DNA of 64,000 nt from an uncultured virus (IMG/VR IMGVR_UViG_3300009104_000005) (taxonomy: Duplodnaviria; Heunggongvirae; Uroviricota; Caudoviricetes), in IMG/VR virus record IMGVR_UViG_3300009104_000005. One strand, given 5' to 3'. Below the pieces are notes generated by a model. It had not been told where the DNA came from and searched no databases. It was given only the letters and a program-made list of their open reading frames with translations. A program made the position numbers and the translations under genes. Shown here one piece after another: positions 1 to 64,000 of this stretch; within the stretch, counting starts at the first letter, position 1; every line of letters starts with the position of its first letter.

Positions 1-2
1 CA

Positions 3-1172
3 AGCAGAGCCAAGGGTGACAGTGGAGCACTACGAGGTGCAGAAGTAGGACTGAATCTTGTAACTGGTTTGCATCAAGGCGTTGGGGTGATAGACTACAA
101 GGGTTTGTACCCCTCACTAATCCTAGGCAATAACCTGTCTTACGAGACCAAGAGGGATGGGCCTGGTGAGAACATCATCCAACTCGAGAACGGTACCTAT
201 TGGGACCAGAGTGAACAGGGTTTGCTGCCCAGTGTAGTAGAATATCTGTTCGCCTATCGAGAAGAATGCAAATTGAAGATGCAAGAGGCTGAAACCGAGG
301 AAGAACGAGGTGCTTGGAACACCACACAGATGGCGATTAAGAGGGTCATGGCCTCACTTTATGGTATGACCGCACACGGTGGCTATGGTTGGGCTGACCT
401 AGACATAGCACACACCATCACCCAAGAGGGGAGGAGGTGCATCCATCTACTAGACCAAGTCACTACTAGCAACGGCTACGAGTGTCTCTATGGTCACACC
501 GACTCAGCATTTGTCAAGGTCCCATACGAGGACGCTGAGATGCTGGCTGACAAAATCACGAAGGCTGTGCAACAAGCCACTGGTAACAAGATGCTGTTCG
601 CAGAACTAGAGGACTGGATGCCTTACTGGTTACTGGTCAAGAAGAACAGGTATGTAGGTAAGAAGATGAGTGGTGAACTCAAGGTGGCTGGCTTCGAGAT
701 GAAAGCCTCGAACTCAGCGCCCATATCAAAGGAGGTGCAGAAAGAGGTGTTCAACATGGTGTGTAGCGGAGCCAATGAAGGTGAAGTAGAAGCCTATGTC
801 CGCCCAATAGCCATGTCCATACGAGAAGGTGAAGTGCCTCTCAAGAAGGTGACTCTGACTACTAGGTTAGGGATGGCACTCCGAGACTACAAAGTACTGG
901 GTGGTGCTGCCAAAGCAGCAACAAACTACAATGACGATTCCAAAGGCCCCAAGTTTGGGAAAGGGGACTCAGTCCCTTGGACCTATGTGCAGGGCATTCC
1001 TAACATCATAGCATACCGAGAACCCTCTGAGTTAGAGGGCTATGTGCTAGATTCTGATACAATACTCCAGAAAATGCTGAAGGCCAAGTTAGATAGTGTT
1101 TACACTACCCTTGGTTGGGACATAGAGGGTGCTCTTGGAGCACCTCGTCCCAAGGCGTATGGATGGTGGTAA
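3..1172 (+). CDS. polB: Family B DNA polymerase, polymerase domain (5' truncated by window edge)
   Basis: Motifs DYKGLYPS (A), KRVMASLYG (B), YGHTDS (C) and KKNRY. The frame is open from base 3 (SRAKGDSGALRGAEVGLNLVTGLHQG...), so the TTG at 69 is not the true start. Confidence 0.96.
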   Translation, partial: SRAKGDSGALRGAEVGLNLVTGLHQGVGVIDYKGLYPSLILGNNLSYETKRDGPGENIIQLENGTYWDQSEQGLLPSVVEYLFAYREECKLKMQEAETEEERGAWNTTQMAIKRVMASLYGMTAHGGYGWADLDIAHTITQEGRRCIHLLDQVTTSNGYECLYGHTDSAFVKVPYEDAEMLADKITKAVQQATGNKMLFAELEDWMPYWLLVKKNRYVGKKMSGELKVAGFEMKASNSAPISKEVQKEVFNMVCSGANEGEVEAYVRPIAMSIREGEVPLKKVTLTTRLGMALRDYKVLGGAAKAATNYNDDSKGPKFGKGDSVPWTYVQGIPNIIAYREPSELEGYVLDSDTILQKMLKAKLDSVYTTLGWDIEGALGAPRPKAYGWW

Positions 1173-1173
1173 T

Positions 1174-1251
1174 ATGGTAGAGAAGAAGACAATGACAGAA
1201 GAAGAGAGTAGACAAATGACGCTGGAGGAATTTGGGTTTGAGTTCCATTGA
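1174..1251 (+). CDS. 25-aa micro-ORF with PIP-box-like motif (MVEKKTMTEEESRQMTLEEFGFEFH)
   Basis: Manual translation. ATG lies 1 nt after the polB stop and fills the gap to the next gene. QMTLEEF matches the archaeal Qxx(L/I/M)xxF PCNA-binding consensus. Confidence 0.5.
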   Translation: MVEKKTMTEEESRQMTLEEFGFEFH

Positions 1252-1462
1252 AGATGCTGCATGTAAGAAGATACAGGACCGGGCTTTAGTAGGGCTAAAC
1301 AAGTACGGCACTACTATGGAGAGGGAGGACTTCTCCAAATTAGACTGGCTCGTGTACGCACAAGAGGAAGCGATGGACCTAGTAGTATACCTTGAGAAAC
1401 TCATACAATTAGAGACTATAAAGACTATAACACACGAGGCCGCGCCAAAATTGGAGGACTGA
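1232..1462 (+). CDS. Small protein, putative all-alpha (MazG-like) nucleotide pyrophosphohydrolase
   Basis: R..G..KYG.T...D...W...AQEE..D..Y pattern seen in small phage MazG-like proteins. A GGAGGA RBS favours a TTG start at 1238. Confidence 0.55.
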   Translation: MGLSSIEDAACKKIQDRALVGLNKYGTTMEREDFSKLDWLVYAQEEAMDLVVYLEKLIQLETIKTITHEAAPKLED

Positions 1463-1464
1463 CT

Positions 1465-2382
1465 TTGGTAGCCCTACCTCTTGTCTATGACGATGCGTCC
1501 TCATATGCATGGACCCCTGAGATGGGGGAGGATGGGGTGAAGATACGAATCAGTAAGAGTACTCTAAGCAGTAGCAAATGGTGCCCACAACAACTGTGGC
1601 TCTCCAAGACACATACTGTACCTGAAGAACCCAAGCCCTACCTCATAGTAGGGACTGATGTCCATAACACAGTGGAGGAGTTCTACAAGCGTGCCGAGCC
1701 CGAGTCCTTGATGGACTTGAGGAAGGCAGTATTGGAGGGGAAGAACAGGTTAGTCCTAGAAACTTTCAGAGGCTGGCTTCCTTCTGAGGAAGAGGTAGTC
1801 GAGATGAGAAGGGGGAGTGACAAAGACGAACCATTCTATGAGCGTGACTACGAACTCAATGTGGACTGGCTGATGCGTAATGAGATGCAACGACTCTCAG
1901 TCACTGATGACCAACTCTTCTTACCTGTAGGGAACGAGGTGAAACTCTCACCAAAAGCCACCTTCCACATAGATGGGGCGGGGGTAGAGGTACAACTGGT
2001 TGGGGTGATAGACAGGATATTCCAAGACAAGGATGGTCTAGGCCTCATGGAGTTGAAGACTGGTAAGTGGAAGAAGTACAAACTATCAGCGATGAGAATG
2101 GAAATGGCCTACTACAAGATGCTAATCGAACTGACTCCGATGGAAGAACTAAAGGCCCTAGGACTAGGTGACTTACCGGTGACCCATTGGGGTTGGCGTT
2201 ACAGTTCAGCGGGGTTGTTAGACTATGAAAAGACACTCAGGGTTAGTGAGAGGGCAATGCAAACTGCTCTCACCAAACTCATCAAGATGTATCTCACTCA
2301 AGACTTCCCAACTACGAAGGATGATTTCAAGTGTTCATACTGTGACTACATGGACCTGTGCCCCAAGTACAAGGTGAGTTGA
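1465..2382 (+). CDS. Cas4-like PD-(D/E)XK (RecB-family) nuclease with Fe-S cysteines
   Basis: WCPQ, GTDVH, GVIDRI, ELKTG, EMAYY and C-terminal CSYC.....C give four Cys in the Cas4/AddB arrangement. No CRISPR array nearby. Confidence 0.88.
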   Translation: MVALPLVYDDASSYAWTPEMGEDGVKIRISKSTLSSSKWCPQQLWLSKTHTVPEEPKPYLIVGTDVHNTVEEFYKRAEPESLMDLRKAVLEGKNRLVLETFRGWLPSEEEVVEMRRGSDKDEPFYERDYELNVDWLMRNEMQRLSVTDDQLFLPVGNEVKLSPKATFHIDGAGVEVQLVGVIDRIFQDKDGLGLMELKTGKWKKYKLSAMRMEMAYYKMLIELTPMEELKALGLGDLPVTHWGWRYSSAGLLDYEKTLRVSERAMQTALTKLIKMYLTQDFPTTKDDFKCSYCDYMDLCPKYKVS

Positions 2383-2679
2383 ATGGACAGGACAGACATC
2401 TACAATCGCAATCTAGAAAGGGACTCTATACTAGAGGCATTCCGTCTCCTGATGCAGGAAGCACTGAGAGTGGAGGCTGGTAGTGAAGGTGTGTATATCC
2501 ACTATGGTAAGCCACCTGAGGACAATCTGATAGACCCAATACCGATAGCAGCATACCTGGACATCGCAGTCACTCCTGAGCACATGATGAGCCCTGAAAC
2601 TATTATCTTGATGTACGAGAAGTGTCGCAAGGCATTGACTGAATTCAAGTGGGGGGAATTAGATGACTTCAGTTCTTGA
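2383..2679 (+). CDS. Hypothetical protein
   Basis: 98-aa ORF abutting both neighbours, AGGTGA RBS upstream. Confidence 0.7.
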   Translation: MDRTDIYNRNLERDSILEAFRLLMQEALRVEAGSEGVYIHYGKPPEDNLIDPIPIAAYLDIAVTPEHMMSPETIILMYEKCRKALTEFKWGELDDFSS

Positions 2680-3736
2680 GTTCGATTTCCCTCGTGAGGT
2701 GGGGCTGTTCCGTAAGGTAGTCCACAACCCAGAGGAACTAGAACGATACTGGACCTCACTTAGGAACAGTCAGTGTGCCTACACCAGCGTGTATGGGTAC
2801 AGAGCAGTCAAGACCAGCGGTAAGCGTGCTGAATACAACACTGCCATAGTGAGACATTTCGTCCTAGACTTTGACAAGAAAGAGAGGAAGGGTAGTATGG
2901 TACTCGATGTAGATGGGGACAGAGTGATGGAACAGGTACGCAGACTACACCAAGTCCTGATGGAGAAGGATGTCTGCCATGCTGTATGGTTCAGCGGAAA
3001 TGGATTCCACATTTGGATTCAACTCTCCAAGACTCACCGCCCAGCCACTGGTAGTGAGGTCTCTCTCATCAAGGCTGCAGGTAGAAAAGTCATCAATGAC
3101 TGGAAGGATAGTCTAGACCTGACCTGTATGGACCCCACCGTACCCTTCGACATGGCTAGACTCATCCGTATCCCTAACTCCTACAATGCTAAGCAACATG
3201 TGGGAAGGTGGAGCATACCACTCAGGAGTGCAGAGGTACTCAAGTGGTCCTGGGATGAAGTGTGTGAGAAAGCAGAAACACACCGTAAAGGCCACTTCAC
3301 TTACGGTTCCAACGGAATAGACTTACCCCTAGAACATGTTAAGAAGACACGCTTCGACACATCAGGGCCAGCGCTACAGTTCGAGACCATAGAGATGGAG
3401 GGAGTGAAGATTCTCCCCTGTCTAGTCGAAGCAGCCTGTCAGATAGGGAGCAACCCACCACATGATGCTCGTAAATCCCTAGTGATTTACTTAGCCTCCA
3501 GACTCAGGAACTTCATGCCTGTAGAACGAGCAACACAGGAGATGCGCCAAGCCCATGCCGAATCCATATCAAGATACATATCCACCCTTCAGTGGGCGGA
3601 CTACGATGAGAACATTACTCGCTACCATGTGAAGACCATAGTGGACAAGGGATACCAGCAACACTGTGCTTCTCTCGAGGCTGGCGGTTTATGCCTAGGG
3701 AGGTGCCAGTTATGGGACGGGACAGGAAGTCTGTAA
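2663..3736 (+). CDS. Archaeo-eukaryotic primase, catalytic PriS domain fused to PriL-like Fe-S domain
   Basis: LDFD, SGNGFHIW and RLIRIPNSYN AEP motifs. The C-terminal LPC...H...C..L...GLC.G.C resembles the PriL C-terminal domain. Confidence 0.88.
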   Translation: MTSVLEFDFPREVGLFRKVVHNPEELERYWTSLRNSQCAYTSVYGYRAVKTSGKRAEYNTAIVRHFVLDFDKKERKGSMVLDVDGDRVMEQVRRLHQVLMEKDVCHAVWFSGNGFHIWIQLSKTHRPATGSEVSLIKAAGRKVINDWKDSLDLTCMDPTVPFDMARLIRIPNSYNAKQHVGRWSIPLRSAEVLKWSWDEVCEKAETHRKGHFTYGSNGIDLPLEHVKKTRFDTSGPALQFETIEMEGVKILPCLVEAACQIGSNPPHDARKSLVIYLASRLRNFMPVERATQEMRQAHAESISRYISTLQWADYDENITRYHVKTIVDKGYQQHCASLEAGGLCLGRCQLWDGTGSL

Positions 3737-4437
3737 GACCACTAGTAGTAGATACTAACGAGCGTGGTCCACTGTTCGATGCAGTGGAGCGTAGGGCTCA
3801 CAAGAAGAGTCCCCCTATCACCATACTCAGAGACCACCTAGTAGTTGGGGACTACAAGTGTGGGGAATGGTACATGGAAGCCAAGAGTGTGGGGGACTTC
3901 CTAGAATCACTAAGGAATGGGCACTTGATGAGGCAATTGGACAACCTTGACGCCAATGTAGACTTGTTTGGAGTGATAGTATGGGGAGAAGTAGGAGAGT
4001 ATGTCAAGAAGGCACAAAATAGAGGAGCCTCAATCACATTCAGCGCTGCAACAAAGCAGATAGCAGGAGGCTTGGCCCGAGTCGCTGCAGACTTCGGGTG
4101 CCTAGTATACCGTGCACCCAATCTGATGGAGGCTTCACACTTCCTAGTGGGTCTGCATGAGAAGACCTACAAGAGTGCCAGCAGACACGGTGCACAGGCC
4201 ATCCGCAGGGTGTCTAGCAATGATGTCAGGGTAGACATGCTCCGTACCATCCCAGGCATAGGGGATGAGATGGTGGACAAGATTCTAGATGCCTGCGGCA
4301 GTCTAGAGGAGGCTGCTTGTGGTGACTGTCTCAGAGGAGTACCACGCATGGGTAAGGTGCTTAGGGCTCGAGTCCTAGAGGCTCTGACTAGTGAGGAAGC
4401 AGTCCACATCGAGCGTCGAAGTTCTCGAGATTCTTGA
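3691..4437 (+). CDS. ERCC4/XPF-family structure-specific nuclease with HhH motifs
   Basis: VDTNER, GDY, EAKSVGDFLESLRNGHLMRQL (ERKxxxD-like), then IPGIG and VPRMG HhH motifs. Exact start uncertain. Confidence 0.88.
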   Translation: MPREVPVMGRDRKSVRPLVVDTNERGPLFDAVERRAHKKSPPITILRDHLVVGDYKCGEWYMEAKSVGDFLESLRNGHLMRQLDNLDANVDLFGVIVWGEVGEYVKKAQNRGASITFSAATKQIAGGLARVAADFGCLVYRAPNLMEASHFLVGLHEKTYKSASRHGAQAIRRVSSNDVRVDMLRTIPGIGDEMVDKILDACGSLEEAACGDCLRGVPRMGKVLRARVLEALTSEEAVHIERRSSRDS

Positions 4438-4461
4438 GGTTATTCTTTCTTGATAGGGACA

Positions 4462-4472
4462 GGTATTATAGA
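4462..4472 (+). promoter_or_regulatory. Putative archaeal TATA box upstream of the MCM-like gene
   Basis: GGTATTATAGA lies about 25-30 nt upstream of ATG 4496 in one of the few intergenic gaps. No RBS, consistent with a leaderless transcript. Confidence 0.45.
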
Positions 4473-4495
4473 CTAGGTATGTCGCCACCCGACCT

Positions 4496-5962
4496 ATGGC
4501 AAGAAGAACCTGGCGACAATACACTGCAGTCAAACGCTATCCTATACTGAGAGAATACATCGAGAGGTTCAACAAGACCTCTTTCTTTAACGAGTTACCG
4601 GGCTTACTCTCCTTCTTCTACCTACAGGGTCAGTCGGTAGTAGACTACATCAGGATACCAATCTGGGCATCCTACCTAGACCCTAGGTTCCATGTGTTTT
4701 GGATTCAACCCACTCGTTCTGGGAAGTCTCTCTCTTGGGAATTCATAGGTGAGGTAGCAAGACACGCTAACCTCGAGGCAGACATCTTCACCTCCGGCAC
4801 AGACGCTGGACTGATAGGTTCCTTCAAGCAGATGAAAGATGAGGAGGGTAACTTCTACACAGAGGAGACTCCAGGCCTACTCAACGGTAAGAAACTGTTG
4901 AACTTCGATGAGGGTAGCATTCTGCTACAACCTACACCAAAACAGTTCTTCCAAGAGGTCATCCTCTATCTACAACAGTCTATGAACCCTATAGGGAGTC
5001 ACAGTAACACACTCACCAAGCACATGAAGGATGGTAAGATTGAGACTGAGTCTCGAACATCCCATTGGGTTACCACCTTCCCTCCAGCAGGTGTGAAGGA
5101 GTATGTTCTGACCAAGGGTTTGTTTCAGCGTGTACTCCTATTGTTCTGTCACTGGAGCAACGACATGAGAATGGCTGTCTCCAAGAGGAGGAATGAAGGT
5201 GTGTGGTCAGATGAAATGGGGGGTGTCAAATCCACAGAGGACTTGGCTCGTCATTTCAGAGAGACCGAGGCTATGGTAAGGGAACACCTGTTCGCATCTT
5301 CATCTCATGTAGATGCTGTGATGTGGGAGGACCTAGATGAGAACATCAAGGAAGAGAGACAAGAGCGCGAACGCCTAGTCAGAAAATCTGCTCTATCAAT
5401 GTTCCAGAAGAGTAGGGATTTCGACCCAGCAGTGGACTCAGCAATCGAGGAGTTCTATAGGCTGGTGAGTGGGATGGATGACAAACTGAGTGATGTAGTT
5501 CTATCTTTCATGCCGAACATCGAGAACTATCTACACATCATGGCCACCCATCTCCTACTCATTGAGATGAATGAGAAGAAGAAGGAAGGTCCATATGACC
5601 CGTCCGAAGCGTGGGTCATCACGGGTGACCACATAGACATGGCCATGGAAATACTCTACGATGTTTATGAGCGACTCATCATTTGGCTCGAGAGTGACCT
5701 AGAACTGGGTGCTGCCAAGGCTGAGAAGATTGCCAAGGCAGATGCATGGACCAAGGCACTAGAAGCCTGCAAAGACTATGACCTAGGCGACCATCGTGGT
5801 GATGAATGGAAGAAGAAGAAGGAAGTCCTCAAGGCATACGGAAGACTACAAGACCGCAGCCTCCCTGTGGTATACAACCACTACAAGGAGGCCCGAACTC
5901 TGTTCAAGGAAACTAAGATGTCAGGTATCCCTTACATTAAGTGGGTAGGTGAGGCAGTATGA
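4496..5962 (+). CDS. Divergent MCM-like AAA+ ATPase (putative replicative helicase)
   Basis: Walker A QPTRSGKS, TSGTDAGLIGS (MCM-like), Walker B LLNFDE, LFQR arginine finger; located in the replication operon. Confidence 0.72.
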   Translation: MARRTWRQYTAVKRYPILREYIERFNKTSFFNELPGLLSFFYLQGQSVVDYIRIPIWASYLDPRFHVFWIQPTRSGKSLSWEFIGEVARHANLEADIFTSGTDAGLIGSFKQMKDEEGNFYTEETPGLLNGKKLLNFDEGSILLQPTPKQFFQEVILYLQQSMNPIGSHSNTLTKHMKDGKIETESRTSHWVTTFPPAGVKEYVLTKGLFQRVLLLFCHWSNDMRMAVSKRRNEGVWSDEMGGVKSTEDLARHFRETEAMVREHLFASSSHVDAVMWEDLDENIKEERQERERLVRKSALSMFQKSRDFDPAVDSAIEEFYRLVSGMDDKLSDVVLSFMPNIENYLHIMATHLLLIEMNEKKKEGPYDPSEAWVITGDHIDMAMEILYDVYERLIIWLESDLELGAAKAEKIAKADAWTKALEACKDYDLGDHRGDEWKKKKEVLKAYGRLQDRSLPVVYNHYKEARTLFKETKMSGIPYIKWVGEAV

Positions 5963-6555
5963 GTAAGATAATGTCCTTAGACATCGAGACATCCAACTAC
6001 TCATGGCAAGTGGGTGGTTGGGATGCAACACACCTGTTTGACCCTACAGTAGTAGCCACATGGGATGGTTCTGAAGGGCATGTGTTCTCCAAGGAGGACA
6101 TAGAATTAGAGGGAGTCACTATTCATCCACTCCATCCTAGGGGCCTAGGTGAACACCTACAGAAACATGTAGAAGATGGGGGTGTAGTGATAGGACACAA
6201 CCTAATGGGTTTTGACCTCCCGGTATTGAGAGACGCTCTAGACTGTCACTATGCGGGGGAACTGATGGCTAAGAACAAGGAGTGTGTCATAGATACCTCA
6301 GCCATCCTCCGTTCTGCTGGTATTCCAGTATCCCTTGGTGATGTGTGTAAACATACCCTAGGTAGTGAGAAACTAATGGAGAGTGCAGATGCTCCCAAGG
6401 CTTGGGAAGAAGGCCGCTATCAAGAGGTGGCAGAATACTGTCTCAAGGATGCTCAACTAGTTTACGACCTACTATATCATGGTAGAGACGAAGGCTTTGT
6501 CAAGGCCCGTAACATTGAGACTGGTGTCATTGATGACATCGAGGTGATGTGGTAA
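5959..6555 (+). CDS. DEDD/DnaQ-like 3'-5' exonuclease (RNase H-like fold)
   Basis: ExoI LDIET, ExoII GHNLMGFD, ExoIII YCLKD. Confidence 0.88.
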   Translation: MSKIMSLDIETSNYSWQVGGWDATHLFDPTVVATWDGSEGHVFSKEDIELEGVTIHPLHPRGLGEHLQKHVEDGGVVIGHNLMGFDLPVLRDALDCHYAGELMAKNKECVIDTSAILRSAGIPVSLGDVCKHTLGSEKLMESADAPKAWEEGRYQEVAEYCLKDAQLVYDLLYHGRDEGFVKARNIETGVIDDIEVMW

Positions 6556-6674
6556 TGGAACTCATGGAAGATGCACCACCCTCGTTCTTCAGAGAGTTCT
6601 ACCTCTCAGTCTGTAACTACTACAAGATTGACCCTGACGCACTATTCCTATCGTTAATGGAGGATGAAAAATGA
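6555..6674 (+). CDS. 39-aa hypothetical protein (MELMEDAPPSFFREFYLSVCNYYKIDPDALFLSLMEDEK)
   Basis: Manual translation. TAATG overlap with the upstream stop, ATGA overlap with the chaperonin start, GAGGTGA RBS. Confidence 0.7.
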   Translation: MELMEDAPPSFFREFYLSVCNYYKIDPDALFLSLMEDEK

Positions 6675-8185
6675 GTGAGAAAACACAACAAAGTGGAAGA
6701 GAAGCGCAAATGAGTAACATAAAGGCGGCTATGAACATAGCCGAGACCGTTAGGTCTACCCTTGGGCCAGCAGGTATGGATAAGATGCTGACCAATGGTA
6801 ATCATAACATCGTGACCAACGATGGTGTGACAATCCTAAGAGAATTGGATGCTGCACACCCTGGTGCACTGATGATGATAGAGGCTAGTAAGACACAGGA
6901 GGCTGTTTGTAAGGACGGGACCACCAGTGTGGTAGTACTGGCTGGACAGATGCTAGCCCTCAGTGAGGGACTATTGCTCAGAGGTATTCATCCCCGAGTC
7001 ATACTCAGGTCATTCGATAGGGGTAAGCACATTGCCCTCAACAACCTAGACCCAGTCAAGATAGATGTGCTGGACGCAGCCAAGACTGCCATGCGTGGTA
7101 AGGCTGCTGAAAGTGAACTAGATTATGCTGCTACGCTTTGCTTCAAAGCAGCAGAAAAAGCCAAGGGTGACCTAGAGAGAATCAAGGTAGTGACTCAGGC
7201 TGGTGGTTCCCTCAAGGATTCCTATGTGCAGGACGGCTTGGTTCTGAACAAGGAGTTCGCCAATGATGTAGGGGATATCAAGGAGGTCTCAGGTGAGGTT
7301 AGCGTGGTACTCCTAAACGGAGGACTGGATGGCTATGATGTGGACCAAATACAGGTCGAGAACATGGGACAACTGCAGGCTCTCAAGCAACAGGAACTTG
7401 AGATGCTCAGCGAACTAGCATCCATGGTCGCTGGTGCTACTGGACCCAACGGCTGTGTCTTCGTAAGAGACTCAGTCCATGAGGCTGTAGCCCACTACCT
7501 AGGGCAGAATGGTATTCCACTCATCACCAGACTACAGCAAAGTGACATGGAAGCACTCTCTAGACTGTTCAAAGTGCCAATCTATCATAGAGTAGTGGAC
7601 ATCACAGACCCCATTGACCCCATTGATATCGCAGTGAAGGAGGAGAGGATTGGTGACTTAGATTTCGTTACTGTCTCTGGGCCAGGAGAGGCTACCACTT
7701 TGGTAGTCAGAGGTGCAACACGCCAGACTCTAGATGAGTATGAGAGAGCATTTGATGATGCTGTGGGCGTGACCTGCCTCAGCATGAAGGATGGAGACAA
7801 AGGGTTCCCCGGTGGTGGGGCAGCATTCTCTGCTGCATCTATGGCAGTGAGGGACCACGCTGCTAAACAGGCTAACATGAGTGCTCGAGAACGCATGTGT
7901 ATGGAGGCATACGCTGACGCACTAGAGATAATCCCTGCAGCAATAGCGAACAACGCTGGTATGGACCCACTAGATGTGGTCATGGAACTAAGGTCAGCAG
8001 AGCAGGGTATCGGACTCTACATTGACGATGATGGGGTAGGTGAGATTTGCAACACACTAGACAAAGGGATAGTGGAACCAGAGTCACTGGTCAAACAGGT
8101 GATTAGCAGCGCTACCGAAGTGGGTACCTCAGTACTCAGAATTGATGACATCATAGCGATGAGAGGACAGGAAGATGGACCTTGA
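6671..8185 (+). CDS. Group II chaperonin (thermosome-like)
   Basis: TLGPAGMDKML, VTNDGVTIL, KDGTTS, VRGAT...LDEYERAFDDA, PGGGA, GIVEP, VLRIDD. Confidence 0.96.
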   Translation: MSEKTQQSGREAQMSNIKAAMNIAETVRSTLGPAGMDKMLTNGNHNIVTNDGVTILRELDAAHPGALMMIEASKTQEAVCKDGTTSVVVLAGQMLALSEGLLLRGIHPRVILRSFDRGKHIALNNLDPVKIDVLDAAKTAMRGKAAESELDYAATLCFKAAEKAKGDLERIKVVTQAGGSLKDSYVQDGLVLNKEFANDVGDIKEVSGEVSVVLLNGGLDGYDVDQIQVENMGQLQALKQQELEMLSELASMVAGATGPNGCVFVRDSVHEAVAHYLGQNGIPLITRLQQSDMEALSRLFKVPIYHRVVDITDPIDPIDIAVKEERIGDLDFVTVSGPGEATTLVVRGATRQTLDEYERAFDDAVGVTCLSMKDGDKGFPGGGAAFSAASMAVRDHAAKQANMSARERMCMEAYADALEIIPAAIANNAGMDPLDVVMELRSAEQGIGLYIDDDGVGEICNTLDKGIVEPESLVKQVISSATEVGTSVLRIDDIIAMRGQEDGP

Positions 8186-8330
8186 ATACTGGGGTACTGC
8201 GCTCCTATACATCTTGTTTTCGATATGCTGTGTCGTGCCCGCGGCCTTCACCTTCGGTTCTATTGTCTTCTCGGTCTTCAACGACCTAGTATACTATGCT
8301 TTGAACCTGCCCAAAGATGAAGAAGAGTGA
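8175..8330 (+). CDS. 51-aa putative membrane protein (MDLEYWGTALLYILFSICCVVPAAFTFGSIVFSVFNDLVYYALNLPKDEEE)
   Basis: Manual translation. Overlaps the chaperonin stop, has a long hydrophobic stretch and ends at the operon convergence point. Confidence 0.55.
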   Translation: MDLEYWGTALLYILFSICCVVPAAFTFGSIVFSVFNDLVYYALNLPKDEEE

Positions 8331-8338
8331 TAAACCGC

Positions 8339-8641
8339 CTAGCCCCCCGCTTTATCTACAGGAGGAACTGGGGGGGAGAGTTTTTTTCCGGCGTGGCGTG
8401 CAGGCACATCCGACTCTTCTTCTCTTCTTGTACTCTCTCCCCCGTTCAAAGTTCTACTCCAAAAGAAATCGTGGACCTTATCCATCTTCTCTTTTTGAGT
8501 CTGGAGATAGTCTCTCCAAATAGGTTTCTTGAACGCTTTACTGTAGCCCTCAATTTGAGCGTCCCAGTAGTCCCAATCCCAATCAGGTTGGCTATCTCTC
8601 AGTTGACTATTACCCCTATCTTTCTCAGAAGCCACAGCCAA
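8339..8641 (-). CDS. Hypothetical protein
   Basis: Last ORF of the - strand operon; start uncertain. Confidence 0.5.
   Translation of the reverse strand: MAVASEKDRGNSQLRDSQPDWDWDYWDAQIEGYSKAFKKPIWRDYLQTQKEKMDKVHDFFWSRTLNGGESTRREEESDVPARHAGKKLSPPVPPVDKAGG
8343..8388 (+). terminator. Putative terminator at the convergence of early and late operons
   Basis: C6...G-run inverted repeat followed by a T7 tract (8381-8387) just after the last + strand ORF. Oligo-T tracts act as archaeal terminators. Confidence 0.4.
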
Positions 8642-8685
8642 AATCCTCCAATCTCTAGACCAATACCATCATCATCATCGTCCAT
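8599..8685 (-). CDS. Possible 28-aa peptide (MDDDDDGIGLEIGGFWLWLLRKIGVIVN)
   Basis: GGAGGT RBS before ATG 8685; overlaps the stop of 8675..8962. Confidence 0.35.
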   Translation of the reverse strand: MDDDDDGIGLEIGGFWLWLLRKIGVIVN

Positions 8686-8962
8686 CAGGAACCTCCTTCT
8701 GCAGGTTCCTTGCTTGTTGCACAGCAAAACGAATCTTCTGAGTACTATGGAGATGCCAGAAGGCCTCCTTAGGTAGGTCAAAGGTCTCCTCAACTCTACT
8801 ACACAACTCATAGCGAGATGATATCTGTAGGTCCTCATCTATGGGAATCCCAAGGACATTACTGACCTCTTCTTCTGTGTATTCTACCCTACGGTCAAAC
8901 CACACATAGAGTCTACCCATAAGAGACATTAGTCTCCTGGCTATCCAATGAAAAAGGCCCAT
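8675..8962 (-). CDS. Hypothetical protein with amphipathic N-terminus
   Basis: 95-aa ORF in operon orientation. Confidence 0.65.
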   Translation of the reverse strand: MGLFHWIARRLMSLMGRLYVWFDRRVEYTEEEVSNVLGIPIDEDLQISSRYELCSRVEETFDLPKEAFWHLHSTQKIRFAVQQARNLQKEVPDGR

Positions 8963-9064
8963 GGTGTAGAAAGTACACCACTTCTACTTGGAGTTTTGGT
9001 ATCCCTGTGCACACCTAAGTCCAAAGCGTTGTGTTCTCATTCTTCTCTTTCATATCTGTACTGT

Positions 9065-9157
9065 TCATTTCTTCACCCCTGTCTCACCCTTCTTCTTGGG
9101 CTTGGCACCAATGGAGATGACCATTACCATCTTAGGTTTGTGCTTGTGTTCGGGCAT
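9065..9157 (-). CDS. 30-aa Lys-rich peptide (MPEHKHKPKMVMVISIGAKPKKKGETGVKK)
   Basis: Manual translation. ATG lies 1 nt after the upstream stop, with a GAGGAG RBS. Confidence 0.4.
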   Translation of the reverse strand: MPEHKHKPKMVMVISIGAKPKKKGETGVKK

Positions 9158-9158
9158 A

Positions 9159-9320
9159 CTATCTCCTCGCCTTCTGCCAGAGTGATAGGCACTCAGGACA
9201 CTCCCATATTAGTATTCTCTCTGATTTGTCGTTGATGTAGCGTCCTTCGATACGCTTCGCTAGTACGAACTCACCACAGCCAGGACACTCCTGGCTCAGT
9301 CGCTGTACTAGTTCTCCCAT
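9159..9320 (-). CDS. 53-aa zinc-ribbon protein (CPGC...CPEC)
   Basis: Manual translation MGELVQRLSQECPGCGEFVLAKRIEGRYINDKSERILIWECPECLSLWQKARR; TGATG coupling with the upstream gene. Confidence 0.72.
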   Translation of the reverse strand: MGELVQRLSQECPGCGEFVLAKRIEGRYINDKSERILIWECPECLSLWQKARR

Positions 9321-9682
9321 CAACAATCAGTCCCATCAGTAAAGCCATCTTGCTCCTTTAAGTGGAGATAAGACTGCTTGACTAGATTGTACTGATTCTT
9401 GGAGCCAGCCGTATTCAACTCAAACACCCCGTTGAATCCACCTACAGGCGATGCCCCATCTGCGTAAGCATCATCGCTTGCAAAAATCTTCCCGCTGTAA
9501 TGTACATCGAAGACTGTGGTTGTGACAGTCTCCCCATCGACTTCCTCCTCGTTGACTTCCTTACTCACCCTAACCTCTTTGATGATGCAATGTGCATAGT
9601 TACAATCTATTCCGTAGTTCGTCTCGTATTCTATTCTCAGTGCCATTTCGTATTCACCCCCTCTTCCAGTTAATTTCCCCAA
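9320..9682 (-). CDS. Hypothetical tail-fibre-associated protein
   Basis: MAL...Y.RI...Y.HLK...F....DC pattern seen in small genes downstream of phage fibres. Start probably at MALRIEY (about 9646, GGGGTGA RBS). Confidence 0.6.
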   Translation of the reverse strand: MGKLTGRGGEYEMALRIEYETNYGIDCNYAHCIIKEVRVSKEVNEEEVDGETVTTTVFDVHYSGKIFASDDAYADGASPVGGFNGVFELNTAGSKNQYNLVKQSYLHLKEQDGFTDGTDC

Positions 9683-10215
9683 AACCCTATGTTATCAGTA
9701 TATTGGGAGTATCTATCTGTGATAAGTGTTCTGTATTCAGCCATTGAGAGTGAGTTATCAGTCAGCCAACTGTCACCCCATACTGTGTCGAATGAACTAC
9801 CTTCAGGTGGGTTCCATGTCTCAAAGTCTGCTACCACTAGAGAGAAGGTGTCATCCTTAGTGCAGTCGTCCCACACCAAGTCCACCACATCTTGTTCCAG
9901 TTCTATGATGGTCACAGATGTTACATCTGGGTTGTCAATCAGGGGTTGGTGACACATTCCGAGACCTAGACCACCTATCAGGACATCACCAGTAGCATTG
10001 TCCCATAGCCATTGATGCTCGTTGTATTCAGCCTCAGAGTCCTGCATGATAGGCATAGGACAATTTGCCTTGAGTAGAACTGTGTGGGAATCGTGAGTCT
10101 CGTTTTTCATGTCGAGATATACCTGCCACATCTTATCAGTTGTCTCATCTGTATAGTGAGCGACCTCATAATCACCTGAAGTTCCTTCAGGAATATTAAC
10201 TTCTATTCTAGTCAT
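9670..10215 (-). CDS. SAM-dependent methyltransferase, spermidine-synthase-like fold
   Basis: MQDSEAEYNEH, VLIGGLGLG (motif I), VTIIELEQDVVDLV, VADF, FDTVWGD. Confidence 0.8.
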   Translation of the reverse strand: MTRIEVNIPEGTSGDYEVAHYTDETTDKMWQVYLDMKNETHDSHTVLLKANCPMPIMQDSEAEYNEHQWLWDNATGDVLIGGLGLGMCHQPLIDNPDVTSVTIIELEQDVVDLVWDDCTKDDTFSLVVADFETWNPPEGSSFDTVWGDSWLTDNSLSMAEYRTLITDRYSQYTDNIGFWGN

Positions 10216-10219
10216 GGTA

Positions 10220-10804
10220 TCATCCTACAAACTCAAAGTCTCCTGTGATAGTTGTAGCATTAGTAGTCCCTGCACTATTTGTTGCTGACCCTGAAACTGA
10301 TATCTCAAAAGTATCACCAAGAGAAGGTGTGACAACACTTCCCCTACCACCACCATGGTTGATATTGAAGTAAGCAATACCTGTACTCCCTGTCCCATCT
10401 TGTGAAGTGAAAGTACCTACACCCCATCCTGTTCCTGCACCTGATAATGTACAGCCACCGGATAAAGACGAATTTAATGAGATGGCAGACATCGAAAAAC
10501 TTGTTGCGTTTTGTGCTCGCATATAGCATTTAATGTAAGCAGATGAACCTCCGCCCCCACCATACTCAGAATCGTAAACCTCTTTGGTGATTTCATTAGT
10601 TTGACCCAGTTTAGTATTACTACCATCAGTAGTTAGAGATTGAAAACTACTGCCAGTATCATCAGTCAAAAAGGAACCCGCGTAATTCCCTGATGAAGAA
10701 GTTGATATTGCAACATTTTCAGGGGCAGAAGAAACAACCTGATTTCCTTGTTGGGCTACTACCCCAACTGTACCTATGAAACTCATGCTCCCACCTGTAC
10801 CCAA
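10220..10804 (-). CDS. Putative distal fibre/receptor-binding protein (Ser/Gly/Thr-rich, beta-rich)
   Basis: Composition and position directly after the fibre gene. Start probably at MSFIGTVG. Confidence 0.55.
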   Translation of the reverse strand: MGTGGSMSFIGTVGVVAQQGNQVVSSAPENVAISTSSSGNYAGSFLTDDTGSSFQSLTTDGSNTKLGQTNEITKEVYDSEYGGGGGSSAYIKCYMRAQNATSFSMSAISLNSSLSGGCTLSGAGTGWGVGTFTSQDGTGSTGIAYFNINHGGGRGSVVTPSLGDTFEISVSGSATNSAGTTNATTITGDFEFVG

Positions 10805-13800
10805 TTATCCGTTGAAACACAGACATAGGATGTAGCATCATGGTCAGCCACAGCCGCGTTACCAGCCCAACCTGCTACCATTTGCCTATTACCAGTAGTA
10901 GCATCAACAGTAGCACTACTACCAGTATTATTGAAGATGGTATAATGAGTCCCTGCTACTGCACCCAGAGGCAATGTAAGGTCCCCTCCTGTCCAATACA
11001 CATACGAGCCGCTTTGTGCCTGTGTGAGCGTTGTATTTCCTGTGACTGCTACCACATCAGCCAATTGATTGAGTTTGACATTTCCATTTGAGTCACCTGT
11101 AATCCAAGTGACTCCACCATCTCCTGATGAAATTGAGAGTTGGTCGTCTGCATCAGCAGTAACATCAGCCGCACCTATTACGACATTGTTGTCCCCAGAG
11201 GTGATGTTATTCCCAGATTGGTATCCAAAAGCGATGTTGTATTCACCAGTTGTGAGAGAATCTAAAGAAGAAGCACCAACCGTTGTGTTTAATTTTGCAC
11301 TGGTCATGGAAGTGCATTTCATAGCCCTCCAACCAATTGCTACATTGTACCCAGAATCTGTAGTTGTATTAGAACCACCATACCCTGTTTCCTCTCCCAT
11401 GTACACATTTCTAGTTCCCGGTGCGTAAAATCCAGAGTGTGCCCCAATAAGGGTGTTTGAAACCCCCATTCCTGTTGAATATCCTGCGCCGAAACCAATA
11501 GCAACACAATTAGTATCACCCGCAGTACGAACCCCTCTTACGCCTGCATACCTACCGATGAAAACATTTTGACTGGCAGCAGTGGACTCTTGAGTGAAGA
11601 ACTTACCTGCACTACCACCAATGATAACATTCTCGTTTCCAGTTGCATCTTTACCTGCTGATTCACCTATAATCACTGAGGCCCCTAACTCACCAGTGGG
11701 GTTCACTGCTGCCTCCCAACCAATTACCACTGATTCTGTTGTGCTTTCCAATGCATAGCCTGCCTTGTGGCCCATTGCTACATTGCTATGACCAGAAGTT
11801 ATACTCTCAAGAGCGTAATTTCCAAGCGCTACATTTCTATCGCCAGTAACAGCACCAGTGAGCGCATCATAACCAATGGCGATGTTATCGTCTTCGTCTG
11901 TAGCGCCATCTAAAGCATTGTTTCCTATCGCTATGTTTCTTAGTCCCGAAGTCAATGAGTTCATAACTTGGTAGCCCATCCCTACATTGTCATTTCCTGT
12001 TGTTCCTGCTCTTGCTCCCCAACCAATGCCTATATTTCTGTCTCCTTCTGTTATCACAGTTCCAGCATCTTTGCCTATGAAAACGCATTCTTGTGCATTT
12101 GTAGCATTACTCATAGCCCTCCAACCAATTGCTACATTCTGTCCACCTGCGGTGCTTGCGGTAGCCAATGCTTCCGAACCGATAATGACACTATAATCCA
12201 CCCCTCCTGTAGTAGCCGCAGGTGCGGCATTATATCCGATAACTACTGCTCTTTCGGCTGTTGTAAGAGCAGTAGCAGCATCTTTACCTATTGCTACTAC
12301 TTTGTCTGCTGTAGTAATAGCATCTAAAGCACCTACACCAACAGCCACATTGTATTGCGCTGTGTCTGTTGAAGCGGTTGGGGATGACCCAAGCCAAATC
12401 GAATCATTCTCTTTGAGTGCATCTGATAAACCATCAATATCAGAAGCACCACCACCACCTGCTGCTTCTAAACTAATTTGACCGTCTGAATGGTCGTAGG
12501 TTAGAACATAATTGTCTACATTTCCATCTACTGTTTGGTCTGCGTCAAACTCAAAGTTACCAAGAGATACATGACCGGAAGAATCTCCGGTAATCCATGT
12601 GGGACTCCCATCTCCTGATGAAATCACTAATTGGTCATCACCCGAAGCAGCAGGATATGCACCACCGATAATCACATTGTTACTATTTGAATTGGTATGA
12701 ACGCGAGATTGGTAGCCAATGGTGATATTTTTATCTCCTGTAGTAAGAGTGCCACCAGCCTGATATCCTATCCCTATGTTGTTATCTCCTGAAGTCAAAG
12801 CGGGGAAGGAATTGTAGCCGCTTGCAACATTCCCTGCTCCTGTCATAACGCTTCCAGAAGTATGTCCTACTAATGTATTGGCATGACCAAAATCTCCCGA
12901 CCCACCTGCTGACGCACCAATAACTACAGAATTATTACTCGCAGTAACTACATCTGCCGCTTTATCTCCAATGAAAACATTGTTATAACCTGTGGTAAGT
13001 AATTCACCAGCCTCATATCCAACGGCTACATTATTCCCACCACTCGTTAGTGTTTCAAGAGAATAATTTCCGAGGGCGACATTTCCCTCGCCTGTTACTA
13101 CAGCAGCCATAGCAGCATAACCAATTGCCATGTTGTTGCTCGCGGTCTGTCCACCAAGATACGCCTGATGCCCAATTGCTATATTTGCTGTTCCGGTAGT
13201 ATTTGCTTTACCTGCTTCGTAACCCAATGCAACATTGCGGTGAGCAGTTGTGTTAGCGTAGAGTGCGTTAGCACCTACGGCCGTATTGTATTGTCCAGAT
13301 GTAGTACCCCAAAGTGCTTCCTTCCCTATACCTACATTACTCCCACCACTATCATTTAGACTCCCTCCCGCAGCATAACCTACGAATACATTGTAGTCAG
13401 CAGTATTTGATGCATCGAAGGCCCAACTTCCTATTGCTACATTTCCACTACCAGTAGCACCATACGCTGCATTTCTTCCAATGGCTATGGTGTCGCCATT
13501 AGTCGCAAGAGAATAACCCGCACTTGCTCCCAAAAGAACATTGTTACTACTTGTGCTTATTTGTTGCCCTGCACTTTGACCTATTGCTATTGAATAAGTA
13601 GCACTTGTAGCACCAAGCATAGCATTATTGCCTAAAGCGATGTTGTATGCTCCGCCTTGATTTGTTCCACCTAATGCCGCTTCACCAATACCAATTAAGC
13701 CATTTTCAGTATTGAAACCATCTCCGGCTTGATAACCTATGAATATATTTTTATCACCCTCAGTTATTGATTTGCCAGCGTCATATCCTATTGAGATGTT

Positions 13801-14988
13801 GTATGTCCCATCTGTTAAAGCACTAAGAACATCTTTGCCTATACCTAAGTTTCCTGTTGCGCTACTGAGAGTCCCATGTGGAGGGGCTGCCCCATCCGGG
13901 GATATGAGAATGCTGTCTGTGAAATCTGTAATGTTGCTGATTACATCTGTTAAGCCATTGAGAGCAGAAGCACCACCAACTGCTGAACCTGCAACAGTTA
14001 GAGAACCGGGGATATTCACAACACCTGCTGAACTACCTTCAATCCAAGTTACTCCACCATTACCAGATGAAATTTTTAATTGACTATTACCTGTCGCACT
14101 TCCAGCATCTGCTCCGCCAATCATTACATTGTGTGAACCACTAGTGATATTGTCGCCAGCACCAGACCCAATAGCAATGTTGGTAGAACCAGAATTAATA
14201 TTGATACCTGCATTAGTACCAACTGCAGTATTAGATGAGCCCGATGTTACTTCTTGACCAGCGGCTTTACCAAACATTGTGTTGTTTGCGCCATCTATCA
14301 GATTCTTACCTGCTACATATCCTACTGATGTATTGTAGGTCCCTGAAGTCAACGCAGCGTAAGTGTCCTTACCAATACCTGTGTTACCTGTAGCACTAGA
14401 CAGAGTACCATGCGATGGTGCTCCTGTATCAGTATCAGGCTGTATCAGAAGACCATCTGTAAAGTTGGTACCATCCATCAATACATCGCCTAACGCTCCC
14501 AAATCAGAAGCACCACCACCACCTGATACATTGGCTGGTGTGAAAGTAAGAACTCCTGTGGCTGTATCTATGGATAGTGAACCATTACCACTAGCACTCG
14601 CTGTCGAGACAGATAGACCACTAAGTTTGTTCTCTGCTTGGTCGTAACTTCTCCAGTATAACCCACCACCCGCTTTGGTGTAGAGTAAACCCTTACCATC
14701 AGCAGGTTGGGAAGGAGTTGCACCCTCAAGAGATAGCCCTAGTCTACCATGGACATCTACTTTAGAACCAGTCATTGGGTCAGTACCTGAGCCTATTGAT
14801 AGTCCTCTACCACCAGCCTCAAATCTACCATACTCTGTACCTCCCGCTAAGATGATTAAATCTCCGCCTATGTCTAATGAAAAATTACCATTAGATGAAG
14901 TGGTTAACTTCTGACCAGGATTGATGGTAATATCACCATCGGTAATCGTCAATCCTTTCTTTATCTTGAAGTCCTTTTCTGTTGCCAA
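10783..14988 (-). CDS. Tail fibre/adhesin-like protein with beta-roll (NxAxGxxA) repeats
   Basis: N-terminal DFKIKKGL; dozens of N(I/V)A(I/L/V)GxxA repeats arranged in three modules. Confidence 0.8.
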   Translation of the reverse strand: MATEKDFKIKKGLTITDGDITINPGQKLTTSSNGNFSLDIGGDLIILAGGTEYGRFEAGGRGLSIGSGTDPMTGSKVDVHGRLGLSLEGATPSQPADGKGLLYTKAGGGLYWRSYDQAENKLSGLSVSTASASGNGSLSIDTATGVLTFTPANVSGGGGASDLGALGDVLMDGTNFTDGLLIQPDTDTGAPSHGTLSSATGNTGIGKDTYAALTSGTYNTSVGYVAGKNLIDGANNTMFGKAAGQEVTSGSSNTAVGTNAGININSGSTNIAIGSGAGDNITSGSHNVMIGGADAGSATGNSQLKISSGNGGVTWIEGSSAGVVNIPGSLTVAGSAVGGASALNGLTDVISNITDFTDSILISPDGAAPPHGTLSSATGNLGIGKDVLSALTDGTYNISIGYDAGKSITEGDKNIFIGYQAGDGFNTENGLIGIGEAALGGTNQGGAYNIALGNNAMLGATSATYSIAIGQSAGQQISTSSNNVLLGASAGYSLATNGDTIAIGRNAAYGATGSGNVAIGSWAFDASNTADYNVFVGYAAGGSLNDSGGSNVGIGKEALWGTTSGQYNTAVGANALYANTTAHRNVALGYEAGKANTTGTANIAIGHQAYLGGQTASNNMAIGYAAMAAVVTGEGNVALGNYSLETLTSGGNNVAVGYEAGELLTTGYNNVFIGDKAADVVTASNNSVVIGASAGGSGDFGHANTLVGHTSGSVMTGAGNVASGYNSFPALTSGDNNIGIGYQAGGTLTTGDKNITIGYQSRVHTNSNSNNVIIGGAYPAASGDDQLVISSGDGSPTWITGDSSGHVSLGNFEFDADQTVDGNVDNYVLTYDHSDGQISLEAAGGGGASDIDGLSDALKENDSIWLGSSPTASTDTAQYNVAVGVGALDAITTADKVVAIGKDAATALTTAERAVVIGYNAAPAATTGGVDYSVIIGSEALATASTAGGQNVAIGWRAMSNATNAQECVFIGKDAGTVITEGDRNIGIGWGARAGTTGNDNVGMGYQVMNSLTSGLRNIAIGNNALDGATDEDDNIAIGYDALTGAVTGDRNVALGNYALESITSGHSNVAMGHKAGYALESTTESVVIGWEAAVNPTGELGASVIIGESAGKDATGNENVIIGGSAGKFFTQESTAASQNVFIGRYAGVRGVRTAGDTNCVAIGFGAGYSTGMGVSNTLIGAHSGFYAPGTRNVYMGEETGYGGSNTTTDSGYNVAIGWRAMKCTSMTSAKLNTTVGASSLDSLTTGEYNIAFGYQSGNNITSGDNNVVIGAADVTADADDQLSISSGDGGVTWITGDSNGNVKLNQLADVVAVTGNTTLTQAQSGSYVYWTGGDLTLPLGAVAGTHYTIFNNTGSSATVDATTGNRQMVAGWAGNAAVADHDATSYVCVSTDNWVQVGA

Positions 14989-15013
14989 TCTATCACCATG
15001 ATTTCACTGTCCA

Positions 15014-18000
15014 TCATATTACGAATTGAGTTATTTGTGCCCTGACATAGGTACTTGTGGTACTAGCAGGTGCTACTTTAATTTTGGTGGAAGTACCATC
15101 CTTCACAGCAGTAACTGTAGCCAGGGCGGCACCACCAGTCTCTACTATAGCATACTCTGTCATGAAGAGGTCATCACTGTCGGTAGTTGGGCCATCATCA
15201 CCCCTAGTGGTTATGAGATACTCGGCTATTGACCTGTCATAGGGAGAGGCGGCTTTGTACACACTCACTATAACCTTGAAAGCACTGTAAGCAGAAGAAG
15301 TTATGTCGAACATGGTCACAGCACTTTCTGAAGTAAGGCTACCAGATTTGTAGTAGTCCATGAGGACAGTACTGTCCATGCTTAGACCAGTACCTACTAT
15401 TGGCCCACCAGTCAGAGTACCAGTGGTGCTGATAGCACCTGAGCCTACATCTATTGAAGTGAAATTAGATGTAATCGAACCAGCATCTAGAGCACCTACA
15501 GTGGTCAAGTTAGCCGTTGTAGTGATTGAGGCCTGGCTAGCAGTGAGAACTGACCCTGTCAAATTACCTGTTACATTACCTGTTACATTACCTGTTCCTG
15601 TCCCAGCCCATGTTAACCCATCAGATACTGTCCACTCACCAGTAGTGTATTTAATTGAATGCAAAGATGTTCCGGGTGCAAAGATACCAGCACCATCAGC
15701 AGTAGCCTCAGTCACATTAGCAGAAGAGTGTTGCATAGTAGCACCAGCGCTAACTGCCCCTGAAGTACCGTGACCATCCAATACGAATGTGTGAGTAGTC
15801 GGACTGCTTATCTGATATACTCCGTCTGAAATGCTGTTACCCATGTTTGAAACATACACATATTCATTATCAGCGATACCGTGAGTGGTTGATGTAACAG
15901 TAACCGCACCGCCGCTTGTTCGTGCATATGTTGCATCTTCCATTCCACCAGCAATACCGAGAACTATCGTTTTGTCTTCAGCAACTACTGCTGTAGTATT
16001 GAGTACTGTTTGGTCTCCGCTTACAGTGAGATTCCCATCTACTACAAGTTCTCCCTCAACTCTTGTTGTGGATTCTGCTTGAGTTGCGTGAGGAGTTAGT
16101 GTGAGTTGTGATACGAAAGTCCCTGCGGAGGCTATGTCGTTACCAATTGTGAGTGAACCTCCATCGCCAACACTAACCTTCCACTCATCAGCAGCGTCGT
16201 CACCTTGGTCTGCTTTCAGATATAGGTTGCCAGCAGCATTTTCAGTACCTTGGATTGTCACATCACCCTCAAATTTGCTTGCACCGACAACATCGAGTGG
16301 AACTGTTGGGGTTACAGTACCAACACCGACTCTACCAGAACGGAAGATGGCTGCATAGTTGGCGTCTGCACCACTTGCAGATACATCAAGTCCTATGGCT
16401 GTGGATGTCCCAGAGGCTGCACCGACAGCATCAATATCTATTCCTGTCAAGGACGATATACCTAGACTGGCTGAAGTTACATCCACATCAATACCTATAT
16501 CATTGTGTGCTGCAGTTCCCGAATTCGCAACCGTCCTATCGAAATCGACATGAACCGCAGTTAGGTTCTCTGCTGAGTTTCCAGAGGTATCTGTGTTCAC
16601 AACAAGCGATTTCCCATCGAATGTTAGGCCTGCAGAAGAGTCTACACTTCCCCCACCTGTACTACTGTATGTTACAACCGTGTTATCAGTACTGTCCGTG
16701 TTAGTAGATGTGCTGATAGCCGCAGAGGTGAGACCAGCAGGGACCCATCTTGAGTTACTGTTGTCCCAAGAGAGGAAATCTCCTGATGAAGGGTTGGTAC
16801 TACCAATTCTCAGAATATGACCATTGTGGTCCATTGCAAAGCCTGTCTTAGCAGTAGAAAACTCTGTCTGTGTGGGCGCAGCAGTAGTTGTGTTACCTGT
16901 AACTGTTCTACCAACACCTATTTCGTAAATCGGGTTAGGCAGGGTTCCGGTATCAGCATTGACATTGAGACCAGCACGCCAAGAATACTCATCTAAATCA
17001 TAGAATACCATTCTATCTGAATCCATATCCCCTGCACTCGAACTGTATCCATCGTCCCCAATGTACAGAGCCACAACTTCTCCAGCGCCACCATTCCAAC
17101 TACCGTGACGCTTAGGACGAATCTGCAATGTCCTGTTTCGTACTTGGACTATCTCATCATTCTCATCACCAGCAGTCGCTGTCGAGAGTACTATATCCCC
17201 AGTGTGATTGCCCTTTACCTCAATGCCACCAGCGAAACTGTTGTTGCTAGAGCCACTGGTCGTAGCAGGGGCTGACTGAATGGTTACACTCCCACCAACA
17301 CCAGTACCTTTACCTCTACCCCCTTGTAGTATTAGTCCACCACCGGCTATATTGTTAGTAGTCCCAGAATCTGGAGAACCAGCAGCGATGGTCATACTCT
17401 TTCCCGCTGTATCATGTGCAGTATCTGCTATGTCCATATTGGCATTTCCGCTATTGCCGAAATTAATATCTCCACCATTCACAGTTATATCCCTATCAAC
17501 AGTAAGATTATCACCTAAGAAGGTCTCACCTGTTGCTACATTCAATGCGTATGAATTAGTGAGTGTCTGATTATTACCTGCTGCGGGAGCACCACCAATT
17601 TTCAAAGTGGATGCTGTGGTTGTAGTAATACTACTATTACTGGCTGCTAAAGTTGGGATATCTATAGTCACTGCATTGAAAGCACTGACAGTTCCACTCG
17701 CATTAGTAGTAGCATCAGTGAGTGTCACTGCATCAATGTGAAGTAAATGCCCATCAGCACCAGGTGCACTGTTAGCATTCAACTTGTCCAAAGTCAACTT
17801 GTCACTGAAGTCAGCAGCACCATTCATGTCTAGAGAGGTACCAGTCAAGGCAGTGAATGTCCCAGCAGCCGCCGAAGCAGCACCTATGGTTGTGCCATCT
17901 ATTGCACCGCTGTCTATATCCACATTCGTGGAATTGTAGTTACTATGGTCCACATCCCCAGCGAGGGTACCAAGAACAGATGTAGTTGCAGTTAGCGTAG

Positions 18001-18478
18001 TGAATGTCCCAGCGGCAGCAGTGGTGCCACCAATTGCTCCGGGTGCAGCGAATGTTGCACCACCGAGGGAAGAAGCATTGAGGTTAGCCACATTCGCTGT
18101 AGATGCCACTGTGAAAGGAGGGCCAGTACCAGTCGTTATGTCAGATGTGAAAGACAGTGCTGTGAGACCATGAGAGCCTATGTCTAGGTCCCCACCAGCA
18201 GTGAAGGTAGTGACACCAGCACCACCTATGACTATCTTGCTACTGGGTGAATTTGTACCAGTACCACTGGAACCAGCAGTAGTTGTTTTCAGTGTAATTG
18301 AAGTAGACTCATCACCAGTAGTGCCACCTGAACTTATTGTAAGGTTCTTGCCTGCTGAATTTGTACCAGCAGCAGCAGCATCTATTCTGATATCAGCATG
18401 TTGTGCATTGCTGAAATTGATGTCTCCACCTTGTACTTGTAACCCTTTCTTAACCTTAAAATCTGATGCACTTGCCAT
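15014..18478 (-). CDS. Tail fibre-like structural protein
   Basis: N-terminal DFKVKKGL; G/T/A/S-rich repeats (AAAGTFT x2, GNVTGNVTGNLTG); fibre-type C-terminal domain. Confidence 0.78.
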   Translation of the reverse strand: MASASDFKVKKGLQVQGGDINFSNAQHADIRIDAAAAGTNSAGKNLTISSGGTTGDESTSITLKTTTAGSSGTGTNSPSSKIVIGGAGVTTFTAGGDLDIGSHGLTALSFTSDITTGTGPPFTVASTANVANLNASSLGGATFAAPGAIGGTTAAAGTFTTLTATTSVLGTLAGDVDHSNYNSTNVDIDSGAIDGTTIGAASAAAGTFTALTGTSLDMNGAADFSDKLTLDKLNANSAPGADGHLLHIDAVTLTDATTNASGTVSAFNAVTIDIPTLAASNSSITTTTASTLKIGGAPAAGNNQTLTNSYALNVATGETFLGDNLTVDRDITVNGGDINFGNSGNANMDIADTAHDTAGKSMTIAAGSPDSGTTNNIAGGGLILQGGRGKGTGVGGSVTIQSAPATTSGSSNNSFAGGIEVKGNHTGDIVLSTATAGDENDEIVQVRNRTLQIRPKRHGSWNGGAGEVVALYIGDDGYSSSAGDMDSDRMVFYDLDEYSWRAGLNVNADTGTLPNPIYEIGVGRTVTGNTTTAAPTQTEFSTAKTGFAMDHNGHILRIGSTNPSSGDFLSWDNSNSRWVPAGLTSAAISTSTNTDSTDNTVVTYSSTGGGSVDSSAGLTFDGKSLVVNTDTSGNSAENLTAVHVDFDRTVANSGTAAHNDIGIDVDVTSASLGISSLTGIDIDAVGAASGTSTAIGLDVSASGADANYAAIFRSGRVGVGTVTPTVPLDVVGASKFEGDVTIQGTENAAGNLYLKADQGDDAADEWKVSVGDGGSLTIGNDIASAGTFVSQLTLTPHATQAESTTRVEGELVVDGNLTVSGDQTVLNTTAVVAEDKTIVLGIAGGMEDATYARTSGGAVTVTSTTHGIADNEYVYVSNMGNSISDGVYQISSPTTHTFVLDGHGTSGAVSAGATMQHSSANVTEATADGAGIFAPGTSLHSIKYTTGEWTVSDGLTWAGTGTGNVTGNVTGNLTGSVLTASQASITTTANLTTVGALDAGSITSNFTSIDVGSGAISTTGTLTGGPIVGTGLSMDSTVLMDYYKSGSLTSESAVTMFDITSSAYSAFKVIVSVYKAASPYDRSIAEYLITTRGDDGPTTDSDDLFMTEYAIVETGGAALATVTAVKDGTSTKIKVAPASTTSTYVRAQITQFVI

Positions 18479-18493
18479 TGTTCCTACCTCTTA

Positions 18494-20881
18494 TCATAGC
18501 CCAATTGCAGACCAAAACACCTTCACGGTCACCGTATCGCCGGAGTGTGCTGGCGTCACTCGCAATTGAATGTATTGGTCGAAATCATTTCCGCTATTGT
18601 AATCAGCATAGACAGCGTATGTATTGACTACACTCGTACCTGGGTTATTGTCCTGACTGTCTGAAGATGTGACACCATAGACCTGTATAGGCATCTCAGC
18701 GTCACTACTGATAGTGCTATTGCTCTTGTAAGGGGTAGTCAGCACAATCTCTGCTACCTCATACTTCTCAGGGCTACTACTGTTCTCAGTCTCAACCAGC
18801 AATTTAGCAGACCTGAACTTCTGAAGGTGGAACAGGTTGACTATGATGGGTGTACTAGTACTACTATTGCTGGTGGTACCAGTAGCGTACTCGAAACCAA
18901 CCTTGTCCATTTGCAGGGTCGTCTCAGGAGTAGCCTGATTGACACCCAACTTACTGATGTTAACCTTACCTGCACCTGCACCGTCTACATGCAGAGTTGC
19001 ACTGTTATCATCTGATATCACCTTGAAGTCTAGGTCATCATGGTCCACATTGATGGTCACAGCAGCATCTGTGATGGTTATCTGGTCATCAAGGGATGAT
19101 GCTTGGTCATCTATACCAGGTAAAGTCGAAGACGCAGTAGGGATATCATAGAACTCTATAGCATTCTCTGCAGCGTTGACCCTTAGCCCTTTCAGACTAG
19201 CATCAAATGAAGCAGCAGCAGCATCGAAATCACTAGGTGTATCAGTCAGTGTTAGGAAGGTGGTTGCAGCAGCGGAAGTAGATGTTTCATATGCTGTGCG
19301 TAGCCATACACTACCCTCGAATATGAATGCAGCACGGAACTCAGGAGCAACTGTTGAGTTCAATCCACTAGGGTCGAAAACGATATTCCCTCCACCTGAA
19401 CTAGCACTGTTGACCACCTCTATTGTGTGCCCCTCAGGGAATAGATAGTTACTGCCACTCTTCTCTGGTGACAATGTCACGACTTTACTAGCAGCAGGAT
19501 TGAGGATGAATATCGAGTCACCGTATGATGTGATACTGTAAGTAATACTGGAACTGATGACAGCACTAGGAGCAGACACACCCTTACTGAACAATCTCTT
19601 GCTGACTAAATCACTCTCAGTATTATTCTGGCCTGCGAAGAACAATTCATCTTTCATTTGATTGGTACCTCTATCCAATCCATCACCAGGGCCAAACCCA
19701 TAACCCGTACCACCAACGAAATTAGTCTTCGTCATACCAGCAGTACCGCTATCTGTAAGAGTGACAGTCGTATTACCGGCTACACCACCCACAGCCTGAG
19801 TTGCAGTTACTACAGCCCCATCAACCGTGGCAGTAAATCTCGTTCCTGATGGACCTGATGATGTGTTAATGACATTCATCAGGTTAGTTGCAGTTACATC
19901 GTTTGATGTAGTGGCTTCAAATGTACCATTGACAGAACTCTGGTCACCCTGTACAAAGTCATAGTTAGTCCCATCAGTGGCAACTAAGTTCACCTTGTCA
20001 CCAGCATTTAGTTCAGTGAAGGCTGTAATAGTGATGGTAGCAGTGGCTCCCACTCCAGCCCCACTCTTAGATGTGGACATCCACATAGCGCCAGCATCAA
20101 TCAATGTACTACCATTTGTTGTTAGTCCTAACTTGCCAGGTTCAGAACCAAACAGTCCTCTAAGGTCTGCAGCAGACTGTACCCCATCAGTAGCATTTCT
20201 TCTTACTTGACTGACTTCAGTCCCATCAGTTACTATGGTTGATGAAGTGAGTGGGAACATGTATATCGGATTGTTTCTAAGGAAATGTCTCTTGTCATTA
20301 ACTTCCTGAATATCTACAAGATGGTTACCACCACCACTACTGACATGTTGGCATCTAACTGTTGCTAGGACTACTACCTGTTGGTTGTCTCTAGTTGTAC
20401 CTGTGTCATAGTTTGTGAGATATTGAGAAGGAATAGAAGGGTAGAGTCCAGTACTAACTTGGACTGGTGTTCCTCCAACGACATGAACTTGTGCATTACC
20501 ACCCTGAGAAGTCAGATATAAGACATAGATTGATTGTTCTCCACTGGCTGCAAGAGCAGTGCCTGTACCATCAGAGCCTAAAGTGATAGTAGCAGTGCCT
20601 CCTGGGCCTCCTGCGAACTCATACAATTGTCCGTCTAACACGACATACCCACCAGTTACAGTGAGAGTATAGGCAGTAGCCCTTACTACTGCTCCGGGCT
20701 GGTCATTGACAGCATTTCTAGTAGAACCATAGGCAGCATCTTGAAGTCTGATTATACCATTACCTCTGAGCCCTTGGAGGATATTAGTGAGTGTTGGTGA
20801 GGCTAGAGCATCACCATCTCTGAGCCCATCTCCACCTAGCGCATTGCCTGCTGCTGTATGTCCACTGAGAGGGTCTACCAT
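18494..20881 (-). CDS. Proximal tail fibre/baseplate attachment protein
   Basis: Position in the tail module; FLTLTDTP fibre-repeat motif; C-terminal FRSAKLLV...EIV domain similar to the C-terminus of 15014..18478. Confidence 0.7.
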   Translation of the reverse strand: MVDPLSGHTAAGNALGGDGLRDGDALASPTLTNILQGLRGNGIIRLQDAAYGSTRNAVNDQPGAVVRATAYTLTVTGGYVVLDGQLYEFAGGPGGTATITLGSDGTGTALAASGEQSIYVLYLTSQGGNAQVHVVGGTPVQVSTGLYPSIPSQYLTNYDTGTTRDNQQVVVLATVRCQHVSSGGGNHLVDIQEVNDKRHFLRNNPIYMFPLTSSTIVTDGTEVSQVRRNATDGVQSAADLRGLFGSEPGKLGLTTNGSTLIDAGAMWMSTSKSGAGVGATATITITAFTELNAGDKVNLVATDGTNYDFVQGDQSSVNGTFEATTSNDVTATNLMNVINTSSGPSGTRFTATVDGAVVTATQAVGGVAGNTTVTLTDSGTAGMTKTNFVGGTGYGFGPGDGLDRGTNQMKDELFFAGQNNTESDLVSKRLFSKGVSAPSAVISSSITYSITSYGDSIFILNPAASKVVTLSPEKSGSNYLFPEGHTIEVVNSASSGGGNIVFDPSGLNSTVAPEFRAAFIFEGSVWLRTAYETSTSAAATTFLTLTDTPSDFDAAAASFDASLKGLRVNAAENAIEFYDIPTASSTLPGIDDQASSLDDQITITDAAVTINVDHDDLDFKVISDDNSATLHVDGAGAGKVNISKLGVNQATPETTLQMDKVGFEYATGTTSNSSTSTPIIVNLFHLQKFRSAKLLVETENSSSPEKYEVAEIVLTTPYKSNSTISSDAEMPIQVYGVTSSDSQDNNPGTSVVNTYAVYADYNSGNDFDQYIQLRVTPAHSGDTVTVKVFWSAIGL

Positions 20882-20883
20882 AC

Positions 20884-21069
20884 CTATCTACTCCTTGCCA
20901 CCCTAGTCAATCCAATCTGCCTACGCATCTTCGGACGCCGCACCCCGATTTTACTGTGCCTACGATACTGTCGGCTCTTCCTCTTCTTCTGATTCTTCTG
21001 AGACATCCTCTTGACTCTGGCTTGAGCCAATTTGGCGGGCCTCTGTGAAATGTAACTCTTGGCCATCAC
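20884..21069 (-). CDS. Small, very basic protein
   Basis: 61 aa, over one third Arg/Lys, no Asp/Glu. Overlaps the upstream stop; GGAGGT RBS. Confidence 0.65.
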   Translation of the reverse strand: MMAKSYISQRPAKLAQARVKRMSQKNQKKRKSRQYRRHSKIGVRRPKMRRQIGLTRVARSR

Positions 21070-21413
21070 TCTACCTCCAGTATGAATGAGAACTTGACCT
21101 CGTTCTGCCCGTCCTTAGTGAATGCTGGCAAGGCTGTACGATATACTGGTATGAATTCCCCAGTAGTAGCATCTTTGTATTGTAGGTAAACCTCTTGTAT
21201 ATCAGTGGAATAGATATGACTAGAGTCAAAAGTCCCCTCGATTAGAAGACTGTTATCATCTAGAATTCTGACAGTGGGAGTAACTGTAGCCAAGGTTCTA
21301 GAACCACCATCATCTACACTAGCAACTGTACCATCACTACCAATATGCAACTCATTGACTAGGCCTGATAGATGTTCTACCAATCTCCTTTTGATTGAGT
21401 TCAACATTGGCAT
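21066..21413 (-). CDS. Putative tail/baseplate protein
   Basis: Coupled ORF in the tail module; IGSDGT...EVYL...FTKD pattern. Confidence 0.6.
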   Translation of the reverse strand: MPMLNSIKRRLVEHLSGLVNELHIGSDGTVASVDDGGSRTLATVTPTVRILDDNSLLIEGTFDSSHIYSTDIQEVYLQYKDATTGEFIPVYRTALPAFTKDGQNEVKFSFILEVE

Positions 21414-23188
21414 TAGAACATCCTCACTTTCATCGTATTCTTCACAGTTCTCATCTCATGCCCTCTACTTCTGAGCAATCTTATGGATAGACCGTCTGAG
21501 GAGACAGTCGTCCCCGAAGGGGCCTGTACTGTCACGCCTGTGAATGTTGTGCTGGTTTTGCCTGTATATCGAACATGTTTATCACCATCGACTCTTTCAA
21601 CCACAAGATATCCTGCATTTGGAAAACCTGCTGTGGAAGATACTGTTATGGTACCATTATTGTAAGTACCACCTGTCAACCTAGGAGTCAGGCCAGTCCC
21701 TATAGCAGCACGACCAGCACCATTGCCTGTGTCATAGTTCCTATGCCCAATGAGGAACCCACTATGGATATCATTACCGGCACTAGTGAGAGTGTAAGGC
21801 TCGCTTCTAACTCTACTAGTGATACTAGATATATTTCTAGTTGACATTCTACCTCTAACTCTGAACATGGCTTTACCACCACTACCCATCTCTAATATTT
21901 TGACCTTATCATTGGGGACAGTGGGTTCTTCATCATCCAGTCTTGAGTTATGGTCAATTAGCACCCTTTCAATACCGCTCTCATATGATAATAATTGGAA
22001 GTTACTACTCATAGTTTCCAAATTATGTTCTACTTCCAGTACCGCCTTTCTACTAACCCTACCATCTATAGGGCTTCTATACTCAATGATATCACTAGGG
22101 TACAACTCCCAGGCCATCTGGTGCCCATTACTCTTGATTACACCCTGCGCTTTTCTATTGAGACGGAGTAGTTGATTCGCAGAGCGTCTAGAAGCAGTGA
22201 GTGTAGTTGCTGCAGGGTCAAAGACTCTCATGGTCTTCACTACCCCATCCCTCTTCTGCATCTCTACATCATTGACTGTGACCCTATTGTTGTCATTATC
22301 TGCTACAACTTTACCCTTGACTGATACACTGTTAGCCACATCTATAACAGAATCTTTCTTCACATTGGACGCGATGAGGGGGTCTATCTGTTTGTCTACA
22401 TTCGAGAATCCATCAGGAGCGTAAATGAAATTTCCATATCTGTCGAAGAAAATGTGGTAATTGTCATGTCTACTGATGAATCTAGCAGCATCTGGAATCG
22501 TGGTTGAAATGAAATTCTTAGATAGGAATCTATGGGAATGTTTAGCAAGACTAGCCCCTTTGTAAGTAGTAACTTCCTCAGTCCTAGGTCCAGCGAATGG
22601 TCTACCTACAGATATAGAGTTCAATGAGTGATTTTTCCCATCGAATAATTTCATGACCAGGTCACTGGTTCTCATTCCCACATTTATTATCTGCCCAGCA
22701 TGAACACTATTACCTGTGATGAAACTACTACTGACCCCAGATGGAGTAAGTCCCTTTAGATTCCGGAAGTCCAGCCTACTACCTTTACTCACAGTAGTTA
22801 CTGTGTCAGGTATCATTCTACCACCATCAGACATTAAGAAAATTGGGGGCGTTACACCTGTGATAAGTCTAGTGTCTGAGAAGAAAGGTGGGATGTTACT
22901 CTTGACTCCAGCAGCCGATGAGTGGTTCAATATCACTGAACTTTCTTCTTCTATGATATTGTAAGCCCTCTCATTAGTGACTTGGAAATCAGTACTGATA
23001 GGTCTATCCACAGTCATATATTGCCCTGTAGTGTTATTGTTTCTCTTGTATACAGCATGATGCACAGTATTATCTACGAACTTTGCTGCAGATATCTTAG
23101 AGCCTACACTATCTTTGACATCATCATCCCGCCCACCTGGGACACTAGATTGGTCACCAAATATAGGGAAATCAGCAGCACCAACCAT
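21413..23188 (-). CDS. Putative tail tip/hub protein
   Basis: FFDRYGNFIY, VANSVSVKG and PSDIIEY motifs recall phage tail-hub proteins. C-terminal VSSTAGFPNAGY...YTGKTSTTFTGV domain. Confidence 0.62.
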   Translation of the reverse strand: MVGAADFPIFGDQSSVPGGRDDDVKDSVGSKISAAKFVDNTVHHAVYKRNNNTTGQYMTVDRPISTDFQVTNERAYNIIEEESSVILNHSSAAGVKSNIPPFFSDTRLITGVTPPIFLMSDGGRMIPDTVTTVSKGSRLDFRNLKGLTPSGVSSSFITGNSVHAGQIINVGMRTSDLVMKLFDGKNHSLNSISVGRPFAGPRTEEVTTYKGASLAKHSHRFLSKNFISTTIPDAARFISRHDNYHIFFDRYGNFIYAPDGFSNVDKQIDPLIASNVKKDSVIDVANSVSVKGKVVADNDNNRVTVNDVEMQKRDGVVKTMRVFDPAATTLTASRRSANQLLRLNRKAQGVIKSNGHQMAWELYPSDIIEYRSPIDGRVSRKAVLEVEHNLETMSSNFQLLSYESGIERVLIDHNSRLDDEEPTVPNDKVKILEMGSGGKAMFRVRGRMSTRNISSITSRVRSEPYTLTSAGNDIHSGFLIGHRNYDTGNGAGRAAIGTGLTPRLTGGTYNNGTITVSSTAGFPNAGYLVVERVDGDKHVRYTGKTSTTFTGVTVQAPSGTTVSSDGLSIRLLRSRGHEMRTVKNTMKVRMF

Positions 23189-26100
23189 CAGCCATCCACC
23201 TCATTGTCAGTATGAGAACTCTCTCCACTGTGGTCACTCTTGTTGAGGTTGGTTCCTGGATAGAGGGACTGAGTATAGCGTGGCTGGACAGTGAAGTCAC
23301 CTCTCCTGTTAGCATCAGCCCTTAGATGCTGAAGTGTGTTGTCACTGATGCTAATTCTAGCAACTGTTTGTTTCAAACTGTTAGTGAAACCACTGGCCTC
23401 AGTACCAGGAATCTTAGGTCCTGCACTAGAAGTAGCGGTATATGCACCACCAGATGCAAAGAAGTAAGCAGGAGCATAAGGTGGATTATCCACTGCTGGA
23501 TTGCTACTCCTTAGGAACCTACTACTGGTAGTAGCCCTAGCGCTAGGTGTGCTGTAAGTGAATAGCCCATACTTACCACCAGCAGTACCAGATAGGGCAT
23601 TGGTCTTATCTCTGAAGACCTCCACATGTCTGTGGTCTAGGATACGCACTGGTCTAAGTAGGAATCGAATGAGTTTGTCTGTAGGATTAGTACGATAGGA
23701 CAGTGAATTGTGGTCACCAGATTGATACGGATTGCTTCCTCTATCTGCAGGTTGACTCAAGGGGGCTCCCCAACCTAGGTCACTGACTGGTTCCATGTAG
23801 TTCTCTAGGTCGAGGATGAGTGTCCCACCCATAGGCCATATACCATGAGTGTAATTGAGTCTCATGACTGGCTTGTAGGATGAGAAGTGAAGTTCTGTTA
23901 AGTCAAAATCACCCACGACCTTGTTGCTATCATCAGTGTCTATACCCCCTGCTACTATGTATCTACGACCTACCACTCTATCAGTATGTAGACTATGGGC
24001 TTCCGTCCCAAGAGCGATGTGTGTATTCACAATATCTCCTGTATTCTCTCCTACAGTCAAAGCATCGAGTCCAATTCGAGGAGCGATACGGGATACTGGT
24101 TCTTGTAGGGCCTCACTTGCTGGTAGTAAATCGTTAGTAGCCTTCTCTACATTGGAACCTGCCATGGCTTCTGGTTTCAACAGACCATCATCAGCATGTA
24201 CATCTAATCTCCTACTAATCCCTCTCGGTACCTCATTGAGTTGTAAGTCATCATTGCGTGCACGAGTATAGCCATTACCTAGGGGTGGCTCTGCAGTATT
24301 GGATGAGAGTACTAAACCAGTAGCATCCATGATAGTGTCCACTTCTTGTAGTACATCTTCATTGAATACCGTAGGCCATCTAACTCCTCTCCCATCACCT
24401 CTATCTCCCACCCTCTTGGCTGTGGCAGGGTCAAAGAAACTGATATCAGCATGAGCAAAACCATGCCCTACAGGTACTGCGAAATTTTGGTCTGAATTGA
24501 TATCTCTATCCGCCTCACTATATGCGTCTTCAGGGTCCCAAGCCGGTCTGATACCAAACCCTCTCACTGGAAGCCTGCGTACATCCTCTCCAGTAGTATT
24601 GCCCCACCAATCAGTCATGTAGTGAGCAAGGGCTGTGGCTAAGTCCCTCCTCCTATTGGTAATATCAGTATCAGCAGAGGCTACTCCCGCCACATAATCT
24701 CCTTGGTGGTGGCGTATAGCATAGGGGTCATTGACAATATTCCTGACAGCACAGCCGAATGGTCTACACATCCTTCTGCCGTGGCTATACTTGACTTGTT
24801 GCCCTTTCAAATCAGAACCGATTAAGGCTGAAGCATTGGTCAATCTCTCAATAACACCAGAGTAACCTGCCGAAGTGGATAAGTCAGTCTCAGTAGAAGT
24901 GTTAGCACTAGTGGATGGGGTGAAGATATCAGCGGTAACTGCATCATTCTGTACATATGGTCCGAACCTGTAACCAGCATGCTCATTGTCGTAGTTGTCA
25001 TCGAACCCTTGGGTAGACCAAAGAGCAGCCCTTGGCCTATTGAAGGGCCCTCTGATACAGAAACGGTGGCCGAAGGCAGCATTTCTTTTCGTCTTGTACC
25101 CATAATCAAATGTAACAGCACCTGAAAGGGCATGATTCACATTCACAGTGAACTGTGTTGCACTATCAATACTAACAATCTTGGGTAGTGTCCCCCAGCC
25201 TCCAGACCCAGAAACTGGGAGGATTGACAATCCTACTACTAGACCAGCAGTAGAAGACACTGTTACTGTCGCTGCACCAGCAACCAAAGTAGCACTAGCC
25301 GTATCGTATTCTGCCGCTTTGATATTGTCAGTCTGGGTAGAAGCACTCTCGTATGAGAACTCTGTCGCATTTTGCCCTTGTATGATGTGGTCCGAATCCC
25401 AGAACCTACCCCACCCAGGACCAGCAGTACCCCAAAGGTCCATCCTACTAGCCTGAGCACCAAACCTAGAACCACCAGGCCAGAATGCACCATAATGATA
25501 CTTCAAACTGTTAGCAGTACGGGCTTGAGGCATCCAATCTGTCCCATCACCCATATCATCAGCGTCTTCAATATTATCTCCAGGCAAGTCCCAACCATAA
25601 CCTCTGAAATCAAAGGGCCCGTCACTGATAACATATCCGAAGTCGTGGTAATGTACAGTCTCGTAATGCTCAGGTAGATGGTTGTAAGGAGCCTTGTCTA
25701 TAGCGGCAGCGGTCATGCTCGCTCTACTGTCAGAATAGTATGTCATAGGTCTACCAAGATTATAGTGCCACATAGATAGATAGGCATCAGGTAGATGACC
25801 AGTCCCAGTATCACCACTACCTGTTCTTAGGTCCTGTATATGATGAGCAGCGATGCTGGATAGTTTGTTGGTATAGACTTCTCCCGATTTTCTAGTGGTC
25901 CCAGTCAGTGTTATTATGGCATTTTCAGTACAGGCATCCCAGAACTGTTGTGACCCATTCACACCATAGAATCTGTTAGTAGTCGTATTTTCGAGACCAC
26001 TGGCTTGCCCACGATGCTCGTAACTGGCCTCGTACCCCCCGACACTCAATTTGCAGTCATTGTATCTTTTGCTAACTTCCGGGAATAGATTGTTGTTATC

Positions 26101-29100
26101 TACTAGTATCTGGCCATCACTTATTGACAAACTGTTACCACTAGTTTGAGTATACTTGACCTTACAAGTGGGATTAAGTGACTCATAGGAATGTAGATAC
26201 GGGTTTAGATAATGGGTAGGATAGCCAGTCATGACTGACTGTGCACCCACAGAGCCATAACCAGTGCGACAGAAGTGATAGTATTGGTCAGGATGATAGT
26301 GTTCAACATTTCTCCAATTGAGTGAGTCACCTGCTGCACCACTACTAGCCCCAGCAAAGACACCACTTGTGAGTGTCCCACCAGCAGTGGTATACGATGG
26401 TGACCACCAAGGCACCGTAAGAGTATAGCCTGGACTAGCAAGTTGGAACATGCCAGGGTAGTAAGGTAGACTCTTGCGACTCCAAACAGGTGAGGTAGAC
26501 TCATTCACTCCTAATGGGTTATAAAGCCCTAATGTCGGGAGGCTGGTAAATTGCTGATTAGGTGATGGGTCTATGTCCAGCATCACCTCATTCAGGTAGA
26601 CTTCACAGCCTCTGACATCAGCCTTGAGAGCCTCAGCCAATACGAAATCATAGGTGGCACCGTTCCACTGCAAGGCTATGACTGTGGCCACTTGTTGGTC
26701 AGTGAGGAGGGGGTATTGGGTACCAGTATCAGCCCCGAAGTCATAGTTGGTGTTGAACCCCATGAGTTGTTGAGCAAATAGGTTAGGTTGGATGATAATC
26801 TGATAAGCACCAGTCTCTAGTGGGTCAGGGAAGTTCCAATGGGTACTATAATTGGTACCAGCCTCCAGTTTGAGTCTATGGTTACCGCTGTTATTCTCAT
26901 CATCGAAGGCTAGTATACCATAGCCATCATATCTCACCTTGGTCTCTACCATCAGAGTAAATGCGCCGCCATGGATATCAGACGGTGGATGTGGGCTAGA
27001 TGGTGACGAGAACCACATCAGGGCATTGACCCCTACACCCTCTTGTTCCAGAAGGTCACCATCATCATTAGCAGTCAGGCTCTCAACTACTGAGGTATAC
27101 TTCTGTTTCTGTTCTATGCTAGTAGTAGCACTTTGGTAAGCCCTATTGAGGTTGTAGACTCTCTGATAGAGGGGGTGAGATAGATGACCTGGCATCACTG
27201 CCATGGTAGGCATTACATAGTGGTGCCCCATTCGAGGTACGGGCATTGGTGTCAATCTATCGTCGCGTATGGCCTTTGCTGGGCTCTCGCTGACACCAAC
27301 GCCCACCCAATCAATCGGCGCTTTATCTGGGCTTTCGCCACTGACCTCAGCATGGTCTCTGAGTCTCCTAGAAGCAAAGTGACGGGTGCTTCCAGCAGGG
27401 ACATAGAATGAGGGCTTCATTGTATCTCCATTGGTGGCCGAGAAGCCTGGAGTGAACTTACATCCAGTGAATGTTGAACCATTTACCCCTGTGAATGATA
27501 CCACATGACCATTGACAGTGAGGAATGACCTACCATCTGCTGTCTGGTCGGCTTCCCATATCGTAGCAGTCACAGTTCCACTAGCAGTCAAAACTGAGCC
27601 ACTCACACTCACGAATGTCAGAGGGTTGTGAGTCATGTCACTAGTGGTAACTCCACTAGTAGTAGTACTGACTATACCCAAGGGCTCCCTCTCGGTATAA
27701 CCCCACCCCATCTTGGTCAAATGGAAGTAGAGTGCTCTATCATGTGGCTCATAAGAGGTCTGTAGAGGGGCTTGGTTATCCATACCTCCACTCTTACTGT
27801 AAGGGAAGCCCGTACCCACTTCACTAGTCTCAATATTGTCTACTCTTTCCCACCCCTCATTCTCCCAGAATGGGTTAGTCGATGGGTTCTCATTGGTTGA
27901 ATCGAAGTTACCGCTTACTACAGCGTCAGGTAGGTCAGGTCTTTGAAGTCCACCAGTACCCATGGTCTCATGTTGGTAGGCCTGTACCTTATCGAAACCA
28001 CTTCTTACTAGGATGTTACCTGGAATGGTGTTAGGGTTAGGTAGATTGATAGACAGATTTGGCTCATTACCAGAGCCTGCCAAAGCAGGGCCTTCGATAT
28101 CTCTCTCTCCTACCCTTGAGAAGTCCCTAATGACAGTACCAAGCGGGGAACCCCCCTCTATCTTGTGCTCTTGACCAGAGTCATCAATCACTATGATAGC
28201 CTCGAACTGTACCTCCTCGTTAGGTATAGATAGGGCAGCCCCTATCTCCACTGGGTATTTCTCTGCTAACTGAGGGTGGGCTAACTCCTGAGCCTGTACA
28301 GTAGGGAATACTGCAGCGTTGGTGCTCTCGAATGAGAAACGAGTGTTACCATAGATAGTCTCTCCGAACTTCACATAGGAACTACCTACCTTCCGCCATA
28401 CCCAAGGCACAGCACCCAGCCCTCTAGCATTAGGTGCTGGTAAGCATAGGTTACCGCCACCCATCCTCTTCCAAACTACATGATTAGTGGAAAAATTTCG
28501 AGCAGCACTCTTACCCTTCCAGAAAGCGTAAGGGTCTGCTAAGACTGCAGATTGTGCTGCTAAAGCACTAGAGCCTATGTCATTGTGATTGATAGGGTCC
28601 TCCTGTGGGTAATGAGCCACTCCTGGATTTTCTATTCTGTCGAAAAACAGGTCTCCCGTAGGGAACAGACAAGATTCCATCGGATACATTTCACCAGCGA
28701 CTGGTGGGTTAGATGCCCACTCACCATTACTATTGGAAGCGGGAGGAGCGAAATCCTTAGCATATTGTGCGTCCACATGAGGACCACCATGAGCATATGC
28801 AGCAAATCTGTCATTATTGTGCCTAGCACTATGAGAGGCTATCACTGTACCACCAGTCTTGTTACTAGCAGCCCACCTCTTGTCTAGCATATCTCCGCAA
28901 AGCAGTAGACCATCTCTATCGGCCTTGGCTATGATAGGTAGTTCTGCCTCGTTGGATACTACAACATAATGTCTGGGGTGTAACCCACTGTTTAGACCAG
29001 TAGAATCTTGAGTGAATGAGGCTGTAGCCCCGGTTTGTGTATAAGCAGCCGTTGCTCCATTGAGAGCGTGGACTCCCATAGCACTTCCATATGGATTGAA

Positions 29101-32100
29101 ACCTAGTAGAGGGTGCCATGCTCCTAGACCAGCACTGATGCCATGACCACTGCTGGTCTTGGCTACCTTGAGACTGTTCAGATAGGAGTATCTCTCACCA
29201 TGCCAACCCACAGCACCCACTGGTCTGGTCCTGTCTATGGCATCTACGAAACCATTGAAGTGGACTTGAGTAGCAGCGAGGTGATGATAGACATGAGTCC
29301 AATCGTCACTAGCACCTGCAGCAGAAGCGGAATGTAATGCCTCAGGAGCACCGTTACTCCATCTCAGATTACCTGTCTTAGCCCAGATATAGATAGTATG
29401 CCCATTCCCTATACCTGAAGCGTCATGGTTACTTGCGTTAGCCCCAAGGGCTACTGTTGGACTCTCCAGTCTAGCAGCCCCACTACGCCAATTCTCGCCT
29501 ATAGTGAATGAGCCATAACCAAGACCACCTTCACCATCATTGTACTCCGTATACCTACCATAGAAAACCTCAGTATCTGGGTCTACTATTCTCATCCAAC
29601 CCTTTTCTGGCAGATGCTTAGGGAGTAGATTGCCAGCGAGTAGAGTAGTGCCGTTACTATATCCTGGAGGCGTTAAACTATCATCTCGCACTGTCCCAAC
29701 ATTGACCCAAGAGTATCTATCCTGTCTTATGGCATCTTGGAAGGAAGGGAGGAATGTCCCACCCATAGCCTTGAGGTTTCCCTCACCGGGGTAAGAGTTG
29801 ATAGCCGCTGAGATGATAGTAGCCAGTTCCTCTGAGTTCTGTACTCTAGTAGCATCCACTACGAAGACATCCCTAGTAGTTCCATCTCCTGTAGTATTCT
29901 CTGTCAGATTGAGGTCATAGCCCTCGAGAGCCAAGGCTCCTACTCTGAACATACTAGCATTCAACCCTAGAGTGATATCTTGCCCATTAAAAGAAGCAGT
30001 GTGAGAATCAGGTAATCTGTTACCAGTAGTCGGATGTGTAGGGTTCTTGACTACAGCGTTATCCATCCAGTTACCACCAGCAGGGTAACCACCATCCATG
30101 TGCCAGTTGTATTGGAAAGAATCAGTACCTGTACCACCAGCCCCAAACATTGGGTGGGCTATCTGACCAGCGGTACCAGAATGATTATTGCTGTTAGTCC
30201 AATGATTGCTTATGAGAGAAGCACTAGTAGCAGTGAACTCTCCACCTATGAGGCCACTAGGTGTCCCATAAGCGGGTTCCCAATTTCTAAGAGCATTGTA
30301 AGGAGTAGCACCACCAGCAGCAGCACGATTCTGCCAAGACATTGGTGCTGGTAAATAGGGTCGATAAGTCCCACTCCTATGGGCATAGACACTTGGGTTA
30401 GGGGTTGAATCGAGATACCCCTTACTCATCTCATTAGGATGATACTTACCAGGCTCAGTAGCAGATTGTTTAAGCGTAGTACCATAGGCATGAGTGTACT
30501 TACTACCTACTGTTTGACTTGCTGCAGGTTCCTTTCTGGTTTGACCTACACCAGGAGTAGGATATCCTTTGAAATGTTTAGGGACTGACTGTCCGGGCCC
30601 GAACACCACATAGGCCACTTCGTCAGCACATCCACTAGTAGCATCAGTGTACCTAGCATAGGGGTGAGCAAATCTGAGAACTATAGGAGTAGGATGAGTC
30701 ACTGCTGTCTGGTTGTCAATACTGTCTGTACCATCTTGATATACTGCTGCCTTAGCATTCTCATCTGCAAAGCCCATCATCTGATTAGTATTCCCTACCT
30801 TGGTACTACCACTTTGTACATTCATATCTGGAGCCAATAGGGCATCGGCATTGGTGAATGGGGGTTGAGACTCACCTCTATGCTGGTTGAGGAAAGGGGT
30901 ACCGGGGAACATGGCTAACATCGCAGTAGTGTCTAGTATAGCATGGGCTCCCATGTTCTCTCCCACATTCTGCAGCCCAGCACAACCTGTTGGACCGGAA
31001 GCATAGGGGTGAGAATAGAACTCAGTGTAGTCATTCTGTGTCCCATCATTGATGTCCATAACCACACCACTGAAACCACCCCCGAAGTAGAGTGGGACAC
31101 TGTGGTCAGGACTGTCATGAGCCCCACGGAAATAGGTGATTGGTTCACCGTAAGTGTTCCCTGCTACTCTATTACCAGCAAACAGCCTAGCCCTTTCTCC
31201 AGTCCACAGTGAGAGATAATCATTGGTCATATCAACGGAACCGAAATTGTCGTGCTTACTGACCACATCAAACCTACCACCAGTACCACCACTAACTTTG
31301 AGTTTCACTGTAGCCCAGTCACCACTTCCATCATAGACTGTGAATGGTTCTGAAAAGAAGTTACCATTAGCAGATGGGTCATAAGGAGCCCATAACTGCC
31401 AAGGGAAAACATAGAAGTTCAAGACAGAACCACTAGTCACTCGCACTATGGGATTATTGACACAAGGAGTGATGTGGTCTCCTGCGTAGGCTGTAAACTT
31501 CTCCCCTCTCAAATGTTTTTGCCACTCTGAAGTAGACACTGCAGAACCATCGCTCTTGACTAGAACAGGAGTTGCCGTATTAGCATTCTCTCCTCGGAAA
31601 TTGGCAGTGATATTCAATAGTGTTCTAGGTAAATAGCCAGTATCTACAACTACCCCGTCTTCAATCTGAGTCGAGGATAAATAAGTGTCAGCATTACCAG
31701 CATAGAGGCCTAAATCTATATCTCTAGATACTGAGAATAGGTCTCTTAGAGGGGTCACCTTCTTCTTATCGTTTAGCGTGTGGACTTGGATAGCAGTAGT
31801 AGCAGCATCACCCATCCATTCTTTGTAAGTCCTACCATCAGGAGCATACATTGTACTACAATCGAACTTTCTAGATTTATTCGGGTCGACGCCCATAGCA
31901 TATTCTACAGCAGCAGCAATAAGTTCATCTGTCACTATAGTAGTCCAATTCAACATAGGGCTGATAGTTCCAGTGCCCATGTTAGTGGTGTCAGGAGTCC
32001 CCCCACTCACTCCATAGAAAATGTGGGTAGAATTGGTACCATTGTTATCACTAGCAGCAGACCTAGATGTACGGGAAGTATAGCGAAACACTTTGCTACT

Positions 32101-35100
32101 TTGCCCACCCGATTTATTGTCCGTATAGATGAAAAGCCCTTCATCAGGGAATCCTAGCAATCCAAGGTAATCTTGAGATGTGGCATCGGCTGCATCGAGA
32201 TGAAATGCGTCTTGAATAGTTATTGACATTGCAGCCCCACTCATAGAGATACTATCTACTGGATAACCGTTGGCTGGGACTCTAATCCCATTCCAACTGT
32301 TACCTCTCCATGTCAGACTAGATGTGATATCAGAAGTCGTTGTAGTACTACCACAGTCTAAACTGATTGGATAAGTGCTACCTTTCATATGCTTCCCAAT
32401 TGTGAAGCCACCCTTACTCACATCACTATCATCGAATGATATGATTATCTCATTCTCTAAACTGGGTGGTAGAACTGTGTTATTATTCGCAAAAGGTTGA
32501 CCCTTTTTGCGATAAATAAGTCTGATTGTGTGGTCTTTACCTCTGTGGTCAGTGAACCTAAAACCATATAACTCCCCTTTACCAACTTCATCTTTCGATT
32601 GTTCATCTGCTGTTACATAGGTAGAGTAAGTAGTAGTACTATCATCGTTGTAGATATTGTCAAATCTACCACCTTTGTTGAGTACACCAAAACCCATAGA
32701 GCCAGCATCAGGTGCCCAACCAGGTACCCCACTGGCTACCAGCCCCCCGAAATTAATACGAGCACGAGCACGAGTCCCAGTCCTAAGACCCTCTACCATT
32801 CTATTTGCGTCACCCTGTGATTCAAACGATTCTCCGTAGAGTGTATTAGCACAACGGCCAGTAGCCATCTCACTGTTTTTTCTAGTATTGGTACCATCAT
32901 AATCAGCCAGATTATTGATGAATTCCTCATCCTCATCATCGGGTGGAACCATCTGTCTCAATGTAGTTATTGGTGCGAAAGGTCTCCCGTTCTTGGTAAT
33001 AGGCATAGGAGCCGGATGCATATTCTCATCTTCTCCTTCCATGGGCATGGCCCAGAAACTACGGAATCTACCACCATGACCAACTAGGAACTGAGGTTTA
33101 TACTCTGCTTGAGCCTTACTGTTGTCCAGCCAAGCGCAGAAGTTTCTACCCGAAGCCCCTGGGATAGTACTGTGTATTACAATAGTATACCCATCATTAC
33201 CATCCAAGTCCTTTACAGCCCTACCAAAGTGGGCTCTAAGATACCCCATGTGAGAACCCTTGTCACCATTAAATGCTGTATCATCCCAAAAAGAAGCAGG
33301 GTCATGAGTAGAACTACCAGCACTTCTACCCTGTAAAGCAGCGGCTTGATTCACTCTCCTAACCATCTCACGCACAGCAGATTCCACATCAGATACACCA
33401 TTGGCCTGCCCTATCTCCCCTAAATCAAGTGTCAATCTTCTCACGAAATCCATATCTTTCCATTGTGGGAGGTGTTGCAATCTAGATTCTGAATGTTGGG
33501 TGAGGTCTAGACTATTTGCTCGATTTCCTTTGAGGCAAAGGAAAGCCGGTATAGCCCTAGTACCATCAGGTGTGTCGAAGAAGGTAGAAATGTAAGCCCC
33601 AGTCGTCTCTAAACGATGTCTCACTCTAGCATAGTTGTTGACGAAACTCACATCATCTGTCACCACTGTGCTGTTATCTGCCCTACCTGTACTACCCAAG
33701 AATGATGCTCCGTAGGATATGTAGGCATCATTCATCCCATTGGCATTATGGTTTTGACCACTGGTAGTCACCTCCATGTAGGGACTACTACGATGGCAGT
33801 AAGCACCTTCTATGAAATCAGACTGGTCCTTAGTAGCAGTGCGATTATTGTATCTATTTTGAGAATAGAACCCATTAGCCACATCCAACCCGTTGACCCT
33901 AGGGGTAGTCTGACCTGTCTGGACCTGCATGTGGATATCATGGAAGGCTATGAACTCCCTGTCATGTGCTACATCATAGAGTAGTACGCGTGCGTGACCC
34001 TCCTTGGCTAGATAGGGGTCGAGGTATGCTACAACAGGGATTTCTGAGGCTGAGTATCCCAGTTCTAACCAGTTGAGTTCCACTGTCTTGTTCACATGCT
34101 GCACGAAGTTCTGTGCAGTCTCCATACAGGTATTACCTATCAAGAAGTTCTCGAGTGGTATACTATCACGAGCCTGACTCGCTAGTTCTCCTCTCCCTCC
34201 ATTGAATCCATCCCATACCATGAACTCGTTGAGAACTCCACGAGACTTACAGAATAGACCCTCGATAGCATGAGGATTAGTGTAGTGCATATTCATCCAT
34301 ACTGTATCACCATGCCTCAAACCGCCTGGAGCGTAAGGGTTGCTCCATGTCTTATTGAGAATATTCTGCCAAGATATCACTTGGTCAGCATTTAGTTCCC
34401 CGATATAACCATCGTAGATATCATAGTAATGGGTATATGTGCCATCAGAAAACTTCAATCTCTTCACAGTGTAGATATCACCTGCTGCCGGAGTACCTGA
34501 ATCCACATCAATCTTATCACCATCAGCATGGTGAGTGAATAAGAGTATCTCATCATCTTGATTGATAGCCTCTATACTCACATCATCCCATTCACTGCCA
34601 GTCAGACTAGGTACATTGTCACCAATATAGAACCAATTTCCACTACTACCATCTTGAGATATAATCTCAAAGGTAGCACAACCACTTTCTATCTTCTTGG
34701 CGTGTGGATTAGCACTAGGCCCTTCCTTGAACTCAACAGCACTGACATACTGCCTTAACCCATAGTCGATGTTACCTCCCTGTGTTTGCACATTAGCCCG
34801 GTCATAGTAGTAAGGTCTACGGAACTCATTCTCAGCACTGTCTAGTGTGGGGTCTCCACGAATAGGTTCACCAGTGAATGTCAGATAAGGCGTCATAGAA
34901 ATGATAGCCCCTTCACTAACTCTTTCCCAGAAGTTCTGACTATGACTACCAACCTCCATAGATTGCCCGACCACATTATCTATGTATGCCCACTCATTAT
35001 CTGGAGTATAGATTCGTCTGAACATCTTAGTGTAATTCGTCACGATAGCCCCACCAGAAGCACTATTCTGAATCCCTGTAATGTTCCTGAAACTCGAAAT

Positions 35101-38100
35101 CTGCTCCCCGAAAGTTGGGAATGCCTGACTAAGGTTCTTCACATAGACCTTGTCATTGTCTTTATCTATCTCTGTAATTATCACCGCACCTTTGGTAGTA
35201 TCTTCAACCCACCTCTTGTGATAAGGTCCTAACACATCTCGGTCTGCGGGGGCTCTAGCCTTCGACCTCCTCCCTACAGGGTTTGGTGCCCAAGAATGGG
35301 CTGTAAGAGTGGGGTCTAGATGTATCTTCATACTGTTATCAGGCCCAGGGAATATACCATTTCTTGGGTCATCAAAAAACTGGTTACTGAATACTGGTAT
35401 CTCTACTAGGGCTCGAGTACTAGCGTACTGAGTACCTAATTGGTAATCGTGTGCAACACTCCCTATACTCTGGAAGAGTCGGTCATTGATGGTGGTCCCA
35501 TCAGAAACGATACTAGCCTCATCAAACAGAGGGTCAAGAAGGACATTAGTCTGCCCTTTCACCACTGAATTAGTAGTAAGCCAGTTAGCGAAAGTATCCT
35601 GCTCAGACCCATCACTATTGATGAAGCGACCAGTACCAGATTGGTCTCCAGATTTGACTGTAAAGGCAGTAGCAGTGGTGTCATAGTATTCAGCACTAGC
35701 ACCATTCTCTAGATGTATTCTACCACGCACGGGGAACATGTAAGTGCCCCAACTAGCCAAAGCATCTGAGTTGTTATTCAATGGTGCTACAGTCAAAGAA
35801 GTACTAGTAGAAGCGGTCACCCTAGCCCCACCATCTCTCCTAGTATTCCACCCCAATCTAGTCAATGGACTCTTATCCCAAGTTGGAGTAGTCTCTACAG
35901 CACCTTGACCAGGACCACCTAGAGTAACAGTAACTACAGGGGCATCAGGTCTACTCTCTTTCACTATGATAGAATCTGGTGAACCTTCACCGATATACTC
36001 AGAAGCCATGGATGCTATATCATCCATCAATCCCCTACCTTGCATCGTTAGGATGAGTCCTCGCTCATTACGCTCACTACTAAAGGAACTAACCCTGCCC
36101 CTCGACATTAGGAACTCCAGAGTGAAAAGGGAAGGGTCGTCAGTATCATTCGTGAACTTACTGAGTTGCAGATTCCTGCTCCTGTCAGTAGGATGGGCAA
36201 TGATGTACACCCCCTTGTTGTCCGAATAGTTGTCTATCACATCGAACATCTCAAACGCATGAGTGGATTGGTTAGTAGGTCCTTTGTTACCTGTTTTCGC
36301 TGTCAACCTGAAATCATCAGCACCAACAGGGATACTCTTTGCTGCAGCCCCATTATCTCTCAAAATGAGATGGTGATACACAGAGGGATGTGACGCATCA
36401 TTGGAATGGGAAGAATTCACACCTATGGGTGGTGAATTCGGTGGGTCTGTGGCAACTTGTGGAGTGTAGTTGGGAGGTGTCATGCTCAGGTCCAACTCTA
36501 CCTCGTACTGTCTCCCTCCAGTATTGTCTCCCGATAGATTATGGTCCTTGAGCATATTACCCATTTCAGCCACACTAGATGCTTTGACATGGATAATACC
36601 CCCAGGAGCATGGAGTGTCATAGTACCACTACCTAGGAGGGTATTGATTCTATCAGCCACTCTCTTACTGTTGATAACAGAGCCGCCAGAAGGTACAGTC
36701 TTATTGACCAACAAGGCAGGACCATTGGCTCCAATTGTCCCTCCTGTGAGGTCTATTGCGTTGTAATGAATCTCCACATATGGGAAGTCATCATCTCCAG
36801 TCTGCAAGATAGCCACCCTAGACTCAGTCTCTGGTGCCAAATGTAGATTGTAGATATCATCAGTAGCCTCCACTCCACTAGTAGCATGGGACTTCAAAAG
36901 GAAGGGAGTGATATTGAATCCAGAACCACCTATAGAAATTATCTCATCTCTATCAGGGTCAAGAGTACCTAAACCGTTCCTCTTTATCTGAGCGACAGTA
37001 CCTGTAGTGATAACACGAACGCCATCTAAGAGAGTGTTGCTCTTGAGTAGGGATATCTGACTGTTTATTGGGATTTGCTCAGGAAGGTTGATGCTTTGTC
37101 CATCAAATACGGCGTAGATGCTATCAGCCAGACCATCCACAGTCTGGGTCACTCTTTCTTTCGATGCTCTCGGGAGTATTCTCAGATATGGGTGACCAGA
37201 ACAATGTGAAAATTTATGTCTACCAGAATGACCTGTTTGGAACTTGGAGTCTATTGCCCAATTAGCATTACTGATACTGTATGGGTTACCGGACTCGTTG
37301 ATACTCATATTACGACTATGTAGGAAACCATGGAACCCGTTTCCACTCTCATCTATGATTGTCATACCATTCCTATCTATCGCCTGGGAGCCAAGACCAG
37401 GTGGTTGTAAGGGACTTCCGCTACCAGGGTCTAACAACAAATCAGACCTGAGTATGACTATGAGACTATCATGTGCTAGGTTATTGGTAGCATCAAAAGC
37501 AGTTCTACCATGAAGTATACCTCTAGACCCTGTGTCAGTAGACATATCGAAATCCAAATGGATACTCTCTACTGTAATGGACCCAGTGGATGAGATGGAC
37601 TTGAGTCTCACTCGCTCCGGTGGTTTACTGTTAGGTTTACCAGTCTTGATATCAGTACCAGTAGGATTGATGAGTAGATTGACTGAGGTGTGGGCAATTT
37701 TCACTTTCTTGGCACCATCACTATGGGTAGTTACACCGACTTGATAGTCCCCTAGAGAAGGTACCGTGTAAGTCGAAGGCATGGGTGTAGATTTGCCGCT
37801 GATGATTTCGTATAGGCTTTGGACCTGTGTGGTATCTAAAGTGAGAGCAGTGTCCCCAGCATTTGCAGAACTTTTGATGTAGAACTCTGTATCGTCAACC
37901 TCTACAGGTTCCTCAAACCTCCACAACCCAACAGTACTACTCTGCCTGACCATAGGGGCTGGTATGACAGAATCCTCATCAACACCAAGACGGAAGTGAA
38001 CTCCCTCGATATAGCCTCTGAACTCACCACCCTTACCACCTAGGTATAGGTCTGAATTGGTTGGTGTGCACATAGAGCCGCTAGATATCTTGTTGCTAGC

Positions 38101-38628
38101 CACTATCTGACCATTGATGAATATGGATACTCTCTTCTCGTTGAACATACCTACGACATGCAACAGTTCTCTTCCACCCTTAGATAGTTCTGTATTATTC
38201 GCTATGAAAGACTGCCCTGCTGTGGGATAGATGATACCAGAATAACTATTGTTAATGGTCTGAGCACTTCGAGCCGTGAAGACTCTCACATCCCCTGCCT
38301 TAGTACGAGTTGTCACACTGAATACTGCGGGAGCCGGAGCACCAACACTACCGACACTGAGTTTGAACATCCCTTCCTTGGAGGCTATTACCCCACCACA
38401 ATCCGGCCTAATCCAAGCCTCCACTGAGAAATTGGATATCATGGCTGTCGATGAAGGTGAACTACCTTCTTCATCTCTCATACTGAGGATAGGTCGAGAG
38501 GACCTAACCTCTTGACCTCCCACGCTTGTCTTGATACCTGTAGATGCAAACTCATGTGATGGGCATACGATACTATCGCTTACCCCATTGAAGAATAAAG
38601 AGTGACTAGTTTTCCCTAAGACCGTCAT
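23188..38628 (-). CDS. Giant (5146 aa) virion tail protein with N-terminal LamG/concanavalin-like domain
   Basis: Uninterrupted 15.4-kb ORF. SLFFNG...FSVEAWIRP...HVVG...IFING...LYLGG...FRGYIE...VGLWRFEE is a LamG signature. Lies two genes downstream of the tape measure. Confidence 0.85.
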   Translation of the reverse strand: MTVLGKTSHSLFFNGVSDSIVCPSHEFASTGIKTSVGGQEVRSSRPILSMRDEEGSSPSSTAMISNFSVEAWIRPDCGGVIASKEGMFKLSVGSVGAPAPAVFSVTTRTKAGDVRVFTARSAQTINNSYSGIIYPTAGQSFIANNTELSKGGRELLHVVGMFNEKRVSIFINGQIVASNKISSGSMCTPTNSDLYLGGKGGEFRGYIEGVHFRLGVDEDSVIPAPMVRQSSTVGLWRFEEPVEVDDTEFYIKSSANAGDTALTLDTTQVQSLYEIISGKSTPMPSTYTVPSLGDYQVGVTTHSDGAKKVKIAHTSVNLLINPTGTDIKTGKPNSKPPERVRLKSISSTGSITVESIHLDFDMSTDTGSRGILHGRTAFDATNNLAHDSLIVILRSDLLLDPGSGSPLQPPGLGSQAIDRNGMTIIDESGNGFHGFLHSRNMSINESGNPYSISNANWAIDSKFQTGHSGRHKFSHCSGHPYLRILPRASKERVTQTVDGLADSIYAVFDGQSINLPEQIPINSQISLLKSNTLLDGVRVITTGTVAQIKRNGLGTLDPDRDEIISIGGSGFNITPFLLKSHATSGVEATDDIYNLHLAPETESRVAILQTGDDDFPYVEIHYNAIDLTGGTIGANGPALLVNKTVPSGGSVINSKRVADRINTLLGSGTMTLHAPGGIIHVKASSVAEMGNMLKDHNLSGDNTGGRQYEVELDLSMTPPNYTPQVATDPPNSPPIGVNSSHSNDASHPSVYHHLILRDNGAAAKSIPVGADDFRLTAKTGNKGPTNQSTHAFEMFDVIDNYSDNKGVYIIAHPTDRSRNLQLSKFTNDTDDPSLFTLEFLMSRGRVSSFSSERNERGLILTMQGRGLMDDIASMASEYIGEGSPDSIIVKESRPDAPVVTVTLGGPGQGAVETTPTWDKSPLTRLGWNTRRDGGARVTASTSTSLTVAPLNNNSDALASWGTYMFPVRGRIHLENGASAEYYDTTATAFTVKSGDQSGTGRFINSDGSEQDTFANWLTTNSVVKGQTNVLLDPLFDEASIVSDGTTINDRLFQSIGSVAHDYQLGTQYASTRALVEIPVFSNQFFDDPRNGIFPGPDNSMKIHLDPTLTAHSWAPNPVGRRSKARAPADRDVLGPYHKRWVEDTTKGAVIITEIDKDNDKVYVKNLSQAFPTFGEQISSFRNITGIQNSASGGAIVTNYTKMFRRIYTPDNEWAYIDNVVGQSMEVGSHSQNFWERVSEGAIISMTPYLTFTGEPIRGDPTLDSAENEFRRPYYYDRANVQTQGGNIDYGLRQYVSAVEFKEGPSANPHAKKIESGCATFEIISQDGSSGNWFYIGDNVPSLTGSEWDDVSIEAINQDDEILLFTHHADGDKIDVDSGTPAAGDIYTVKRLKFSDGTYTHYYDIYDGYIGELNADQVISWQNILNKTWSNPYAPGGLRHGDTVWMNMHYTNPHAIEGLFCKSRGVLNEFMVWDGFNGGRGELASQARDSIPLENFLIGNTCMETAQNFVQHVNKTVELNWLELGYSASEIPVVAYLDPYLAKEGHARVLLYDVAHDREFIAFHDIHMQVQTGQTTPRVNGLDVANGFYSQNRYNNRTATKDQSDFIEGAYCHRSSPYMEVTTSGQNHNANGMNDAYISYGASFLGSTGRADNSTVVTDDVSFVNNYARVRHRLETTGAYISTFFDTPDGTRAIPAFLCLKGNRANSLDLTQHSESRLQHLPQWKDMDFVRRLTLDLGEIGQANGVSDVESAVREMVRRVNQAAALQGRSAGSSTHDPASFWDDTAFNGDKGSHMGYLRAHFGRAVKDLDGNDGYTIVIHSTIPGASGRNFCAWLDNSKAQAEYKPQFLVGHGGRFRSFWAMPMEGEDENMHPAPMPITKNGRPFAPITTLRQMVPPDDEDEEFINNLADYDGTNTRKNSEMATGRCANTLYGESFESQGDANRMVEGLRTGTRARARINFGGLVASGVPGWAPDAGSMGFGVLNKGGRFDNIYNDDSTTTYSTYVTADEQSKDEVGKGELYGFRFTDHRGKDHTIRLIYRKKGQPFANNNTVLPPSLENEIIISFDDSDVSKGGFTIGKHMKGSTYPISLDCGSTTTTSDITSSLTWRGNSWNGIRVPANGYPVDSISMSGAAMSITIQDAFHLDAADATSQDYLGLLGFPDEGLFIYTDNKSGGQSSKVFRYTSRTSRSAASDNNGTNSTHIFYGVSGGTPDTTNMGTGTISPMLNWTTIVTDELIAAAVEYAMGVDPNKSRKFDCSTMYAPDGRTYKEWMGDAATTAIQVHTLNDKKKVTPLRDLFSVSRDIDLGLYAGNADTYLSSTQIEDGVVVDTGYLPRTLLNITANFRGENANTATPVLVKSDGSAVSTSEWQKHLRGEKFTAYAGDHITPCVNNPIVRVTSGSVLNFYVFPWQLWAPYDPSANGNFFSEPFTVYDGSGDWATVKLKVSGGTGGRFDVVSKHDNFGSVDMTNDYLSLWTGERARLFAGNRVAGNTYGEPITYFRGAHDSPDHSVPLYFGGGFSGVVMDINDGTQNDYTEFYSHPYASGPTGCAGLQNVGENMGAHAILDTTAMLAMFPGTPFLNQHRGESQPPFTNADALLAPDMNVQSGSTKVGNTNQMMGFADENAKAAVYQDGTDSIDNQTAVTHPTPIVLRFAHPYARYTDATSGCADEVAYVVFGPGQSVPKHFKGYPTPGVGQTRKEPAASQTVGSKYTHAYGTTLKQSATEPGKYHPNEMSKGYLDSTPNPSVYAHRSGTYRPYLPAPMSWQNRAAAGGATPYNALRNWEPAYGTPSGLIGGEFTATSASLISNHWTNSNNHSGTAGQIAHPMFGAGGTGTDSFQYNWHMDGGYPAGGNWMDNAVVKNPTHPTTGNRLPDSHTASFNGQDITLGLNASMFRVGALALEGYDLNLTENTTGDGTTRDVFVVDATRVQNSEELATIISAAINSYPGEGNLKAMGGTFLPSFQDAIRQDRYSWVNVGTVRDDSLTPPGYSNGTTLLAGNLLPKHLPEKGWMRIVDPDTEVFYGRYTEYNDGEGGLGYGSFTIGENWRSGAARLESPTVALGANASNHDASGIGNGHTIYIWAKTGNLRWSNGAPEALHSASAAGASDDWTHVYHHLAATQVHFNGFVDAIDRTRPVGAVGWHGERYSYLNSLKVAKTSSGHGISAGLGAWHPLLGFNPYGSAMGVHALNGATAAYTQTGATASFTQDSTGLNSGLHPRHYVVVSNEAELPIIAKADRDGLLLCGDMLDKRWAASNKTGGTVIASHSARHNNDRFAAYAHGGPHVDAQYAKDFAPPASNSNGEWASNPPVAGEMYPMESCLFPTGDLFFDRIENPGVAHYPQEDPINHNDIGSSALAAQSAVLADPYAFWKGKSAARNFSTNHVVWKRMGGGNLCLPAPNARGLGAVPWVWRKVGSSYVKFGETIYGNTRFSFESTNAAVFPTVQAQELAHPQLAEKYPVEIGAALSIPNEEVQFEAIIVIDDSGQEHKIEGGSPLGTVIRDFSRVGERDIEGPALAGSGNEPNLSINLPNPNTIPGNILVRSGFDKVQAYQHETMGTGGLQRPDLPDAVVSGNFDSTNENPSTNPFWENEGWERVDNIETSEVGTGFPYSKSGGMDNQAPLQTSYEPHDRALYFHLTKMGWGYTEREPLGIVSTTTSGVTTSDMTHNPLTFVSVSGSVLTASGTVTATIWEADQTADGRSFLTVNGHVVSFTGVNGSTFTGCKFTPGFSATNGDTMKPSFYVPAGSTRHFASRRLRDHAEVSGESPDKAPIDWVGVGVSESPAKAIRDDRLTPMPVPRMGHHYVMPTMAVMPGHLSHPLYQRVYNLNRAYQSATTSIEQKQKYTSVVESLTANDDGDLLEQEGVGVNALMWFSSPSSPHPPSDIHGGAFTLMVETKVRYDGYGILAFDDENNSGNHRLKLEAGTNYSTHWNFPDPLETGAYQIIIQPNLFAQQLMGFNTNYDFGADTGTQYPLLTDQQVATVIALQWNGATYDFVLAEALKADVRGCEVYLNEVMLDIDPSPNQQFTSLPTLGLYNPLGVNESTSPVWSRKSLPYYPGMFQLASPGYTLTVPWWSPSYTTAGGTLTSGVFAGASSGAAGDSLNWRNVEHYHPDQYYHFCRTGYGSVGAQSVMTGYPTHYLNPYLHSYESLNPTCKVKYTQTSGNSLSISDGQILVDNNNLFPEVSKRYNDCKLSVGGYEASYEHRGQASGLENTTTNRFYGVNGSQQFWDACTENAIITLTGTTRKSGEVYTNKLSSIAAHHIQDLRTGSGDTGTGHLPDAYLSMWHYNLGRPMTYYSDSRASMTAAAIDKAPYNHLPEHYETVHYHDFGYVISDGPFDFRGYGWDLPGDNIEDADDMGDGTDWMPQARTANSLKYHYGAFWPGGSRFGAQASRMDLWGTAGPGWGRFWDSDHIIQGQNATEFSYESASTQTDNIKAAEYDTASATLVAGAATVTVSSTAGLVVGLSILPVSGSGGWGTLPKIVSIDSATQFTVNVNHALSGAVTFDYGYKTKRNAAFGHRFCIRGPFNRPRAALWSTQGFDDNYDNEHAGYRFGPYVQNDAVTADIFTPSTSANTSTETDLSTSAGYSGVIERLTNASALIGSDLKGQQVKYSHGRRMCRPFGCAVRNIVNDPYAIRHHQGDYVAGVASADTDITNRRRDLATALAHYMTDWWGNTTGEDVRRLPVRGFGIRPAWDPEDAYSEADRDINSDQNFAVPVGHGFAHADISFFDPATAKRVGDRGDGRGVRWPTVFNEDVLQEVDTIMDATGLVLSSNTAEPPLGNGYTRARNDDLQLNEVPRGISRRLDVHADDGLLKPEAMAGSNVEKATNDLLPASEALQEPVSRIAPRIGLDALTVGENTGDIVNTHIALGTEAHSLHTDRVVGRRYIVAGGIDTDDSNKVVGDFDLTELHFSSYKPVMRLNYTHGIWPMGGTLILDLENYMEPVSDLGWGAPLSQPADRGSNPYQSGDHNSLSYRTNPTDKLIRFLLRPVRILDHRHVEVFRDKTNALSGTAGGKYGLFTYSTPSARATTSSRFLRSSNPAVDNPPYAPAYFFASGGAYTATSSAGPKIPGTEASGFTNSLKQTVARISISDNTLQHLRADANRRGDFTVQPRYTQSLYPGTNLNKSDHSGESSHTDNEVDG

Positions 38629-39774
38629 TCAACCAACCCCCAACACGAAGTCGAGTGGTTGGAAGGTTAGTGTGGCCCTGTAAATCGTTTCCCCAGCATC
38701 ATATTTGATTGACGCAGTTTTGACAGTGCCAGATATACCTGTATGCTTGTCAGTGAAAATGAAATCACTACTAGCGTCCAATTTATTGGAACTAGCATCT
38801 TTCAGATTAGTGGCCATGGCACCACCAGTGACTATGAGCATATTGCGAACATTGTAACCAGCCACAGGATTGCCTACATTTGACAGGCTGGCCTCATACA
38901 ATGAATTGTAAGGTAATTGCAGACCTATGATATAATCTGATTTCTTACTTCCGAAAAACATACCATCATTCTCACCTATATCCAAACCAGGGAAACTACC
39001 AATTTCAAACGCCTTACCCATAGCACCTAATACTGAGTTGTTGGATACTGTGGCTATAATGTTCTGAATCTTGTCTCCAGCAGAATAACATCCACCATCA
39101 TCTACATCACTGAATACACTGATATGGGGCTCGTAATCAGTATTTGCTACGAAAGTAGGGGTAGCAGTAGCCCCACCAGAACCGCTCGTTTTCTGGGTGA
39201 AGTCCAACTTAGTGTTTCCAGAAAGATTGCCATTAGCACCAACCCCAGCAGTCACTGTGAACTTTGATAGGAAGACGGTATGAGCATCTAGAGCAGCCTT
39301 GATAGCAGTGACCATGGCTGCAGCAGTTTCGATACCGTCTATGTCTACCTGTATATCATTACCACTGGTACTAGCACCAGTATTCTTGAGGGTCACAGTG
39401 AATTTGGTCCCGTCAGTAGAAGTGAAATTAAAAATAGCCCCGTCCAAACCTTCATTTAGAATCATAGTACTGTTCTCTATCCATGCAGTATGTGCAGTAT
39501 TATTGTCACCCTCCTTAGGTCTCCGGTAACTGAAGTCTATGGTAGCCTCAGAATAAGATTGCCCATAGGCTATGTCGCCACAATCATCATCTACGAGGAT
39601 ACATTCTATGATTATCTCTGCCTGAACCATGTTCAAGTCAGCCCCGAATCTCTCAGCAGTGATGGGGATAGGTACAGTGATTAGGCTTCTAGTTATGTTG
39701 ACTTGGTAATCGGTACAATTTAATTCAATGAGTTTACCATCCTTTCTCACCAAGCGAATAGGTACTCCAGCCAT
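38629..39774 (-). CDS. Putative distal tail protein
   Basis: Immediately downstream of the tape measure gene, the usual Dit position. Confidence 0.6.
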   Translation of the reverse strand: MAGVPIRLVRKDGKLIELNCTDYQVNITRSLITVPIPITAERFGADLNMVQAEIIIECILVDDDCGDIAYGQSYSEATIDFSYRRPKEGDNNTAHTAWIENSTMILNEGLDGAIFNFTSTDGTKFTVTLKNTGASTSGNDIQVDIDGIETAAAMVTAIKAALDAHTVFLSKFTVTAGVGANGNLSGNTKLDFTQKTSGSGGATATPTFVANTDYEPHISVFSDVDDGGCYSAGDKIQNIIATVSNNSVLGAMGKAFEIGSFPGLDIGENDGMFFGSKKSDYIIGLQLPYNSLYEASLSNVGNPVAGYNVRNMLIVTGGAMATNLKDASSNKLDASSDFIFTDKHTGISGTVKTASIKYDAGETIYRATLTFQPLDFVLGVG

Positions 39775-41297
39775 CAGTATCTACCTCTTGTCGGACTCCC
39801 ACCTAGTCTCCTCAATTCCTTGTTCAACTCATCACTAATCTGACGAGCCAGTGCTCGCTTATCAGTATGGTCAGTGACTCCACCAACATCTATACTAAGG
39901 CTTATGTTGTTGGTGACCCCTCCCCCCATCTTGTCATTTGGTACAATGTTACCAGAACTTCTCGGTGAGAACAATTCAGGCCCACGCTCCCCTACTAGGT
40001 AAGTCCGACCTGACCTAACAGGTCCTCCAGAAGCCCTAGCCTCCATATGGCCTGCATCCACTGTAGCGCCCGGTATTCTCTCTATTACCCAATCAAGAGC
40101 ATCTCTAAATGGATTCATAATGGCACTGGCTAAGTCGGCACCAAGACCCTTAGCCCATGCAACCAGCCCTTTACCCCAGGATTTGAACTTAGCAGCGATG
40201 GCCTTATGATGGCGTACTATTAAAACAACCACCAACAATAGTGCAGCAACCCAGAATAGAGGTAGACCCAGAATAGTAGCACCAATAACCCCCATCCATT
40301 TCAGGATTATCAGACCTAAGAATACCATGCCGGCACCAACTACAGCAGCCCAATCACCCATAGCCCCCTCGATTTGACCAGTAGCAGATGCCCAAAGAAG
40401 TGCTAACCCAGCCAAAACTAGTACTCTACCTATCCCTAGGAATTTGAGAGCCCACCATACTAACTTGGCTAACCCCATAATAATGGCTTTAGAATTGAGT
40501 AACACTAGTAGAGAGGCCAATACCCCTAAAGCCGCCTTCTTAGCAGCCTCTTGCCAAGTGTCACCTGATTCCTTGAACTTCTTGTACAGGCCTATACCAA
40601 TTAGAATGGCAACAAACAACGGCGCTAAGGTTGCTGGTAACACTAACATGGCGGCACCAAATACCAAGAATATGCTCTTTAGATGACGCATACTAAGCGT
40701 TATATCACCCTGTATTATCTCGACTATCCCTTTCAATGATTCCACTAACCATGGGGCATACTGTTCAGCGAATTCTATCACTGGAGAATTTATACCCTGA
40801 GTGGCTAATGAGAACATACTAAAGGCGAAGATAACCATACCTACTATACTTATTATTGTGAAGAAAATGCTACTGAGTTTCATCAAGGCTAACACCCAAC
40901 CTCTTACAGCCCCAGTAGAAGAAACGGCCATATCCCTGAAAATCTCATTAGCCTTGGCTCCCATCTTAGCAGCAGCCCCGCCCTTCAGCAGAGGGAGAAT
41001 GAGTTTTCTCTGTGCAATGGTGAGGTTACTAGTAGCCTGAGCCATTTCATCAGCATCATCTGAAAACACTGTAGCCACTTTACTCAGATTACCTATCCAA
41101 GTAATAGCCGGCTTGACAGTAGAAAGTAAGGGGACTGCATCTTGTACTCCAGAACTGAATTTTTGCCAACTTGTCGCGATTAAATCTACATTCACCTTTT
41201 GTTGTCTGAGTGCAGTACCCGAAGCAACCACTTGCTCATTCAGTTTTTTGATGGCGTCACTGTTCGCCTGTATCTGAGCCGTTGACATGATTACCAC
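39774..41297 (-). CDS. Tail tape measure protein
   Basis: Helical, with multiple hydrophobic segments. C-terminal ARASGGPV..GRTYLVGERGPELFSP motif typical of tape measure proteins; follows the chaperone pair. Confidence 0.88.
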   Translation of the reverse strand: MVIMSTAQIQANSDAIKKLNEQVVASGTALRQQKVNVDLIATSWQKFSSGVQDAVPLLSTVKPAITWIGNLSKVATVFSDDADEMAQATSNLTIAQRKLILPLLKGGAAAKMGAKANEIFRDMAVSSTGAVRGWVLALMKLSSIFFTIISIVGMVIFAFSMFSLATQGINSPVIEFAEQYAPWLVESLKGIVEIIQGDITLSMRHLKSIFLVFGAAMLVLPATLAPLFVAILIGIGLYKKFKESGDTWQEAAKKAALGVLASLLVLLNSKAIIMGLAKLVWWALKFLGIGRVLVLAGLALLWASATGQIEGAMGDWAAVVGAGMVFLGLIILKWMGVIGATILGLPLFWVAALLLVVVLIVRHHKAIAAKFKSWGKGLVAWAKGLGADLASAIMNPFRDALDWVIERIPGATVDAGHMEARASGGPVRSGRTYLVGERGPELFSPRSSGNIVPNDKMGGGVTNNISLSIDVGGVTDHTDKRALARQISDELNKELRRLGGSPTRGRY

Positions 41298-41590
41298 CTC
41301 TCATCACTATGTGGCATGGGGCCACCTACTTTGGTTCCCGCTACTGGCATGGAGGATTTGGAACCTTCGTTTTGTTTCTCCATCTCTTCAGCCTCATAGG
41401 CTGAATTTGCTGCAGCCCAAGTAAACATCATGCCGAATTCTTCGGCATTCAAATCGTCAATGTCTCTGAGGCTGAGCCCATAGTGCTTCATCACGAAATA
41501 GACAGTGGAATCAAGTGACAAAGCAGCATCCTCCTTTTCCCCCCTTAGGAAATCAAGAATGTCGTCTATGCGTCCAGCCCATCCTCCAAA
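41291..41590 (-). CDS. Tail assembly chaperone, frameshift extension (gpT-like)
   Basis: The frame of the 76-aa ORF (41291..41521) is open upstream to the slippery site at 41587-41593. Confidence 0.75.
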   Translation of the reverse strand, partial: FGGWAGRIDDILDFLRGEKEDAALSLDSTVYFVMKHYGLSLRDIDDLNAEEFGMMFTWAAANSAYEAEEMEKQNEGSKSSMPVAGTKVGGPMPHSDERW

Positions 41591-41952
41591 GGGCCGGCCA
41601 CCAAATCCTGTGGTTGAGGCAATACTGCTATAATCTGATTTGCGATTTCTGGTTTGAGTGCGTATAATTGAGCCTTACCCATTTTCGGCTCGGTTCTGTC
41701 AATACACACATTCATCATGTGCTTCCAATACCCAGCAAGGTCAACACCGACATCACCTTCCTGCGTTATGTTCACCACCTCTTTGATAGCATCTTGTATC
41801 TCAAGGAAAGATAATTCCTTTACCCATACGCGCAGAACTATGTCTGGCTCGTCTGGGTCCACTGCTATATCGTGGGGTGTAGTTCCTGATGAAACTAACA
41901 GGCTATCAATATTGGTTACTAAGGTCTTATTGTTCTGTTCCTCCTGACTCAC
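41566..41952 (-). CDS. Tail assembly chaperone (gpG-like)
   Basis: Between the tail tube and tape measure genes; carries a slippery site near its 3' end. Confidence 0.8.
   Translation of the reverse strand: MSQEEQNNKTLVTNIDSLLVSSGTTPHDIAVDPDEPDIVLRVWVKELSFLEIQDAIKEVVNITQEGDVGVDLAGYWKHMMNVCIDRTEPKMGKAQLYALKPEIANQIIAVLPQPQDLVAGPLEDGLDA
41587..41593 (-). other. Putative programmed -1 ribosomal frameshift site C CCT TTG
   Basis: X XXY YYZ heptamer in the correct phase near the end of 41566..41952. The -1 frame reads into the downstream ORF with no stop. Confidence 0.78.
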
Positions 41953-42457
41953 TTACTTCGCCCTCCTGGGGCACCTCGTCGCTAGAGACAGCCTCTTCCG
42001 AGGGGGTCTCTACAGTTTCAGCCGGAGCCTCTTCCGAGGGGCCAGCATCATCTGCTTCCAAGCGGGCAACAAGTTCCGCCTTGACTCCGCTAACAGTCAG
42101 ACCACGCTCACGCAATAGGTCTTGCAACTGTGATACAGTCATGGAATCGTATGTGGGTTCAGGTTCAGGTTCAGGTTCTACAACCTCTTCTACCTCAGGT
42201 TCTACAACCTCTTCTACCTCAGGTTCTACAACCTCTTCTACCTCAGGTTCTACAGTAGTAGCCTCTTCTACTACAGCATCAGCGACAGCAACAGCCTCAG
42301 TCTCTGTCATCAGTTCTGCAGGGAATGGGTTATCTTCGACTACAGCGGCTTCAGGATTGAAGAAGTCCTCCTCAACCTCGGGCTCAGGCTCAGCCGCTGC
42401 CAGTTTCTTCTTCCAAGGAGGGTCTCTTCCTCCAGGGTGTAAACTCCATCTTCCCAT
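41927..42457 (-). CDS. Acidic low-complexity protein with SAP (HeH) domain
   Basis: YDSMTVSQLQDLLRERGLTVSGVKAELVARL matches the SAP consensus. The GAGGTGA RBS favours ATG 42457 over 42490. Confidence 0.8.
   Translation of the reverse strand: MGRWSLHPGGRDPPWKKKLAAAEPEPEVEEDFFNPEAAVVEDNPFPAELMTETEAVAVADAVVEEATTVEPEVEEVVEPEVEEVVEPEVEEVVEPEPEPEPTYDSMTVSQLQDLLRERGLTVSGVKAELVARLEADDAGPSEEAPAETVETPSEEAVSSDEVPQEGEVSESGGTEQ
42156..42254. repeat. Coding tandem repeat: 24-bp unit x3.5 plus short GGTTCA repeats
   Basis: TCAGGTTCTACAACCTCTTCTACC at 42171, 42195 and 42219, partial at 42243; encodes (EPEVEEVV)n and EPEPEP. Confidence 0.95.
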
Positions 42458-42467
42458 ATCTTTCACC

Positions 42468-44471
42468 TCAAGAATGTAACAAGGCATCATATGCTAGGAC
42501 TTTGACATGCTTCGGAAGTATTGTCAACTCATGCTTGATGACACCTTTGTCCTCTGGAATCTGCATTGGGGCCTCGGTGATGATGTAATCGTCTATGATG
42601 ACATAGACCTCCTCTCTATCACTCCCTTTCCCATCCTTCAATAGATGTAGTGTGATGGGCTCATTGTAGCCTTTGCTCCTCGCACTTCTGAACTCGTGCC
42701 ATAGGAGTGGGTCAGTGGGTAGAATCTCCATCTTTAGGTTATACTCTACCTTACCCTCAACAGCCAGCGAAGGGTTCCTGCTACCAGCGAAGGGTATCTG
42801 TTCCAAGGACTGGCCAGCATTGTTACGGGGTTCTGCCCCTGGGTTGCCTCTGACAACTAGGTGTTGAGTGATATTGTTCTCCCCACCTAACTCGAACTTG
42901 GTTACTTGGGCTAGATTACTACCAAAAGCACTGATAGTCCCATTGTAGAAGAAGAACGGTTTTTCAGTATTGGGAGCAATACCAGCCTTCTTTCTCTCCA
43001 AGGGACCATTACCAATATTCTCGAACATCCTATGAGCAGTGTACCTGTCACCAGGGGTAGAATCCTCTAGGCGACCAGTATCAGTATAGCACATCAGTGC
43101 ATCGAAGTCGACCTTCATCTTGACCTCTGAGTCTGCATCAGCAGTAAGTTGCCAAGACTTGACCTTACAGCCCTTGTAGATTCGAGTGAGTTGCTTTGAG
43201 TCACTAGATGACCCAGGTGCGTTTGTCTCTTGGTCTGTACCATAGGAGCCGACATCTCGGGTTCTCATACTGGTCTCTAGGGAGAAAGAAGGTTGGTGCC
43301 ACATACTCCACATGGCTCTCTTCTGTCTGTTCTCAATCTTCCCATAATCAGCAGCAGTAGTAAGGAAATTAGGGCTTCCGGTGGTAGCATCGTCTTCTAT
43401 AGTTATCTTGTTCACAACCATGCCTGCTGCATGGTCGAAATTGAATGGGTCATCCACATAGATACGGTTGTGCTTGTTGGTGCTATCTGTAGCAATGACC
43501 CTCCTTATCTCTGACCTCTCACTGCTATGGAACTGAGTTTGACTACCATCCCATTTGACCCTACTAGTTGGTGTAGTACCTACTCCGGGTTCTTCTGCAT
43601 ATGGGGTCAAGACCTCAGCACTATCTGTGATTATGATGTAATCACCTATAGCAGGGAAAGAGCCAGTGACAGTACCATTAGCATCTGCTCTTAGGAATGA
43701 AACATAAGTATCTCCCATCCCAATAGCACTAGTGTTGGTCCCATTATCAACTACCGAATAACCAGTTGGGGCAGTATTGGAAATAGCCTCATTACCGAGA
43801 GCGTAGTAAAGCCAACGAGCACTATGCATGATAGTAGACAAGGAACCCCCCTCGTTGTCCATGTGCTGAGGTTCCTGAACCACTACCTGTCTCCCGATAC
43901 CCACGATGTGAGAACGGAAGACCTCGACCTTGGTTTCTGGAAGCGTTATCTCAGCAGCCAAACCGATAAACTGGTCAGTGAGGACTCTCTCATCACTTGC
44001 CTTAGCACTTGATTTGTATTCCATACCTACATCTATGGTAGGAGTCCCCAGAGTCTCAATTATGAAATCATCTCCAGTTGTTGAATTGACAGCACCAGAT
44101 GATGTACTTTTCATCGCGGGAGTTATTGTGATTGTACTACCTTCATTAGCGACGATAGTATACATGTTACCCTTGGTATGGTCATCATCACCAAAAGAGC
44201 CACCACCCTTAACTCTCAGTTTGGAGCCAGAGAGTAGTCCCTTAGGGTATTTCAACTCTTGACCCTCAAAGAACATCGTGCCATACGAAGAATGGCTCCC
44301 GTTGGTATTGACGGCGACTCCACTGAATGTCAAAACCGTTGTATCAACCCCAGTGACATTTGCACTCGCGTTGATATTGAGCCCACCAAAAGCCCCATCT
44401 GATAGCACTATTCCTGTTTCGTGACCGAGAGTTACTTCGGCCAAATCACCTTTGTATATTGTCTGCGGCAT
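42468..44471 (-). CDS. Major tail tube protein (large, with insertions)
   Basis: Position after the tail terminator and before the chaperones. PSFSLE, YKGCKV..W.L and PFFFYNG motifs of tail tube proteins. Confidence 0.75.
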   Translation of the reverse strand: MPQTIYKGDLAEVTLGHETGIVLSDGAFGGLNINASANVTGVDTTVLTFSGVAVNTNGSHSSYGTMFFEGQELKYPKGLLSGSKLRVKGGGSFGDDDHTKGNMYTIVANEGSTITITPAMKSTSSGAVNSTTGDDFIIETLGTPTIDVGMEYKSSAKASDERVLTDQFIGLAAEITLPETKVEVFRSHIVGIGRQVVVQEPQHMDNEGGSLSTIMHSARWLYYALGNEAISNTAPTGYSVVDNGTNTSAIGMGDTYVSFLRADANGTVTGSFPAIGDYIIITDSAEVLTPYAEEPGVGTTPTSRVKWDGSQTQFHSSERSEIRRVIATDSTNKHNRIYVDDPFNFDHAAGMVVNKITIEDDATTGSPNFLTTAADYGKIENRQKRAMWSMWHQPSFSLETSMRTRDVGSYGTDQETNAPGSSSDSKQLTRIYKGCKVKSWQLTADADSEVKMKVDFDALMCYTDTGRLEDSTPGDRYTAHRMFENIGNGPLERKKAGIAPNTEKPFFFYNGTISAFGSNLAQVTKFELGGENNITQHLVVRGNPGAEPRNNAGQSLEQIPFAGSRNPSLAVEGKVEYNLKMEILPTDPLLWHEFRSARSKGYNEPITLHLLKDGKGSDREEVYVIIDDYIITEAPMQIPEDKGVIKHELTILPKHVKVLAYDALLHS

Positions 44472-44482
44472 GTCCTCTCACC

Positions 44483-44923
44483 CTATGCGACTAGTTCACT
44501 GAATATTACGATTTCGACCTGAAAGGTCATCCTATGTAGATGTTTAGTCCTATCTGAAAGGTCGGTTCTCGTCTTGTAGAGTAATCGGTCGTAGTTCCCA
44601 TCGTCCCCTTTTCGCTTGCTGTGAATGATTCTTCTCACTTCATCTTCCATCTTCATCAACTGTGCCCTACCTCGTGTAGTTCGTATGTCGACAGTTATGT
44701 TGATTCGGGTATTGACATAGTCATAGAATATCTCAGGCTGCTCCTCGTTATGGGCTGTCTCATACATGAAAACAGCATCACTGCGATTGAGGTCAAACCT
44801 CTTACCCCTACCAGGGTCTAGTGTGGTGATGTCCATTATCACTGGCTTTCTTTGCCCAGTATTAGCACGATTCCAACTTGTATCGAACAACGATGTCATG
44901 AGTTCTATTGATTCCTTAGCCAT
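44483..44923 (-). CDS. Putative tail terminator/completion protein
   Basis: 146 aa directly upstream of the tail tube gene; ITVDIRT...EVRRII pattern. Confidence 0.62.
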   Translation of the reverse strand: MAKESIELMTSLFDTSWNRANTGQRKPVIMDITTLDPGRGKRFDLNRSDAVFMYETAHNEEQPEIFYDYVNTRINITVDIRTTRGRAQLMKMEDEVRRIIHSKRKGDDGNYDRLLYKTRTDLSDRTKHLHRMTFQVEIVIFSELVA

Positions 44924-45179
44924 CTAAAATCTCCCTCCCAATCGGACTTTCTATCACTGCTTGTCTCTTAGCCATCCCAATTATCCACTCATAATCTGGG
45001 TGCCTCTCAGTCATAGGACGCCCTTCAGCGTCTATAAGATTACCCATACCATCAGAAGAACAACCTGCAGCACTAGCAGCGGCATCTAGGAAAATGTTCC
45101 CCATAGGAGTTAATACAGACATTTCTCTAGCCTCCTTCAATATAGGCCACATTGCCTCTTTCAGGTCTAAATCAATCAA
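44916..45179 (-). CDS. Hypothetical neck-region protein
   Basis: Overlaps both neighbours. Confidence 0.6.
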   Translation of the reverse strand: MIDLDLKEAMWPILKEAREMSVLTPMGNIFLDAAASAAGCSSDGMGNLIDAEGRPMTERHPDYEWIIGMAKRQAVIESPIGREILDG

Positions 45180-47088
45180 TGTTAATCACCTCCATGTAAC
45201 GAGGTAATGTCTCAGCAACCTGTTGCTTGAACAATTGGTACTTGGAACCCAGGTCTATATTCTGAGTGCCCTCAGGCATTAGGACGCTCCGGTCATCAGA
45301 TAAGAGTAAGTCCATGGCTACCATCTTGGTACAGATGTCCTCTATTGCTTTTTCAACATATCTCTCTCCGTAGACATAGGTAGCCTTCACTGAGTTCCAC
45401 TGGAAGTAGGGGTATGTGTTGTTGAAGTAGACGATACCTAGGTCATAGTCACACCACCAGTCACGAAGCCTAGCCTCATCTCCTGTGGTGCTACCGAAAT
45501 AGTCTATCTTGAGAGCGTATTGTGTACAAGATGTCCCTGTAGTTTGAGTCGTGTTCATTGCCGACTTAAGAGCAGCAACAAAGCCACTGCTACCCAAGTC
45601 AGTCACTCCAGTCAATGTCCCATAAGTAGTAATTGCCCCTGTATCTGAGTCAACGATGTTAGGAGTTTTTGCTGTATAGTAGGCACACTTCACAGCAGTA
45701 CCTGTACCAGTGCAGATAATACCGTAGGGTACCAAGGCAGAAGTATCAGTTGAAATAACAGCAGAGCCACTACTACCTGTCACTGATTGGACACCACCAC
45801 TTAGTACATGTTTCACAGTTATCTTGCCCCCACTGCCTGATAGGGTAATCACCTCGTCCTTGACATATCCAGTGCCAGCATTAGTGACTGTCACTGTGAC
45901 AATGGCCCCATCTGACACGGAAGCCACAGTGCAAGTGAAATTGCTGCCACTCCCAGTAGTGGATGCTTGAGTCAGATTGTTACCTACTGAGTAGCCGCTA
46001 CCTCCCGCAGATACAGAATGAGTGATAGGTATGGTGAAGTTAGTGTCTGTCAGGCCAGTGATACTCATACCATCTAGGTTAGTGACAGCCACAGTAGAGT
46101 TCTCTCCACCTTCACCACGGTGCATACTGGTCAATTTGATTTGCCCTGTACCATAATCAGCATTAGCAGAAGTCATGAACTCATGATGGACATTAGCGGT
46201 TATAAGGCCCGTACTCGTGTTGGCGGTTTGAAGTGAGAATGTAGGAGAGAAAGATGTTGCATCCTTACCTTTCCTCAGGTCCTTGTTGATGAGGTCCGAG
46301 AGTTCCTGTGCGGTAGTGGTCACATCGAAAGCGTTACTCCATTGACCTGACCCACTACCAACCTGTAAGGAGGCTACTCCACCACTGCCAGGGCAAAGGA
46401 AAACATAGTCATTGGTTGTGAGTAGGGAGTTATCGAGTATCTTGAGGCGAGCCTCTGCTGCCCCCACCTCTCTATACTCTTGGCCCTGCCATATTTCCAG
46501 TCTCAGTATCTGTTGGACATTGCGGAACATGAGTGGGACTGTACCTACATAGTCAGTATAGTACCTTCTCCTGTAGGGCTTGTATGTGTCGAAATTGAGG
46601 TACTCTGCTGTTTGCAGCATTGGCCTCCATGAGTTGTTACAGAGGTTATCTATCCTGTCTTGCATGCGTAGAATCATGGTCTCGACAGCGGCTCGAGTTA
46701 CCCCTCTTCTCTTACCATTAGTGAATGACTGTAGATTTTGGATGGTAGCATTGTCAGCAGTATCATAGTCTCCTGCGACATTACCAGTCCAAGTAAGTAC
46801 TACATCAGTACCATCTCGAGCGACACCAGTTAGGACTACAGTCTCTCCTAACTCAACATCGCTTGCTATCTCTACACTATCCCCAACCTCAAACCCCACT
46901 ATGCGTTGGTCAGCAGGGGATATCTTAGCAGTTGTCAAATTTAGTGGGTCCATATCGGCTGTGAGATACACTGGGTCAGGGAGTGGAATCTGTAGAATGT
47001 CTGCTACCTTCTGAGCACTGGAATAAACTAGGTCATTAGGGAACAGAGGTCTAGGCTCGCGTTCACCTGTCTGAAATACTATCGGCAT
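45172..47088 (-). CDS. Head-tail adaptor/connector with inserted domains
   Basis: N-terminal YSSAQKVADIL, RIDNLCNNSW, and C-terminal VKATYVYG...IEDICTKMVA resemble adaptor proteins; large central insertions. Confidence 0.65.
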   Translation of the reverse strand: MPIVFQTGEREPRPLFPNDLVYSSAQKVADILQIPLPDPVYLTADMDPLNLTTAKISPADQRIVGFEVGDSVEIASDVELGETVVLTGVARDGTDVVLTWTGNVAGDYDTADNATIQNLQSFTNGKRRGVTRAAVETMILRMQDRIDNLCNNSWRPMLQTAEYLNFDTYKPYRRRYYTDYVGTVPLMFRNVQQILRLEIWQGQEYREVGAAEARLKILDNSLLTTNDYVFLCPGSGGVASLQVGSGSGQWSNAFDVTTTAQELSDLINKDLRKGKDATSFSPTFSLQTANTSTGLITANVHHEFMTSANADYGTGQIKLTSMHRGEGGENSTVAVTNLDGMSITGLTDTNFTIPITHSVSAGGSGYSVGNNLTQASTTGSGSNFTCTVASVSDGAIVTVTVTNAGTGYVKDEVITLSGSGGKITVKHVLSGGVQSVTGSSGSAVISTDTSALVPYGIICTGTGTAVKCAYYTAKTPNIVDSDTGAITTYGTLTGVTDLGSSGFVAALKSAMNTTQTTGTSCTQYALKIDYFGSTTGDEARLRDWWCDYDLGIVYFNNTYPYFQWNSVKATYVYGERYVEKAIEDICTKMVAMDLLLSDDRSVLMPEGTQNIDLGSKYQLFKQQVAETLPRYMEVINID

Positions 47089-47996
47089 TATGGGTTACCC
47101 CCTGTTGGGGGCGGTGGGGCGTACCGGTATTGCTCTATCGGTAGACCAGCGGCTACAGCACGGTCTACATAGTTCATCTTTTGTCTGTTCTTCAACCATT
47201 TTGGTACATCTTTCCCTTGGCTTACATGGGCACCTGGTACATTGGTTTTGCTAGCCCTGAGTTTATGCCCTCCCCCGAACGGGTTCAGCCTATTGAATGT
47301 ATTACTCACTACACCAGTGAGCCCAATTCTCCTTTCATAATTAGGGTCTAATGGGTCTCTAGCAGAGCCTTCAGGGCCATACTCCCCTGTCCCCAATACT
47401 CTGTGTATCGGATTCATACCCTGACCTTGGTTAATATGAGAAGCAGCGCCTGGGAGAACTGAACTAGCCGCCTCACCAGCCCCGCGAGCCACATCTCCTC
47501 TTAGGGTTCCTGGTGGCGCTATCCCGGCAGGCATAGCAGGTGCACTAGGTAAACTCGTACCAGCAGCAATATTCACCAAAGACTCCGCCCCCCTGTCCAT
47601 ACCCTCACCAACTTTCTTTGCCCCACTTAGAGCAGCACTACCAGCGTCTAGAACCCCTTGACCAGTGGCCTCAAGCCCTCTACCAAGGGCACCACCAGCG
47701 GTTCTCATAGCACCTTTTATCTTCTCCGCTGTAGTAGGAGGAGGAGGAGGGAGTTTAGCATCATTTTGAGATGCGAAAGGGTCAGGAACCGTATTCTTCA
47801 GTATAGCGAATGAAAGGTTCAGAGGGTCTAGGCTCGTTTTGAAATCAGTTGTAGGCCCCCCACCACCTTGAAATTGTGGCCCACAACGGTCTTCATGACG
47901 AAGCCTTTGAGTTGGATTATTGAAAATCGCCTTACACCAATGACATCTATTGGGGTCATCATCACCTGCAGGTGTACTAAGGGGCATTATTGGCAC
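47088..47996 (-). CDS. Hypothetical Gly/Ala/Pro-rich protein with N-terminal zinc finger
   Basis: CHWC...F.....L..H...C zinc-finger-like motif. Confidence 0.6.
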   Translation of the reverse strand: MPIMPLSTPAGDDDPNRCHWCKAIFNNPTQRLRHEDRCGPQFQGGGGPTTDFKTSLDPLNLSFAILKNTVPDPFASQNDAKLPPPPPTTAEKIKGAMRTAGGALGRGLEATGQGVLDAGSAALSGAKKVGEGMDRGAESLVNIAAGTSLPSAPAMPAGIAPPGTLRGDVARGAGEAASSVLPGAASHINQGQGMNPIHRVLGTGEYGPEGSARDPLDPNYERRIGLTGVVSNTFNRLNPFGGGHKLRASKTNVPGAHVSQGKDVPKWLKNRQKMNYVDRAVAAGLPIEQYRYAPPPPTGGNP

Positions 47997-48417
47997 CTAC
48001 TTCTTGATTGGTATAGGGACGAAGGCTTTGGATGGCGTCAGTGTTTGCCTGTATATAGGGATTGGTTGGTCTAGGTGGAGACAGGTCTAGCAAAGGAGGG
48101 TCAGGAGTGGTGTACCACCCTTGCCTGGCCGCTTCTTGATATTCGGGGGACCTGTTACCATGCTGATATTGTCTGCCTGAGAGTTCGTCTCTTATTGCTC
48201 TCACCGCTCTTCCGGGCGCTCGTAGTGCTTGGTTAGCACTTCTAATACCAACTCTACCAGCGCGTCTAACAGCATCCTTACCTGTTTTCCACCTCGCCTG
48301 ATTTCGTTGCTGTAAACCGCTACCCTGGTACATCTCGTTACCAAAGTACGCCAGATAGGGAAGAAGTAACGCCGTTGAGTCAATCTTCCTAATCACACCG
48401 ACTTTACCTGTACTCAT
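47977..48417 (-). CDS. Hypothetical protein
   Basis: 146-aa ORF with ATGA coupling to the upstream gene. Confidence 0.6.
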   Translation of the reverse strand: MSTGKVGVIRKIDSTALLLPYLAYFGNEMYQGSGLQQRNQARWKTGKDAVRRAGRVGIRSANQALRAPGRAVRAIRDELSGRQYQHGNRSPEYQEAARQGWYTTPDPPLLDLSPPRPTNPYIQANTDAIQSLRPYTNQEVGANNAP

Positions 48418-48698
48418 ACCTGCACATCCACGCTGCCTAGGTTAAACTCCATTGGTTTGCTGCAAGCACCACAGCGCTCCAAGTAACAGAAATGGAGCAT
48501 ACCACAGTGTTTACAACGGGTTCCACTGCCGATGTCTATGACATCTCTTATGTTTCGTGAGCGCAGATTCTGCTCACCGATTTGGCCAGCGAGGCGCTCG
48601 TCAGACCCTGCTTCTGAACGAACGCTCTCGCCGGTTGCGTATTTCCACCCTTGCTTGGACAAGCGGCGGAGTTCCTCGGGAGTCATTGACCTAGTCAC
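48414..48698 (-). CDS. Small zinc-finger protein
   Basis: CKHC...CGAC. Confidence 0.72.
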   Translation of the reverse strand: MTRSMTPEELRRLSKQGWKYATGESVRSEAGSDERLAGQIGEQNLRSRNIRDVIDIGSGTRCKHCGMLHFCYLERCGACSKPMEFNLGSVDVQV

Positions 48699-48709
48699 GG
48701 TTAACCACC

Positions 48710-48868
48710 TCAGGTGGCAACCACAACATAGATATTTCCACCAGCCATATAACTGGTGATACCCTTAACATTGGCAATGCTGTCTAGCACCTCGACTATC
48801 GACCCAGTCGATGTTGCGTCTAGGTTTCTAGCCTGGTCAGGTGTAAACTCGTATACCGCTATACCCAT
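48710..48868 (-). CDS. 52-aa hypothetical protein (MGIAVYEFTPDQARNLDATSTGSIVEVLDSIANVKGITSYMAGGNIYVVVAT)
   Basis: Manual translation. GGGGTGA RBS; fills the gap between neighbours. Confidence 0.65.
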   Translation of the reverse strand: MGIAVYEFTPDQARNLDATSTGSIVEVLDSIANVKGITSYMAGGNIYVVVAT

Positions 48869-48883
48869 GGGGTTTCACCCCCA

Positions 48884-49150
48884 TCAGCCACGGCGGCCCA
48901 TTGCCCACCAAGTGCCATCATCGCCTGCTGCATACTTCAGATTCAAGGTAGTGCTCCCTGAGGTATAGTGCACCTCAGAAGGGCTCCCGTCACTGGTAGC
49001 ATTCAGTCCTGCTGCGACAATTTCAGTTAGGTGGGAAGACAAATCTATGGTTCCCGTAGTGCCACTGGCATCTTCTGTGAAGGTGCCGAATAGCAGATGT
49101 AGGTTGCCTATTACTGTCGGTCTCTGGTCTATTGTTGATGTAAGTGCCAT
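48884..49150 (-). CDS. Small virion protein (possible capsid decoration)
   Basis: Beta-rich 88-aa ORF downstream of MCP; GGAGGA RBS. Confidence 0.6.
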   Translation of the reverse strand: MALTSTIDQRPTVIGNLHLLFGTFTEDASGTTGTIDLSSHLTEIVAAGLNATSDGSPSEVHYTSGSTTLNLKYAAGDDGTWWAMGRRG

Positions 49151-49154
49151 CTAA

Positions 49155-49490
49155 TCATTCCTCCTCTGTTGTAACCCCTGGTGTCAAAACCTCGGTGACC
49201 ATCTCGAGCATTCGCGCTTTAGTAGTGCGAATGGTTGAGACTTCCACCCCATTGCTCTCTAGCCAGATTTTGATGTCAGCCTTCAACCAGTCTTCGTCTG
49301 GTAGGCCGTCACCATCATCTTGGGTAAAGAGAACTCCGGGGTAGTCGTCTTCTATCTCAAATCGGTCATCGAAGAAACCTCGACGCTCATCCAACCACTC
49401 TTGGGTGACAGCCACTGGTGTGTGTCTGTCATAATATCCGTACTTAGTACGAATAGACCTTGTAGGGCCTCTCCAATGTAGTGTTGGCAT
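49155..49490 (-). CDS. Hypothetical protein with HeH/LEM-like C-terminus
   Basis: WLKADIKIWLESNGVEV...TKARML; GGAGGTGA RBS. Confidence 0.6.
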   Translation of the reverse strand: MPTLHWRGPTRSIRTKYGYYDRHTPVAVTQEWLDERRGFFDDRFEIEDDYPGVLFTQDDGDGLPDEDWLKADIKIWLESNGVEVSTIRTTKARMLEMVTEVLTPGVTTEEE

Positions 49491-49505
49491 GCTGGGTCAC
49501 CTCCA

Positions 49506-49904
49506 TCAGTTATACAACACCATCACTGTGGTACTATTACTCGAACCACTTAGGTATTGTAAGGTCGCTGTCAGTCCTGTGAAGGATGCTCCGACTGCTA
49601 CTGCCGCCGTACCTGCATCTGTTGCCAGAACGCTCAGTATTGCCGTTGCACCGCCGCCGAGGATGATTGTCTCACCATCTGCTCCGCCTGTCACATTGAT
49701 TAGTGCCATCTTAGGCGCTGAGTCATAACCAGTTGAGCCATCGCTTTGGCGCGGCTTAAATGCAGTTAGACCACCCGGATATGCGTCAGCACCAGTGCCG
49801 CCGCCATCAAGCCATTCTTCAGTATCCTGAGAGCCTGCTCTCAATTCCCAGTTACCCACTAGGGTCGCTGTTGCTGTTCCTGTTAGTGTTAATTCGTTTG
49901 CCAT
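49506..49904 (-). CDS. Putative capsid decoration/cement protein
   Basis: Immediately follows MCP; strong GAGGTGA RBS; T/G/A-rich. Confidence 0.62.
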   Translation of the reverse strand: MANELTLTGTATATLVGNWELRAGSQDTEEWLDGGGTGADAYPGGLTAFKPRQSDGSTGYDSAPKMALINVTGGADGETIILGGGATAILSVLATDAGTAAVAVGASFTGLTATLQYLSGSSNSTTVMVLYN

Positions 49905-49936
49905 ATCATATCACCTCTGTTATCTCCCCATAAACC

Positions 49937-51085
49937 TCACTTAAGGTCACGGATAGAACCTCCTGCACCGAAGAAGGAATCCCAAACCTCACCCATGGTG
50001 CGGTAGAGCCCTTCCTGGCCTAGTCTGTTGATGGCGAACGGGTCGCCGGTTTCGATACCCGACTCGAAGTATTGGGTCGGTATAGCAGTCTGGAACCACA
50101 AGTAGTCCGTATCAAAGTAGTAAATCCTCGAAATACCATCAGTCACTACATCCTTGGATGGAATCAGTGGAACACCGTTGTAGGTAGCCACAATGAATCC
50201 GGCCTCGAGACCAGGCACACCCTTCACACCGTTGTAGGTGGGGGTGACCCTCTTCGATTCCATGAATCTCTGCTGGCTCTGTAGTAGTTGTTGCACACGC
50301 ATTAGGGTATCGTACCCAGTCAGCATGACCTTGGGGTTACCACCTCGAACCCAAATCTTCTGGAACAATCCGTCCAGTTGATTCAGGCTTAGGTTCCTGT
50401 TGGTCGCAGCAGTACTAGCATCACCACCCACATCTACCTCAGCGTTGTGGAACTCTGAATTCCCATCGCGTGTGATAGAGTATAGGTCGTGGTCTGTAGT
50501 AGCACTCACAGCAGTTTGGGTTGTCGTCATCACTGATGGGTCCGTAGTTATTCGGTCCAGTGACTCGAGGTCATTCCCTGCTGGAGTATCTACATCCTTT
50601 GTCAGCATTTGGTTGATATGGTCAGCGTGGTGCTTCCCCATCTCTTCCTTCAGTACTTGGCGTACATCTCCGAGACCATCGTCCTTATCAGAAAGGAACA
50701 TGGACACTTCGCTCAGGTCGAACGAGTGACCAATGGTCTTCGGCTTTGCGGCCACATGTAGGAAGTCAGGCTTCGTGGTTTCGGGCAGTGTGGCATTCTC
50801 AGCCAGACCTCCGCCAACATCAAACGAAGGCTTGGAGGTTATGATTCTCCACCCACTTCGCTCCCACGGCTTCTTCGGTAGAATGCTGAACGCGTTGAAC
50901 TCTTGGTTCAACTGCGACCAAACCTTCCTGCCGTAGATTGCCTGGTAGGTACCAGCCGTAGTGCTCAGAAGCGGTGCATCCGCCTTGAGTATGTCTCCAC
51001 TGCTGTATGTGTACCCAGTCAATGCGGTACCACCGTAGTAGTATCGCTCCATATCTTGTATTGTCCTTACATAATTACGCGCCAT
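49937..51085 (-). CDS. Major capsid protein (HK97 fold inferred)
   Basis: Follows the protease/scaffold gene. AIYGRKVWSQLNQE, LPKKPW..SGWR, KPKTI.H.F and YNGVPLI resemble halovirus/magrovirus-type MCPs. Confidence 0.9.
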   Translation of the reverse strand: MARNYVRTIQDMERYYYGGTALTGYTYSSGDILKADAPLLSTTAGTYQAIYGRKVWSQLNQEFNAFSILPKKPWERSGWRIITSKPSFDVGGGLAENATLPETTKPDFLHVAAKPKTIGHSFDLSEVSMFLSDKDDGLGDVRQVLKEEMGKHHADHINQMLTKDVDTPAGNDLESLDRITTDPSVMTTTQTAVSATTDHDLYSITRDGNSEFHNAEVDVGGDASTAATNRNLSLNQLDGLFQKIWVRGGNPKVMLTGYDTLMRVQQLLQSQQRFMESKRVTPTYNGVKGVPGLEAGFIVATYNGVPLIPSKDVVTDGISRIYYFDTDYLWFQTAIPTQYFESGIETGDPFAINRLGQEGLYRTMGEVWDSFFGAGGSIRDLK

Positions 51086-52488
51086 CAGTTATCACCCCTT
51101 AGAGCCGTATGTGCTAGTCGGTGGACATCGTCCCACGACAAGGCAGCCATCTCGGTTGTCTCAGGAATAGTTACTGTAGTCGTATCCTCTGACTTCTGGA
51201 AACTCTCTCCAGACTCAGTAGATATGTTCTCAATCCTGTCACTCAGGGCAAGAACTGCCTTCTGTAGGTCCTGAAGAGGACCACGGGCATCGAATGATGA
51301 CCTTTTGGTCTCATCCTGACTATCATTAATTTCTTTCTGCAATCTCAAGGAGAACTCATTACCAAGGTCTGTCTTGAACTGCTGCTCGAGAGCAGCGGCC
51401 TTGTAGACCTCATAAGCCTCCTCTATCTGGGATTGAGTAACCATCTCACGGTTGATGAATTCGTCGGTCTTGATAACCGTCTTATTACCACTTGGAGCGG
51501 AACCCATATTCATCTTGGGCCGCTTACTAGAGTCGTCCTCTCCAGCACCTTCAATACTACCTTGACCTCGGTGGTCGTAGCCATGGGCGCCTTCTTGGAG
51601 GTAAGCCTTCTCGACTCCCTCCTCTGTCTCAAAGTGACCGCGAGCAGCCGATGGGTCATACCCAGCGGACTTCACAGTCGACTCGAGCCACTGGAGGTAC
51701 TCTGTGGTAATCACATCGTCCATTTTCTCAGTTTTCTCAGAATCCTCAGACTTTTCGTCTTCGTTATCTTTCGCTACACTAGCCTTTTCTTTGTCTTCCT
51801 TGTCTGCATCTTCGTTAGCCTTCTCAGCCTTCTCATCTGCAGCCTTCAAGGCAGCCTCTGTCTCATCAACATCGTCTAGCCTCTTGGATAACCTCTCCAA
51901 GACATCTTGTAGTTCTGTCATCGCATCTGTCATTTTTTCACCTTTTTCTATATTTTCAGTTTTATCCTCTTTGAGGATTCGGAATTGGGCCTCCGGGTTG
52001 ATGCCCTTCTCGCAGATGGTAACTTCATGCAGTTCCATTCTGCGTATTTCTCGGTAATCTCCTCTCTCGGAGTTACTCTTGTTGACACGCTCAAAAGCCT
52101 GCCCACCTATTGAAAATGATTTGAGGTTACCCTTACGGATTTCTGCAGCCACCTCTCGGGCCTTCTCTATGTCATCACGGAGTTGAATAACTACAAACAT
52201 GCCAGTATCATCTACCTCTGACTTCCACACTCGACCACTACTGTCTGAATATTCAGGAATGACGCTCCCCACTTGGATGTTGGAATGTGCTAGTTGCACA
52301 TTCCTAAACCCTGGAGAACCCATGAATTTCTTGAATGCTTCTCGGAGTGCTTCCTTGGTTATCAGGTCACCTTGTTTGTCAACCATTTCAACCGAGGCAT
52401 AGCCAGCAACAACTAGGTCCCCAGTCCTACCTTTGATGAGGATAGGATTGTCTAGCGGTGCTTCCATCATGAGCATTATCCGAAGCAC
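51085..52488 (-). CDS. Prohead protease with C-terminal scaffold-like region
   Basis: VAGYASVEMVDKQGD, QLAHSNIQVG, KSFSIGG, EVTICEKGINPEA (HK97-type protease), then an acidic coiled-coil tail. Start probably about 52476. Confidence 0.9.
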   Translation of the reverse strand: MLRIMLMMEAPLDNPILIKGRTGDLVVAGYASVEMVDKQGDLITKEALREAFKKFMGSPGFRNVQLAHSNIQVGSVIPEYSDSSGRVWKSEVDDTGMFVVIQLRDDIEKAREVAAEIRKGNLKSFSIGGQAFERVNKSNSERGDYREIRRMELHEVTICEKGINPEAQFRILKEDKTENIEKGEKMTDAMTELQDVLERLSKRLDDVDETEAALKAADEKAEKANEDADKEDKEKASVAKDNEDEKSEDSEKTEKMDDVITTEYLQWLESTVKSAGYDPSAARGHFETEEGVEKAYLQEGAHGYDHRGQGSIEGAGEDDSSKRPKMNMGSAPSGNKTVIKTDEFINREMVTQSQIEEAYEVYKAAALEQQFKTDLGNEFSLRLQKEINDSQDETKRSSFDARGPLQDLQKAVLALSDRIENISTESGESFQKSEDTTTVTIPETTEMAALSWDDVHRLAHTALRGDN

Positions 52489-52497
52489 ATCTTCTTA

Positions 52498-52508
52498 TGG
52501 TATATGAA
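52498..52508 (-). promoter_or_regulatory. Putative TATA-like late promoter (TTCATATACC) for protease-MCP genes
   Basis: About 25-30 nt upstream of ATG 52476 in a short intergenic gap. Confidence 0.4.
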
Positions 52509-55500
52509 TCACACGGAAGAATTTGTATGATAATCTTGAGAAACAGTCAAATGGTCAGCCTTCTTCTTCTTCTTGGCTGGGTGTGCATCAGGGCAGTCCT
52601 CCATCTTGTGACCCATACCCTGTTTGCACTCGTCTCCTTTCTCAGCACCACACCAACACGCCTTAGGTTCAGACTGTCTAGCAGCAGGGTCATGGTCAGG
52701 TAAATCGTATGGTTCAGTTACCTTGGTAGGGCCACGAGGAGACTCAACTGGAGTTGCATAATCAATACCTAGAGCCTTGGGTCCAGTCATAGTGACCTTC
52801 TCTTTCAACATACCCTCAACTGCCTCAAGAGCCACTACCACAGTTTTCACAACTTCAGGGTCTTTCAACAACCTATCCTTCTTAGGGATGACCTTCTTTG
52901 GCTTCTTATCGTGGTTAGCAGGAGGTTCCGGCTCTATGTCTTCCTTCTCACTCTCTCTCTCTGAGCGCAACAACACAGCAGCCAATGGTGACCAATAATC
53001 CATCTGACTCTCAACTATTCTCAGTGTATAGTCATCAGGGGTGTCCACCGCTTTCAGGGCAAAAGCATTACCATAAGGTTCAGTATCATATACTACATGG
53101 CCACTAGGTACTTCGATATGTATGGACCCTTTCTTAATCCTGACTTTGTGAGGTATGTTCCCTTCTTGTCTGTTACGCAAGATGTCTAGAGTCTCTACAC
53201 TATCAGTAGCACCACCCTCACAGTCTTTCACATACCTAGGAGCGTTGAGACGATAGACAGAATATCCTCTGCGAACAGAATGAGAGATACCTGATGTTTT
53301 AACAGTGACATACATACCCTCCTCCAGCCCAGAACGGGATATAGTACCAACATCCATGTAGTAGTCACCATCATATTTGACCCCTCTATTACCAATAGCC
53401 TTGCCATCTTCATCATAAAGTGGACCTATACCCACTAGATGACTATCATCACTGGAGGAAGAAATTATCAACACATCAACATGCTGGTCGGGAGTAAGCA
53501 TCACCCACTTAGGATGTCTAGTCTCCCCTCTCATGTAGGTAGATTCAGCATCTCTGAGAAGAATCTGTTTCACCTTAGGCTCTTTGAGCAAGTCCTTAAC
53601 CGCTCTCTTCAGACCTTCTCCATCCACTCTCTTGGTATTCACAGGCGCAGGTGTAACAACTCTCTCAGTAGACTCGAAATGAGCACGAAGATGTCTAACC
53701 CTATCCTTAGTAGCACGATTGCATAAGTCATCATCTTCACACTCTAACAAGTCTACTATATGCAAACTATCTTCATCCCATATAGCGTCCACTAGGAAGT
53801 CCTTATCATGGGCCTCCACTACCCCCCTCTTGACTTCATTGGGTAGAGAAACAGCCTTACCCTCAGAATTCCTAGCCTTGACCTTCTTCCCCTTCTTCTC
53901 CACGATTACTCGAGTGCCGTCAGCCCAAGAAGTCACAACCCAATCATCAGAAAAGCCCCTCAGATACTCTAAATCATCCAGTTCAAAAATACGGTGCATG
54001 GCTTTAACTGGGACAGGCTTCCCTTTATCTCTGTCCTCCTCCTTCAGAAGAAGGTCCACATCAGTGAGAACATCTAGGGAGGTAAGCAATGGGTCACCTT
54101 CAGCGAGACGAGTATCGGCCTCCACTTGAGGATTTGGTTTGTTCATACATAAATCCTGCCCAAAGGCAGAATTGATTACCCCTACATCATAATTACGAAA
54201 GCGAGCATTGAACACCTCTCCAGTATTTGAGTAGGCATGGTCCTTCTCATACTGGGTAATTGTTGGTCTATCTCTAGAAGGGTCATCCCATGGGCCACTT
54301 ACACCAATATCGAAAGCGTTCTCTTCAGCACCCCTCATGGTACTAGGGGCTTTGGTAGACTCATTACGAGACCCTACATTCAACCTAAAGTGTATTGGTT
54401 TGGCATCACCATACAGATGCTGACCATGAACACCAGTCATATCCGGAAGCCACAGACCCCCATAATGCTCTTCATTGGGGCGAGTACCGTCTTTATTCAA
54501 CTCAACATCGTCCCCAATGATAGCCGGACGAGGTTTCCTAATGCTCCAAGGCTTTATTTCATAATCATCATTGACAGGGGCTTTTAGGAAAAGTAACCTG
54601 GTATACTCACGAGTCAAATCACCTCTATCATCTAAGTCCAGTTTATCATGAGGTCTGTGTTCAGGTAGTAAATCATCCTTCTTCAAATCCCGTATGATTA
54701 GTTTCATGACAGGCTGGAGGGCAGTCAATAGATTATTGAAATTGATGGCCTCCTCTGGTAATTTGGTAACCTCTGTAAGATGGTCACGCAAATCTAATGC
54801 CATTTTGGCCCTAAGTCCTCTCCTAGCCAACTCTATGTTCTTAGCCTTCTTACTAGGAGTAGCGAATTTATTGTCACCCTCTTTGATGTAATGGATGGGG
54901 TCCCAATCTGGGTCCTCAGAATCTTGAGTACCGAGATGGTGTTGTGCCACCCTGATGTTAGCCCTGTGCTCATTACCCTTACCAGTCTGAGTAAGTTCAG
55001 ATACTCGAGGCTCTACTGGTTGCTTTCTACCTGTATCATATAACTTCCCAAACAACGAAAAATGAGCATCAATAGCCTTTCTCAATGCATCTGCCATCTC
55101 TGGGTTGTCTCTCTCTTCAGCCCAATACTTATGAGTGTAGGAACGCAATAGATTCAAACCTTCAACATCTCTACCCTTACCTTCGTTGTAAGCATCATTG
55201 AAGGGGTGCTGGTTATCAATTTCTTCAGATAATCCCCAATGTCCGAAGTCGTATCGTGTATCACTATCTAGACCTGGGTGGAGAAAAGCCTCTCTTTCTT
55301 TATCAGTGAATTTGAACCCTTGTCTCTCAAGATGATGCAATAACTGGGGTCTACTCTCTATATGCGAGGAGTCTGCATACTTCGCGGCCTGGTCTATGAG
55401 ATAACAAAGGTGAGCATATTTTGTACTATCACTACCTATATCTGCTGGGTCCCCCGTCTGTTGAAGGTAGTTGTCTATGAAATGCTTCAACTTGTATTCA

Positions 55501-58500
55501 GCCCTATCCTCATCAGTGAAAGAGTCACCTAGATAGTGGTCAAAACCTTCAGGTTCATGCTCTGAAGCGACTCTGGCTATCAAGATTGGGAGCACTGCTT
55601 TGATTGCTTGCTGTCTATCACCAACAGCCCTAATCAATAACTCATGCCCCCTAGCAATATCGTCTGACTGCTCTACCTTCTCTTGAGGTACTGGCATCTT
55701 AGGTGCTATCTCACCAGCCTTACGACGCAATTCTAGTATTTCCCTAGGGTCATTATCAGGATTCCTCCCCAATAGCATTGCATAGTCATCTTTCATCTTA
55801 GCAGGGTGCTCTCCGATGAAATATGATTTTCCCCCATCCTCTATGACACAGTCAGGCTTCTCTTCCCCCTCTCTTATGGGTATAACCATCCAAGGACTAT
55901 CTTCTAGTTCTCTGTCCTCGTAAGTACCCCATATATTGAACGGTCTATTCCATTGGGGAGAACCTTTCAACTTCTTGGGGCAAGGGGTGGCTTTGTCAGG
56001 TATGTCAAGCATTCTGACATTGTACCCCTCATCCTTCTTCAGAGATATCCTATATTCCACCTCCCCTTCGTCATTGGTGGTCTTCTCGATAGGATAGAGG
56101 TACTTACCGTCAGTGACCTCACGGTGGTCTCTCCAATTAGTCTCATCAGTGAACAGACCCAAATGGCCAGCCAAACTACCTTCACTATGAGGATGTTTTT
56201 GGCTTTGTAACCATTCATCATATCTATGGAGCCATTTATCACCCCACTCCTGAGGCTTATCTACAACTAGGTGATTTTTCCCTTCATGCTCAAACTCCCA
56301 AGCAGGTGTGGAACCATGACCCAACAGAGCCGAGAGCAGTAAACCTGACTGACCCGCTTCGAGACCCTTGTTGGTATGAACCCCTGCACGATTAGCAACA
56401 GAGTGTGTTAGACCACCACCTCTATTACCATGAACAGGGTCTCTAGTTGAATCCCCAACACCAAGCCTAGCGTAGTCTTTACCGTGGGCCATATTCACCA
56501 ACATATGTCTGATAACCCTAATTGGGAGAGTAGCACCTCTTATGAGATGGGGTAAGATGGCCCCACTTTTCTTATTTGAGCCTCTCAAGATAGTAGCAAC
56601 TCCTCCCATCCTACGAATACCATCAAGCCTTCTATCTTCCATCTCTTTCAAGTCAAACAAAGCATCCTTAGTCTCGTCACTAATCTTCTTACCCTTGGAT
56701 TGTAAACTCGAGACCAATTTTTCATGGGGCGATAACACTCCTATCTCTGACGCGTTTCTGAGGAATACAGCGTCCCTCAGACCGAAAATGTGTGGGAGTA
56801 ACCTGAATATCCTTTCACTGCCGGCCCTTCTACCATGAGGATTAGTACTCTCATCGAACAGTCTAGCCTTGTATTGGGATGAGCGCTCATCGTTCGTAGA
56901 GATATTGAATGAATCAGCCCTCTCTGGTGAGTCCGGTTTTATACCCTCATCCTTCTCTTCTTGGAGTAACTCCCCCATCCGAAACTGCAGTACTCTACTA
57001 ATCAACTCCTCTTTGGATAAATCCAAATCCTCCAAATGACCATAAGATTTGTCAAAGACCGATTTCAGTGTATCACCCATGATATCCTTTCTCAGGTAAG
57101 CATCAATCTCATGGGCTAGTAGAGACATATTTTTGAGACCAAGGCCTTGCCAAGCCTTAGGAGTAGCACTATTACCAATCCCCCTGAGCCAATCTCTGTA
57201 TTCCGGACTATCTATTTCTGGAGGTTTAGTATTGTAAGTATCAAAAAGTATCAAATCTCTGTTTGAAATTGTCTCCCCCATCCAAGGTGCTAGACAAAAC
57301 ACTATTTCTCCTATATCAGGGCCTTCTAGATTGTAACCAGTATGACCTAGACTAGCATGCCAAAGCCAAGTAGGGCTTCTTTCTCGACTAGTAACTTCCT
57401 CATGAGGGGCAGGACCTTCCCCCTGTACTAAGGGTTCTACAGCGAAATACTCATGAGCAGCGTTTCTCAGGTAAGACAGAGCCATACCCCTAATGAAACC
57501 ATCAGGGTCTTCATGTAACCAGTGCCGAAATCTATGCACAGCACTTGCTTGGTATTTGGGAGGGATAAAAGGGACACATTTCTCCCTGAACTCGTCCATC
57601 GGTGGCTTGTCGAAATCCCAGTTAGCAGGGACTCCATTCCTATCATCCCACTCTAACCCCTCTGTTGATTTAACATGAGCCGCTATACTCTTGGCCTTAG
57701 CCCTAATATGCTGATATAGACTGTCATACCCTGTCAAATCCGTTTTCTTCTTCAACCACTCAGGGTCCATCTGTATGGCATGGGCTTTGGCAAGACCAGC
57801 AGAAATGATGCTTCTTCTCATATTAGCCCCTGTGTCAAACACAGGTGGTAAGAAGCCCCTGTTACTGGTAGTATGAGCCATAAGATTCTGAGCGATTGCC
57901 GACCAATTTCTACTAAAGGCAGTGTGCATATGGTCCAGCAACTCATCAATTCTCATTTTACCCATATGCTCGTCTCTGGAATCATGCCTCTCTTGGAAGT
58001 CCTTCTCTATGTCATGGTCAGGGTCGTTAACAGCATATCCTAGGAACTCTGCCATAGCATACTGTCTTGCTTCTGGGTCTCCAAATTGAAGGCCTAGAAG
58101 ATAAGGGAACAGGCCTACACGGTCATGTGCTTCGTCTCTCATTCTACGGAACTCTGTATCCATCAACAATTGCGACCTACTATATCTCTCATTGACAGTC
58201 CCATCTGGGTTGAGTAATTGTGTGGCTATGTAATCATCATGCTTTGACCCTATGTCAGACTCTAGAATAAACCAATCAGAGAAGAGTCTCCGTTTTGCTT
58301 TCTCACTCAATTCACTACTAATGTGGGGTTCAATTTTATTTGACCATCTTTCATAAGATTCTTCCACCACTCTACTCCAGGTGTCAGAAGAAGGTAATTC
58401 ATCCCCAACCACATTTCCCTTCCTATCTATGGCCCTGTGGTAATCTAAATGAGTATCTGTCCTTTTACCGGTTGCATATTTCAGACTCCTGCCTTTACTC

Positions 58501-59348
58501 TCCAGATTCTTCTGGGTAACTTTCTTATCTACCTTTTTCACAAAATGGTGAGAATCAGGGTCGAGGAACTCAGAGTGGAAATTGAAAAATGAATCTGAAT
58601 CTTCTGAAGTAGGCCTGAAATCACTGAATATCCCTAAAGCCTGTATTGGGTCAGCCATCTTATCATCCTCAGGGGGATGAGGTCTTCCTGTCATAATCCT
58701 GACATAGTCACCATAAGTTATCCCATTACCATTGGGAATCAACTCATCACCCTTCTCCTTCAACTCATCAGGGGTATACTCATGAAGCACTCGGTAGGTA
58801 TTTCTGATATCCTGCGCTGTCATGTTCTGAACTTTACCATCAGCATCAGTGTATCGGAACAACGATTGAATATCGAAATGCCTACTGGGGATTATTGGGG
58901 AATTGCTTTGCCCAGCCTCTCTAGTGCCCGGCATCCTCTTAGCACTGTAAAATTCCTGAGTCTCATTTGGTAAGGGCCTCCCCTCGGAATCGTATCCTGC
59001 TTGCTTAGGGGGAGCCGTCTTCTGTTCAACCAACATTGGTGTAACCCCGACTCTGGAACCCTTAGGCCCCTCACCCTCATCAAACCTGCTATGGGCCTGT
59101 CTGAGCCTCTGGAGTCTCTTCTCCCTAGCAGTCAATCCTCTGATTTCTTCAGGTGAGATTTCCGGTTTTTCAGTTTCTGGCCCTACCCGTTCTAGGGCTT
59201 TCTCAAGAATATCATCCCATTCAACATCTAGGCCATGGTTGGCCATATTTCTGATAGCGAAGAAAAGGTCAGCAGCGGCTTCATCATCTAGAGTCTGTTG
59301 ATAGCGTGCCTTGCTGCTTAGGAAATATTCCTTGGGGCCTTCACGCAC
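52509..59348 (-). CDS. 2279-aa head-module protein with C-terminal degenerate ATP-dependent DNA ligase-like domain
   Basis: Ligase-like motifs in order (WVVTSWADGTR, LVDAI, HIVDLL, QILLRD, Y.RG....KWV) followed by an OB-like region. The N-terminal ~1750 aa are unrecognised. Confidence 0.75.
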   Translation of the reverse strand: MREGPKEYFLSSKARYQQTLDDEAAADLFFAIRNMANHGLDVEWDDILEKALERVGPETEKPEISPEEIRGLTAREKRLQRLRQAHSRFDEGEGPKGSRVGVTPMLVEQKTAPPKQAGYDSEGRPLPNETQEFYSAKRMPGTREAGQSNSPIIPSRHFDIQSLFRYTDADGKVQNMTAQDIRNTYRVLHEYTPDELKEKGDELIPNGNGITYGDYVRIMTGRPHPPEDDKMADPIQALGIFSDFRPTSEDSDSFFNFHSEFLDPDSHHFVKKVDKKVTQKNLESKGRSLKYATGKRTDTHLDYHRAIDRKGNVVGDELPSSDTWSRVVEESYERWSNKIEPHISSELSEKAKRRLFSDWFILESDIGSKHDDYIATQLLNPDGTVNERYSRSQLLMDTEFRRMRDEAHDRVGLFPYLLGLQFGDPEARQYAMAEFLGYAVNDPDHDIEKDFQERHDSRDEHMGKMRIDELLDHMHTAFSRNWSAIAQNLMAHTTSNRGFLPPVFDTGANMRRSIISAGLAKAHAIQMDPEWLKKKTDLTGYDSLYQHIRAKAKSIAAHVKSTEGLEWDDRNGVPANWDFDKPPMDEFREKCVPFIPPKYQASAVHRFRHWLHEDPDGFIRGMALSYLRNAAHEYFAVEPLVQGEGPAPHEEVTSRERSPTWLWHASLGHTGYNLEGPDIGEIVFCLAPWMGETISNRDLILFDTYNTKPPEIDSPEYRDWLRGIGNSATPKAWQGLGLKNMSLLAHEIDAYLRKDIMGDTLKSVFDKSYGHLEDLDLSKEELISRVLQFRMGELLQEEKDEGIKPDSPERADSFNISTNDERSSQYKARLFDESTNPHGRRAGSERIFRLLPHIFGLRDAVFLRNASEIGVLSPHEKLVSSLQSKGKKISDETKDALFDLKEMEDRRLDGIRRMGGVATILRGSNKKSGAILPHLIRGATLPIRVIRHMLVNMAHGKDYARLGVGDSTRDPVHGNRGGGLTHSVANRAGVHTNKGLEAGQSGLLLSALLGHGSTPAWEFEHEGKNHLVVDKPQEWGDKWLHRYDEWLQSQKHPHSEGSLAGHLGLFTDETNWRDHREVTDGKYLYPIEKTTNDEGEVEYRISLKKDEGYNVRMLDIPDKATPCPKKLKGSPQWNRPFNIWGTYEDRELEDSPWMVIPIREGEEKPDCVIEDGGKSYFIGEHPAKMKDDYAMLLGRNPDNDPREILELRRKAGEIAPKMPVPQEKVEQSDDIARGHELLIRAVGDRQQAIKAVLPILIARVASEHEPEGFDHYLGDSFTDEDRAEYKLKHFIDNYLQQTGDPADIGSDSTKYAHLCYLIDQAAKYADSSHIESRPQLLHHLERQGFKFTDKEREAFLHPGLDSDTRYDFGHWGLSEEIDNQHPFNDAYNEGKGRDVEGLNLLRSYTHKYWAEERDNPEMADALRKAIDAHFSLFGKLYDTGRKQPVEPRVSELTQTGKGNEHRANIRVAQHHLGTQDSEDPDWDPIHYIKEGDNKFATPSKKAKNIELARRGLRAKMALDLRDHLTEVTKLPEEAINFNNLLTALQPVMKLIIRDLKKDDLLPEHRPHDKLDLDDRGDLTREYTRLLFLKAPVNDDYEIKPWSIRKPRPAIIGDDVELNKDGTRPNEEHYGGLWLPDMTGVHGQHLYGDAKPIHFRLNVGSRNESTKAPSTMRGAEENAFDIGVSGPWDDPSRDRPTITQYEKDHAYSNTGEVFNARFRNYDVGVINSAFGQDLCMNKPNPQVEADTRLAEGDPLLTSLDVLTDVDLLLKEEDRDKGKPVPVKAMHRIFELDDLEYLRGFSDDWVVTSWADGTRVIVEKKGKKVKARNSEGKAVSLPNEVKRGVVEAHDKDFLVDAIWDEDSLHIVDLLECEDDDLCNRATKDRVRHLRAHFESTERVVTPAPVNTKRVDGEGLKRAVKDLLKEPKVKQILLRDAESTYMRGETRHPKWVMLTPDQHVDVLIISSSSDDSHLVGIGPLYDEDGKAIGNRGVKYDGDYYMDVGTISRSGLEEGMYVTVKTSGISHSVRRGYSVYRLNAPRYVKDCEGGATDSVETLDILRNRQEGNIPHKVRIKKGSIHIEVPSGHVVYDTEPYGNAFALKAVDTPDDYTLRIVESQMDYWSPLAAVLLRSERESEKEDIEPEPPANHDKKPKKVIPKKDRLLKDPEVVKTVVVALEAVEGMLKEKVTMTGPKALGIDYATPVESPRGPTKVTEPYDLPDHDPAARQSEPKACWCGAEKGDECKQGMGHKMEDCPDAHPAKKKKKADHLTVSQDYHTNSSV

Positions 59349-59366
59349 ACCATCACCACCGCCTTA

Positions 59367-60098
59367 TCACATGCCTTGTTGTAGACCTGCTGGAGGGGCA
59401 GGGGTACCACCATTCATACCATCACCTAATTGGGGTCCATCTCCACCACCAGTAACCAACTCCTTGAGTTTGTCCACTAAGTCAGTTATCTTGGCAGCAA
59501 GACCTTCAGGGTCAGAAGGTTCATCATCTCCTGGAGGCATATCATCAGGGAGTCCACCAGCACCCTCGTCTCCCGGTGGGGGCATGTCAGGAGAGGGGAC
59601 TTCGTTTGGTGGACCACCTTTAGCCCCACCAAGTATCGCATCTAGAGGCGATGCTTTCTCGATACATGAGACATTTTTGCATATACCACCACTACAAGAC
59701 ACACCACAACTAGGGCAAGCCTTCTTGAGTATAATTTCAATCTCCTTCCTAAGGTCAGAAGGAGGCTTACCTACACTAGAATGAGTGTAGGAAGAAGGGG
59801 GGTGTGGGTCTCCACCGGAAGGGTTCTCGTGAGCATCTAGAGTAGAACCTGTCTGATGGGGGTTAGCATTGATGAATTTCACATTCTCACTGGTAGCACC
59901 CTTATTGGTAACATCCTCTGAATCACCAGGCAACTCTTGATTAGTATAGTAGTGATTCATAGGGGCTTCCTCTACCCCTGTGATATTACGAATCTGAGAA
60001 TTATCCATCTCTAACTTCTCAATCATACTGCCTGCTTTCTCTACTAGTTCATCCACATCTGGGGCATGCTGCCCTGCTTCTACTTGCATTGGTTTCAT
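59367..60098 (-). CDS. Hypothetical head-module protein, Pro/Gly-rich, Cys cluster
   Basis: CPSCGVSCSGGICKNVSC; ATGA coupling. Confidence 0.7.
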   Translation of the reverse strand: MKPMQVEAGQHAPDVDELVEKAGSMIEKLEMDNSQIRNITGVEEAPMNHYYTNQELPGDSEDVTNKGATSENVKFINANPHQTGSTLDAHENPSGGDPHPPSSYTHSSVGKPPSDLRKEIEIILKKACPSCGVSCSGGICKNVSCIEKASPLDAILGGAKGGPPNEVPSPDMPPPGDEGAGGLPDDMPPGDDEPSDPEGLAAKITDLVDKLKELVTGGGDGPQLGDGMNGGTPAPPAGLQQGM

Positions 60099-60454
60099 TG
60101 GTCCACCGACCTTCCTTCTGCTACTGCGGCTTGGTCTGCCATAGCGTGAATCTCATCCCAACCCATATCGTGCCAATCTGCGTTATCAACAGGGGGTTCT
60201 ACCATAATCCCATCTACCATAATGGCAGCCTTCTCAATGACCTCATTTCTTTCGCCCCTGAGAGGGTCACCCCATACATCCTCAGTTTCGGGAGTTGAGG
60301 CCCTAACATAGCCAGCCTTTTGTAAGAGCATTGATGGGTCATTCAGCATTTTTCTAAGTTGCAGGTTCTGCTCTTGTAGATTACCAATGTCACCATCCAT
60401 ACGCTCCATCTTAGTGATGAGAGCATCGACTAGATTAGTGACCTCATTACTCAT
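60095..60454 (-). CDS. Hypothetical head-module protein (coiled-coil)
   Basis: ATGA-coupled. C-terminal MGWDEIHAMA resembles the protease/scaffold C-terminus LSWDDVHRLA. Confidence 0.72.
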   Translation of the reverse strand: MSNEVTNLVDALITKMERMDGDIGNLQEQNLQLRKMLNDPSMLLQKAGYVRASTPETEDVWGDPLRGERNEVIEKAAIMVDGIMVEPPVDNADWHDMGWDEIHAMADQAAVAEGRSVDQ

Positions 60455-60810
60455 TGCCCATCAACCCTCTGGCCGAACCCATGTTGGGGTCTCCAATCAC
60501 TCTGGATTCCATCAGGGCCGATATATCCCATAGGGCGGTCACCCTTGATTAGAGCACCTTGGTCCTTGAACTCCATTACAGGGGTACCACCAGCATAGAT
60601 ATCATTTACACCAGTTGTAGATTCACTCTCGGTTTGTGACTTGTAAATTGATGTCACATCTTCTGCTAGGAAATCACTAGTTTGGCTAAGTGCTCTGAGT
60701 AGTTGCTGTGCTGACACAAGGTCATCATTTTTCAGAGCCATTTTGAACTCTGCCATTGTTGTTTCCAGTTTTCTGACCATAGGGTCCAACTTGATAATCG
60801 GCTCAGTCAT
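60451..60810 (-). CDS. Hypothetical head-module protein
   Basis: 119-aa ORF directly downstream of portal. Confidence 0.7.
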   Translation of the reverse strand: MTEPIIKLDPMVRKLETTMAEFKMALKNDDLVSAQQLLRALSQTSDFLAEDVTSIYKSQTESESTTGVNDIYAGGTPVMEFKDQGALIKGDRPMGYIGPDGIQSDWRPQHGFGQRVDGQ

Positions 60811-60840
60811 GGGTGTCGCATACCCCCTCTACACTTCAAT

Positions 60841-62808
60841 CTATCGTGGCAAGCCACCTTTCTTCTTGCCCCCCAAAGCGTTGGCTCCGGCTTGTTTGGC
60901 ATCTTCTATAGCATCCAAAGCCTGTTCTATAGGAGTTTTCTTACTACCCCTCTGTTGTGTCTTAGTTGCCCCAGTAGTTGTACCTGATTTCGCATCCACT
61001 CGCTTGACAGGGGCTATCCGACCATGTCTCAAGCCTTGGCTCTCAGAATCTGAACCTGCCCCTACACTCTTTCGAGTCACCATAGGCATCCTACGAGCAT
61101 CACCTGGATGGAACATATGCTGACTAGGTGGTCTAGCAGCAGGCCCTTGACCTCCCCCTCCCGGTGGAGGCGCTACTGGGGCGGCACCACCACCTGGTGG
61201 CATGACCATTGGGCCTCCTCCCATCGGTGGCATTCCTCCCGGTGGGGGCATAACACCACCACCTGGAGGTGGTGGCATCATACCAGGTGGTGCACCCCCT
61301 GCCTCAGGAGGAGGAGGCATAGCCCCACCTCCACCACCTTGTTGCATCGCTGCTTGTTGCTGGGCGGCCAGTTCTTGTGGGTCAGGCTTCTTGTAAACGA
61401 ATCTAATATCTCTACCTGCGTCTTCAGTGAGTTCAGGCTGGAACCCTAATTGGGCCATTCGCTGAGCGATATTGACCTCTTGCTCATCTCTTCTCAGACG
61501 AGTGACTTCATCTTCTTCCTCATTCGGATAGAGCGTCATCTCCCAATCTGTTACTCCCATTTCTGAGAAAAGTCTAGGGAAGATATCACGAGAGTATAAT
61601 TTCTGGCCAAACTCCACAGCACGATTAGTAACTAGTATCTGAAGTCCCTCGTTGTTGAGACCACCACCCTTACCAGAATCCATCATGAAGATGTTTGAAA
61701 CCCCATAGAATGCTGCTATACGCATGCGTAGTTCATCACGGACTGCACCATACTGCATCTCGTCTAGAGTATCCATAAATCTGACGAACTCTACACGACC
61801 TCTCCCTGTAGCAGACTCCACACCTACCTTAGGGATGTAGTTCGGGTCACGCTCCATCTTCTCCTCAGCACCTTTCCAGAACGCTGCAGTAGATTGGATG
61901 TTATCGGTGGTGATGGACAATACACCTCTCGGAATCCTACGCTTCTGATAAGCCAGATACATGTAATTGTCCATGGCTGTCAATGTCATAGCCTGTCTCC
62001 ACATAGTGGCTACTGGACTACGACCGTATAATTTGGAAGGACTGAACTTGGAAACATGAACAATTTCACCCTCGATATAGTATTGGGTCTTACCAGAACC
62101 AGCAGTATTGATAAAATGCACATCCTGTAAATCAAGTTTGCAAACCTCACACTCCTTATCCTCTTCTGAGTACGGGTAGGTCTTATCCCTATGAACTGGA
62201 CAAACCAGATACCTACCACCTCTAGTCCCTCTCTTGTCTGCTACAATCCTCATGAAAGTAGGGTCACCTCTCATTATTTCCTTGACCCTGAAAAAGTCAA
62301 TCTTACCATTGTCAGGGTTGAGGAAGTATTCCTTGATGAGAACTATGAAACCATCATCTACGATATCCATGTCCCATTCGACCTCTCTCAAGACATCAGT
62401 AAAGGACTGGTCCATCCCATTCCTTTGCTTGACGAACCATCGAGGGTACAATATCTGGTCTGCCTCTGGGGACTGGAAATCAGTACCACCGCATATCCTG
62501 CATTCAGATATAGTATCATGCTGGTACTCCTCCTCACATTGTCCACACTTCTTGTGGAACTTTTTCTTCCAGTAATGACCCCTCCTGAATATCTCCTGAC
62601 AGAGGGTGTTGATTGTGGTTCTGAGAATGATACTCTCTTGCACTGTGGCATAGAGGGCTGGTATGCTCACACCCTGAACTAGGACAGGCTCCTGTATGCC
62701 AGCCTTCCAAAGAGGCATTATCGGCTCAGGAGTAGTTTTCTTTCTACGGCTACCAGTTATTCTGTCAATAAACCTAGCAACCATACCCTTGTCATCTTCA
62801 CCAGCCAT
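60841..62808 (-). CDS. Portal protein with zinc-ribbon insertions and Pro/Gly-rich tail
   Basis: IVHVSKFSPSKLYGRSP, RIPRGVL and RIAAFYGVS portal motifs; CGQC/CRIC and CPVH/CEVC inserts. Confidence 0.88.
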   Translation of the reverse strand: MAGEDDKGMVARFIDRITGSRRKKTTPEPIMPLWKAGIQEPVLVQGVSIPALYATVQESIILRTTINTLCQEIFRRGHYWKKKFHKKCGQCEEEYQHDTISECRICGGTDFQSPEADQILYPRWFVKQRNGMDQSFTDVLREVEWDMDIVDDGFIVLIKEYFLNPDNGKIDFFRVKEIMRGDPTFMRIVADKRGTRGGRYLVCPVHRDKTYPYSEEDKECEVCKLDLQDVHFINTAGSGKTQYYIEGEIVHVSKFSPSKLYGRSPVATMWRQAMTLTAMDNYMYLAYQKRRIPRGVLSITTDNIQSTAAFWKGAEEKMERDPNYIPKVGVESATGRGRVEFVRFMDTLDEMQYGAVRDELRMRIAAFYGVSNIFMMDSGKGGGLNNEGLQILVTNRAVEFGQKLYSRDIFPRLFSEMGVTDWEMTLYPNEEEDEVTRLRRDEQEVNIAQRMAQLGFQPELTEDAGRDIRFVYKKPDPQELAAQQQAAMQQGGGGGAMPPPPEAGGAPPGMMPPPPGGGVMPPPGGMPPMGGGPMVMPPGGGAAPVAPPPGGGGQGPAARPPSQHMFHPGDARRMPMVTRKSVGAGSDSESQGLRHGRIAPVKRVDAKSGTTTGATKTQQRGSKKTPIEQALDAIEDAKQAGANALGGKKKGGLPR

Positions 62809-64000
62809 CAGATATCACCTACCAACCTACTCATATCGTCAACAAGCCTGATGACCTCGGGGTCACTCCTACCCCACGAGAGGACCTCTTGTTCATCAAC
62901 ATTCCACTCGTCAAGCATTTCATCAGACTTGACATCTTTCCAATTCTCCCACTTGACTACCTTGTAGAGTTCATCCCTACGCTTTGTAATCATATCACCA
63001 TTACGGCCTCTCAAATCAAGAAGTTGCAAAACACATTCAGCCTGCTTCTTCTTCAATCTGAGATGGGGTTTGATGCCTACCAATAATTTTCTTAAATCAT
63101 CACCACTATAGAATTGCAATCTGTGCTGGCTTCTCTTACTGTTTTCATGCACCTTCAAGTCTAACTGTAGAATACCACAATTCAGTAAATCATGTATCTG
63201 CTCACAATGAGCACGACCCCTCACCCCAGTGGCTATAATCCCTGCGCGAGGCTCACCCCGCTTCGATATAGTGATATAACCATCAGCATCCAAGAAACCT
63301 GCTGTGTATGCCCAAGGGTCCTTGATGACACTAGAAGAGTCTGTAGGTAACAATTCCCATTTATCTTGGTGCTTGGTGATATTGTACTCAAGCCCATAGG
63401 TCTTGAGTAGAGCACTCAATTTCTGAACTGAGAATGACTTATTCCTACCATCTAAATGAGACATGTTTTCCATAAGGGTTCTAGAATCCATAGCACCATT
63501 GTGAGACAACATATCTGCAGCAGTGTTCAGATAAACAGCCTCAGATTTGCTAAGACTATCTGCCTGATGTAATGTACCCCTCCACATACCCTTGGATTCC
63601 TTCCTCTTACTCATAGACTCCACCCACAAATCTCTTTGCTCATTGTCCCACTCTCCTTCCACTTGAGCAAGCCTCTTGATGACATCATTAGCATTATCCC
63701 ATTGAATACAAGCCTGTTTGAGTGACACTTCTCTATTATTGCCGAACTTTCTCAGTGCCTTCAGGTCTCGGTCACTTATACCTAGCCCTTTGATAGCATC
63801 TAAGTGCCCCGAAGTCCATGGTAAACTATCCAAAACAGAGTCAATCTCTGCCTCCTTAGCCTTTCTCACAGCACCTATTAATTGGTCGATATCCCCAGCA
63901 AACTGTTTATGCACTCGTCTTTTCATGCGTAGGTTTTTGATAAGTTCAGAGGCAGACTTTCCGAATTGGTCCTCGAACCAACCATTCACCACTTCATCTT
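62808..64000 (-). CDS. LAGLIDADG-domain protein with long N-terminal helical region (possibly 5' truncated)
   Basis: WAYTAGFLDADGYI...IKPHLRLKKKQA. The frame stays open to the window edge; TGATG coupling to portal. Confidence 0.8.
   Translation of the reverse strand, partial: DEVVNGWFEDQFGKSASELIKNLRMKRRVHKQFAGDIDQLIGAVRKAKEAEIDSVLDSLPWTSGHLDAIKGLGISDRDLKALRKFGNNREVSLKQACIQWDNANDVIKRLAQVEGEWDNEQRDLWVESMSKRKESKGMWRGTLHQADSLSKSEAVYLNTAADMLSHNGAMDSRTLMENMSHLDGRNKSFSVQKLSALLKTYGLEYNITKHQDKWELLPTDSSSVIKDPWAYTAGFLDADGYITISKRGEPRAGIIATGVRGRAHCEQIHDLLNCGILQLDLKVHENSKRSQHRLQFYSGDDLRKLLVGIKPHLRLKKKQAECVLQLLDLRGRNGDMITKRRDELYKVVKWENWKDVKSDEMLDEWNVDEQEVLSWGRSDPEVIRLVDDMSRLVGDI

Follow-up and report, generated by a model that had tools for sequence, protein, structure and literature searches.

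Two ATP-dependent DNA ligases have been reported for magrovirus groups A and B, among them a distinct ligase family "embedded in the structural module", and the relevant portions of that work treat the structural-module protein as a ligase in both groups, the string "inactiv" having 0 occurrences in the supplements (Philosof et al. 2017, PMC5434244). The gene described here belongs to the same family and occupies the same position; however, in its group A-like form it is predicted to be inactive and carries a fused putative cargo of 1,720 amino acids, the group B-like form alone being intact. As with the archaeal ATP-dependent DNA ligases (PDB 2cfm, 4eq5, and 3rr5), the giant protein it encodes contains a nucleotidyltransferase (NTase) domain and an OB fold, but its catalytic motifs (I, III, IV, and V) have given way to other residues, the N-terminal DNA-binding domain of ligases was not detected in profile searches including Pfam, and an extra C-terminal domain is present. 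A related family member, the ligase AJP62006.1 of the ANMV-1 virus (KP703175.1), is encoded directly after the portal gene, but it has intact catalytic motifs, a length of 866 aa, and other accessory domains.

In poxvirus A20/A22, the inactive catalytic and OB domains of a ligase are reused as a non-enzymatic bridge between the polymerase and uracil-DNA glycosylase (bioRxiv 10.1101/2023.09.03.556150 and 10.1101/2022.11.22.517515). The likeness is an analogy only; unlike the giant protein, A20/A22 belongs to a eukaryotic virus, has a replisome role, and is traced to NAD-dependent ligases, an intact ortholog at the same locus is not mentioned in the available portions of these preprints, and A20/A22 is absent among the top structural matches listed for the C-terminal model of the giant protein. 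Moreover, MuF-fused and polyvalent head-packaged effectors are enzymes whose genes lie among those of the head and which are inferred to enter the capsid and be injected, with an inactive variant described (PMC5512222 and PMC9503650). However, a ligase is not among the fusions described in the relevant portions of these sources, and sequence searches of the giant protein for a MuF domain gave zero Pfam or PHROGs matches.

A giant gene in the head module

The window is a stretch of 64,000 nucleotides from an uncultured virus (IMG/VR IMGVR_UViG_3300009104_000005), and all coordinates given here refer to its minus strand. The giant ORF (52509..59348) has a GTG start and zero internal stops, being intact as first described, and encodes a head-module polyprotein of 2279 aa whose C-terminal end is a pseudo-ligase module, a region with 219 homologs. 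It lies downstream of the portal gene (60841..62808; phrog_18178) and before the gene for the prohead protease (51085..52488; PF04586), the proposed processing enzyme, with the major capsid protein gene at 49937..51085 (phrog_24667), and this is the position of the magrovirus structural-module ligase. The initial annotation, which set the gene between portal and protease, was right about the head module, but three small head-module ORFs (59367..60810) separate the portal gene from the giant gene. The prohead protease gene is the next gene in every locus holding it in four locus sets (78/78, 79/79, 39/39, and 8/8).

The window also carries a thermosome-type chaperonin, a PolB replication block, and a LAGLIDADG gene in the head block, as in the description of magrovirus group A, and against that description the virus, a marine virus of archaea, would be assigned to group A, presumably as an Apasviridae-like member. 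The ORF is the "structural-module ligase" of Philosof et al. (2017). A scan for promoters and terminators gave nothing useful.

The ligase fold and its catalytic motifs

The ligase fold was revealed by profiles and structure alone: as a single sequence, the full-length protein gave zero matches in Pfam and PHROGs, phmmer against PDB sequences missed the fold, and an annotated phage collection gave zero matches. A profile built from 22 relatives, by contrast, found 21 PDB sequences at E<=10, every one a DNA ligase, and another from 48 relatives reached E 2e-4. The AlphaFold model of the C-terminal part (mean pLDDT 80.4) matches the archaeal ligase 2cfm in Foldseek (E 6.4e-14) and an archaeal ligase in VIA-align (Z 22.7, rmsd 3.3, 264 residues), in agreement with the fold initially proposed, and the predicted model shows the NTase domain (53484..54026; aa 1775-1955), predicted to be catalytically dead, and the OB-fold domain (53178..53483; aa 1956-2057) of an ATP-dependent DNA ligase. 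The magrovirus ligase-family motifs P-M-x-R-I-F, GF-S/T-G-x-W, and P-K-W are common to the giant protein and the intact members, and in BFVD an unnamed protein of 827 aa scores best (E 6.5e-26). Automated pipelines had been expected to call an active ligase; the window's copy is instead missed, because the full-length protein has no Pfam match and the NTase domain by itself (E 0.008) falls under the cut-off, but the expectation holds for some relatives, which pass the PF01068 cut-off.

Motif positions were mapped by alignment to intact orthologs, which bore out the motif I reading made initially from the sequence: motif I (53910..53927) reads WADGTR, with W1808 (TGG at 53925-53927) in place of the adenylated Lys. 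The readings DAI (53781-53789), KQILLR (53553-53570), and WVMLT (53493-53507) for the regions of motifs III, IV, and V were likewise located. The alignment places I1856 at the motif III Glu, V1865 at the motif IIIa Phe, K1927 at the motif IV Glu, and M1950 and T1952 at the two motif V Lys positions; R1813, R1944, and K1947 are kept. Loss of the Lys extends to the homologs, since long-form relatives retain the motif I Lys in 0/198 rows, the motif III Glu and the first motif V Lys in 0/199 rows each, and the second motif V Lys in 8/199, and the motif I Lys position is variable among them (W, Y, M, I, L, F, and H). W1808 is not a sequencing error, because its codon is unchanged in the contigs of all three DNA runs covering it (3/3), one of which belongs to the study that may be the source; the single RNA run gave no contig over the domain and is evidence neither for nor against. 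The C-terminal fold, as read from its sequence, is without the residues for ligation, and circularisation of the genome ends, which had been suggested as a role, cannot be catalytic, because the adenylated Lys is missing.

Most degenerate members retain the NTase + OB architecture, but the OB domain is absent from two dead-clade subgroups, an absence compatible with a single loss (p-AU 0.167). It is followed by a domain of four strands and helices (52935..53153; model pLDDT 90.5) present in all degenerate subgroups, whose profile matches 78 OB-bearing, 39 short-clade, and 8 OB-less loci and 0 intact loci. This domain has no clear fold match (best Foldseek E 0.3, best Z 5.0 among 48,161 chains), which does not amount to a demonstration of a new fold. 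In the model and alignment, the remainder is a low-confidence tail (52512..52934) with short conserved motifs, and the C-terminal 142 aa gave zero usable matches in the ESM Atlas. The Cys/His cluster that had been noted at the end of the window's protein (52581-52658) is indeed there but occurs in just 16/167 long relatives and is lineage-specific, not a family feature.

Selection and intact sister forms

Purifying selection acts on the pseudo-ligase domain. Among 14 close pairs, with some redundancy, dN/dS is 0.025-0.077 for the NTase domain, compared with 0.13-0.24 for the cargo and 0.045-0.080 for the portal; the OB domain (0.03-0.2), where present, is as constrained as the NTase domain. 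Variants over the NTase, OB, and next domains comprise 17 synonymous and 2 non-synonymous changes. Moreover, nine positions (H1785, R1888, P1902, G1912, L1913, R1932, M1939, E1942, and H1945) are 88-100% fixed in 64 degenerate rows at residues differing from those of 30 intact rows. The initial view of an exapted pseudo-ligase kept by selection is, thus, upheld by the motif loss in relatives, the dN/dS values, the new invariant residues, and the 17:2 ratio of variants.

At the same gene position, sister-clade loci keep motifs I, IV, and V in 80/80 and motif III in 75/80 cases, and this intact clade is likely group B. The degenerate forms constitute a single clade in two trees (support 100/100 and 99), and the pseudo-ligase derives from a ligase of intact appearance whose gene occupied that head-module position. 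Five matches to "bacterial" genomes are magrovirus head-module contigs within bacterial bins. In three near-complete relatives, no intact ligase was found, the replication-block ligase being degenerate too, and in group A-like genomes the catalytic Lys is missing from both ligase copies, which corrects the standing annotation. Because dead and intact orthologs share one locus, the transition from enzyme to pseudoenzyme is open to side-by-side assays that require no culture of host or virus.

Putative cargo, candidate cleavage sites, and a possible role of the dead fold

The giant protein begins with a conserved leader of ~50 aa (59199..59348), a candidate prohead-targeting propeptide; an iterated profile of aa 1-250 reaches 188/341 N-terminal regions, the first 50 aa being the conserved part. 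The hypervariable segment of ~1,720 aa that would be the cargo (54042..59198) belongs to no known family, with zero matches in Pfam and PHROGs and zero usable ESM Atlas matches for aa 300-620. It is alignable over most of its length in only 7-13/187 relatives, shows 30-53% identity where the NTase identity is 81-88%, and evolves far more rapidly than the capsid, portal, and protease. A weakly conserved subdomain with an LG..Y..GLE motif (57669..58361) is common to the degenerate clades, with 250 matched stretches among the 341 N-terminal regions and zero matches in PDB sequences. Neither cargo nor leader shows homology to the N-terminus of intact orthologs in hhalign (probability 0.3% and 2.6%).

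Two candidate prohead-protease sites are predicted by motif search, ILEK|A (59196..59216) and, in the linker preceding the ligase fold, DLLLK|EE (54036..54059). Prohead proteases cleave after Lys in HK97 and T5; a literature search found no paper supporting Lys cleavage by this prohead protease. The hydrophobic-Lys pattern, picked after inspecting the window's head proteins and counted with overlapping matches, precedes the ligase domain in 163/182 linkers, compared with ~30 in shuffled sequences and 112/2730 control windows. Across three clades, it is enriched 2.2-5.6 fold in the protease and 1.4-2.1 fold in the giant protein and depleted in terminase (5, 0, and 2 matches versus 33, 37, and 9 expected), and its enrichment extends to unclassified dead-clade ORFs (1.6 fold). 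This enrichment in head proteins and depletion in terminase suggests that the giant protein may be cleaved by the prohead protease and packaged in the capsid, and the motif could provide a way to predict capsid-entering magrovirus proteins. The C-terminal W-x-x-I/V-H motif common to the protease and one small ORF was found in 0/178 giant proteins. Precedents exist for packaged and processed head proteins (PMC5512222 and PMC10052503), and the gene position and the candidate protease motif make the virion protein initially proposed a probable one.

A dead, strongly conserved fold at a position where sister viruses encode an intact-looking ligase points to a former enzyme that is likely a non-enzymatic anchor. 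The preferred reading, with a probability of about 0.45, is that this anchor serves the large, fast-evolving cargo, which would be packed into the prohead and cut by the neighbouring protease. An ancestral ligase gene stood directly before the prohead protease gene, and along the stem leading to the group A-like clade that carries the thermosome, its catalytic positions were replaced, mostly by hydrophobic residues, and new residues became invariant. Judging from the alignment, the AMP pocket would then have been filled and the domain turned into a folded interaction module, the leader and the C-terminal module could carry the polyprotein into the prohead, and the protease may cut after the hydrophobic-Lys sites at aa 50 and aa 1769, yielding a 1,720-aa cargo and a 510-aa pseudo-ligase module. 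The cargo could be the part that acts while DNA is ejected or early in infection, and this would account for its fast evolution. A broader version, in which both ATP-dependent ligases of group A-like magroviruses became pseudoenzymes and the head copy is a protease-released, virion-borne module whose new conserved surface docks or delivers a hypervariable host-interaction protein of 1,700 aa, with the intact ancestor at the same locus in sisters, is tentative and perhaps doubtful.

The strongest alternative, although somewhat unlikely, is a non-catalytic binder of DNA nicks or ends, packaged and ejected with the genome, which would cap the ends or pass them on to the ligase of the host. Ligases require the OB domain for nick binding, and the retention of the NTase + OB architecture in most members, of R1813, R1944, and K1947, and of a constraint on the OB domain equal to that on the NTase domain, which fits DNA binding equally well, is consistent with this role, as are the intact ligase ancestor at the locus and the lack of an intact ligase in relatives whose full gene content was examined. 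Nevertheless, the end- or nick-binding idea, also raised initially, is weakened by the loss of OB in two subgroups and by a net acidic domain (mean charge -4.3 in 64 dead domains versus +1.5 in 11 intact domains, the two sets overlapping widely), and the ligase N-terminal DNA-binding domain was not detected.

Repurposing of the pocket for a small ligand, a metal, or new chemistry, e.g., as a sensor or sponge for nucleotides that enters along with the genome, is unlikely. Snurportin-1, in which a dead nucleotidyltransferase fold binds a cap, offers a parallel. In favour of such a role, Pfam SPN1_m3Gcap_bd matches 21/48 members at E<=0.05 (best 6.4e-6), and the newly invariant residues include two His, Glu, and Arg; however, the snurportin match may reflect a common fold and nothing more, and the Lys and other pocket positions vary freely, unlike what a specific site would show. 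It is quite improbable that the protein is a late non-virion factor, e.g., an assembly chaperone or a scaffold removed at maturation, whose dead fold would serve for docking and never enter the next host. Its co-transcribed position adjoining the protease would suit such a factor, and propeptides leaving the head also bear protease-type motifs (PMC10052503), but the cargo evolves much faster than the capsid, protease, and portal, and an intact ligase at the sister locus would make most sense if delivered with the DNA.

An active ligase using another Lys is highly improbable. K1927 occupies the motif IV Glu position in the window's subclade and K1947 is nearly invariant, but the former is not conserved and the latter also occurs in intact orthologs, beside the true motif V lysines. 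Similarly, a 1,100-aa subclade keeps the motif I Lys in 7/10 alignment rows, but in only 2/36 loci, and the motif III Glu and first motif V Lys are gone in every degenerate row, including those bearing the motif I Lys. The two trees disagree on where this subclade belongs, one nesting it and the other setting it at the base, and Lys-to-Trp replacement as the first step was not retained. Finally, a decaying relic or assembly artefact, for which nothing was found in favour, is refuted by dN/dS <0.1 and hundreds of intact reading frames, besides the 219 homologs, the stable W1808 codon, and the predominance of synonymous variants.

Conservation of the degenerate ligase fold

The giant protein (2279 aa; 52509-59348, minus strand) was described in the initial annotation as a dead ligase with WADGTR at motif I; its motif readings and coordinates were all borne out on re-reading the sequence, and the motif I Trp codon is identical in all three DNA runs covering that position. 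The predicted model of residues 1770-2200 has a pLDDT of 80.4 and matched the P. furiosus ligase (Foldseek E 6.4e-14; VIA-align Z 22.7), and profile searches with pseudo-ligase relatives returned solely DNA ligases (21/21 and 5/5). The degeneration is real and conserved.

Loss of catalytic residues extends across the long-form family. In an alignment of 242 proteins, pooled from 120 listed of 219 homologs and 150 listed of 199 cluster representatives, the motif I Lys is found, among the matches listed, in none of the 198 long-form rows that cover the position; the motif III Glu is seen in 0/199, and the first and second motif V lysines in 0/199 and 8/199, respectively. Counted by locus, the motif I Lys is missing from every one of the 84 long forms that were parsed, out of 87. 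Because many loci are nearly the same, such tallies do not represent separate events. A subclade of 1,100-aa proteins retains this Lys in 7/10 protein rows, yet just 2/36 parsed loci have it, and the subclade has neither the motif III Glu nor either lysine of motif V. Five genomes of this subclade (67-91% complete) gave zero PF01068 matches.

Philosof et al. (2017) took the head-module gene for an ATP-dependent ligase in magrovirus groups A and B. Two ICTV profiles name a ligase and add no comment, as does PMC10160649 in its accessible parts, and the word "ligase" is absent from the main text of PMC11706807 and PMC5332604. No statement of inactivation was found in the accessible literature, while subscription papers and supplements could hold one; as far as seen, the head-module ligase is misannotated in print.

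Genomic setting and related ligases

The window comes from a magrovirus-type tailed virus of archaea. Its replication block (PolB, primase, ERCC4 nuclease, and chaperonin) faces a morphogenesis block that runs from the LAGLIDADG gene through the portal gene, three small ORFs, and the 2279-aa ORF to the genes for the prohead protease and the capsid protein. The tail block holds a 5146-aa ORF (23188-38628, minus strand). The chaperonin is 43-97% identical over its entire length to those of dead-clade genomes, whereas matches to the sister clade, which encodes an intact ligase, are weak (E 1e-5 to 3e-7); from these matches and the description of Philosof et al., we infer that the window belongs to magrovirus group A and the sister clade to group B.

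An intact ortholog occupies the same gene position in the sister clade. Among the best 80 of 502 matches, these proteins of 830-1,000 aa have motifs I, IV, and V in 80/80 loci and motif III in 75/80. The portal lies upstream in 43/43 sister and 41/41 dead loci, and the protease gene is directly next in all sister (79/79) and dead (78/78) loci holding one, as well as in the two OB-less subgroups (39/39 and 8/8). In the ANMV-1 virus the portal is followed by an intact relative. The degenerate forms are a single clade in two trees (64/75 rows, 100/100; 23/30 rows, 99), within which a single OB loss is not rejected against two (p-AU 0.167).

Intact members P0233 and P0229 carry an additional metallo-beta-lactamase fold, and P0241 a methyltransferase domain. 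Among the intact members, which also comprise those at L092:10001-12499 and L184:3200-5800, there is an additional C-terminal domain common to group B-like proteins (hhalign 96%), which may resemble LigD phosphoesterase, a likeness that further comparisons did not confirm. All five matches in the set of bacterial and archaeal genomes (L260-L264) are magrovirus head-module contigs in Maricaulis and Altibacter bins; they are likely misbinned, which may be why Philosof et al. (2017) mention "uncharacterized bacteria".

Genome G001, with a chaperonin 97% identical to that of the window, was used in place of the window's complete genome and scanned whole together with G002 and G003 (181, 184, and 225 frames of at least 100 aa in G001, G003, and G002). 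A profile of intact ATP-dependent ligase domains matched the head gene solely, and sister genomes have two strong ligase matches each (4/4). Beside the clamp loader, group A-like genomes have a ligase-like replication-block gene, which by sequence comparison lacks the motif I Lys in 6/6 sequences (L164:997-2376, L175:1471-2859, and L180:14014-15303 on the minus strand; L178:3001-4392, L179:4710-5969, and L181:4262-5548); the window virus's own copy falls outside the window. A 412-aa frame of G002 upstream of the head genes (L249:7425-8660, plus strand) contains KYDGTR and matches neither the intact-ligase profile nor Pfam.

Selection and architecture

The pseudo-ligase domain is maintained, with no decay. 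Across 14 close pairs, some redundant and with synonymous sites near saturation in window comparisons, dN/dS was 0.025-0.077 for the NTase, 0.026-0.196 for the OB domain, and 0.13-0.24 for the N-terminal segment, compared with 0.045-0.080 for the portal. Population variants were 17 synonymous versus 2 non-synonymous in the NTase, OB, and next domain, and 2 versus 5 in the end of the N-terminal segment adjoining the NTase. At nine alignment positions the degenerate forms have become fixed for a different residue from that of intact members, which points to new constraint.

The giant protein comprises a conserved leader of ~50 aa, a segment of ~1,720 aa aligning over most of its length with just 7-13 of 187 relatives, the NTase, the OB domain, an 80-aa four-strand domain present in every degenerate subgroup, and a low-confidence tail; a Cys/His cluster occurs in 16 of 167 long forms. 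A hydrophobic-Lys motif lies in the pre-NTase linker of 163/182 proteins, versus ~30 after shuffling and 112/2730 control windows. Matches to a looser pattern number 42 in window head proteins versus 18 expected, 14 versus 12 in replication proteins, and 25 versus 23 in tail proteins; across three clades the protease, LAGLIDADG protein, giant protein, portal, and capsid show an excess of it, and the terminase a deficit. Prohead proteases of this class cleave after Lys. Since the pattern was picked after inspection of the window, and literature searches found no paper on such cleavage, we infer only that the giant protein would be processed by the prohead protease and packaged in the capsid.

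Possible role and motifs of other head proteins

The pseudo-ligase could act, without catalysis, to anchor an internal head protein that undergoes processing, a reading given a probability of about 0.45 and favoured over all rivals because the OB domain is dispensable, charge shifts acidic in dead domains (with wide overlap with intact ones), pocket positions vary freely, and conserved candidate cut sites flank the fast-evolving segment on both sides. For a dead ligase fold serving as a bridge, poxvirus A20 offers a published precedent. Binding of DNA nicks or ends, a role in keeping with a maintained ligase fold, is a weaker candidate given the acidic shift and the dispensable OB domain. Ligand binding or new chemistry, which the newly fixed positions might accommodate, seems rather unlikely with so variable a pocket. 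A non-virion role in assembly would suit the gene's place beside the protease and is improbable, and residual ligase activity, despite the scattered lysines, is hardly credible. The head-module pseudo-ligase represents a case of viral enzyme exaptation for which the intact ortholog, encoded at the same locus, provides a control.

In the LAGLIDADG protein (62808-63992, minus strand), the candidate protease motif is enriched 3.5-3.7 fold in two clades and 1.25 in a third, and this protein may be packaged in the head rather than be a mobile endonuclease. In addition, a C-terminal W-D/S-D/E-I/V-H motif, a candidate capsid-binding scaffold motif, is common to the small ORF at 60095-60454 (minus strand; 39/51) and the prohead protease at 51085-52488 (minus strand; 106/164 ORFs), with 0 occurrences in capsid, portal, and LAGLIDADG proteins.
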